Positions 1 through 32,000 are shown, numbered from the stretch's first letter. The stretch is 32,000 nucleotides of DNA from Thermodesulfobacteriota bacterium (GCA_026625185.1 CP113000.1:3192651-3224650); one strand, 5' to 3'. Program-made: numbers and translations. Notes: generated by a model not told the origin, from the letters alone.

Positions 1-392
1 GCGTTTTTTTCCTCTAATTGACGCTTAATGCTCCGCTCCCGAAAAATCCGGTTAAGCTTGGCCACGATTTCATCAATGCCAAATGGTTTGACGATAAAAT
101 CGCTGGCTCCGGTTTTGATAACCTCAGAATAAGAGTATTTTGTTCCAAATCCGGTGATGCTGATGACATCTATCTCCGGAGAGTTCTCCTTGATCTTTTT
201 GATCAAAGTTAATCCATCAACCCCGGGCATCTCAATATCCGATATCACTACTGAAAATTTTTCTTCTTTTAACATAATTAAGGCTTGCAATCCGTCAGTA
301 GCGGTCTTGTTCTCATACCCTAAGGAATTCATCAGATCAACAAGGATTTGACAAATAGTTTTACTATCATCGACGATTAAAACTTTTTCCAT
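1..392 (-). CDS. Response regulator, CheY-like receiver domain; partial (3' end runs off the window edge)
   Basis: Not in the ORF track because there is no stop in the window. Manual minus-strand translation from the ATG at 392 gives MEKVLIVDDSKTICQILVDLMNSLGYENKTATDGLQALIMLKEEKFSVVISDIEMPGVDGLTLIKKIKENSPEIDVISITGFGTKYSYSEVIKTGASDFIVKPFGIDEIVAKLNRIF... The receiver signature is complete: DD pair, acceptor D (SDIEMPG), T (SITG) and K (VKPF). Confidence 0.8.
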   Translation of the reverse strand, partial: MEKVLIVDDSKTICQILVDLMNSLGYENKTATDGLQALIMLKEEKFSVVISDIEMPGVDGLTLIKKIKENSPEIDVISITGFGTKYSYSEVIKTGASDFIVKPFGIDEIVAKLNRIFRERSIKRQLEEKN

Positions 393-589
393 ATAATAGC
401 ATTTGGCAATTGTTAATAAATAAACGTTGATATATAGTATAAATTAAAAAAATTTGCAAATAAACCTTGATTTTTTTTATTTTTTATCCAAAATAAAAAT
501 AACCTATTGTTTATGCTTATCTTTTATAAAAAGGCACAATAAACCGCATTAATTTTCGAAAAAAGTAATCACCAAAATTTAGTTGCCCC

Positions 590-1132
590 TTGACAGGTAA
601 AGTGAAAATTTTACTCCACTTTTGTTGCGCAAATTGTGCGCTTTATCCTCTTCAAAAGCTTCACAAGGAAGGTCATGAAATTTTTGGTTTTTTCTATAAC
701 CCCAACATCCATCCCTATGAAGAGTATAAAAAAAGGTTAGAAGCGGTAAAAGAGATAGAGAAAAAGCTTACTATCAGAACGATTTATCAGAATCACTATG
801 ATTTAGAAGATTTTTTAAGGAGCATTGTGTTCCGAGAATCAGACCGATGTAAAATATGCTACCATACGAGGTTAGCTGCTACTGCCCGGATCGCCAAGAA
901 AGGAAAATTTGATGCCTTTACCTCAACCTTGCTCGGAAGCAAACACCAGAATCACGAGCTGATCAAAGAAATTGGCCTAGCAACAGGGAAACAACGCGGC
1001 ATCAATTTCTTTTATGCTGATTTTCGGGAAGGGTGGGCTGAGGGACGAGAGATGTCTCATAAGTTAGGACTTTATCGGCAGCAGTACTGCGGCTGTATTT
1101 ACAGTGAGAAAGAAAGATTTTTAAAAAAATAA
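590..1132 (+). CDS. queH: Epoxyqueuosine reductase QueH (DUF208 family)
   Basis: 180-aa ORF with an N-terminal LLHFCCANC and a C-terminal YCGCIYSE cysteine cluster; overall resemblance to QueH/DUF208. The start is TTG at 590 or in-frame GTG at 602. Confidence 0.8.
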
Positions 1133-1135
1133 AAT

Positions 1136-1354
1136 ATGCTTATGACTGAAATCGGAAAATTACTTTTAATTTTGGGAATTATTTTATCTATTTTGGGGTT
1201 AATCTTTATTTTTGGTGCAAAAGTTCCTGGACTGGGCAGGCTTCCGGGAGATATTTTCATCAAAAAGGGGAATATTACTTTCTTCTTCCCTATTGTCACC
1301 TGTATCTTGATCAGCATTATCGTGACGCTGATCCTCTCTCTTTTCCGCCGGTAA
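1136..1354 (+). CDS. Small membrane protein, DUF2905 family
   Basis: 72 aa with two hydrophobic helices flanking GLGRLPGDIFIKKGNITFFFPI, the motif I associate with DUF2905. It starts 4 nt after the queH stop. Confidence 0.7.
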   Translation: MLMTEIGKLLLILGIILSILGLIFIFGAKVPGLGRLPGDIFIKKGNITFFFPIVTCILISIIVTLILSLFRR

Positions 1355-1358
1355 CCCT

Positions 1359-1877
1359 TTAGGAATCTGACCTTAATTTATAGGTCAAGCGAATAAAGGT
1401 ATCTAAGCCATCTCCTCCTAACACCAAAAACACGTCCATCCCGCTGATATTGCGCCAAATAGAAGCATAATTTCCTTTTTTGAGTTTAAAACCTTTTAGC
1501 CGACTTTTACTGTTGTTGAATTTATCTTCCATAAATTCCAGCGCCTCCGGAAGACCATATTTGGCCACCAATTGATCCTTAAGATCGCGGTATTTGGCAA
1601 TGTGTTCAAAGGCGGAAGCGTCATCTTTTTCTACTTCAAAATATTGATAAATTGCCACTAACCAGTCGTCTTTAAAGATTAGGTTAATTTCTGCGGCTTG
1701 CGGTACATCAACCGGTGGGCTGATAAAATCTAAACGATCCGATCTTTCAAAAAGCGGTCGTAAGCCCTTCTTTTGATATACAATTTTCACCTCTGTTTTA
1801 GTCATTCCAAAACTGAGGGTAAGAAGTTCCGGAAAGGTTTCTTTGGAATAATTTGAGGTTATAAGCTCAGGCATCAA
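1359..1877 (-). CDS. Hypothetical protein (172 aa), no family recognised
   Basis: Clean ORF with balanced composition, convergent with queH/DUF2905. No motif recognised. Confidence 0.45.
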   Translation of the reverse strand: MMPELITSNYSKETFPELLTLSFGMTKTEVKIVYQKKGLRPLFERSDRLDFISPPVDVPQAAEINLIFKDDWLVAIYQYFEVEKDDASAFEHIAKYRDLKDQLVAKYGLPEALEFMEDKFNNSKSRLKGFKLKKGNYASIWRNISGMDVFLVLGGDGLDTFIRLTYKLRSDS

Positions 1878-2047
1878 AAAGCACTCAATAAAAAATTAAA
1901 TTGATTTTTTATTATCCGCTGTTAAATTAACTCTTTAAATTTTAAAACATAGTTTTTTGACTTACCGAAAAAAAACACCTTTGTCAAGCGAAAATAGGAG
2001 GTTGTTCCTATCCTCTTTTCGTACGTGAAATTAGGAAGGGAGTAAGC

Positions 2048-2953
2048 ATGCTGGGATTGTCAACCGCCTGGATGTCAGATAGCCTGCAAAATGATGATGA
2101 TCTGTTCAGAGCTTTAACTGACGTGGGACTTGATTTCTTAGAGCTGGAATACCGCATCCCGGAGAGTCTTTTTTTGATGATGAAGCCAAAGCTTAAAAAC
2201 AAAGCAATCAGTATTCATAACTTTTTCCCTTTCCCTCAAGAATATTCCCATTGCAAGCCAAGCGGCGATCTCTTTCTCCTCTCCAGTCTCGACCATGAAG
2301 AGCGTGAAAAAGCAATCACGTTTACGATCAAAACCATCCAAACCGCCCATGACCTCGAATGTTCAGCAGTGGTGCTCCACCTGGGAAGGGTAGAGATGGA
2401 GTCCGGTTATAAACAGTTTTGCCGTTATTTTGATACCCTTCAAATCAATTCGCCGGAGATGGATTTATTCCTTTCCCGAAAACGAAAGGAAAGGACCTCA
2501 AAAAGACAACGATTTTTAGATGCCGTACTCTTTAGCCTGGAAAAACTAAACCAGGAGGCAGAAAAACAGGGAGTTTTTTTGGGCGTGGAGAACCGTTACT
2601 ATTTCCATGAGATCCCTGACTTCGAAGAATTTGGGATCATTTTTAAAAAATTCGCAGGCGGAAAAATTTTTTTCTGGCATGATGTGGGCCATGGCTATGT
2701 CCAAGAAAAATTAGGAATCCAAAGTCACCATGATCTGCTCGCAAGGTACGCACCAAACCTGTTGGGGGTACATCTTCACGATGCCCGTGGCTATTCCGAC
2801 CACCAAGCCCCGGGAAAAGGTGAAATAGATTTCACCTTAATTAAACAGTATGTTAAAGATGTTGCCCTTAAGGTTTTGGAGCTGCACCCTCGGGTAACCC
2901 CTGAAGAGGTAAAGGAGGGGATTGGGCTGCTGCGGCGCCAAGGCTATTATTAA
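2048..2953 (+). CDS. Sugar phosphate isomerase/epimerase, xylose-isomerase-like TIM barrel
   Basis: 301 aa with the pattern VVLHLG ... GVENRYY ... WHDVGH ... VHLHD, typical of the AP-endonuclease-2/xylose-isomerase-like TIM barrel family. GGAAGGGAG RBS lies before the ATG at 2048. Confidence 0.7.
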   Translation: MLGLSTAWMSDSLQNDDDLFRALTDVGLDFLELEYRIPESLFLMMKPKLKNKAISIHNFFPFPQEYSHCKPSGDLFLLSSLDHEEREKAITFTIKTIQTAHDLECSAVVLHLGRVEMESGYKQFCRYFDTLQINSPEMDLFLSRKRKERTSKRQRFLDAVLFSLEKLNQEAEKQGVFLGVENRYYFHEIPDFEEFGIIFKKFAGGKIFFWHDVGHGYVQEKLGIQSHHDLLARYAPNLLGVHLHDARGYSDHQAPGKGEIDFTLIKQYVKDVALKVLELHPRVTPEEVKEGIGLLRRQGYY

Positions 2954-3608
2954 GACTTTTTAGAGAATCTTCTTTGCCCTTTTCCGGTGATATAATCATT
3001 GGCTCAAAATTACCGGCTTCTTTTAATTTCTGGCTCAATTCTTCCGCCTCCTCCCGTGAATTACAATTCCCGATCCGCACCCGGTGCCACGTCTTTCCAT
3101 TCGGCAAACAAACAGTAGCCAGTGATGGAGAATACCCTTTCTTTTTTAATGATTCAACAATACCCTCAGCATACTCTAAACTCTGAAAGGAACCAACTTG
3201 GACCGTATACCCGGGACTAGCGCCGGCGGCTTTTCCTTCCGGCAAGGCCACTGTCATTGATGGGGGAACGGGCTTAGGTTCAGAGGAAGCAGAGGAAAAG
3301 TTTGAATCCGTTGTTTCTTTTTTAACCAGAGTATCATAAAAAGTGAGCGAGGTATCCGAGGTGTCCGGTTTGGCTTCAGCCGGTGGTGCACTGGGAACAG
3401 GAGACCGTTCACTTTTCGGTTGCGAATTGAGGTGAGAAGAAGAAACTGTTTCTTTTGGTACCTTCGAGTGCGTGTACAAATACCAGTGGTTTACAAGTAG
3501 CGCGATAAAAACCAAAAGAAAAATCACTACGCCGGCAATAAAAACACGTTTTATTACCTGAGAAAAAGAAAGACTTGAGGGAATTCTTCTGGCTCTTCGA
3601 CTTCGCAT
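2868..3608 (-). CDS. SPOR-domain membrane protein (peptidoglycan-binding, FtsN-like architecture)
   Basis: Basic N-terminus, one TM helix (VFIAGVVIFLLVFIALLV), a Pro/Ser-rich linker, then a SPOR-type domain (GYTVQVGSFQSLEYAEGIVESLKKKGY...WHRVRIGNCNSREEAEELSQKLK). I prefer the ATG at 3608, 4 nt after the argS stop; the track start at 3638 would overlap argS. Confidence 0.75.
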   Translation of the reverse strand: MRSRRARRIPSSLSFSQVIKRVFIAGVVIFLLVFIALLVNHWYLYTHSKVPKETVSSSHLNSQPKSERSPVPSAPPAEAKPDTSDTSLTFYDTLVKKETTDSNFSSASSEPKPVPPSMTVALPEGKAAGASPGYTVQVGSFQSLEYAEGIVESLKKKGYSPSLATVCLPNGKTWHRVRIGNCNSREEAEELSQKLKEAGNFEPMIISPEKGKEDSLKSLNNSLGAAAAQSPPLPLQGLPEGAAPKP

Positions 3609-3612
3609 CCTC

Positions 3613-5307
3613 TTACATCCTTTCCGGTGCGGAAACACCTAATAACGTGAGGGCGTTTTTTATCGTCAACCGTAACCCTTCCACCAAACATAACCGGGCC
3701 CGAGAGAGGTCTTCGTTCTCGGTTAAAACTCTTTTTTCATCAACCAGCTTCCCGGAATGATAATATCGATGAAACGTGCTTACCACATCTTGAAGAAAAA
3801 TCGTAATCCGGTGAGGCTCAAGGGAAACCGCGCTCCCTTCCACAACATCCGGAAAATGAGATATCTTTTTTATCAGGGAGATCTCCTCCGGCATGGTCAG
3901 CAAACCGGGGTCCGCGTGGTTGAGCCGGTTAATATCAAACCCCCGCTCCTGGGCTATTCTGAGAATGCTGCAGAGCCGCGCGTGCGCGTACTGAATGTAA
4001 TAGACCGGGTTTTCATCGCTCTGTTTTTTGGCGAGCTCCAGGTCAAACTCCAGCGGCGCGTCCGGCCTGCGGGTCAGAAGAATGTAGCGCGTTGCGTCGC
4101 TTCCGACTTCATCGAGCACTTCCCGCAACGTGACAAACTCCGCCTGCCGGGTGGACATGGAAACCAGTTTTCCTTCCCGCAAAAGCGAGACCAATTGAAC
4201 CAAAAGAACCCGAAGCCTCTCCGGCTCATAGCCCAAAGCCTTAACCATCGCTTTCACCCTCGGCACATAGCCGTGGTGGTCTGCCCCCCAGATGTTGATC
4301 ACCTGGTCAAAATTCCGGGAAAACTTGTTTTTATGATACGCAATATCCGATGCAAAATATGTTTTCTGTCCATTTGACCGCACCACTACCCGATCCTTTT
4401 CATCATCAAATTTCGTGGCCGCGAACCACAAAGCCCCGTCCTGTTCGTAAAGAAAATTTTTTTTCTTTAGCTCCGCGATCGTCTTTTCCACCTCACCGGC
4501 TTCGATCAACTTCTTTTCACTGAACCAGGTGTCGAAATTCACTGAAAAATCATCGAGGTCGTGTTTTATACCCGCTAAGATCATTTCTTGCGCCAACTGA
4601 GAAAAAACCGGAATCACCTCATGTTCATCGCAATCAAGATACTTATCATTCCACCGGGAAATCGCCTCCCGCGCGACATCATAAATATAGTCCCCCCGAT
4701 AATGGTTGTCAGGAAACTCAACCGGAAGCTGGAGAAGTTCCTTATACCGATAGAGAACTGACCGCCCCAAGGTCATCATTTGATTTCCTACATCATTAAG
4801 ATAATACTCTTTGGTCACCCGAAAGCCGGCAAAGGAAAGGATTGATGCCAGAGAATCTCCTAAAGCCGCCCCCCGGCCATGACCAATGTGAAGCGGACCA
4901 GTGGGATTAGCGCTCACAAACTCAATCTGAACATTTGCTCCTTTGCCCAAATCAATCTTTCCAAAGTCTGCCCCCTGGTTGTGGACCCTTTTAAGCTGGT
5001 CAAACCAGAAACTTTCTTTCAGCAAAAAGTTGATAAACCCCGGCCCCGCAATAGTCACCTCTTTTATAAAAGAGGAATCATCCATGGAATCGAGAATTAA
5101 TTTTGCCACCTCCCGGGGAGGCCGTTTGAGTTTTGAAGCCATTATTAAAGCGATATTGCTCGCGTAGTCTCCATGTTCCTCATTTTTGGGGATTTCAAAG
5201 GCAAGGGGCGGAAGTGGACCGACGAAAGGCACTGACAATTTTGTTGCCGCCTTTTTTAACGCCGGAAATAAAATGTCATTTAAAATTTCTTTTGCTCTCA
5301 TGCACAT
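3613..5307 (-). CDS. argS: Arginine--tRNA ligase
   Basis: 564 aa, full-length class I ligase with ANPTGPLHIGHGRGAA (HIGH) and VSMSTRQ (KMSKS-type) motifs and a typical ArgRS C-terminal anticodon-binding region. The start is ATG at 5307 or 5301. Confidence 0.95.
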   Translation of the reverse strand: MCMRAKEILNDILFPALKKAATKLSVPFVGPLPPLAFEIPKNEEHGDYASNIALIMASKLKRPPREVAKLILDSMDDSSFIKEVTIAGPGFINFLLKESFWFDQLKRVHNQGADFGKIDLGKGANVQIEFVSANPTGPLHIGHGRGAALGDSLASILSFAGFRVTKEYYLNDVGNQMMTLGRSVLYRYKELLQLPVEFPDNHYRGDYIYDVAREAISRWNDKYLDCDEHEVIPVFSQLAQEMILAGIKHDLDDFSVNFDTWFSEKKLIEAGEVEKTIAELKKKNFLYEQDGALWFAATKFDDEKDRVVVRSNGQKTYFASDIAYHKNKFSRNFDQVINIWGADHHGYVPRVKAMVKALGYEPERLRVLLVQLVSLLREGKLVSMSTRQAEFVTLREVLDEVGSDATRYILLTRRPDAPLEFDLELAKKQSDENPVYYIQYAHARLCSILRIAQERGFDINRLNHADPGLLTMPEEISLIKKISHFPDVVEGSAVSLEPHRITIFLQDVVSTFHRYYHSGKLVDEKRVLTENEDLSRARLCLVEGLRLTIKNALTLLGVSAPERM

Positions 5308-5550
5308 TTTCCTTTGTTACCGTTTCATAACCGCTCCGGAACTAACTGACATAGTATTAATATCTGAATTCGATTTTATCAATGATAGTAATACGTGATT
5401 AATTAATTTTATAACTTTAGTCAAGAAGTCTCAACCTAATTTATCGACAAAAACTTTTAAAATCTGGCAGCTTTTATGTCAAGAAAAAAAATCCTTCATT
5501 TCCCGGAAAATCCTTTCAACAAAATGCGGGGTTTTTTATTTATCTGAATG

Positions 5551-5648
5551 TTTTATTTTTATTGACTTTTTTCCTCAACCGGTTTAAGAATAAAAAGAAT
5601 TATTTGACCAAAAAAAGGAATTTTTTTGGGATGATTGCGAGGAAAAAA
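5551..5648 (+). repeat. AT-rich ~95-bp direct repeat, copy A (partner at 7724-7818)
   Basis: Colinear shared blocks at a constant ~2171-nt offset: TGACTTTTTTCC (5563/7735), AAGAATTATTT (5595/7766), AAAAAGGAAT (5612/7783), ATTGC, GAGGAAAAA (5639/7810). Contains a TTGACT -35-like hexamer at 5562. Confidence 0.6.
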
Positions 5649-5804
5649 TATTTAATAACGAGCGAGCATACAAAAAGGCCGCATTGCCGGATAACACGGG
5701 CGATGGGTCTTTTTTGTTTTGGTGATCAGTCCAGTCGATTCGAAAACTTAATCCAAGAATAATTTTGTCGCAATCGAGTGAATATATTTTAAAATCCCCT
5801 CGGA

Positions 5805-5859
5805 CTCCCTTTTAAAAAAGGGGAGAATTTTTTCTTCATCCCCCTTTTCTAAAGGGGAT
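5805..5859. repeat. Two tandem REP-like hairpins
   Basis: CTCCCTTT-AAAAAA-GGGGAG (5805-5825, one bulged G, followed by AATTTTTT) and ATCCCCCTTT-TCT-AAAGGGGAT (5838-5859, one bulged C). The 75-aa minus-strand ORF here just reads through them. Confidence 0.5.
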
Positions 5860-5957
5860 TGAGGAGAATTGTATTGGTGCTTTATATGGATTGGATAACG
5901 CACATGGAGTCTTATACGGATCAATATAATCATTGTTAGGGGTACAAGGGGTACATT

Positions 5958-6773
5958 ATGGCATTCGCAGCTCACCCAGAATTTACTCCGCCATCTGATG
6001 AAAACGCAATTATTTGGCGTTACATGGATTTGTCAAAATTTTTATCTGTGTTAGATAAATCTGCTCTCTTTTTTATCCGTTTAGATCGATTATCAGAAAT
6101 GGATCCGTTTGAGGGTTATTACACGAATGCAAATTTATTAACTGATCGCTTACGGTTTGAGGATTTACCCGAGGAATGGAAAACTAAAGGCGGGATTAAA
6201 GATGCTGAAACTTGGGAGATACTTCGGAGTTCACAACAACAAATGCGGCAGTTTGTGAAGATTAATCGCGCAGTCACCTTTGTTAACTCTTGGTATTGCC
6301 AACAACACGAATCAGCTGCCATGTGGAGCCAATATTTGCGATCGGGAGAAGGCATTGCAATCCAGTCATCATATCGCCGTTTAGTTGAATCCTTGCAAAA
6401 CTATACCGAATACAATGTTCAGATTGGATTGGTTAAGTACCTCAATTATGAACGACAGGCTATTCCAAGCGGGAATTTACTATCGCCATTTATATATAAA
6501 CGCAAGAGCTTTGAACATGAGCGAGAAATAAGAGCTCTAATTTGGACCCCAGAACACGGTAAGAATGATCTATCGGATCCATCGAAGAATAAATACCGTG
6601 ATGAACTGGGTATCTATGTTCCTATTGATCTTAATATTCTTGTAGAACGCGTTTACCTCTCACCAACATCACAACCCTGGTATCTTGAGTTGCTTTCATC
6701 CCTAATGAAAAAATATAATTTGGATGGTAAAGAAATAATCCTTTCAGATTTGGCAAAAACACCAATATACTAG
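5958..6773 (+). CDS. DUF2971-like protein (271 aa), cassette-type cargo
   Basis: The N-terminal segment IWRYMDLSKFLSVLDKSALFFIRLDRLSEMDPFEG matches the hallmark opening of DUF2971 proteins as I remember the family. AAGGGG lies 7 nt before the ATG. Low G+C (22/60 at 6061-6120). Confidence 0.6.
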   Translation: MAFAAHPEFTPPSDENAIIWRYMDLSKFLSVLDKSALFFIRLDRLSEMDPFEGYYTNANLLTDRLRFEDLPEEWKTKGGIKDAETWEILRSSQQQMRQFVKINRAVTFVNSWYCQQHESAAMWSQYLRSGEGIAIQSSYRRLVESLQNYTEYNVQIGLVKYLNYERQAIPSGNLLSPFIYKRKSFEHEREIRALIWTPEHGKNDLSDPSKNKYRDELGIYVPIDLNILVERVYLSPTSQPWYLELLSSLMKKYNLDGKEIILSDLAKTPIY

Positions 6774-6779
6774 GTTTAC

Positions 6780-6840
6780 ATCTAACCAACGGGTCCACAG
6801 CGACGCGCCCGAAGGCGGCGCGTGACCCGCGTCGTTAGGC
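6780..6840 (+). mobile_element. attC-like recombination site (61 bp)
   Basis: Starts 7 nt after the stop of 5958-6773. The ends ATCTAAC (6780-6786) and GTTAGGC (6834-6840) fit RYYYAAC / GTTRRRY exactly. The arms pair (CTAAC/GTTAG, CGGGTC/GACCCG, AC/GT, GCG/CGC, CGCC/GGCG) around a CGAA loop, with unpaired bases on the left arm only. Confidence 0.6.
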
Positions 6841-7207
6841 GCAGGGCTGTGCATCGACCATGAAATCGACGGCAATCGCAAGTGCAAACAGCAATCGGGA
6901 TCGCACTGGTTTGACAGACATACTCCGCATTGTTTGCCTTTGCGATCTTAGCAACCTGTTATGAACAGTGGAGGATCTATGGTGCGTCCATCCCTTTCCG
7001 ACTTCCTCACGAATATGAACCAGCCGATGCCATGGCCTGAGAAACTCGCCAAGCTCTCACGCAACCTTTGGCGACGTGTTTCCTGAGGCAGAACTGCTGC
7101 GGGCATGATGGGGAACCTGGTTGCTGAAAGGTGGCCCCTGCGTCCCGTGCGGACAAAGCATCTCACGGCCATTCTCACTGAATTTGGGTTACACCACTAG
7201 GTAAAAT

Positions 7208-7633
7208 ATGATTCGCGTCACCGACACCATCAATCTTGACGAAAAAGAAATCTCGGAAGAATTTGTTCGTTCCTCCGGGCCGGGAGGACAGAACGTAAAC
7301 AAGGTTTCCACGGCAGTGCAACTGCGTTTCAGCGTGGCCGGTTCTGATTCTCTTCCCGAGGAGGTGCGGGTACGGCTTATGAAACTGGCAGGCAAGCGGG
7401 TAACCTCTGAAGGCATACTGGTTATCGACGCGCAGCGCTTTCGCACTCAGTTACGGAACCGCCAGGACGCGATTCAGCGGTTGGTTGATTTGATTAGAAA
7501 AGCGGCAGAAAAGCCGCGGGTTCGTCGTAAGACAAAACCGCCTGTCGGGGCCAAGGAGCGCCGTCTTGAAACCAAACGGATGCACAGCCGGATCAAGCAA
7601 CAGCGGCGCCATGTTTTTTCATCAGACACATAG
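7208..7633 (+). CDS. arfB: Peptidyl-tRNA hydrolase ArfB (alternative ribosome-rescue factor B)
   Basis: 141 aa with GPGGQNVNKVSTAVQLRF (GGQ motif of the class-I release-factor hydrolase domain), followed by a Lys/Arg-rich C-terminal tail. Size and layout are typical of ArfB/YaeJ. Confidence 0.85.
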   Translation: MIRVTDTINLDEKEISEEFVRSSGPGGQNVNKVSTAVQLRFSVAGSDSLPEEVRVRLMKLAGKRVTSEGILVIDAQRFRTQLRNRQDAIQRLVDLIRKAAEKPRVRRKTKPPVGAKERRLETKRMHSRIKQQRRHVFSSDT

Positions 7634-7723
7634 AACTTTGAGGCTCGCTCCTCGCTATTAGCTCTTAGTTAATTGGTCCTGTTTCGTGTTTTTTTAACCC
7701 TTCCCTCTTTAAACTTAAAACTT

Positions 7724-7818
7724 TTTTATATTTAATGACTTTTTTCCCCAAACCAATTAAAAATAAAGAATTATTTTTCTATAAAAAGGAATGTTTTTGA
7801 AATTGCTGAGAGGAAAAA
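7724..7818 (+). repeat. AT-rich ~95-bp direct repeat, copy B (partner at 5551-5648)
   Basis: Same shared blocks as copy A. Ends at the GAGGAG RBS/ATG of the 7831 ORF. Confidence 0.6.
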
Positions 7819-7830
7819 TGAGGAGACGAA

Positions 7831-8607
7831 ATGAAACGTTACAAAAAAGTCGATGTATCAGAGGAGCAACTGGAAGACATCGTCAGGCGGCACACCAGCA
7901 CAATTGAGGAAGGTTTGGGTTACGTGGACCATCAAAAGCAGACTGCAGGTGGGCGATTGGACGTACTTATGGTTGATAGTGGCAAAGCCCTTGTCATTGC
8001 TGAACTCAAGGTCGTACAGGACGACAGCATGCTGATGCAGGGCGTTGATTATTATGATTACGTTTCAAGCCACGTTGAGGCATTCGCCCGACTCTACAAG
8101 GCGCACTCGGTCGATCCCACCCAGGAAGTTCGCCTATTCTTGATAGCGCCATCCTTTTCCCAGACCTTGATTAACCGCTGCAAGTGGGTCAAACTCCCCA
8201 TCTCCTTGTTTACATACAATTGTCTTAAGTTTGAGGAAGAACAAGACATCATTCCCATATTCTCAGAGCAAGCCATACCGACGCCCCCCGAAGTTATCGA
8301 AGTTACCCACCTTGATGACCACCTCAACTACATCACTGATCCTGGGGTGCGAGATAAGGTATCCGCTCTCTTGGATGAGATTAAAAGCTGGAAACCGGGC
8401 AGTATATCCCTGGACGCCATCAAAGGTGCCATTTCAATGAAGGTCAATGGGCGTGTTTTCGCATACTTCTATCCTCGGCGGAAACATTATCTGCTGGCCA
8501 CTTACAACGACCAACAAGTCTGGACTGAATACATAATCAAGGACGACGATGATCTGGCAAACATCAAACCTATTATGAAAGCGGCAATGGAGCAACGCGT
8601 GAAATAG
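7831..8607 (+). CDS. NucS/DUF91-like PD-(D/E)xK nuclease-domain protein with an uncharacterised C-terminal domain
   Basis: 258 aa. GRLDVLMVDSGKALVIAELKVVQDDSMLMQGVDYYDYV gives the D...E-x-K arrangement (D44, E58, K60) and the context seen in NucS C-terminal/DUF91 nucleases. The last ~110 aa were not recognised. GAGGAG RBS. Confidence 0.7.
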   Translation: MKRYKKVDVSEEQLEDIVRRHTSTIEEGLGYVDHQKQTAGGRLDVLMVDSGKALVIAELKVVQDDSMLMQGVDYYDYVSSHVEAFARLYKAHSVDPTQEVRLFLIAPSFSQTLINRCKWVKLPISLFTYNCLKFEEEQDIIPIFSEQAIPTPPEVIEVTHLDDHLNYITDPGVRDKVSALLDEIKSWKPGSISLDAIKGAISMKVNGRVFAYFYPRRKHYLLATYNDQQVWTEYIIKDDDDLANIKPIMKAAMEQRVK

Positions 8608-8608
8608 A

Positions 8609-8673
8609 GTCAAACAAGGCGCTCAAGCCGATCGCGGCCCCTTGGGCCGCCCCGGCTTAGCTTTGCGTTAATG
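8609..8673 (+). mobile_element. attC-like site (65 bp), weaker core match
   Basis: Starts 2 nt after the stop of 7831-8607. Its ends are GTCAAAC (8609-8615) and GTTAATG (8667-8673). The arms pair AAC/GTT, GCT(C)AAGCCG/CGGCTTAGC with one bulged C, and GCGGCC/GGCCGC around a CCTTG loop. Confidence 0.45.
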
Positions 8674-8782
8674 GAAACTAGGAGATTTCCAAAATTACAA
8701 CATTCTTAATAAAGGCACCTCCGGGCGCTGCAAACCGCACCCCATAAATACTATCTTAAAAAACAAGGTTACGGTATGCCGG

Positions 8783-9031
8783 TCATACCCTGGCCAGCTC
8801 TGATTTCTTTTGCTGTGATAATTGTTTTATCCTCGCTTCCCGCTTTAACGCCTCTGAGATGGTGTGACACGCCTCCTTATAAACAAGCGTAACGGGGCGG
8901 CGTGATCGGGTGTATTTGGCGCCGTTTTTGCCCTCATTATGCTCCTTGATTCTTGTCTCAAGATTCCTGGTTAAGCCGGTGTAAAAGGTTTTATCGGAGC
9001 ATTGCACCATGTAGACGTAATAGGCGGTCAT
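8783..9031 (-). CDS. GIY-YIG nuclease-domain protein (UPF0213/YhbQ-like)
   Basis: 82 aa. YYVYMVQCSDKTFYTGLTRNLETRIKEHN carries the GIY...YIG-type motif pair. It starts 46 nt downstream of the ruvB stop on the same strand. Confidence 0.8.
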   Translation of the reverse strand: MTAYYVYMVQCSDKTFYTGLTRNLETRIKEHNEGKNGAKYTRSRRPVTLVYKEACHTISEALKREARIKQLSQQKKSELARV

Positions 9032-9076
9032 TGTGCCTTAGGGGGGTTAATCTCTGATTTTTTTATCGTCATGCCT

Positions 9077-10159
9077 TTACAGAAGAGACCGCTGCGGTTG
9101 CGGAGAATCTTTTGGGGGAGTGACGTTAAGATGAAGATAAGCTTTTTCGGTGGCCCGACGGCCGCTCGAGGTACGGATCAGATATCCTTGCTGAAGGAGA
9201 AATGGTTCAACCAGCTCTTCCAAGGTGCCGCTATCTTCCTGTAAGGTAGCGGCAATTGCCTCAATCCCGGCGGGACCACCCTTATAATAGGTTACGATCG
9301 CCTCCAAAAACTTACGATCTAAAATCGTTAAGCCGTCAGAATCTACTCCTTCTAAACTAAGGGCTTTCTGAGCAACCGAGCCATCAATTTTGCCGTCGGC
9401 TTTAACCTGACTATAATCCCTTACCCGCTTAAGCAGATGATTGGCAACCCGCGGCGTGCCCCGCGCCCGCCGTGAAATTTCATACCCCCCTTCATCATCA
9501 ATGCCCACTTTCAATATAGCGGCCGACCGTTTTATGATTAAAGCGATCTCATCCATCGTATAAAAGCCCAGTTCACGGACAATGCCAAAACGCTCGCGCA
9601 AGGGCCTAGAAAGAAGTCCCGAACGAGTTGTCGCTCCGATCAAAGTGAACCATTCGAGCCGGGAACGATAAGTGCGGGCATTTGCCCCTTTATCAAAAAT
9701 AATATCCATGGCAAAATCTTCCATCGCCGGGCAAAGGAGTTCTTCCACAATCTTGGGCAAGCGGTGGATCTCATCAATAAAAAAAATATCCCCCCGTTCC
9801 AATGAGGTCAAAATGCTTACCAAGTCTCCGCCCTTCTCCAAAGCCGGGCCGGTAGCATGATGAATTCTCACCCCCATCTCCTTGGAAACAATGTTGGCGA
9901 GGGTGGTCTTTCCCAAGCCCGGAGGACCTTGGAAAATAATGTGGTCGAGCGGCTCCTGCCTTTTTTTGGCGGCCAGAATAGCGATGGTAAGCGAATCAAT
10001 CACCTGTTTTTGTCCGATGTACTCTTTAAGTCGCTGCGGCCGCAAGCTAAGTTCTTCCTGAGCCACTCCTTCCCCCGCATCCTTTTGAGCATCAGACCGA
10101 AAGGCTTCTTTTAAATCAAAGGAATATTCATCGTTCATCGCTTTTCGTTCATCGCGCAT
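9077..10159 (-). CDS. ruvB: Holliday junction branch migration ATPase RuvB
   Basis: 360 aa with Walker A GPPGLGKTTLA, IFFIDEIHRL and a full-length RuvB-like AAA+ layout. Confidence 0.95.
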   Translation of the reverse strand: MRDERKAMNDEYSFDLKEAFRSDAQKDAGEGVAQEELSLRPQRLKEYIGQKQVIDSLTIAILAAKKRQEPLDHIIFQGPPGLGKTTLANIVSKEMGVRIHHATGPALEKGGDLVSILTSLERGDIFFIDEIHRLPKIVEELLCPAMEDFAMDIIFDKGANARTYRSRLEWFTLIGATTRSGLLSRPLRERFGIVRELGFYTMDEIALIIKRSAAILKVGIDDEGGYEISRRARGTPRVANHLLKRVRDYSQVKADGKIDGSVAQKALSLEGVDSDGLTILDRKFLEAIVTYYKGGPAGIEAIAATLQEDSGTLEELVEPFLLQQGYLIRTSSGRRATEKAYLHLNVTPPKDSPQPQRSLL

Positions 10160-10239
10160 GGTTTTTGCTCCGGCTCATAGGTCATAGCTTATAGCAATAA
10201 ATAACGAGTTACTGTCAGCCATCAACCATGAGCTATCAG

Positions 10240-10869
10240 CTATTTTTTCTGATTCCGGTATACTTCTTCAAAAATTTCCTCCGGTGAACTCAAATGGGGA
10301 TTGCGGTTTAAGGTTTCTTGGATCATTTTCAGGGCCTCGGCCCGCTTATGACCCAGTTGCTGCACCATCACTTCCAATACTTGGTGGGCATAATCTTCTT
10401 TCTCCTGGGGCAGGCACGGAGGCGCCTCTGATTCTATGATCAACGCAAACTTTGCCATCTTCCCATAGAGGTGCGCAATGATTTTATCCGCCAACTTTGG
10501 TCCCAGACCTTTTATCTGGACCAGAAAGCGGCTGTTGCGTTCTTCAATGGCTTGCGCAATCTGGTGAATTGGACAGATTATCAGCTTGATCGCTTTCGTG
10601 GGCCCTATGTCCGATACCGTAATGAGACGTTCAAAAAATTCCCGCTCGGCTTCGCGATTAAATCCGATCAGCATAGGCCGGGGTTGTCGTTCCGGATGAT
10701 AATAGGAAATATAGAGCCCCACCTCATCGCCATCGTCCCCGACTCTTTTGCCGTTAAAGGTCGCCCGGACAATGGGAGGTACCATTACGTCGTAGCCCAC
10801 GCCATTGGTCACAATGACCACCCTATCATCTTCAACTTTCCACAGTTTCCCGTGAAGATAACTTATCAT
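10240..10869 (-). CDS. ruvA: Holliday junction DNA helicase subunit RuvA
   Basis: 209 aa. N-terminus MISYLHGKL...VVIVTNGVGYDVMVP, HhH region (GIGPKLA-type: IKGLGPKLADKI) and the operon position between ruvC and ruvB. Confidence 0.9.
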   Translation of the reverse strand: MISYLHGKLWKVEDDRVVIVTNGVGYDVMVPPIVRATFNGKRVGDDGDEVGLYISYYHPERQPRPMLIGFNREAEREFFERLITVSDIGPTKAIKLIICPIHQIAQAIEERNSRFLVQIKGLGPKLADKIIAHLYGKMAKFALIIESEAPPCLPQEKEDYAHQVLEVMVQQLGHKRAEALKMIQETLNRNPHLSSPEEIFEEVYRNQKK

Positions 10870-10881
10870 CGTTTTTCGCCT

Positions 10882-11376
10882 TTACCAGTGAACCGCATGT
10901 GCCCGGGAAAGGCCTACCAAAGCCAGTGCTAGGGCATCGGAAGCGTGTTCGGAGGTGATTGTTTCCTTTATTCCCAAAATTTTTTGTACGGCTTTTGAAA
11001 CCTGGTTCTTATGTGCCCGTCCGTTTCCCGTAAGCGCCGCTTTTATTTCCGTCGGTTTAAGCTCCATCACCTCAAGGTTATTATAGGCCGCAGCCAGGGC
11101 TACGATTCCCCGTACCGCGCCTAACTGCAACGCTGCCTTAGGAAATCGAGGCAGCACGAATACATCTTCTAAAATTAAAAGTTGGACATCCCATTTTTGG
11201 AGGATTTTTTTTAAATCAAGAAAGATAGTCTGAAGTCTTTGAGGGGTGGAATCTTTTGGGTTGGTCGAAAGACAATCCCATGCTCGCACGACTCCTCTTT
11301 TATCAACAATTTCGATAACACCGTATCCTGTCTTGGCGAGCCCGGGATCAACGCCGATTGCTCTTAGGTTAGCCAC
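10882..11376 (-). CDS. ruvC: Crossover junction endodeoxyribonuclease RuvC
   Basis: 164 aa. [18 protein letters not shown]-terminal catalytic motif and a C-terminal [12 protein letters not shown] motif. Overlaps the yebC stop by 8 nt. Confidence 0.9.
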
Positions 11377-12118
11377 TCATCTTCTCCAGCAGGTCTTCTG
11401 CAATATCAAAATTGGCATACGTTTTTTGCACGTCATCCGAGTCTTCGAGCGCGTCCATAAGCTTAATCATTTGTTCTGCTTCTTTCCCTTCCAGTTTTAC
11501 AGTATTTTTGGGGACCATGGTGATTTCCGCCAAAAGATACTTAAAGTTTCGGCGTTCCAGCGAACCTCGGACGGCATCAAAATTTTTCGGATCAACGATT
11601 ACCTCAAAAGTAGTGGCCTCTTCTTTAACATCATCGGCTCCAGCCTCTAACGCCGCCTCGAAAAGTTTTTCCTCATCCACCTGGTCTTTTTCAAAAACAA
11701 TAAGGCCTTTTTTATCAAACAGCCAGGAAACACACCCGGACTCACCCAGGTTGCCGTTATGCTTTGAGAAAATATGTCGGATTTCTCCTGAGGTTCGGTT
11801 TTTATTATCCGTCAAAATATTTACCAAAACCGCGACTCCCGCCGGGCCATACCCTTCATAAACAATTTCTTCCAGGCTTCCGCCTTCGATTTCTCCCGTG
11901 CCTTTCTTAATTGCCCGTTCTATATTATCCTTAGGCATATTTTCCGCTTTGGCAGCGGCAATCGCGGTCCGAAGCCGGGAATTTCCCTCTAGGCTTCCTC
12001 CGCCAATGCGGGCGGCAATGGTTATTTCTTTAATCAGCCGCGAAAAAATTTTCCCTCTTTTGGCATCTAATGCCCCTTTTTTTCTCTTAATCGTGCTCCA
12101 CTTGGAATGCCCTGACAT
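11369..12118 (-). CDS. yebC: YebC/PmpR-family DNA-binding transcriptional regulator
   Basis: 249 aa. [37 protein letters not shown] is the canonical YebC N-terminus. Classical yebC-ruvCAB arrangement. Confidence 0.95.
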
Positions 12119-12281
12119 ACTTTTGTCCCCTGTAATAAAAAATAAGATTTTTTAATAAAAAAAAAGGCTCACCTTCGGATGCATTTTGCGGAAAAAATCA
12201 TAGTTCTAAAGAGTTAGCATTATTAATGTATACCATAGCTGCTTTTCATTGCAAACAAAATTTTAATAGCCGTTAAAGACA

Positions 12282-12427
12282 AAGTAAACCCTGTTAGAAA
12301 ATTTTTCATGAAATGCACATCGGGTGAAAAAGTGAAGAAATTTTGAAGCTTATCCCATGCTTCTTTATCCCGTTAGATATTTGACCAGACCAGCGGGGCA
12401 TTTCTAACCGGGTAAAGAAAAAAATGT
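12282..12427. repeat. Interspersed intergenic repeat, copy 1 (partner at 29865-29997)
   Basis: Shares AAGTAAACCCYGTTAGAARAATTT, CGGGTGAAAAAGTG, AAGAAWTTTTRAAG, GTGCTTC/ATGCTTC, CCCGTTAG-N-CTAAC(C)GG and a terminal AAAAAAATG with copy 2, in the same order. About three quarters identical by eye. Confidence 0.6.
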
Positions 12428-12567
12428 CGAAACCTTATAAAAAATGGAAAGCAATTCCAATATATTTATTAAACGAAAAAAAAGACGTGACCTTACCCGG
12501 AAAGAATCAAAACAAGGGCAGAAAAATAAACTTTCGAATTTAAAAAATCAGAGATTTGGGAATCAAC

Positions 12568-13083
12568 TTATTGTCCACATGTTGCTAAGGCGTTTTCGTA
12601 AGCTATGGTGGAAAAGCCGCGAATTTTTTGGTCGCAGATAACCGCAAAAGGCACGCCTCTTCCCCCGTCTAAAGAGTTTTTCCGGCGAGCAGCTTCTTCG
12701 TCTTTTTCAATGTCGTATTCAGTAAAAGAAATCCCTCGCGAGCGGAAAAAGTTTCGCGCATCCTTACAATAAGGACACCAGCTGGTCGTGTAAAGCTCTA
12801 CCGTGATATTCCGCGGTTCGGCTCTTTCCTCGGCAGCAACAGGAGAGCCGCTGGCGCCCTGAGGGTTCGTGATATTCTGCGCGGACGGAAGATCAGAAGA
12901 AGGTTTGGATTTGAAGTTGGCGGGTGATGCGATCTCCACCAAAGCGCTAGTACCTTGCGAAGGTGGTGAATCAGAAAGGTGGACAACACCGTGATCATCA
13001 ACCCATTTAAACGTTTGGGCATTTGCAGCCGTTGCCATGACAAGCACCCCGAAACAGAAGATAAACAGCACGTTTTTTTTCAT
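12568..13083 (-). CDS. Exported DUF4124 + glutaredoxin-like fusion protein
   Basis: Signal peptide MKKNVLFIFCFGVLVMATAANA (start moved to the ATG at 13083, with GGGAGAG RBS 9 nt upstream). FKWVDDHGVVHLSDSPP is the DUF4124-type motif. A low-complexity linker follows, then VELYTTSWCPYCKDARNFFRSRGISFTEYDI (CPYC glutaredoxin fold). Confidence 0.75.
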   Translation of the reverse strand: MKKNVLFIFCFGVLVMATAANAQTFKWVDDHGVVHLSDSPPSQGTSALVEIASPANFKSKPSSDLPSAQNITNPQGASGSPVAAEERAEPRNITVELYTTSWCPYCKDARNFFRSRGISFTEYDIEKDEEAARRKNSLDGGRGVPFAVICDQKIRGFSTIAYENALATCGQ

Positions 13084-13151
13084 CAACAAATACTCTCCCT
13101 TTTTAAAATACTTGATCCTTTTCGACACAAGTTTCGGGTTTAAGAAAAAAC

Positions 13152-13595
13152 TTAGGGATTAAGCAAGTTAAATCCGGTTGTGGGGTCAAAAACTCTTTTC
13201 CCCTTACAATCACTAATCTCAAACAAAATGACTTCCATGACCTCCCATACTTTTACCCCGGTCCGGATACAACCGGTAACGGTTTTTCCGTTTCTTCCGC
13301 ACGCCATGTGCATATGGAGAGAAGGATTCCCCTGCTCATCCGGGAAAAGCGTTCCTACGCCGGCGACCTCATGGACGCCCTCTAAAACATGTTTCATAGG
13401 ATTTACCGGCCGCGCATCGCCCTGCGCGGGACCCACCACGAACGTGCTTTTATCGTCCGCTCCGCCCACAATAATCAATGCCGCGGCTTTGATAGACTGT
13501 TCCCGGGCAAACCGTTCGATTTCCTCGTGTACGATTTCTCCGTTCTCAAGGCGAAGAATGAAAATACGTCCTGGTTGTGCCAACGAATACTTCAT
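13152..13595 (-). CDS. PPC (DUF296) domain protein
   Basis: 147 aa. GRIFILRLENGEIVHEEIERFAREQSIKAAALIIVGG...LHMHMACG resembles the plants-and-prokaryotes-conserved DUF296 fold family. Confidence 0.7.
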   Translation of the reverse strand: MKYSLAQPGRIFILRLENGEIVHEEIERFAREQSIKAAALIIVGGADDKSTFVVGPAQGDARPVNPMKHVLEGVHEVAGVGTLFPDEQGNPSLHMHMACGRNGKTVTGCIRTGVKVWEVMEVILFEISDCKGKRVFDPTTGFNLLNP

Positions 13596-13607
13596 TGCCA
13601 GAATATA

Positions 13608-13952
13608 TTATGCAAGGGGTGAGCTTTTTGTGGTTTTGCCAGCTTCTTTCGCCACCGGATTTCCCCGGCGATTTTCCGGATTGTACTTTTTAATAGCACC
13701 CTCGACCACTTGATGAGTTTGCTGTTTTGCTTCTTCCGTCTGCACTTTCTTTTTCCGACCTAATATCTTATACCGCTGAAGCCTTATTCTTACCTCCTCA
13801 TCCTCCTGTATCCTTTTGTCAAACCTTTCAACAAGAAACACCGCGAGTAAGCACAGTAAAACAACCGCAAGCCTCATTGTTCCTTCAAATTCTACCACTG
13901 CATAAAAGGCCAAGACTACCAACAACAGTTCAAAAAGAGAAATAATATGCAT
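13608..13952 (-). CDS. Hypothetical small membrane protein with a charged C-terminal tail
   Basis: 114 aa with two hydrophobic helices and then a Lys/Glu-rich tail. It ends 13 nt before the DUF296 start, so it is possibly co-transcribed. Confidence 0.45.
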   Translation of the reverse strand: MHIISLFELLLVVLAFYAVVEFEGTMRLAVVLLCLLAVFLVERFDKRIQEDEEVRIRLQRYKILGRKKKVQTEEAKQQTHQVVEGAIKKYNPENRRGNPVAKEAGKTTKSSPLA

Positions 13953-14281
13953 AAGCTCTCCCCTTTCCTTTGCTAAGGCATGGCTTTTTTCTCACCTTTC
14001 TCCTCATATATTTTTTCGCAAAAAAGGCTATTCCTTGAACCGCCTGTTCCTCTATCCTTCAACGGCATGTGACTCGCATGGCACTGCTTCCCACCGAACA
14101 CCGCAGCTTATATTCCCCGGCATCATGCGCCATGCGTTCGGCCCCTTTCTTTCCTCCGTCCCGGTATTATGCTCATCATACAGTAAGTTATCACCCGTGT
14201 AAATTACTTTTTGAAATTTCCTGTTTTTTTGTATAAAATAATGGGGCACCACCAGATAAACCTTATCAAAAGGACCAGCGG

Positions 14282-14728
14282 GTGAAAACGTTGGTTGGCA
14301 TTTTATTGTTCCTATGCGTGTCCGGGATGGAAATTGGACTCCACCGGCAGAGTTTTGCTTCCGGACCTTTGTTAAAGTCTATACGCTTTGACAAATCTAC
14401 CGATGCTGAAAAGGTTCTTTTTGAATTAAACGGGTTTTACCCGCCTGAAGTTTTTGGACTCACAGGAAACCAACCCCGCGTTGTGTGCGATTTTAAAAAG
14501 GTGAATCCGGAAAGATCCCTTACAAAGGTCCTGGAGACGAACGGCGCCTTCATCCTGCGTATTAGGGTGGGAATCTATCCCCCCCCTGACTCCAAAATAA
14601 GAGTAGTCTTAGATTTGGATCCTCATAAGAATTACGATATAGAACAAATTTTCTTTCAAAAAGATACCACTTTTACCCTTATCATCCGCCCTGAAAACGC
14701 GAAAAAATCATTAATGGAAAGGCCGTAA
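14282..14728 (+). CDS. AMIN-domain exported protein
   Basis: GTG start with AAGGA 8 nt upstream and a signal-like N-terminus. LKSIRFDKSTDAEKVLFELNG...LRIRVGIYPPPDSKIRVVLDLD follows the AMIN beta-sandwich pattern (as in AmiC/PilQ N-terminal domains). Confidence 0.6.
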   Translation: MKTLVGILLFLCVSGMEIGLHRQSFASGPLLKSIRFDKSTDAEKVLFELNGFYPPEVFGLTGNQPRVVCDFKKVNPERSLTKVLETNGAFILRIRVGIYPPPDSKIRVVLDLDPHKNYDIEQIFFQKDTTFTLIIRPENAKKSLMERP

Positions 14729-14866
14729 AACCATTACTGCTTTCCCCGTGCAATTTTTTTTGACAATTTTCTAAAAACCAACCTTTGATTTTTTTTGTTT
14801 TTTGGGATATATCTGTCCGGACTTGCCTTAAGGATGTTTAAAGGTTTCGATAAAGGAGGTTATAGC

Positions 14867-16474
14867 ATGTGGAGTTGTCGTACGATCCGAAATAGGTTTT
14901 TTTGCCACGGCATTTTTGGGAAGATAAAAATTTGCGCTATGGCCAGCCTTTGGTCATCCCTTCTTGTCCTGGCTCTATCCAATGCTGCTTTCGCGCAACC
15001 GAACTTTTCCTATGACCAGGTGGTAGCCAAAGCGCAGCAATTGGTGCAAAAGCCGTATGACCCTAAGGCCGGACTAGTTCCGGATTTTTTATTAAACATT
15101 AAATACGATGCCTGGCGGGATATCCGCTTTAAGCCGGCAAAGTCTTTATGGCAGAACGAACATCTGATGTACACAGCTCAATTCTTTCATCCCGGCCTGT
15201 ATTTTCCCCGGGCAATAACCATTAATGTGGTGGATGCTTCGGGTGTCAAACCAGTCCCCTTTTCCACTGATTTATTTGAGTATGAAAAGTCGGCTGCTCC
15301 GCTTAAGAAAAAAGTGCCGTCCCAGCTGGGCTTCGCGGGTTTTCGTCTCCATTACCCCCTCAACACCCCCACGTATTTTGATGAAGTCATCGTTTTTCTC
15401 GGGGCCAGTTATTTTCGGGCGGTGGCGCAAAACAGCAATTACGGTCTTTCGGCCCGGGGAATTTCGATTAACTCGGTTTCTCCGTTTCCCGAGGAATTTC
15501 CCCATTTCAAAGAATACTGGTTGGTCAGACCCCTGCCGGGTGCCAAACAGATCACCATCTACGCCCTGCTCGATGGTGAAAGCGTTACCGGCGCGTATCA
15601 GTTTATTGTTCAGCCGGGAAAAGAAACCCTGGTTGAGGTTAAAAGCACTATCTTTTTGCGGAAAAAGGTAGATCGGTTAGGAATCGCGCCCATGACCAGT
15701 ATGTTTTTTTACGGTGAAAACACCAACACGCGTCCGGTAAATGACTTTCGGCCGGAAATTCACGACTCCGACGGTTTGCAGATTGCTCTTGGTTCAGGCG
15801 AATGGCTCTGGCGGCCACTGAAAAATCCCGGCGTAATTACCAATAACTGGTTTTTCACCACCAACCCCGTTGGTTTCGGCCTCATTCAGCGGGACTGTGA
15901 TTTTGATCACTATCAGGACCTGGAAGCACGTTATGAGAAACGGCCCAGTTTGTGGGTCGCTCCTAAAGGCAAGTGGGGAGAAGGCTGGGTGGTGCTTCTG
16001 CAAATTCCTTCGCATCTTGAATTTGATGATAATATGAATGCCCTGTGGGTTCCGGCTCACCCCCCGGAGGCAAAGCAACCTTTGTCATTTGACTATACCA
16101 TGAGCTGGCATTACCCTGATAAAACGCGTCCACCTGCCGGCCAGGTTGTCGCCACTCGAACGGCAGATGGCAAAACCAAAAATGCCCAGAAATTCGTCGT
16201 TGATTTTGCCGGAGGCGAATTAGAATCAATTCCAACGGATAAACCGCCTACCGCTATTGTCTCCGTTGATCCCCGCGCCAAGTTGGTAGAACAACAACTG
16301 GAGAAAAATATCATTACGAACGGATGGCGGCTGGTATTTGAGATAAGCGTGGACAAGGAAGTGTTTTTGCAAAAAGTGCTTCAGGGATCTGATCCGGCGA
16401 TTGAACTTCGGGCGTTCCTCAAAGACGGTGAGAAAGTATTAACGGAGACTTGGGGTTACGCTCTTCAGCCATAA
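14867..16474 (+). CDS. Periplasmic glucan biosynthesis protein, OpgG/OpgD (MdoG/MdoD) family
   Basis: GFRLHYPLN, GASYFRAV, YGLSARGISIN, EEFPHFKEYWL, YALLDGESVTGAYQF and IHDSDGL are colinear with the MdoG family. I moved the start to the ATG at 14867 (AAGGAGG 7 nt upstream). The signal peptide ends in AAFA-Q. Confidence 0.9.
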   Translation: MWSCRTIRNRFFCHGIFGKIKICAMASLWSSLLVLALSNAAFAQPNFSYDQVVAKAQQLVQKPYDPKAGLVPDFLLNIKYDAWRDIRFKPAKSLWQNEHLMYTAQFFHPGLYFPRAITINVVDASGVKPVPFSTDLFEYEKSAAPLKKKVPSQLGFAGFRLHYPLNTPTYFDEVIVFLGASYFRAVAQNSNYGLSARGISINSVSPFPEEFPHFKEYWLVRPLPGAKQITIYALLDGESVTGAYQFIVQPGKETLVEVKSTIFLRKKVDRLGIAPMTSMFFYGENTNTRPVNDFRPEIHDSDGLQIALGSGEWLWRPLKNPGVITNNWFFTTNPVGFGLIQRDCDFDHYQDLEARYEKRPSLWVAPKGKWGEGWVVLLQIPSHLEFDDNMNALWVPAHPPEAKQPLSFDYTMSWHYPDKTRPPAGQVVATRTADGKTKNAQKFVVDFAGGELESIPTDKPPTAIVSVDPRAKLVEQQLEKNIITNGWRLVFEISVDKEVFLQKVLQGSDPAIELRAFLKDGEKVLTETWGYALQP

Positions 16475-16508
16475 TGGCAGTTTTACTTGACCCCATCTCT
16501 CTTCCCTC

Positions 16509-16673
16509 AGAGACTGTGTCGTAAGTCATTTTTATGTCATTTCGAAACGAAGCGAGTGAGCATCAGTTCATTATCCCTCGCGAAGCGAGAAATCTTGGTT
16601 TCAATAAATTCAACACGTTAAGATTCCTTACATACGTTCTGAATGGCATTTCCCTAATTGCGACACAGTCTCT
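16509..16673. repeat. 165-bp element bounded by perfect 13-bp inverted repeats (MITE/REP-like)
   Basis: AGAGACTGTGTCG at 16509-16521 and its exact reverse complement CGACACAGTCTCT at 16661-16673. The interior holds CGAAGCGAG direct repeats and GTCATTTCGAA / GATTCCTTAC...GAATGGCATT motifs. It lies between convergent gene ends. Confidence 0.6.
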
Positions 16674-18523
16674 TAACGTAGCGGATACACCATCTTCGAA
16701 TAAGATGAGGCCTCAGGTCTGAAAAGATTTTTGCCCCAACGCAAAGTCACTTTAATCGGTATGTTTTTTACCGACAGATCGTAATCCTTACTCTCCAGCA
16801 TTATCTGACTTTTGGGAGGATACTTGATTCCATTAATCGTGACCGCATCCCCCGCCTCGATAGTATAAACCCCCGGAATAAGCACCTCAAACCGGGTGGC
16901 ATGTGCACTATCCTTGAACTCGAATTCCTTCCCGGCAACATAGAGGGATCCCCAGTGTTTGACATAATTTTGTTTTATAACCTCGGCATCCTCTTTCAAG
17001 GGCCTGTGTCCCGATTTGATTTTCTGACTATCCATGTTCTTCGGGTGGATACATGATCTGTTGCCTATCAGAAACACAGGATGGTGCTTTATGATCAACT
17101 CACGAAAAATTGGAGTGTTTCTTTTTATGTAGTCTTCCATCCCCCATGTGCTCATAAAAATTCCAACCTTCGGATAGGAGGATATCATGGAGAAGGCATC
17201 AATATAAGGTGTCGCCTCAGGAAATATCTGGTGTACCAGTTTTACCATCCTTCTTTGGGTTATCATTTCATCAGAATTGCGTTGCGCGTAAATTTTCATC
17301 ATTGAAAGAAAGACTGCTATTGAAAGAAAAAGTACTCCTATATTTTGCCATAAGAAGATAGATTTTGTTGCTTTGGTAAAAATTAGGATGTCATCAATAA
17401 GCATCCCGCAAAAAATGAATAAAGGAGGCATAATAAAAACATAATAGTATGGCCATGCGTTTCTATAGAAGATCACCGTCAAAAGCAGAAGAAGCACAGG
17501 GATTAACTGACAAAGCTTCAGGAACTTGTCGCTTTTTTTCAGTATTTTTTTAATCGCCGACATGAGACCACTAACCAGAGAAACCCAGATAATCAAATTG
17601 TCCATGACGGTTGCCTGAAAAACACTAAAACGCGGGAAAAACACATTTTCCAGAAACATTTTTGAAAATATATCACCCAGTCTGGGAAACGATATCGTTT
17701 TCAATGATCCTGCGGTATAGGAGGATCGAGACTGAGAAGCGGCATTATCCCTTGTTGTTTCTGCGGCAGATAACGAAAAAATATGATAACCGTAGAGCAA
17801 GGTAAGAGTTAATAATAATACCGCCCCAAAAACAGCAGCATGTTTGATTACTCCTTTTTTGGAGGAGGAAGACAGAACGTTGATAACATATATCAAAGCA
17901 ATGGGAAGTAGATATAGCAACGATTTTATCGTAACCATTATGGAACAGCCTGTCATTACCCCGGCGATGATGGCGCCTTTGTAGGAATGAGGCTTGCCCA
18001 AGATGAGATAAAGAGATGCCAGAAAAAGAAAGCTGCAAACCGGATCCATCCGGAAGCTGCTTCCATGAAGCATTATATTGGAAAAGGAGAAATAACAAAG
18101 TGCTGAGAATAAAGAACCCTCTTTGCTTAAATAGATGCCGCCGATTTTATAAACCAGGATGCCCGACCCCACACTAAGCAGACACATTAAACAGCGGGCA
18201 ACGATGATTTGATTGATCTCATTACAGAAGATTGATGGAAGCCATGAAAAGAAATGCACATGGAATGACTGCAGCGGATCTATATCCTCTCCGCGTAAAT
18301 AAGAATGCACAAGAGAAAGGTAATAAAACTCATCCCAATTGATATTTAAGCAGAAGATCAGATGGACTTTAAACAGGATTGCGACAACGATAAGCAACAA
18401 AATGCCATAACGGATAATTTTAGAATTTAAGCCTTGATCGCAATAAGTTATTATGGGGGTTAAAGATTCCCTACACATTTTCAACCTATCTTTATAAACT
18501 CTATCCCTTTCAACCTGAATCAC
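16673..18523 (-). CDS. Polytopic GT-C-type glycosyltransferase (family 39/83, ArnT/PMT-like) with a C-terminal soluble domain
   Basis: 616 aa with more than 10 hydrophobic helices. NINWDEFYYLS (DE motif) lies in the first extracytoplasmic loop, as in PMT_2/ArnT-type enzymes, and the last ~150 aa are soluble. The start is GTG at 18523 or ATG at 18478. Very low G+C (16/60 at 17341-17400). Confidence 0.6.
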   Translation of the reverse strand: MIQVERDRVYKDRLKMCRESLTPIITYCDQGLNSKIIRYGILLLIVVAILFKVHLIFCLNINWDEFYYLSLVHSYLRGEDIDPLQSFHVHFFSWLPSIFCNEINQIIVARCLMCLLSVGSGILVYKIGGIYLSKEGSLFSALCYFSFSNIMLHGSSFRMDPVCSFLFLASLYLILGKPHSYKGAIIAGVMTGCSIMVTIKSLLYLLPIALIYVINVLSSSSKKGVIKHAAVFGAVLLLTLTLLYGYHIFSLSAAETTRDNAASQSRSSYTAGSLKTISFPRLGDIFSKMFLENVFFPRFSVFQATVMDNLIIWVSLVSGLMSAIKKILKKSDKFLKLCQLIPVLLLLLTVIFYRNAWPYYYVFIMPPLFIFCGMLIDDILIFTKATKSIFLWQNIGVLFLSIAVFLSMMKIYAQRNSDEMITQRRMVKLVHQIFPEATPYIDAFSMISSYPKVGIFMSTWGMEDYIKRNTPIFRELIIKHHPVFLIGNRSCIHPKNMDSQKIKSGHRPLKEDAEVIKQNYVKHWGSLYVAGKEFEFKDSAHATRFEVLIPGVYTIEAGDAVTINGIKYPPKSQIMLESKDYDLSVKNIPIKVTLRWGKNLFRPEASSYSKMVYPLR

Positions 18524-18578
18524 AGCATCAAATTTGGCGATAGTGACGAAAATTTTTTTGGTTGAAACCGGGGTAAGG

Positions 18579-20351
18579 TCAATTAGCTTTTTTTTGATTC
18601 AATATTCGTTCCCTGTTTATTTTGTTAACAATCAATTTCACAATAGAATCATCCAAATCACCAGGGTTTAGTATCCGCGTTTTATCCCCGTCGAGCTTGA
18701 CCGAGATCTCCCTATTATTACAAAAAACACTAATAATATCCCTTTGATCTCCATGCCGATAAACGATATACTGGGCAGGAAGACGGGGGATGCAAAGTAA
18801 ATCCCCCGCCCATATGGAGGTACACTGTTCACCGGAAATAAGATTTTTTAAACTATTGCACAAGTCAACTTGTTGAAAGGGACGGTTTTCCACAACCCCA
18901 CCCTGGTCTCCATAAGAAATTATGAAAGGTATTCTTGCCAATGCCCTCGTTACTTCGGTTTGTTTCTTTTCTTCACGTTTCAAGGGGACCATTGCGTGAT
19001 GATCTCCCAGAATAATTAAAATCCCTTCTTTGAAGAATCCGATCTGCGATAGTTTTTTGTAAAACAGACCAAGTTGTTTATCTACATATCTAAAAGTTTC
19101 TGATTCTGAATATTTGTCATTTTCTGGATTTATATAAGGATTATGACTGCTTACTGTCTTTACAAATAGGATATAAGGTTTATCAGACTGATTTTTAACA
19201 ACTCTGTCAAAAACTCTATGGTATAAAGCTTCGTCCGGCGCGGCTTGAAAATGATATCGCTTCCAATTATTATAGTATTGGTATTCATGGCCTTCTATAT
19301 AATCAAAACCAATGCTTTTGGCCCAGTTTCCTGTGTCCGAAAAATTCAGATCAGCAGAAGTAATAAATTCAGTGGTATATCCATTCATTCGCCCTACCTG
19401 TGGAAGAGAATTGGGAACACCATAATAACCTCGAAAAAAATTGGATCCTTTGTTTCTTGTTTGTTTAAAAGGCCCATAGATAGGAAATTTACCTGTTAAT
19501 ATTGCTAACTCAGCGTCTTCAGTGATAAACCCATTTGAATAAAAATTTTTGAAACTTAAATTATTTTCGGCAATAGCATCCATGTTCGGAGTCCAATTGT
19601 TTATGCCTGAAAAAAAATTACTCTGGTATGAAGAAAGCGATTCCACCATCAAAATAATAATGTTCTTCCTTTGCGGTTTACGTTTAACACACGCCTCATT
19701 TTCTTTATACGATTTATTTGCCATAATGTTACGTTTGAATTTTTCGCTGTAAAAAGAATTCTGAGATTCTATTACCGAATTATATTCGGCAACATTTCTA
19801 TACATCCACGAAAGAGCATACCCCTTATCATCACGCAAACAAGACGAAACTGCCAGGATCGATAAAGTTAACAAAAATATACCGTGTGTTCTATGGGAAA
19901 GTGTATGTTTCTGAAAAAGAAAAAAAATTGTTAACCCCACGAACAATATAAGAATGAAGAGAATAAAATATAACGCTACACCTCCATAAACTATTTGTAT
20001 AAACGTCGGAACGTAAGAAATATATTTGAAGCAGTCAACAAGTGTTAAACGCGTGTTGAACGTTTCGAGAACAAGTATATCCAATACATAGATTACAAAT
20101 ATAATGATGGCGACTATACGTAGAAAAATATGAAGGAGCCTTGGTAGTTTTTTTATAAAGGAAATATAGAAAAGAAGCAGCATAACAAAATATATAAGGG
20201 AATCATGGACAAGTACCTGAATCCCCCCATACAATCTTTTGAACACATGGTCGAAGACACGGCCTTCTACATAAAGCGATCTGACTAAGAGCGGATAGAT
20301 AAACACTATCAGACAAATATACTTTACTGTTCTCAAACTAACAATTTTCAT
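18579..20351 (-). CDS. Membrane-anchored sulfatase-fold transferase (LtaS / phosphoglycerol transferase OpgB-MdoB family)
   Basis: 590 aa. Five or so N-terminal TM helices are followed by NIIILMVESLSSYQS, VSSHNPY and ILGDHH, the alkaline-phosphatase-superfamily motifs of LtaS/MdoB-type enzymes. GGGGA RBS. Low G+C (20/60 at 19981-20040). Confidence 0.75.
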   Translation of the reverse strand: MKIVSLRTVKYICLIVFIYPLLVRSLYVEGRVFDHVFKRLYGGIQVLVHDSLIYFVMLLLFYISFIKKLPRLLHIFLRIVAIIIFVIYVLDILVLETFNTRLTLVDCFKYISYVPTFIQIVYGGVALYFILFILILFVGLTIFFLFQKHTLSHRTHGIFLLTLSILAVSSCLRDDKGYALSWMYRNVAEYNSVIESQNSFYSEKFKRNIMANKSYKENEACVKRKPQRKNIIILMVESLSSYQSNFFSGINNWTPNMDAIAENNLSFKNFYSNGFITEDAELAILTGKFPIYGPFKQTRNKGSNFFRGYYGVPNSLPQVGRMNGYTTEFITSADLNFSDTGNWAKSIGFDYIEGHEYQYYNNWKRYHFQAAPDEALYHRVFDRVVKNQSDKPYILFVKTVSSHNPYINPENDKYSESETFRYVDKQLGLFYKKLSQIGFFKEGILIILGDHHAMVPLKREEKKQTEVTRALARIPFIISYGDQGGVVENRPFQQVDLCNSLKNLISGEQCTSIWAGDLLCIPRLPAQYIVYRHGDQRDIISVFCNNREISVKLDGDKTRILNPGDLDDSIVKLIVNKINRERILNQKKAN

Positions 20352-20558
20352 TCTTATCCCCTAAAGCTTGCAACCCCGCTTTAGTTTAATAAAGAAAACA
20401 TGTATTATATACATAAAAAAAATCCGGTAGAAATAGCATAAGGCGAGATTCCTCCGCTTAAAAATTAGTTATAAAAATAGCATGTTGGGGGAATTTGTCA
20501 AGTGTTTTTATTTGCTTGGAAAGAAGGATGAATTTGTTTTTTTATGGGATAGCCAGAA

Positions 20559-20589
20559 CATTCCTAGATTCCGGATCGAGTCAGGAATG
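20559..20589. repeat. REP-like hairpin CATTCCT-N17-AGGAATG
   Basis: A 7-bp perfect inverted repeat (20559-20565 / 20583-20589), ~140 nt downstream of the typA stop. The AGATTCCGG...CAGGAATGAC motif is of the type seen as dispersed repeats in many environmental genomes. Confidence 0.4.
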
Positions 20590-20726
20590 ACAAACCGTCA
20601 GAATAAAAACCGCGTCAGATTTCGCCAAAAAGGGCCTTAGTCTCTTTAAGAAGTCGCAGGGTCAAAAAGTCGAATGGTAAATTACAACACAGTTGGGGCG
20701 GGGAGAGGGAAAAATGTCATCCACGC

Positions 20727-22529
20727 TCAAGGCTTGTTCCCGTTTTTTCTTCCGGGGGCTTTGCGCAGGCGTATTGCCTGCGGTGTTATCTCAACCAGCT
20801 CGTCATCATTGATATATGACATGCACTGTTCCAGGCTCATTTCAACGGGGTTGTTGAGCACCACATTCGCATCCGAGCCGGCCGCGCGCATGTTAGTCTG
20901 TTTTTTACCTTTGGCCGGATTCACCACCAGGTCGTTTTCATGGCAGTGCTCTCCCACGATCTGACCGGCATAGACGTTGAGACCGGGGCCACAGAAAAGC
21001 TTCCCGCGGTCCTGCAGGTTGAAAAGAGCGTAGGCAACGGTAGTGCAGGTGTTTTTTACCACCAGGACGCCGTTCTTGCGGTTTTTAAGATCCCCGGCAT
21101 GCGCCCCGTACTCGCTGAACACATAGTTCATGATCCCCATGCCTTTGGTAATGTTCATGAACTCCGGCCGAAAACCCAAAAGTCCCCGGGTCGGGATTTT
21201 GTAAATCAAGCGCGCCATACCGTTGCCGTTTGCCGGGTGCAATTCGCAGAGGTGCCCTTTGCGGCTGCCAAGCTGTTCAATCACTGAGCCCATTTGCTGT
21301 TCCTCGACATCCACGGTAAGCTCCTCGTAGGGCTCCAGGAACTTTTCCCCCTCCCGCTGCATGATAACCACCGGCCGGGTCACCTGAAACTCATATCCTT
21401 CGCGCCGCATCCGCTCGATAAGAATCGACAGGTGAAGCTCGCCTCTGCCGGATACTTTGTAACCGGGCCGTCCCGCAAGCTCTTCAACCACCAGCGCCAC
21501 ATCGGAAAGAATCTCACGCTGCAAACGATCTCCAAGATGGCGGGAGGTGACATATTTACCTTCTTTCCCGGAAAACGGCGAATCGTTCGCAATGAAGTTC
21601 ATAGAAATCGTGGGGGGATCGATTTCAACCGGCGGCAGAGGGATCGGATTTTCCGGATCAGTAAAGGTTACCCCGACGGTAATGACATCCACTCCCGCAA
21701 CCGCAACAATTTGGCCGACTCCGGCCACGTCAACCGAAACCTTATGGTTTCCTTCAAAGCAATAGATCTTGCTGATCCGCGCAGGAATCAACGATCCGTC
21801 CCGCTGCGCTACGACAATGTCTTTATTGATGCTGAGTGTTCCGGAGGTGATTTTCCCGATTCCCAGTCTCCCCAAATAGGGGGAATAATCAATCGAGCTG
21901 ACCAGCATTTGCAGGGGCTCATCCAAACTTCCTTTGGGTTGAGGTATATGGGTGACTATCTTCTGACAAAGCGGCTCCATGGAGGAGGGGTGATCGTCAA
22001 AATTATCCAGAGCATAGCCGTCACGCGCGGACGCGTAGATCACCGGAAAATCCAAAATATCCTCAGGCGCGTTCAGTTTGACAAAAAGATCAAACACCTG
22101 ATTGACCGCCCACTCCGGTCTGGCCGCGGGCTTATCGATCTTGTTAATGACAACGATGATGGGCAGATGAAAAGCCAGCGCTTTTTTCAGCACAAAATAG
22201 GTCTGAGGCATGGGACCTTCCTGCGCGTCAACCAGCAGCAGAGCGCCGTCTGCCATCTTCAGCACCCGTTCAACCTGCCCGCCGAAATCCGCGTGCCCGG
22301 GTGTATCGATAATGTTGATCAGAAATTCCCGGTAGTGAAATGAGCCGTTCTTGGACGCGATGGTAATTCCCCGCTCCCGTTCGAGATCAATGCTGTCCAT
22401 AAGCCTTTCGGCGACGGTCTGGTTTTCGTGAAACATGCCACTGTGCCTGAACAGCTGGTCAACCAGGGTTGTTTTGCCGTGGTCAACGTGGGCGATAATA
22501 GCAACATTTCTTATTGTGTTTTGATCCAT
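20727..22529 (-). CDS. typA: Translational GTPase TypA/BipA
   Basis: 600 aa. [19 protein letters not shown] (G1), DTPGHADF (G3), NKID (G4) and a full-length BipA layout. Confidence 0.95.
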
Positions 22530-22868
22530 ATTTTATTCTTTGAGAAATAATGTTCCCCGTGATAAAAACGGGGATACCATCTGGTTAATAGTATGGTGTT
22601 GATTACCTTTATCTTGCCCAGCATGTCATTACCAATATGCAGTTATCCCTTTACCAGGTTTCAACAACCATGCACGATCGCTTCACCTTCGTTTGTTACA
22701 TAATGCGATGGAAAACTCCCTTGAATCGCTTGATTCGTGAAGTGCTACCCGAGCGAGGAGAAAAACATTATGACCGATACGAATGCCGGCAGGATTAAGT
22801 AATTAACCCCTTTTGCAGGAAAAAAGCAAGGAAAATCTTTCAAAAACCCTCGGACAATGAATATCTTT

Positions 22869-25800
22869 TTATATCACTTGGTTATAAGTGCCTTGCTCAT
22901 ACGTTTTTCCTCGATACACTACCCGCTTCAGCCGCAAGGAACCTTTGGGTGCAAAAGCGTTTTCCGCTAATATCAGATTCCCGTACTCCATCTTTAAGCC
23001 CAGCATGATATAGGCAGTATAAAGCATGCGGCCGGCAGCACCGGTGTACCAGCTCCAGCCACCGCGGCCCTCATAGCCCGGGCCAAAGTAGATATCCGCT
23101 GCCTGCTGGTGGGGAGAAAGACCATAGGAACTGTTATTCATGTGCGTAAGGGGTGAGATTTTAAGCCACACCTCAACCGCTTTTATCCGGTACTTGTTCG
23201 CCCGGTTACCATCGTTTTTTCCCTCAGCAAGATCAGCAAGACGCAGCAAGGCGTCCACCATCCATGATGAGCCGTGGGAGTACTGGCCGCCGTTTTCCCG
23301 CACTCCCGGGGGGTAGTCAGCGATCCTTCCCGGGTACGGATCCGAATCGTCGTTAAAAGGCGGGGAACAGAGCAAAATCAAGTTGTCCTTTTCCAGCTCC
23401 TCCAAGCCGGTTGCCATTGCCGTTGCCCCTTTTTCAAAATCCGCCGCATTAGAAATAATTGGCCATGAGGCAGTAAGAGCATCGGCCACATCAAGCTCCC
23501 GGCCATCATCAGTGATCGCGCGTATATAGTGATTACCACGCCACATCCGGTCAAGGGCCTGTTTCAGACCTTGAGCCTTTTTAAAAAAATATTGCTTGGT
23601 AAATTTACCTTTTTTTACTTTCACCAATTCGGCAAACCGGCAAAGAACCTCATAAAGAAAAAACCCAAGCCAGACGCTTTCACCTTTACCGCGGGGGCCC
23701 ACTTGATTTAGCCCGTCATTCCAGTCGCCCGTGCCGATAAGCGGAAGCCCGTGAGCCCCTTGTTTGCGGAGGGAAAATTGAATCGCTTTCAGGCAATGCT
23801 CGTAGAGGGAAGCAAACCCCCGTGAACTGCGCTGGGCGAAAAGAATTTCATTAGCGCCTTTCGGAATCGGGCGTGGCTCAAGAAACGGCACCTTTTCATC
23901 AAGGATGCCGTGGTCGCCCGTTGCCTGCACATAATGGGAGACCAAGTAGGGCAGCCAGAGGTGGTGATCAGAGGCGCGGCCCCGAAGCCCAAGCCCGGTT
24001 TTCCCTTCCCAGGACTGATGCCACCATTGTAAGACATCTCCCTCAGCAAACTGCTGGCTCGCATGGAGCAGTATCTGGCTGCGGCAGATTTCCGGATCAA
24101 GAAAAACAAGAGGCAGAACGTCCTGAAGCTGGTCACGGAACCCATAGGCGCCGCTCCGCTGGCATAGCCCGGTTCTTCCCCACAAGTGGGAAACATAAAC
24201 CTGGTAGGGCAGCCAGTCGTTTACCATACGGTCAAAGGCCGGCTCATTGGTCTCGATTCTCATCGTGGAAAGCTTGTCCGACCACCAGCGTTTGGTCTTT
24301 TCCCAAGCCTCCTGTGCTGCCGGAACCTCGCGCAGGGTTCTGATGATTGTGCCGGCAGTCTCAAAATCATCGGCCTGGCCGGCCACGATAGCGATGGTTT
24401 CTTCCCCGCCGGGCGGGATGGTTATGGTGGAGGCAAAACCGGCGATGCGGTAACCGCCATCGGACTGACATGAATCAGGAGTCCCGTGTTCCACCATGTA
24501 TGGCCAAGAAATTCTCCGGTCCGGTCCGCCAATAAATCTTTTTCTGAGGGTCTCAACAGCTTCCACCGGAATGCTGGTGGCGATAAAGGCCCACCCTTTG
24601 TGAAAATCATTGTTCGGGTTCGTGAAAAAGAATGCTTGTCGAGCATCGTCGAAACGGGCGATTATTTTCCCTTCGGTATCAAATGCCTCCTCGCCAAGCA
24701 TCATCTGAAAATAGGGCACGACCCGGTACGAAATCATCTCGTTCCCCCGGTTGCGGATCGTCAGCAGACGGACCTCAGCCGGTTGGTCAGGAAGCACCGC
24801 AAGGGTATATTCCATATCCACACTTTCCCGTACTTTTTTGTAGATTACATAGCCCTTGCCAAAAGTTATCCGATATAGAGCATCTTTCTGCCGTAAAGGA
24901 GCATAGGTGGGTGTTTCCGCCTTCCCCGTGGCCTGGTTAAACAAGTAGAGCACCTGGCTTGGCGTCTGCACCAAGGTCGAGCCGAAATTAAACGGCGTAA
25001 GACCGTTTTGCTGGGCGTTTCCCATGAAGGAATAAATGTCGCCGTCATTGGCCGCGATCGCTCCATAACCTTTTTCATTAGCCATGATGTGAGCCCACGG
25101 CCGGGGAGTTTTCCATCCCATATAAAGCTCGGTTCCTTCTTCGGAAAAAGAAAACACTCCACTGTCAGGAGAAACTGCTTTGTCCTGGTGGGGTTGGCGT
25201 AGGGCATCATGGTTCCCCGACGATTCATGGTTCAGCAACCGCCGCATCTTGGCAAACGAGGCCTCGAATGTGTGCCCGTTCGGGTTGGGAATTCCCAGAT
25301 AACGCGTAATCAACTGAGCAGCCTGATGCTCATCTTCGGCGTACCCGTCCACAAACTCCACCTTTGTGCCCCCGTGAGGCGGAAGCTTGATGAGAAGCCG
25401 CAGACAGGCAGCAGGAGAAAAGCTGTAGAGCAAACCTTCGTCTTCTGGGTCTCGCAGGTTCTTACGCAATCCTTCGGGCATACGGAGGGTCGCCTGCCCG
25501 AGGAAGTAAGGTCGGAAGTCTTCATAGCCGATCAGGGTTACGGTCCCGTCGGCATTTTCTTTGACCGCGTGGAAGGCCGTCTCCCGCGACCGTTTTCTCC
25601 TCAAGGAATCGCGGGGTATGTCTTTAAGCAAGTTATTGCGGGCAAAAATGGCATTCAGGGGCCGCACAAACCAGGTAGCCACATGAAGGTTGTTAAAAAT
25701 CGGATGCCGCCAGAATGCGCCGTGAACGTTCATGACCAGCTCGCGGTAGCTGGTGAGTTCAATCGTCCGGGGTTTGTTTTCAAGATTCTGCAAACGCACC

Positions 25801-28658
25801 CGCCAGATCTCCATTGTGTCCTGTCCGGCAACCGAAAGCACAGCTTCAGAATGAATGCGGTTATAGGTATGGGAAACTTTGACCGCATCTGGGCTCAGCC
25901 GAGTGACTGCGTAATCAAGGCCGGCCCGCTGCACCGGGTTATAGGACAGTGACCAGATGCTGCCCAAATTTTCTTCCGGCAGATCTTTGTCTTTCAGATA
26001 GAAAAATTTTCCGCACAACCACTGCGGATCAGCAGGCGGACGAGTCAAGTCAAGCTCTTCACCCTTGCGCACGGAGCTGAACACCCGGCTGTATCCCCGG
26101 CCGCCGGCCTTTAATTCAACGGTGTAAACGCCATTGGTAAGCACATGCGTTTTTTCTTCAAATAGGGCCGGTGGACAGACCGAAGATTCTGATTCCTTCC
26201 CCCGGTATTGCGGGGAGTTGCCTCGAGAGCTGCAGCGCTCGTTTCGGACCAGCATAAAAAGCCCGATTGTCAACGCGCCAAGAATGCATGCCCCAATCAG
26301 AAAAGCTCCGGGAGGCAAAAAAGTCTGGCCTTGGATTTTACTCGCAGCCTCATACCGGCTCCAGACCATATCCCACTCATTACCCCGGGGCATAAAAAAA
26401 GGAATTAACAGCGGTGCCCAGGTCGCAAATCGCCTCACCCCTTCCGGCATCCAGCGCGTGCGGGCAGAGTAGCCTAGAGCGCGGGCAGCTTTTTCATCAA
26501 CCAGGTCGCCGCCCACAAATGACAAGTTAACTAAGGTTGCCACCCTCAACCCCATGTGATCAAACCAGATAAGAACCCGGAACCAATCATAGACCAGAAG
26601 ATTCGTGAACACGTGCAGGCTCCACGAGCGAAATGAATCCGAACCCAGCGCAAACGTTTTCACAGTTGCCAGGGTGCTGCGAATCGCGCCGTCCTGGTTA
26701 TACCACGTTGGGTCCGGGGACATTTTCAGAAAAGAATTAATAATGGGCGCCATCCATAAGCCCCACCGCAACACGCGGACGGTCTGTTCAACAACACCGG
26801 TAAAACCGGCCAGGCTCATCAGTTCCCGCAATGGCGCGGTGCTGCGGCGTAAAAGCGCGGTAAGCAAAACCAGGTTAATGCTAAAAAGCGGCGCGGCAAA
26901 CGCCCAGTTGACCACGCCGGCAACTGCCTCAGAATACAAAAGCCGGACGCCCCCCCCCACCGTGCCGAGATTCACGGCGCCCCATTTGTTAAAAAGGGGG
27001 TAGGTAACGTAGTCCTTTACTTCGATTCCTGAGGCCGGATAAAAGAGAGCGGCATACCGTTGCAGCTTGTCGGCAACCACCCTGGTCTGAGGCCCGTCAA
27101 AATACCAGGCGAGAATGCCGCCGATCGTGCCTCCCAGAAAAATGCCAAGAGCGTATACTTTCCATGTCTGCAATTTTTTCCGCGTGCCTTTTGCGCTTTC
27201 AATCATGTCGCGGAACAGATCAACTCCGCCATAGGCAACCGCGCCGATGGCAAAGCCCCAGGTGAATCGATCAAGGCTTTCGGCAATAAGCAACCCGCTG
27301 CGCAATGCGTAGCAAAGTACGCCTCCAACGACCGCTCCCCGCAAGCAATGGGTGACTGCCTGGTAATTAGTGGCAAACCTTCCGAAAATGGGCGTACTCA
27401 CGTCAAAACTTTCAATGATGGTTTTTAAAAGCGGAAACAGGAGAGCTCCAATCACCAGAGAGGTTATCAAGGGATTGTGAGTGAAAAATAACTGAACCTG
27501 CTGATTCTTAAACAACAGGACACTACTGTGGACAAGCGCCATGAAAATCCCGCTATACACGGCTCCCTTCAGGCACCCGTTCCGGAAATGTTCCGTTCCC
27601 CAGTACCACGTCGGCTTCTTGCCATGCATGACGTCCAGAAGAATGCCGGTCAAAAGATACACCTGCCCCCACAGCCCGGCCTGAGAAGCCATGGTAGCCC
27701 CAAGCACCAAAGCCATTTTCAAGATAAAAGGCAGAGACGCTGCGCCGGCAAGACAACCCCCGTTGGCGATGGCCGGAGTAAGACCGCACCATAAAGCACT
27801 GGTAATTAATAAAGCATGCACACGGCCGTCCCGCACCAGACATCCGGCGATAAGTATGTTCACCAGGCCGGCAACTCCCTCGTTAAATATCAATAAAACA
27901 ATCACCCGCCCCACCGCTTGAAAAAACTCCGGTGAAGCCTTCAGACCGAACATCAGGACGGAGCCGGTTTGTTGAAGCAGCACCGGGGACTGTAAAAGAA
28001 GCAGCCAGTTAAAAAGAACCGGGGCAACAAGCACCCCAGCGACATGAAGGGGTTTTTCGCGGTTTCCGGTGGTAGCGAGAGAAAAAATAATCAGCCCGAA
28101 ATAGATAACAATGACCAGCGCAGCGGCAAAATCGGTGAACCTAAAAATCTCACTCCACGAAGCCGGCGCTTGCCATATCCGCAAAGTAACCCGCACTGAT
28201 AAGACCAGAACTCCGATGACGAGAAAGTCCTGGGTCGCTTCCCGGAAACTGAGAAACCGCGCGGTAAAGGAATAGGTAAGAATCGCCGTGGCAAGCACGC
28301 CGAACAGAGCAGCAATAAGCGCCTTTTCCGAGGTGCCTTCCCGGCAGGCAATCAGGACCGTGCCTGCCATGAAGACTATCGCCCCAAAGGAGAGTAGCGC
28401 TGAAAGCAGCAGTTTTTTTAGAAATCCGGCATTTCGTTTTTGAGATATAATCATTTCCAACAGCAAGCGGGGTCTTGTCGTCACCAAACGCAGCCACGGG
28501 GCGCCGCCGATTAAAGTTGTTTGCAAACCGGACTTAAGCAAACCCCGGGTAACATTCACTAAGAAAAGTTTGCAGCCTTCTCCCAGGACATTCCGTTCCG
28601 GGGAGTAGGGTCGCATTTTTGATAATGATTTTGTTTCATAACCGATAAAATTTGTCAA
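22869..28658 (-). CDS. Giant fusion protein: ~800-aa polytopic membrane domain (unassigned) + GH94 glycoside-phosphorylase-type domain (cellobiose / beta-1,2-oligoglucan phosphorylase, Cgs C-terminal type)
   Basis: 1929 codons uninterrupted. Residues ~75-805 are almost entirely hydrophobic helices. Residues ~835-1929 carry YGFRDQLQD (1505-1513), IGTGDWNDGLN (1641-1651; DWND is encoded at 23715-23726) and ENGGQYSHGSSW (1788-1799). The TTG start at 28658 is uncertain; the next ATG is at 28616. Confidence 0.85.
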   Translation of the reverse strand: MTNFIGYETKSLSKMRPYSPERNVLGEGCKLFLVNVTRGLLKSGLQTTLIGGAPWLRLVTTRPRLLLEMIISQKRNAGFLKKLLLSALLSFGAIVFMAGTVLIACREGTSEKALIAALFGVLATAILTYSFTARFLSFREATQDFLVIGVLVLSVRVTLRIWQAPASWSEIFRFTDFAAALVIVIYFGLIIFSLATTGNREKPLHVAGVLVAPVLFNWLLLLQSPVLLQQTGSVLMFGLKASPEFFQAVGRVIVLLIFNEGVAGLVNILIAGCLVRDGRVHALLITSALWCGLTPAIANGGCLAGAASLPFILKMALVLGATMASQAGLWGQVYLLTGILLDVMHGKKPTWYWGTEHFRNGCLKGAVYSGIFMALVHSSVLLFKNQQVQLFFTHNPLITSLVIGALLFPLLKTIIESFDVSTPIFGRFATNYQAVTHCLRGAVVGGVLCYALRSGLLIAESLDRFTWGFAIGAVAYGGVDLFRDMIESAKGTRKKLQTWKVYALGIFLGGTIGGILAWYFDGPQTRVVADKLQRYAALFYPASGIEVKDYVTYPLFNKWGAVNLGTVGGGVRLLYSEAVAGVVNWAFAAPLFSINLVLLTALLRRSTAPLRELMSLAGFTGVVEQTVRVLRWGLWMAPIINSFLKMSPDPTWYNQDGAIRSTLATVKTFALGSDSFRSWSLHVFTNLLVYDWFRVLIWFDHMGLRVATLVNLSFVGGDLVDEKAARALGYSARTRWMPEGVRRFATWAPLLIPFFMPRGNEWDMVWSRYEAASKIQGQTFLPPGAFLIGACILGALTIGLFMLVRNERCSSRGNSPQYRGKESESSVCPPALFEEKTHVLTNGVYTVELKAGGRGYSRVFSSVRKGEELDLTRPPADPQWLCGKFFYLKDKDLPEENLGSIWSLSYNPVQRAGLDYAVTRLSPDAVKVSHTYNRIHSEAVLSVAGQDTMEIWRVRLQNLENKPRTIELTSYRELVMNVHGAFWRHPIFNNLHVATWFVRPLNAIFARNNLLKDIPRDSLRRKRSRETAFHAVKENADGTVTLIGYEDFRPYFLGQATLRMPEGLRKNLRDPEDEGLLYSFSPAACLRLLIKLPPHGGTKVEFVDGYAEDEHQAAQLITRYLGIPNPNGHTFEASFAKMRRLLNHESSGNHDALRQPHQDKAVSPDSGVFSFSEEGTELYMGWKTPRPWAHIMANEKGYGAIAANDGDIYSFMGNAQQNGLTPFNFGSTLVQTPSQVLYLFNQATGKAETPTYAPLRQKDALYRITFGKGYVIYKKVRESVDMEYTLAVLPDQPAEVRLLTIRNRGNEMISYRVVPYFQMMLGEEAFDTEGKIIARFDDARQAFFFTNPNNDFHKGWAFIATSIPVEAVETLRKRFIGGPDRRISWPYMVEHGTPDSCQSDGGYRIAGFASTITIPPGGEETIAIVAGQADDFETAGTIIRTLREVPAAQEAWEKTKRWWSDKLSTMRIETNEPAFDRMVNDWLPYQVYVSHLWGRTGLCQRSGAYGFRDQLQDVLPLVFLDPEICRSQILLHASQQFAEGDVLQWWHQSWEGKTGLGLRGRASDHHLWLPYLVSHYVQATGDHGILDEKVPFLEPRPIPKGANEILFAQRSSRGFASLYEHCLKAIQFSLRKQGAHGLPLIGTGDWNDGLNQVGPRGKGESVWLGFFLYEVLCRFAELVKVKKGKFTKQYFFKKAQGLKQALDRMWRGNHYIRAITDDGRELDVADALTASWPIISNAADFEKGATAMATGLEELEKDNLILLCSPPFNDDSDPYPGRIADYPPGVRENGGQYSHGSSWMVDALLRLADLAEGKNDGNRANKYRIKAVEVWLKISPLTHMNNSSYGLSPHQQAADIYFGPGYEGRGGWSWYTGAAGRMLYTAYIMLGLKMEYGNLILAENAFAPKGSLRLKRVVYRGKTYEQGTYNQVI

Positions 28659-28665
28659 TGAGATT

Positions 28666-29100
28666 TTAAGATTCTGGAAAAAGCCGGCTATATTCTTTAA
28701 ACATGCAGTGGTCCTGAATAAATATGATACCGTTTTTTTCAGCCAGCATTTTGGCCTCTTCGTTTTGAATCCCTTCCTGCAGCCAAATGACCCCTATATC
28801 GCCTTTCTCCTTTTTTCTTTGGATAGCTTCCTGGACGATGCTGAGCGCTTCTTCGGAAGGACGAAACACCTCAATGATGTCAATGCGCTCCTCTACTTCT
28901 TTTAAATTGTGATAGCATCGTCGGTTGAGGATCATATCCGCGCTGGGATTAACGGGGATGATGGCATATCCTTTGGCAAGGAGAAAGGCGGGAACTCGAT
29001 GCGCAGCCTTTTTAGGATTTTTCGACATTCCATAGACCGCAATGGTGTGGCAGTTTTCAAAAATCTCAGGAATACGATCATTGTTTTCCATACAAGTCAC
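28666..29100 (-). CDS. CoA-binding domain protein (YccU/YneT-like)
   Basis: 144 aa. IAVYGMSKNPKKAAHRVPAFLLAKGYAIIPVNP is the CoA_binding_2-type Rossmann motif. Its stop lies 5 nt upstream of the first candidate start codon (TTG at 28658) of the giant ORF. Confidence 0.8.
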   Translation of the reverse strand: MTCMENNDRIPEIFENCHTIAVYGMSKNPKKAAHRVPAFLLAKGYAIIPVNPSADMILNRRCYHNLKEVEERIDIIEVFRPSEEALSIVQEAIQRKKEKGDIGVIWLQEGIQNEEAKMLAEKNGIIFIQDHCMFKEYSRLFPES

Positions 29101-29300
29101 TCCTTTTTTTCGCTTATAACCCGAACCCTCCTTAAGAAAGCTTAATTTTATGGGATACCCCTTCTTGTTTTAGTTCAGAGGTTGTATTTTATACGTTTTA
29201 CCCTTTATTTTTAAAACTATTTATCATTATTCGCAATAATTAGCTGCAACAATCCGCATAGCCTCTGCTTCTGAAGATAATTCCCAACGAAACCAAATCC

Positions 29301-29339
29301 AAAATAAAAAAGGCGACGTACAAATTAAATGCGTCGCCT
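29301..29339 (-). terminator. Rho-independent terminator downstream of csp (hairpin also readable on the plus strand)
   Basis: An 8-bp stem AGGCGACG (29311-18) / CGTCGCCT (29332-39) with a 13-nt loop. On the minus-strand transcript it is followed by TTTTTTATTTT (plus-strand A-run 29301-10). There is also a T-run on the plus side. Confidence 0.7.
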
Positions 29340-29362
29340 TTTTTTTGCTTCGATTTTTTCGA

Positions 29363-29575
29363 TTAAGCCAAGATCGTTACTTTCTCAGCCTGGGGGCCTT
29401 TTTTACCCTCGGTAACCGTAAGCTCCACTCGTTGGCCTTCTTCCAAGTTACGGAAGCCACCGCCTTCAATGGCGCTATAGTGCACGAAAACATCGGGTCC
29501 TTGCTCTCTCTGGATAAAACCAAATCCTTTGGAGCCATTAAACCACTTCACTGTGCCAGTTTCTCGCTCTGCCAT
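29363..29575 (-). CDS. cspA: Cold-shock protein, CspA family
   Basis: 70 aa. [15 protein letters not shown] (RNP1) and DVFVHYS (RNP2). Confidence 0.95.
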
Positions 29576-29705
29576 GTTACTTCACCACCTTTCATTTTTT
29601 TATTTCGTTGTAGCAGAGCGTTCTAAACCAGCCTGGGAATTATTCTGTACTAAATCTTAAACCACTCTCAACAACATATCCGTAGAAATATTCTACGTTG
29701 CCGGC

Positions 29706-29734
29706 ATAGTACACCTGGGATAATATGTTGTCAA
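29706..29734 (-). promoter_or_regulatory. Sigma-70-type promoter candidate for csp
   Basis: The minus strand reads TTGACA (29734-29729), a 17-nt spacer, then TACTAT (29711-29706). This would give a ~120-nt leader containing a perfect 7-bp hairpin CGTAGAA-ATAT-TTCTACG (about 29681-29698). Confidence 0.5.
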
Positions 29735-29864
29735 GAGAAAACAGCATTAAGAAAAAAAGATCAGTTCTTTTATTATCAACTTTTACTATTGAGAGAAGAA
29801 CATAAACCAATAAGTTCCAAGTAGTTCAACAAAAGAACGCATCAAATAAAAGCATACCGTATCG

Positions 29865-29997
29865 AAGTAAACCCCGTTAGAAGAATTTCACACGGGGCAT
29901 TTAACCCGGGTGAAAAAGTGTAAGAATTTTTAAGTGTACTCGTGCTTCCTCACCCCGTTAGCTATTTGATATCTAACGGATAAACAAAAAAAAATGC
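29865..29997. repeat. Interspersed intergenic repeat, copy 2 (partner at 12282-12427)
   Basis: Same ordered blocks as copy 1. Contains hairpins CCCCGT-N12-ACGGGG and CCGTTAG-N11-CTAACGG. Confidence 0.6.
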
Positions 29998-30283
29998 ATG
30001 TTCTGCTCAAAATAAAGGGTTTTTGGCCAAAAAATACTACTTTTACCCCATAGTTTTTTTTTGATATACGATATAAATAGCTTTCAGAAAAATAATAGAG
30101 AATTGCATAACCGTGCCCACCCAGCATGGCCGGAAGAAAAATTTTACTGATATTCCCATTAGTCTATGTAAAACACAATTAATCGCCGAGAATTTTTAAA
30201 ACTAACCGTATTAGGGTCGGCAACCTTTTTGCCAGGCTGCCGAACGTTATCCAATAAACCACAATCAATAGGAGGAAACAACC

Positions 30284-30862
30284 ATGGCTTATAGTGCAAA
30301 AGATTATTCAAAGCTCATTGGGATGGAGGGTTTTAGCGAAACGATTCTCAAAAACCACTTCACGCTTTACCAAGGTTATGTTACCAACACCAACAAGCTT
30401 TTGGAAACCGTTGGCCAGATGCTCAAAGACGGAAAAACCGGGACACCTGAGTTCGCTGAGCTAAAAAGAAGGCTGGGGTGGGAATTTAACGGCATGCGCC
30501 TCCACGAGTACTACTTTGAAAACCTCGGGGGGAAAACCTCTCCTGGAAAAAGCCAGCGACTCATCAAAGAGCTTGCCGAAAATTTCGGGAGCTACGAAGT
30601 CTGGGAAAAGGACTTTAAAGCCACCGGAGCGATGCGCGGTATAGGCTGGGTGGTGCTTTATCAGGACCAGATGGCCAATAAACTCATTAATTTTTGGATC
30701 AATGAGCATGATGTTTCCCATCCTGCTGGCTGCAATCCCCTGCTCATTATGGATGTATTCGAACACGCCTTTATGCTTGATTATGGTCTCAAACGGGCTG
30801 ATTATATTGATGCATTCTTTAAAAATATCGATTGGTCACCGGTGGAGGCCAGGATAAAATAA
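30284..30862 (+). CDS. Fe/Mn-family superoxide dismutase, divergent N-terminal motif
   Basis: 192 aa. The C-terminal DVFEHAFMLDY (Asp/His metal ligands), LHEYYF (His ligand) and NH..LYQGYVTN (first His ligand and Tyr34 equivalent) align to SodA/SodB. AGGAGG RBS. Confidence 0.8.
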   Translation: MAYSAKDYSKLIGMEGFSETILKNHFTLYQGYVTNTNKLLETVGQMLKDGKTGTPEFAELKRRLGWEFNGMRLHEYYFENLGGKTSPGKSQRLIKELAENFGSYEVWEKDFKATGAMRGIGWVVLYQDQMANKLINFWINEHDVSHPAGCNPLLIMDVFEHAFMLDYGLKRADYIDAFFKNIDWSPVEARIK

Positions 30863-31046
30863 GCAGTGAACTATACGGAAAATTATCAAGATTTTTCATT
30901 TAATATCATCCGGAAATATTTTTTCTGCTCAATCCCAAGAATAATACCCTAATGAATGGCACAGAAATATAAAGACCTGCCTACGGGAGCATTGATATAC
31001 CCTATCAAATCATCTCGGCATGGGTACCTTGTCATACTTTGGGTTC

Positions 31047-32000
31047 TCATGCTCGGGAGGAAGGCTTGAGTCGCGCGGCGAGATTGGAGGTCGGCTTTTC
31101 CACCAACACGTACAATACATGGGCAGCGCCGATGCTTGCCACCAGAGCCAAAGCCAGCCAGAACACTGCCGCATGAGGGTGGTCTCCGGTGATACGATAG
31201 CCAAGGTTAGTGACAAGCCAACCGGAAGAATAATGAACGAGAAAAAGACTATACGAAATGCGGCCCAAATACTTCAAGGGCCGAACCGAAAGCCATTCGT
31301 GGATTCCCCGAGATTGTCCGGCACGATAGAACGTTACCCCGACGATAACCGCAATGACGATTTCGATCCGAAAGCGAAACGCCATACCAGCCAATAGTAT
31401 CGCCGCATACGCCCAAAAGGCAGCCGTAGGAACCCTCCGCTCCAGAGTCCACCAGGCGAGTGCGCCGAAAACCGGCATGTGGAAAAAATAGATGATCCAC
31501 ATATCCATGCTGCTTTCGAGGTTAAACACGAACAGCGCCAGAATCGCTGGCGGCAGAAAAAACGCTAAGAGCACGATCCATTCGCCTCGCGCTCCCGGAG
31601 ACCGGTTACGGGAAACACGGTCTGCCGCGCCGAACAGCAGGATGAATGCCAGTCCCCACTGCAGAGCAATGCCGACAAACCAGAGACCGGCAGATATGTT
31701 CGGATATCTCGTAATGTCCTGCAGGAAGGTCAGTTGCGACAGGAGCTGTAACCATGTGACCCGTCCGGAAAACGACAGGTCGCCGGACAGACTGACGACG
31801 AAATAGTTAAGAATCGCCACCAGCAACACGACAACCCAGTAAGGGCCTCCCAGACGAACAAGACGGCGGAGGAAAAAATTTCCGAAAAAGGTTTCAGTTA
31901 TTTTGGTGTTTCGCAGTGAGTAAGCAGTAACGAAACCCGCGATCACCAGAAATACCTGAACGCCCATCCACCCGTGTCGCACCAAATGCTCAAAATAGTC
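31047..32000 (-). CDS. Acyltransferase family 3 membrane protein (OpgC/OafA-like); 5' end beyond the window
   Basis: The reading frame stays open to position 32000. HGWMGVQVFLVIAGFV is the Acyl_transf_3 signature, and ~9 further hydrophobic helices follow. Confidence 0.75.
   Translation of the reverse strand, partial: DYFEHLVRHGWMGVQVFLVIAGFVTAYSLRNTKITETFFGNFFLRRLVRLGGPYWVVVLLVAILNYFVVSLSGDLSFSGRVTWLQLLSQLTFLQDITRYPNISAGLWFVGIALQWGLAFILLFGAADRVSRNRSPGARGEWIVLLAFFLPPAILALFVFNLESSMDMWIIYFFHMPVFGALAWWTLERRVPTAAFWAYAAILLAGMAFRFRIEIVIAVIVGVTFYRAGQSRGIHEWLSVRPLKYLGRISYSLFLVHYSSGWLVTNLGYRITGDHPHAAVFWLALALVASIGAAHVLYVLVEKPTSNLAARLKPSSRA

What the first reader, a model, noticed from the sequence alone, without database searches (positions are those of the whole stretch)
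5308..8782. Integron-type cassette array without an integrase (CALIN-like) between argS and the ruv operon
Seen: from 2868 to 13952 every convincing gene is on the minus strand except three plus-strand ORFs (5958-6773, 7208-7633, 7831-8607). These fill the 3.5-kb gap between the argS start (5307) and the GIY-YIG/ruvB unit (8783). Two of them are followed, 2-7 nt after the stop, by GC-rich imperfect palindromes of 61 and 65 bp with ends ATCTAAC...GTTAGGC (6780-6840) and GTCAAAC...GTTAATG (8609-8673). The first fits the attC inverse-core/core consensus RYYYAAC...GTTRRRY exactly. Both fold with unpaired bases on one arm only, which is the asymmetric fold expected of attC sites. A GTTAGGG lies ~20 nt upstream of the first ATG (5935-5941), as at a cassette boundary. 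Composition is mosaic: 22/60 G+C at 6061-6120 against 35/60 at 7321-7380. Inference: this is a small integron cassette array or a cluster of attC sites lacking an integrase, and no tyrosine recombinase gene is in the window. Cassette arrays are known reservoirs of small defence and adaptive genes, which fits the cargo here.
Basis: partly seen in the sequence, partly recalled or inferred. Interest (0 to 1): 0.75.

Follow-up and report, generated by a model that had tools for sequence, protein, structure and literature searches.

The report
Integrase-less integron cassette array (CALIN)
Two of the three plus-strand genes between argS and ruvB are genuine integron gene cassettes, each ending in an attC recombination site, with no integrase gene nearby, and related genomes carry different cassettes at exactly the same nucleotide.

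Summary

**attC sites.** I trained a covariance model only on 17 attC sites from clinical class 1 integrons. In the 32-kb window it finds exactly two significant hits. These are the two palindromes: 8609-8672 at 28.9 bits and 6780-6840 at 23.7 bits. There were no false positives in 1.3 Mb of control DNA.

**Cargo genes.** Homologues of both genes sit in complete integrons elsewhere, each followed by an equivalent attC. ORF1's homologue is the first cassette next to an IntI. ORF3's homologue is the fifth cassette of another integron.

**Insertion site.** The ORF1 cassette (5936-6834) is precisely absent in a 94%-ArgS relative, with boundaries at G|TTAGGG and G|TTAGGC. Six related loci share the same junction but carry five different sequences after it. 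One of them is another attC-bearing cassette. The site therefore behaves like an attI that has no adjacent intI.

**Corrections.**
- arfB is a resident gene of the locus, not a cassette.
- ORF3's cassette has lost its 5' boundary to a duplicated local promoter module.
- Only two attC sites exist.

**Cargo function.** ORF1 looks like a DarT-like ADP-ribosyltransferase (DUF2971). ORF3 looks like a NucS/DUF91-type nuclease.

**Verdict.** This is a new member of a known kind (CALIN).

The parts
5551..5722 (+). Platform module copy 1. It has a sigma-70-like promoter (TTGACT-18-AAGAAT, 5562-5591), then a roughly 120-nt sRNA-like transcript, then a conserved intrinsic terminator (about 5677-5715).
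   Evidence: Direct repeat with 7724-7818. Promoter scan. The unit is conserved in L029, L001, L103, L104, L106 and L107, with a 14-pair terminator stem. No Rfam family matches.
5880..5935 (+). attI-like recipient site. It has TTTATAT at 5881-5887, TCTTATAC at 5910-5917, ATATAA at 5924-5929, and the crossover G at 5935 (cattG|TT).
   Evidence: The same motifs lie at the same distances from G|TT in L029, L106, L001, L103 and L107 and in L111. Different sequences follow the junction. The region does not fold as a hairpin (z = +0.6), so it is not an attC.
5936..6834 (+). Integron gene cassette 1 (899 bp). It runs from TTAGGG through ORF1 and attC to the final G.
   Evidence: It is precisely absent from L029. 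There, the sequence matching window 5909-5934 plus an A in place of G5935 is followed directly by TTAGGC, which matches window 6835 onward.
5958..6773 (+). ORF1, 271 aa. It is a weak DUF2971 / PADLOC PDC-S31-like protein with a DarT-like ADP-ribosyltransferase fold (predicted).
   Evidence: PADLOC PDC-S31 at 8e-14. DUF2971 is hit weakly by 24 of 27 family members. The AF2 model has pLDDT 89, and its best PDB matches are DarT. The homologue P0003 is the first cassette next to an IntI.
6780..6840 (+). attC site 1. Layout: R'' ATCTAAC, spacer CAACG, L'' GGTC(C)AC..., L' GTGACC, spacer CGCGTC, R' GTTAGGC. The crossover is between G6834 and T6835.
   Evidence: R1 gives 23.7 bits, E = 4.5e-4. R2 gives 33.7 bits, E = 2.4e-5. 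Fold.
6835..7207 (+). Resident arfB leader region. It contains a frameshifted small ORF (6979-7086).
   Evidence: 89% identical to L029 8377-7603 together with arfB. L029 keeps a 49-aa version of the small ORF.
7208..7633 (+). arfB (alternative ribosome-rescue factor B). It is a resident gene of the locus, not a cassette.
   Evidence: NF006718 at 183.9 bits. It lies between argS and ruvB in L029, L001, L108, L111 and L112, and beside ruvB in L109, L110 and L113, whose contigs end before argS. No attC follows it.
7724..7818 (+). Platform promoter module copy 2. It is fused to ORF3, with the breakpoint at about 7818.
   Evidence: About 80% identical to 5551-5647. It replaces the canonical cassette 5' end TTCGACGAC(G)ATA seen in L100 and L101.
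7831..8607 (+). ORF3, 258 aa. It is a NucS_C/DUF91-type PD-(D/E)xK nuclease-like protein, similar to PADLOC PDC-S18 and PDC-S11.
   Evidence: Pfam NucS_C at 3e-5. PADLOC hits. There are 835 homologues at 70-95% identity, and the few that sources name come from several phyla. The 86% homologue is cassette 5 of the integron in L100.
8609..8673 (+). attC site 2. Layout: R'' GTCAAAC, spacer AAGGC, L'' GCT(C)AAGCC, L' GGCTTAGC, spacer TTTGC, R' GTTAATG. The crossover is after G8667.
   Evidence: R1 gives 28.9 bits, E = 1.9e-5. R2 gives 39.3 bits, E = 1.3e-6. A near-identical attC follows the homologous genes in L100 and L101.
8783..9031 (-). An 82-aa GIY-YIG gene. It is accessory, being absent from all sampled relatives. 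It has no attC, and whether it belongs to the array is not established.
   Evidence: Pfam GIY-YIG at 3e-19. Homology to relatives resumes only at the ruvB stop codon, 9076/9077. tblastn finds no copy in the close relatives.

Best explanation
The 5936-8673 stretch is a small integron cassette array without its own integrase, that is, a CALIN. It is embedded in a hypervariable spot between argS and ruvB in a Thermodesulfobacteriota chromosome.

**Shown.**
- Two units, ORF1 + attC1 and ORF3 + attC2, are bona fide integron gene cassettes.
- Cassette 1 is a discrete 899-bp insertion.
- Its left junction is cattG|TTAGGG. Its right junction is the G|TT of its own attC. This is the product expected when an integron integrase recombines the folded bottom strand of an attC with a double-stranded G|TT target.
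- The target is not random. It has the core GTTAGGC preceded by conserved TTATAY repeats at about -56 and -25 and an inverted ATATAA at -12. At least seven related loci retain it, and it is followed by six different sequences. It therefore acts as an attI-like docking site.

**Inferred.**
- No intI or intI remnant lies at the locus in any relative. The recombinase must therefore act in trans, either from an integron elsewhere in the genome or from one passing through on a mobile element.
- The ORF3 cassette arrived separately, downstream of the resident arfB. It then lost its first 11 nt or so in a fusion with a duplicated copy of the locus's own promoter module. That fusion would give a normally promoterless cassette its own transcription.
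- The cargo is most likely antiphage or stress-related: a DarT-like ADP-ribosyltransferase and a NucS/DUF91-type nuclease.
For: **1. attC models.**
- Model R1 was built only from 17 attC sites of class 1 integrons on clinical plasmids.
- In the whole window, on both strands, it hits only 8609-8672 (28.9 bits, E = 1.9e-5) and 6780-6840 (23.7 bits, E = 4.5e-4).
- In 1.35 Mb of loci it gave four hits with E <= 5. Two were untrained Diaphorobacter attC sites and two were the window sites.
- The broader model R2, which also used no window sequence, gives 39.3 and 33.7 bits. That is more than it gives a genuine attC beside an IntI in L086, which scores 28.9.

**2. ORF1 family.**
- P0003 is 59% identical to ORF1. 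It lies next to, and divergent from, an integron integrase (TIGR02249, 461 bits).
- It starts at G|TTAGAT and ends in an attC with the same R'' box, ATCTAAC.

**3. ORF3 family.**
- P0125 is 86% identical to ORF3. It is the fifth cassette of an integron whose cassettes are each followed by an R1 hit.
- In L101 the gene is followed by a near-identical attC scoring 35.5 bits.

**4. Empty site and alternative occupants.**
- L029: A|TTAGGC, empty.
- L106: G|TTAGAC followed by an aldo/keto reductase.
- L103: G|TTATGT followed by an ORF and an attC (36.4 bits). Its R'' box, ACATAAC, is the exact complement of GTTATGT.
- L001 and L107: G|TTCGCC.
- L111: G|TTATCA.

**5. attC remnant.** L108 keeps a left-half attC remnant, ACAAGTCGCTCAAGCCGA, fused to the arfB leader.

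**6. No integrase.**

**7. Comparable genuine attI.** The attI in L100 has the same look: a repeated motif and then ctattaattG|TTAGGC.
Against: - The official IntegronFinder attC model was not run. My models are home-made, with shortened calibration.
- attC2 has a poor R box. Only AAC/GTT pair, and R' is GTTAATG.
- The ORF3 cassette has no recognisable 5' G|TT boundary in the window.
- Most variable cargo in relatives has no detectable attC. This covers the vapBC and mazEF-like pairs, the GNAT fragment with the ICMT-like gene, and the 23S-rRNA-IVS-like gene. Other processes therefore also remodel this spot.
- The empty site in L029 reads ATT rather than GTT.
- No integrase has been located for this organism, because the rest of the genome could not be scanned.
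- No recombination has been demonstrated.
Confidence: 0.8

Rival explanations
1. The array is a fossil of a once-complete chromosomal integron whose intI was deleted. On this view nothing recombines here today. Differences between relatives would reflect differential loss and homologous exchange of an old array.
For: Signs of decay are present.
- A truncated attC in L108.
- The lost 5' boundary of the ORF3 cassette.
- G to A at the core of the site in L029.
- A frameshifted small ORF at 6979-7086.
- An IS110-type remnant in L029 and L107.

The literature lists integrase loss as one origin of CALINs (PMC4889954).
Against: - The argS-module-site flank is collinear and free of intI in all relatives at 87-94% identity. 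Loss of intI would therefore predate their split.
- Even so, six different sequences start at the very same G|TT. That pattern needs site-specific events after the split.
- No intI pseudogene is detectable.
- The two window attC sites belong to different sequence types, which points to separate acquisitions.
Confidence: 0.25
2. The window holds two independent secondary-site insertions of the attG type, each producing a single orphan cassette (SALIN). On this view there is no dedicated attI-like site.
For: - IntI1, IntI2 and IntI3 insert cassettes at loose GWT sites across a genome, and small CALINs may arise that way (bioRxiv 10.1101/2022.09.11.507474).
- The two cassettes are separated by resident arfB.
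- In L101 the ORF3-type cassette sits at tatttattG|TT, with no attC or intI in front of it, in a phage-like contig.
Against: - The ORF1 junction is reused by different cassettes in several relatives.
- It carries a full GTTAGGC core and conserved upstream repeats at fixed distances. That is far more structure than GWT.
Confidence: 0.15
3. The palindromes are ordinary intrinsic terminators or REP-type repeats, and the three genes are a plain accessory islet.
For: - They are GC-rich hairpins placed just after stop codons.
- The terminator scan flags 8642-8660.
Against: - Neither hairpin is followed by a T-run.
- Neither recurs in the window.
- Both match a model trained on unrelated clinical attC sites, with the correct strand and register.
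- The same gene-plus-hairpin units occur inside complete integrons.
Confidence: 0.03

Closest known systems
CALIN (cluster of attC sites lacking an integron integrase; Cury et al. 2016, PMC4889954)
   Same: At least two attC sites lie less than 4 kb apart on one strand. There is no intI or intI pseudogene nearby. The array is small, and the cargo is unrelated to antibiotic resistance.
   Different: Here the first cassette sits at a conserved, repeatedly used attI-like site that a whole clade shares. A resident housekeeping-type gene, arfB, lies between the two cassettes.
attC sites of mobile class 1 integrons (aadA1, qacL or oxa type)
   Same: The architecture is R''-5 nt-L''(bulge)-stem-L'-5/6 nt-R', 61-65 nt long. 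attC2 shares CGCTCAAGCCGA...CGGCTTAGC with the aadA-type consensus.
   Different: The centres differ in sequence. attC2 has a degenerate R box. The host is an uncultured Thermodesulfobacteriota chromosome.
attG / SALIN route of cassette insertion into genomes (bioRxiv 10.1101/2022.09.11.507474)
   Same: A cassette is inserted outside a complete integron, next to no integrase, with the crossover at G|T.
   Different: attG sites need only GWT and are scattered. This site has a full GTTRRRY core, upstream repeats and recurrent use, which makes it more like an attI.
Complete integrons carrying the same cassettes
   Same: They hold homologous cargo genes with equivalent attC sites and G|TT boundaries.
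   Different: Those loci have intI directly upstream of attI. The window does not.
DarT / DUF2971 ADP-ribosyltransferases, and NucS/DUF91 nucleases (cargo)
   Same: - ORF1: weak DUF2971 hits, a DarT-like predicted fold, and an invariant Tyr and ExE motif (PMC12522546).
- ORF3: an N-terminal NucS_C-type nuclease domain.
   Different: - No DarG-like antitoxin is adjacent.
- Fold similarity is modest (TM 0.32-0.49).
- ORF3 lacks the NucS N-terminal domain and scores far below the NucS equivalog cut-off (31 against 216 bits).

Membership tests
integron attC site | R''/R' boxes with conserved AAC...GTT (RYYYAAC / GTTRRRY) | tested here: met
   attC1 has ATCTAAC/GTTAGGC, an exact fit. attC2 has GTCAAAC/GTTAATG, where AAC/GTT are kept and 3 other positions are off.
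integron attC site | L''/L' boxes separated from the R boxes by unpaired spacers of 5 and 5-6 nt, with a variable terminal stem-loop | tested here: met
   Folds and model alignments. The spacers are CAACG/CGCGTC and AAGGC/TTTGC.
integron attC site | Extrahelical bases on the R''-L'' arm only, which give strand selectivity | tested here: met
   The bulges are C6796 and A6799 in attC1 and C8624 in attC2, with none on the other arm. attC1 also has a 1x1 mismatch at A6803, and attC2 has a 3x2 internal loop.
integron attC site | Significant score against an attC covariance model | tested here: met
   R1 gives 28.9 and 23.7 bits. R2 gives 39.3 and 33.7 bits. There were no false positives in 1.3 Mb. 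The models are home-made, and the IntegronFinder model itself was not available.
integron attC site | Recombined by an integron integrase as a folded single strand | not testable with these tools
   This needs a conjugation or excision assay.
integron gene cassette | A discrete unit bounded by G|TT at both ends, with its 5' end complementary to its own R'' | tested here: met
   This verdict covers cassette 1. It is absent exactly between G|TT sites in L029. Its 5' TTAGGG pairs with R'' ATCTAAC at 5 of 6 positions if G-T pairs count. Cassette 3 does not meet this feature. Its TTCGAC 5' end, seen in L100 and L101, is replaced in the window.
integron gene cassette | The same gene + attC unit is found in complete integrons | tested here: met
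   The ORF1 homologue is in L086/L087 next to an IntI. The ORF3 homologue is in the L100 array.
CALIN | [quoted passage not shown] | tested here: met
   1,768 nt lie between 6840 and 8609, and both sites are on the + strand.
CALIN | No integron integrase nearby | tested here: met
   None lies within 5.9 kb upstream or 23 kb downstream in the window, and none within 10 kb upstream of ORF1 on L080-L082. tblastn with three IntI proteins gives E >= 0.39.
complete integron | intI adjacent to attI | tested here: not met
   The interval from argS to the junction holds only promoter and sRNA-like modules.
complete integron | An attI site, meaning a recipient site where new cassettes enter at G|TT | tested here: inconclusive
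   The behaviour is attI-like: one junction, six different occupants and conserved upstream repeats. The site also resembles the L100 attI. Binding or use by an IntI is not shown.
REP element / intrinsic terminator | Many copies in the genome, or a stem followed by a T-run | tested here: not met
   There are no other copies in 32 kb and no T-run after either hairpin.

The most novel reading that the evidence does not exclude
The locus may be a 'split integron'. On this reading it is a chromosomally fixed docking platform conserved across a clade, with these parts:
- an attI-like core GTTAGGC with TTATAY accessory repeats;
- an upstream promoter and sRNA-like module.

The platform would keep capturing and exchanging cassettes although it has no integrase gene of its own, relying on an IntI encoded elsewhere or carried in transiently. 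That would make it a natural intermediate between loose attG hotspots and true attI sites. It would also show one way CALINs stay active, and how a cassette can be domesticated by fusion to a local promoter.
Probability: 0.35. Interest if true: 0.65.

Novelty: new member of a known kind. Interest (0 to 1): 0.5.

Why it matters
CALINs are common, but their origin and activity are debated. They may be dead remnants, or they may be products of integrase action in trans.

This locus offers a clean natural test. The same nucleotide-precise junction is occupied by different cassettes, or is empty, in genomes only 6-13% apart in ArgS, and none has a local integrase.

The locus also extends well-documented cassette arrays to uncultured Thermodesulfobacteriota. 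It adds two candidate single-gene defence cassettes: a DUF2971/DarT-like protein and a DUF91 nuclease. Both families were also found here inside complete integrons, and the few ORF3 homologues that sources name come from several phyla.

Tried and rejected
- **Rfam.** Nothing at gathering thresholds in the whole window. Only chance miRNA-like hits appeared in 5250-9100 at relaxed thresholds.
- **A third attC after arfB (7630-7680).** No fold (z = +0.5) and no model hit. Rejected.
- **An attC ending in the GTTAGGG at 5935.** The region 5880-5945 does not fold (z = +0.6) and has no model hit. Rejected in favour of an attI-like site.
- **attC sites next to other variable cargo in relatives.** None was found by R1 or R2 with filters off. 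The cargo checked was:
  - the vapBC and mazEF-like pairs in L029;
  - the GNAT fragment, ICMT-like gene and 23S-rRNA-IVS-like gene in L001.
- **Model sensitivity.** R1 missed the long genuine attC of L086, so its sensitivity is limited. R2 recovered that site.
- **intI remnants.** tblastn in the window and 11 related loci found none.
- **A Xer/dif-like reading of the junction.** I considered TTATA-N8-TATAA as the two arms. I rejected it because the observed crossover lies 5-6 nt outside the right arm, not in the central spacer.
- **Finding the organism's integrase.** The rest of the genome could not be scanned with the available tools and caps.
- **PDB sequence search with the ORF1 family profile.** No hits.
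- **Two failed calls.** Searches used wrong coordinates and were corrected.

Full report
**Observation.**

Three plus-strand ORFs (5958-6773, 7208-7633, 7831-8607) sit between minus-strand argS (3613-5307) and a minus-strand block of GIY-YIG, ruvB, ruvA, ruvC and yebC. GC-rich imperfect palindromes lie at 6780-6840 and 8609-8673, starting 6 nt and 1 nt after the stops of ORF1 and ORF3.

The ends of the first palindrome fit RYYYAAC/GTTRRRY exactly. The second fits at AAC/GTT only. Both fold (z = -2.4 and -3.0), and their single-base bulges are confined to the 5' (R''-L'') arm. The composition figures are exact, and ORF1 stands out with GC3 of 0.34. Neither hairpin is repeated in the window.

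**Are they attC sites?**

No attC family exists in Rfam. I therefore built a model from independent material.

- I took 17 attC sites downstream of annotated resistance cassettes in class 1 integrons on clinical plasmids.
- I trimmed them to the R and L boxes and aligned them (A1).
- I gave the alignment the canonical structure, which its own covariation supports: 86% of cells paired, 12 pairs with changes on both sides, and no support when partners are slid.

Model R1 gave these results with filters off.

- It finds exactly two significant matches in the 32-kb window. Both are full-length and on the + strand: 8609-8672 (28.9 bits, E = 1.9e-5) and 6780-6840 (23.7 bits, E = 4.5e-4). The next hit is at 9.9 bits.
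- Across 1.35 Mb of other loci, only two untrained attC sites of a Diaphorobacter plasmid integron scored, together with the two window sites.

A second model, R2, was built from 28 attC sites including environmental ones, again with no window sequence. It raised the window scores to 39.3 and 33.7 bits. That is above a genuine attC lying beside an integron integrase in L086, which scored 28.9. No further attC exists in the window.

**Do the genes behave as cassettes elsewhere?**

*ORF1.*
- It has 715 homologues, and the closest outside this organism is only about 59% identical.
- One of them, P0003, lies directly next to and divergent from an integron integrase (TIGR02249, 461 bits).
- It starts at G|TTAGAT and ends in an attC whose R'' box is the same ATCTAAC.

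*ORF3.*
- It belongs to a family conserved at 70-95% identity. The few members that sources name come from several phyla.
- An 86% homologue is the fifth cassette of an integron whose cassettes are each followed by an R1 hit.
- Another homologue, in a phage-like contig, is followed by an attC nearly identical to the window's (35.5 bits).

**Comparison with relatives.**

ArgS places the window in uncultured Thermodesulfobacteriota, with relatives at 94%, 92% and 90% identity. The argS-ruvB interval is hypervariable.

- L002 and L027: about 570 bp, with none of these genes.
- L029: a vapBC-like pair (PIN toxin), the sRNA-like module, arfB and a mazEF-like pair (PemK-type toxin).
- L001: a small ORF, the module, a GNAT fragment, an ICMT-like gene, a 23S-rRNA-IVS-like gene and arfB.

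The ORF1 cassette is missing from L029 with nucleotide precision. The sequence matching window 5909-5934, plus an A in place of G5935, is followed directly by TTAGGCgca…, which matches window 6835 onward. The cassette is therefore 5936-6834, bounded by G|TTAGGG and G|TTAGGC.

**An attI-like site.**

More relatives came from a metagenome pattern scan and from ArfB homologues. They share the same left flank: TTATAY at about -56, TTATAC at about -25, ATATAA at -12, and caYtG|TT. After the junction they carry different sequences.

| Locus | Sequence after the junction | What follows |
|---|---|---|
| window | TTAGGG | ORF1 cassette |
| L029 | TTAGGC | arfB leader (empty site) |
| L106 | TTAGAC | aldo/keto reductase |
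| L001, L107 | TTCGCC | GNAT fragment |
| L103 | TTATGT | ORF, then attC (36.4 bits, R'' ACATAAC, the exact complement of GTTATGT), then another cassette |
| L111 | TTATCA | 23S-rRNA-IVS-like gene |

L108 keeps a left-half attC remnant (ACAAGTCGCTCAAGCCGA) fused to the arfB leader.

The flank does not fold into a hairpin. It resembles the genuine attI of L100, which has a repeated motif and then ctattaattG|TTAGGC. By my own manual alignment it also matches the simple site of attI1 (AAACA-N2-GTTAG, from the sequence). This behaviour is that of an attI.

No intI or intI remnant lies at the locus in any relative. None lies in the window or 10 kb further upstream.

- *arfB.* It scores 184 bits against NF006718. 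It lies between argS and ruvB in five relatives, and beside ruvB in three more whose contigs end before argS. In all eight it is convergent with ruvB. In L029 and L001, the two read at sequence level, it is followed by its own terminator hairpin. It is resident, not a cassette.
- *ORF3's cassette.* It lacks its canonical 5' end. L100 and L101 begin G|TTCGACGAC(G)ATAAGGAGACGAAATG. In the window everything upstream of GAGGAGACGAAATG is replaced by a second copy (7724-7818) of the promoter module found at 5551-5647. I infer that this is a fusion giving the cassette its own promoter.
- *The GIY-YIG gene.* It is accessory but has no attC. Its link to the array is open.

**Cargo.**

*ORF1.*
- It matches PADLOC candidate PDC-S31 (8e-14) and, weakly, DUF2971 (24 of 27 family members).
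- Its AF2 model has pLDDT 89 and best matches DarT (probability 0.92-0.97, TM 0.32-0.49).
- The invariant Tyr161 and E188-x-E190 fit the ART motifs described for DUF2971 (PMC12522546).

*ORF3.*
- It has an N-terminal NucS_C-type nuclease domain.
- It resembles PDC-S18 and PDC-S11.

Phage-defence cargo in integron cassettes has precedent (bioRxiv 10.1101/2024.07.02.601719, listed).

**Placement.**

The locus meets the published definition of a CALIN: at least two attC sites less than 4 kb apart on one strand, and no nearby intI (PMC4889954). The attG work shows that integrases can place cassettes outside integrons, and it proposes that small CALINs arise in that way. The present site is more structured than an attG and is reused.

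The kind is known, so the finding is a new member of it. The possibly new aspect is a conserved docking site without an integrase, with ongoing turnover. That aspect rests on inference, because the integrase was not located and no recombination was observed.

Noticed in passing
window 5560-5722 (+); L029 8742-8908 (-), L001 5428-5590 (-), L103 1740-1882 (-), L104 788-945 (+), L106 745-902 (-), L107 283-435 (-): A conserved promoter is followed by a roughly 120-nt sRNA-like transcript that ends in a well-conserved intrinsic terminator. The reading frame is not conserved, and no Rfam family matches. It lies just upstream of the attI-like site in every relative that has the platform.
   Followed up: partly
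window 7724-7818 vs 5551-5647; L001 about 6000-5840; L104 330-540; L106 about 1250-1140: The promoter part of that module is duplicated within the locus. It drives ORF3 in the window. In relatives it drives a 44-aa Lys-rich small ORF (MQKKKEKKQEKKKYTK...).
   Followed up: partly
window 6979-7086: A 35-aa ORF upstream of arfB is a 1-nt-frameshifted version of a 49-aa Cys-rich ORF that is intact in L029 (...RRVILRQNCCGHDGKPGC).
   Followed up: no
window 8783-9031 (-): A stand-alone 82-aa GIY-YIG gene lies 45 nt downstream of ruvB. It is absent from all sampled relatives, and homology resumes exactly at the ruvB stop codon. How it was acquired is unknown.
   Followed up: partly
window 5789-5872: An inverted repeat (CCCCTTTT...AAAGGGG: 5806-5823 and 5841-5858) is present only in the window's version of the spacer between the sRNA-like unit and the attI-like site. 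It gives a spurious miRNA-like Rfam hit.
   Followed up: no
L029 9210-9822 and 6953-7508; L107 about 980-1400: Relatives carry a vapBC-like pair (PIN toxin, with an IS110-type transposase remnant beside it) and a mazEF-like pair (PemK-type toxin) at other points of the same interval. None has a detectable attC, so this spot is remodelled by more than one mechanism.
   Followed up: partly
L101 1-2407: An ORF3-type cassette with an intact attC lies beside a terminase gene and other phage-like genes. It is inserted at tatttattG|TT, with no attC or intI in front of it. This looks like a cassette inserted at a secondary site in a phage-like element.
   Followed up: no
L089 7290-7990: In a Nitrotoga contig, a REP-flanked gene that I read by eye as an IS200/RAYT-type transposase sits immediately upstream of the G|TTAGAT start of the ORF1-type cassette.
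   Followed up: no

Follow-up and report, generated by a model that had tools for sequence, protein, structure and literature searches.

The window analyzed here is a stretch of 32,000 nucleotides from a Thermodesulfobacteriota bacterium (GCA_026625185.1 CP113000.1:3192651-3224650), numbered from its first letter, and the gene with which this work is concerned lies on its minus strand. At 22869-28658 the ORF list and the translation both give a single unbroken ORF of 1929 codons, just as the first-pass annotation of this DNA had read it. The true start of the large protein is probably M69 (ATG at nt 28454), because it is near this residue that the family alignment sets in and that homologues 1855 aa long (P0177, 90% identical) start; the coding sequence would then run over 22872..28454 (minus strand) and specify 1861 aa, with the stop codon at 22869-22871. 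The in-frame extension upstream of M69, aa 1-68 with a TTG start (28455..28658, minus strand), is covered by no homologue and is probably either an untranslated leader or DNA between genes. An exact-sequence look-up of the large protein with the M69 start returned no record. Residue numbers throughout refer to the 1929-codon ORF and not to the M69 start.

The large gene shares the window with several others that could be taken for partners. On the plus strand, 14795..16474 encodes a periplasmic protein of the GH186 (MdoG) family (Pfam MdoG, E 1e-181), which was initially labeled OpgD but is better called OpgG-like, with 428 bits to E. coli OpgG versus 314-340 to the OpgD structures. Of 200 bootstrap replicates, 195 place it among OpgH-linked copies and apart from those found beside the large gene in other loci, and it is probably not a dedicated partner. 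On the minus strand, Pfam identifies a PMT_2-family (GT-C type) membrane protein at 16673-18523 and a sulfatase/LtaS/OpgB-superfamily membrane protein at 18579-20351, both of which may decorate the envelope or the glucan. An earlier OpgB-like label for the latter holds at the level of the superfamily but no further, since it scores only ~40 bits against the NCBIfam model for phosphoglycerol transferase I, far under the cut-off of 572. Considered as conserved partners, both fail: among 80 surveyed family loci the sulfatase recurs at one and PMT_2 at none, and the whole block of OpgG, sulfatase and PMT_2 is absent from the closest relative (L087). The CoA_binding_2 gene upstream (Pfam; 28666..29100, minus strand), ~211 nt from the probable start, had been proposed to be co-transcribed with the large gene, but as a conserved partner it is found at 2 of the 80 loci, in close relatives only, and in L087 another gene intervenes.

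The GH94 phosphorylase part and its relation to Cgs

The C-terminal ~1,090 aa of the large protein form a complete GH94 phosphorylase with its catalytic motifs intact, and share with the soluble SOGP enzymes a layout of N-terminal sandwich, supersandwich and (alpha/alpha)6 barrel. The N-terminal beta-sandwich (aa 837-1120; 25299..26150, minus strand) is GP1-like, in the domain nomenclature of PMC10901819, and aligns to residues 1529-1802 of Cgs, the synthase of cyclic beta-1,2-glucan in A. tumefaciens. The supersandwich is matched in two stretches by Pfam PF06165 (GH94_b-supersand; E 3.6e-71, 240 bits against a cut-off of 23), the best of them being aa 1185-1427 (24378..25106, minus strand), and the (alpha/alpha)6 catalytic domain at aa 1458-1880 (23019..24287, minus strand) is matched by PF17167 (Glyco_hydro_94; E 8.1e-75, 252.5 bits against a cut-off of 27), both scores being above the curated thresholds.

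The three GH94 motifs picked out in the first-pass annotation all lie where it had placed them, and the catalytic residues, whose conservation it had left to an alignment, proved invariant in 46 sequences: this holds for the R and D of YGFRDQLQD (aa 1505-1513; 24120..24146, minus strand), for the whole of DWND (aa 1645-1648; 23715..23726, minus strand) within GTGDWNDGLN (aa 1642-1651), and for the R-E-N, Y, H-G and W of ENGGQYSHGSSW (aa 1788-1799; 23262..23297, minus strand). The Arg and His motifs presumably form the phosphate and sugar site, as in cellobiose phosphorylase structures. D1648 occupies one of these invariant columns and aligns with D2528 of Cgs (structures 8rf9/8rf0), the residue named there as the catalytic acid (PMC10901819).

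Within GH94, the family profile scores the phosphorylase module of Cgs at 754 bits (phmmer E 6e-127), cellobiose phosphorylases at ~272 bits, and the soluble LpSOGP (structure 5h3z) at 22 bits, E 1.4e-4, over 130 residues, which places the large protein outside the SOGP clade. The GH94 part thus appears to be of the Cgs type, and its closeness to Cgs, together with the neighboring genes described below, points to a specificity for beta-1,2-glucan. Further likenesses are the retention of the catalytic Asp and a common overall plan, that of an inner-membrane protein with a cytoplasmic GH94 part and a tie to periplasmic beta-1,2-glucan; moreover, Cgs pairs its GH94 module with an SGL-clan domain of its own, for which the SGL-clan neighbor of the large gene in Planctomycetes provides a parallel.

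The alignment with Cgs is nevertheless restricted to Cgs residues 1529-1802 and 2044-2755, that is, to the GP1-GP3 module. The large protein is devoid of the Cgs N-terminal domain, GT84, the cyclase domain and the Rossmann-like insert, the gap between GP1 and GP2 being ~57 residues as against 166 in Cgs, and since it has no GT84 the polymerizing activity of Cgs is without a counterpart. A search for the GH189 cyclase/transglycosylase domain (GH144-related) matched neither Cgs residues ~1000-1500 nor any structure of the SGL clan. The membrane part also differs, being in Cgs a compact six-helix domain with no export channel (PMC10901819) and in the large protein an unrelated domain of ~16 helices. 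Soluble GH94 enzymes (LpSOGP/LiSOGP, cellobiose and chitobiose phosphorylases) have the same GH94 fold and catalytic motifs but are cytoplasmic, catabolic and served by separate ABC transporters, whereas the large protein is polytopic. The earlier view of this architecture, as distinct both from the soluble GH94 phosphorylases and from a canonical Cgs, is borne out.

The membrane domain

The membrane domain occupies aa 69-813 (26220..28454, minus strand), with the N-terminus in the cytoplasm. A hydropathy scan and an AlphaFold model give ~16 transmembrane helices, in keeping with an earlier count by eye of at least 16, and besides these a stretch at aa ~604-784 that is helical throughout and of lower hydrophobicity. 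These N-terminal ~745 aa find no match in Pfam, NCBIfam or PDB sequences; indeed, the large protein as a whole matches nothing in NCBIfam. Searching aa 1-830 against Pfam at E<=1 yields DUF3806 at a meaningless E of 0.21 and nothing else, and a profile search of the PDB finds nothing for profile positions 1-750, Cgs being matched only through the trailing GP1 columns. An ordinary Cgs N-terminus or a hidden GT84 or GT2 domain was thus sought by Pfam, NCBIfam and profiles without result, and GT84, GT2 and the cyclase domain are all absent by Pfam, phmmer and profile search. The AF2 model is all-helical and confident (pLDDT 87.2, pTM 0.86) and contains neither a GT-A nor a GT-B fold, as had been claimed from the sequence. 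Foldseek searches of the PDB with two models returned no similar fold for the membrane core; the top matches, membrane pyrophosphatases at E 7e-3, superimpose with a TM-score of 0.10-0.12 and an rmsd of ~31 Å, which is noise between all-helical proteins. There is likewise no similarity to GT-C, GT2, SEDS, Wzy or other solved membrane enzymes, and Pfam, NCBIfam, PDB profiles and Foldseek on the PDB assign the domain to no described transporter, channel or GT-C family. On the evidence of these models, the membrane domain is a new fold with no known relative.

Conservation is concentrated in its last third, aa 581-762 (26373..26918, minus strand), which carries the motifs RWGLWMxPI (631), PTWYNQDG (650), DHMGLRVATLVNLSF (700) and RFxTWAPLLIPF (743). 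In the alignment of 46 sequences from several phyla, these 182 residues hold 46 of the 67 invariant columns of the membrane domain, so that 25% of their positions are invariant compared with ~8% in the GH94 part. Among the invariant membrane-domain residues W, Y, F, N, Q, D, R and H are frequent, which is what contact with sugar or catalysis would call for and a plain anchor would not. Alignments also bring out the motif KTIIESFD(G)S (aa 412-419; 27402..27425, minus strand), with which a transmembrane helix ends; the K/R-rich loop that follows, PFFxRLxxxYR, is by its charge count probably on the cytoplasmic side. The recurring segments CLKGAV (aa 362) and CLRGAV (aa 438) are present as described, but the internal duplication at which they had seemed to hint is not upheld by hhalign of alignment slices, whose best probability, global or local, is 1.9%.

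After the last helix comes an R/K-rich linker (aa 814-836; 26151..26219, minus strand), delimited by its charge distribution and by low pLDDT at model residues 748-767. This basic linker places the GH94 part in the cytoplasm and, together with the extra N-terminal helix of long forms of the protein, fits an N-in core followed by a cytoplasmic phosphorylase. The large protein is therefore most likely an inner-membrane protein in which a new-fold domain of ~745 residues and ~16 helices is joined by a basic linker to a cytoplasmic GH94 part of the Cgs type.

Distribution of the family and its genomic neighbors

Several bacterial phyla encode this conserved family of membrane domain plus GH94. Relatives occur in 333 species genomes, an exhaustive search gave 836 clusters, and no other architecture was seen among the best 150 matches. 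In nearly every untruncated locus of the 80 surveyed, complete genomes and plasmids of cultured strains included, both parts share one ORF (1783-2563 aa), which rules out the possibility, raised at the outset, of an assembly artefact joining two genes; split copies are few and frameshift-like (L001, L044 (one ORF without a GH94 match), P0004/P0013 and P0007). According to a fold search, long forms carry a periplasmic CBM11-like beta-sandwich, and their N-terminal extensions have no significant match in Pfam. The hosts include Methylocystis and sulfate reducers, which are not known to feed on sugar polymers. Searches of the open-access literature brought to light no account of GH94 joined to a polytopic domain in the absence of GT84.

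The sole neighbor conserved across phyla is MdoG/GH186 (OpgG/D), which is found at ~29 of the 80 loci and directly adjoins the large gene, in the same orientation, in Desulfobacterales, Gammaproteobacteria, Burkholderiales and Anaeromyxobacter. In Planctomycetes its place is taken by a protein of ~700 aa whose only PDB relative is the beta-1,2-glucanase EeSGL1, of which it keeps the general acid and the aspartate of DNxNL (PMC12102758). The large gene is thus accompanied by two unrelated families of periplasmic beta-1,2-glucan enzymes, and these neighbors, with the CBM11-like domain of the long forms, give good support, at the level of the family, to the link to periplasmic beta-1,2-glucan that had been suggested for this locus. 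Outer-membrane uptake genes do not recur near the large gene in the neighborhood survey, nor do beta-glucosidase, sugar kinase or other catabolic genes; genes for an AMP-binding enzyme, acetate kinase, HlyD, AFG1 ATPase and MFS proteins were considered as partners and set aside, their recurrence being lineage-specific synteny only.

The frequent order of GH186 followed by the large gene resembles E. coli opgG-opgH, likewise a two-gene arrangement of a periplasmic GH186 protein and a large polytopic membrane protein with beta-1,2-glucan as presumed product or substrate. OpgH differs in being a GT2 enzyme that uses UDP-glucose, whereas the large protein has a phosphorylase and no GT2, and neither GT2 nor MdoH equivalog models, nor any other NCBIfam entry, recognize it. 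In many lineages the large gene stands alone, and it often has no OpgH nearby, but an argument built on the absence of OpgH from the window does not generalize: genuine MdoH/OpgH genes lie within 8 kb in L081/L015 and L022 (that of L081 scoring 907 bits to NF003958) and directly upstream in L052. In view of these three loci, in which both genes belong to the same cluster, the large protein is not simply a replacement for OpgH, nor are the two simply interchangeable.

A proposed coupling of phosphorylase and membrane domain

We consider it likely that the membrane domain, which would act as a channel or conduit, couples periplasmic beta-1,2-glucan to the GH94 site in the cytoplasm. A single beta-1,2-glucan chain would be threaded in the membrane domain, its non-reducing end seated in the active site of GH94, and each cytoplasmic step exchanging glucose-1-phosphate and Pi would be coupled to a shift of the chain through the membrane. 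In the periplasm the GH186 (OpgG/D-type) or SGL-clan enzyme would act on the chain, which in the long forms would also be engaged by the protein's own CBM11-like domain. Such a mechanism would resemble that of processive synthase-translocases such as cellulose synthase BcsA-BcsB, in which units are likewise added at the non-reducing end, the chain passes through the synthase's own membrane domain, and a periplasmic carbohydrate-binding beta-sandwich (BcsB) corresponds to the CBM11-like domain. The resemblance is one of proposed function, there being no similarity of sequence or fold, and the two differ in that BcsA-BcsB employs a GT-A domain and a nucleotide sugar, whereas the large protein has no GT-A and its proposed donor is glucose-1-phosphate.

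As to the direction of movement, we tentatively favor synthesis and export, at rather less than even chances; the large protein would then act as an OpgH-like supplier of glucan without a nucleotide sugar. This direction is preferred because most two-gene modules have no further glucan source within 10 kb, because outer-membrane uptake genes do not recur, because Methylocystis and sulfate reducers are among the hosts, and because GH186 includes transglycosylases that require linear periplasmic beta-1,2-glucan as substrate (PMC11842490). Against the explanation as a whole stand the lack of an evident primer source, the genuine OpgH in the clusters named above, and the isolation of the large gene in many lineages. 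Phosphorylases are, in addition, usually degradative in cells, where Pi greatly exceeds glucose-1-phosphate, and net synthesis would need an extra driving force; assistance from the proton-motive force, by way of the membrane domain's numerous invariant charged residues, would probably be needed.

The same threading may also run in the opposite direction, a reading that we hold to be possible, if somewhat doubtful, and in which periplasmic beta-1,2-glucan (the cell's own OPG, cyclic glucan, or fragments from GH186 or SGL-clan enzymes) would be imported non-reducing end first and degraded processively to glucose-1-phosphate by the GH94 part, phosphorolysis serving as an inward ratchet. Established biochemistry makes phosphorolysis the thermodynamically favored direction in cells, and beta-1,2-glucan utilization clusters with SGL and SOGP genes follow the same arrangement, with an endo-glucanase outside, a transporter, and GH94 inside. 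Isosphaeraceae are degraders of polysaccharides. The periplasmic CBM-like domain could capture substrate, and where OpgH lies in one island or operon with the large gene (L081, L022, L052) a pairing of synthesis with turnover or length control would be sensible. Both EeSGL1 (PMC12102758, which also mentions SGL and SOGP gene clusters) and E. coli OpgD (PMC10514313) are demonstrated hydrolases. Uptake is, however, at odds with the want of recurrent outer-membrane import, beta-glucosidase and sugar kinase genes, and with a GH94 part that lies far nearer to the module of Cgs, which is biosynthetic, than to SOGP, which is catabolic. Hosts such as Methylocystis and many Desulfobacterales are not known to live on sugars, and it is processive synthases, as opposed to importers of oligosaccharides, that typically have a channel fused to the enzyme.

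It is unlikely, though worth weighing, that the substrate of GH94 does not pass through the membrane domain at all, and that this domain is either a new membrane-embedded glycosyltransferase or transglycosylase, which would itself build or modify the glucan while GH94 only trims its length as in Cgs, or else a sensor (an osmosensor, for instance), regulator or anchor by which the phosphorylase is positioned and controlled at the membrane next to OpgH. The conservation of aa 581-762 is of the degree expected at a catalytic site, three loci also contain OpgH, a channel should not be assumed for an unprecedented fold, and in Cgs the GH94 module controls chain length only and is nearly dispensable (PMC10901819). 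A new transferase, however, would bear no likeness to GT-C, GT2, SEDS, Wzy or other solved membrane enzymes, and a periplasmic polymerase using a lipid-linked donor would leave the obligatory fusion with a cytoplasmic phosphorylase unexplained, while a plain anchor would not hold 67 invariant residues across phyla, and the large gene is frequently found without OpgH nearby. That the protein is an ordinary, already described one (a canonical or truncated Cgs) or a mis-assembly is refuted for practical purposes by the domain searches, the Cgs alignment and the locus survey, which found no GT84, GT2 or cyclase and one ORF in nearly every untruncated locus, complete genomes included.

Periplasmic and cyclic beta-1,2-glucans matter in osmoadaptation, virulence and symbiosis, and only two machines are known to synthesize them, OpgH and Cgs, both of which use UDP-glucose. 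Here, a Cgs-type phosphorylase is coupled to a large and very highly conserved membrane domain without known relative. At a minimum, a new fold family of membrane proteins is defined, deserving of an entry in Pfam, and current annotations are corrected; cultured hosts such as Paludisphaera borealis PX4, Aquisphaera giovannonii and Lichenihabitans psoromatis are available. Coupling in either direction would, if true, be without precedent, whether as a phosphorylase-driven exporter or as a phosphorolysis-driven importer (a polymer group translocation of a kind), and would extend beta-1,2-glucan biology to phyla in which it is unstudied. We further put forward, as a possibility that is less likely than not, a new class of polysaccharide synthase-exporter, in which GH94, in place of a nucleotide-sugar glycosyltransferase, would polymerize beta-1,2-glucan from glucose-1-phosphate and the 16-helix domain would push the chain outward, perhaps with the proton-motive force as the drive. 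If this were true, GH186 or SGL-clan enzymes would release or cyclize the exported chain, and Desulfobacterota, Planctomycetota, Omnitrophota, Methylocystis and others would possess a cheaper route to glucan that is independent of both OpgH and Cgs.

Architecture of the fusion protein

The large gene is a single uninterrupted ORF of 1929 codons (22869..28658, minus strand; ORF list and translation), as the first-pass annotation had claimed, and all the motifs that it quoted were found where it had placed them. Since close homologues have 1855 aa and M69 is about where the family alignment starts, translation probably begins at M69 (ATG at 28454), which puts ~211 nt between this start and the upstream CoA_binding_2 gene.

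In the C-terminal half, Pfam places two GH94 supersandwich stretches and the GH94 catalytic domain within aa 1185-1880. Residues 825-1120 and 1177-1894 align with residues 1529-1802 and 2044-2755 of Cgs (the synthase of cyclic beta-1,2-glucan), segments that correspond to GP1 and GP2-GP3 of its phosphorylase module (domain names as in PMC10901819), although the 166-residue Rossmann-like insert within the Cgs module is missing from the large protein. Ranked by a family profile built from 46 sequences, Cgs scored 754 bits, cellobiose phosphorylases ~272, chitobiose phosphorylases 222-230, and the soluble 1,2-beta-oligoglucan phosphorylase (SOGP) 5H3Z 22. The possibility that the catalytic residues were not conserved falls away: D1648 of the DWND motif lines up with D2528, the catalytic acid of Cgs, and the 46-sequence alignment shows no variation in DWND, in the R-D of YGFRDQLQD, or in R-E-N..Y.HG. 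These alignments show a Cgs-type GH94 half with intact catalytic residues, which is predicted to be cytoplasmic.

The membrane half presents a different picture. Residues 1-830 have no credible Pfam match, NCBIfam has no match anywhere in the large protein, and aa 1-820, compared as a single sequence and as a family profile, give no alignment with the N-terminal domain, GT84, transmembrane helices, or cyclase of Cgs, which bears out the proposed absence of a GT84 domain. An AlphaFold2 model of aa 69-850, computed from an 80-sequence alignment (mean pLDDT 87.2, pTM 0.86), is all-helical with one beta-hairpin and has no Rossmann-like sheet; Foldseek found no similar fold among 350,542 PDB chains (best match E 7e-3, TM-scores 0.10-0.12), and the membrane core of a second model, of a long-form member, was again without a match. 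Some 16 membrane crossings with the N-terminus inside fit hydropathy, loop charge, and the helix list, with ambiguous placement of aa 604-784; an R/K-rich linker directly follows the last helix, and the GH94 half is therefore placed in the cytoplasm. The internal duplication at which the annotation had hinted for this half found no support in profile-profile comparison.

Distribution and genomic setting

A degenerate-pattern scan covering one genome per species recovered relatives in 333 genomes, with hosts including Desulfobacterales, other Thermodesulfobacteriota, Omnitrophota, Planctomycetota, Elusimicrobia, Methylocystis and other Alphaproteobacteria, Gammaproteobacteria, Burkholderiales, Anaeromyxobacter, and bins labelled Actinomycetota; the nearest genome to the window was an uncultured deltaproteobacterial MAG (87% identity). 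When 1.84 billion representatives were searched exhaustively with an HMM, 836 matched at E<=1e-3, and every full-length match among the best 150 has the same architecture. Eighty loci were fetched, and of those that are untruncated nearly all (exceptions L001 and L044) encode the two halves in a single ORF of 1783-2563 aa, which excludes an assembly artefact. Split into two or three ORFs, or truncated past the membrane domain, the gene occurs at L001:10641-15534, P0004/P0013, P0007, and L044; as several of these derive from long-read MAGs, the broken copies are probably indel errors or pseudogenes, not a stand-alone membrane-domain gene. In the cultured Paludisphaera borealis PX4, Aquisphaera giovannonii, and Planctomyces sp. 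SH-PL62 the gene lies on plasmids and is annotated 'hypothetical protein'; the copy in cultured Lichenihabitans psoromatis is called 'GH36-type glycosyl hydrolase domain-containing protein' or 'glycosyl transferase family 36'. Any database name implying a polymerase or cyclase is wrong here, because both domains are absent.

The neighbouring OpgG/PMT_2/sulfatase block is unconserved: it is missing in the closest relative (L087, 90% identity), where the order is SOD, CSD, CoA_binding_2, a 501-aa gene, the large gene, BipA, and restriction-modification genes, and no such block lies near the large gene in Lichenihabitans, L084 (a 7.8-Mb ENA contig), or L085 (a 1.78-Mb MAG contig). After BipA, L087:13480-19473 carries a restriction-modification cluster (N6_N4 methylases with an EcoRV-like endonuclease) and a gene for an ORC/CDC6-like ATPase, where the window has its OpgG, PMT_2, and sulfatase genes; the region seems to be a variable one. 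G+C differs strongly along the window: the large gene (23000-28000) has 0.52-0.55, but most of the sulfatase-family and PMT_2 genes (16673-20351) and the intergenic region at 29-30 kb have 0.33-0.39. Since the low-GC pair is absent from L087, a recent insertion is suggested. The large gene often stands alone, and neither L083 nor L085 has any neighbour related to glucan. A cold-shock (CSD) gene lies upstream of the CoA-binding gene in the window (29363-29575, minus); in L001, L087, L088, L018, L017, and L083, too, the strand of the large gene has a CSD gene upstream of it, and the stress-linked BipA is directly downstream in the window and L087. ORFs with no Pfam match are found in the window at 5958-6773 (plus, 271 aa) and 1359-1877 (minus, 172 aa) and at L087:3149-4654 (501 aa), the last lying between the CoA-binding and large genes with no window counterpart.

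Links to periplasmic glucan

Clustering of all neighbouring ORFs left the periplasmic MdoG/GH186 family as the sole neighbour conserved across phyla (29 loci). In most Desulfobacterales and in Anaeromyxobacter its gene immediately precedes the large gene on the same strand, an order resembling opgG-opgH; in Gammaproteobacteria, Burkholderiales, and some Thermodesulfobacteriota it is directly downstream. In its place Planctomycetes have a secreted protein of ~700 aa, conserved but without a match in Pfam, encoded directly downstream of the large gene at L086:17418-19532 (Paludisphaera borealis plasmid PALBO1) and L084:16261-18351, the latter locus thus carrying an SGL-like gene of Planctomycetes type, and ~1.5 kb away at L074:~10238-12235. 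Its only PDB relative is EeSGL1 (8XUJ; profile E 3e-6), a Group-1 beta-1,2-glucanase of the SGL clan with general acid E221 (PMC12102758); this acid (as E343) and the aspartate of DNxNL are kept, and the protein is probably a new SGL-clan subgroup. Long forms of the large protein bear, ahead of the core, a signal anchor, a beta-sandwich, and one extra transmembrane helix; the sandwich (P0008, aa 30-176) matches the beta-glucan-binding module CBM11 (Foldseek E 5e-5, TM-score 0.57-0.61 relative to target), other CBMs ranking next in the search. Further long ORFs (2000-2560 aa) occur at L046-L050, L054, L062, and L071, and some in Omnitrophota and Elusimicrobia have an additional 400-600 aa upstream without a Pfam match. 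GH186, the SGL-clan neighbour, and the CBM11-like domain are three independent links between the outer face of the membrane domain and periplasmic glucan, and two of the three point, by homology, to beta-1,2-glucan in particular.

The reported lack of OpgH does not hold generally. L081/L015 encode, ~7 kb from the large gene, a protein with a score of 907 bits against the MdoH equivalog, in an island laid out as opgH-x-opgG / sigma-54 regulator / opgG'-large gene; L022 also has OpgH, and L052 has it directly upstream (opgH, large gene, GH186). The L081 island (392-15472; uncultured Desulfobacterium sp. TRIP AH-1, LT984854.1) has opgH, a 136-aa gene, and opgG on one strand, the large gene with a further opgG paralogue on the other, and a sigma-54 response regulator between; its two glucan modules may be regulated differently. 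The window gene labelled OpgD (14795-16474, plus) is OpgG-like, closer to E. coli OpgG. As a neighbour-joining tree groups it with the OpgH-linked copies of L081 and L022 (195/200 bootstraps) and not with copies adjoining the large gene, it is probably not a dedicated partner. No opgH follows it in the window, where an opposite-strand PMT_2 gene sits; the organism may have OpgH elsewhere in its genome.

Proposed mechanism and possible direction of transport

Among 46 sequences with 34-90% identity to the protein of the window, 67 columns of the membrane domain are invariant, 46 of them within aa 581-762 (25% of those positions), and the GH94 part has 83 invariant columns across ~1,050 residues. 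Four invariant motifs, RWGLWMxPI, (P)TWYNQDG, DHMGLRVxxxVNxxF, and FxTWxPLxxP, include many aromatic, polar, or charged side chains, a pattern that points to substrate contact or catalysis rather than a passive anchor. The analysis shows that the GH94 half is obligately fused to a polytopic domain under strong constraint, and it reveals periplasmic partners that, from their homology, are taken to act on beta-1,2-glucan. A single glucan chain would span the membrane domain, and its non-reducing end would sit in the GH94 site, so that Glc-1-P/Pi chemistry would be coupled to chain movement across the membrane. Since GH94 works on the non-reducing end, the chain would be exported with its reducing end leading, as in the cellulose synthase BcsA, and imported with its non-reducing end leading.

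Our assignment of export is tentative. Import or turnover of glucan, if doubtful, is a serious possibility: cellular Pi lies far above Glc-1-P, so that synthesis would need an extra drive that we estimate from textbook values at ~3-8 kJ/mol per residue; utilisation clusters for beta-1,2-glucan follow a glucanase, transporter, and phosphorylase logic; and the large gene co-occurs with OpgH. The lifestyles of the hosts speak for export, as do modules of two genes, like opgG-opgH, that have no further source of glucan within 10 kb, the lack of recurring outer-membrane or catabolic genes nearby, and a GH94 part closer to Cgs than to SOGP. There are, moreover, GH186 enzymes that need linear periplasmic glucan (PMC11842490). 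That the membrane domain is a new enzyme or sensor rather than a conduit seems to us unlikely.

The open-access literature searched, including work on Cgs cryo-EM, GH189, SGL and GH186 enzymes, and a glycoside-phosphorylase review, does not describe this architecture. With its GH94 half the protein adds a new member to a known family; the membrane half forms a family for which no relative has been described, and the two together make up a new form of beta-1,2-glucan machinery that may operate by an unprecedented mechanism.
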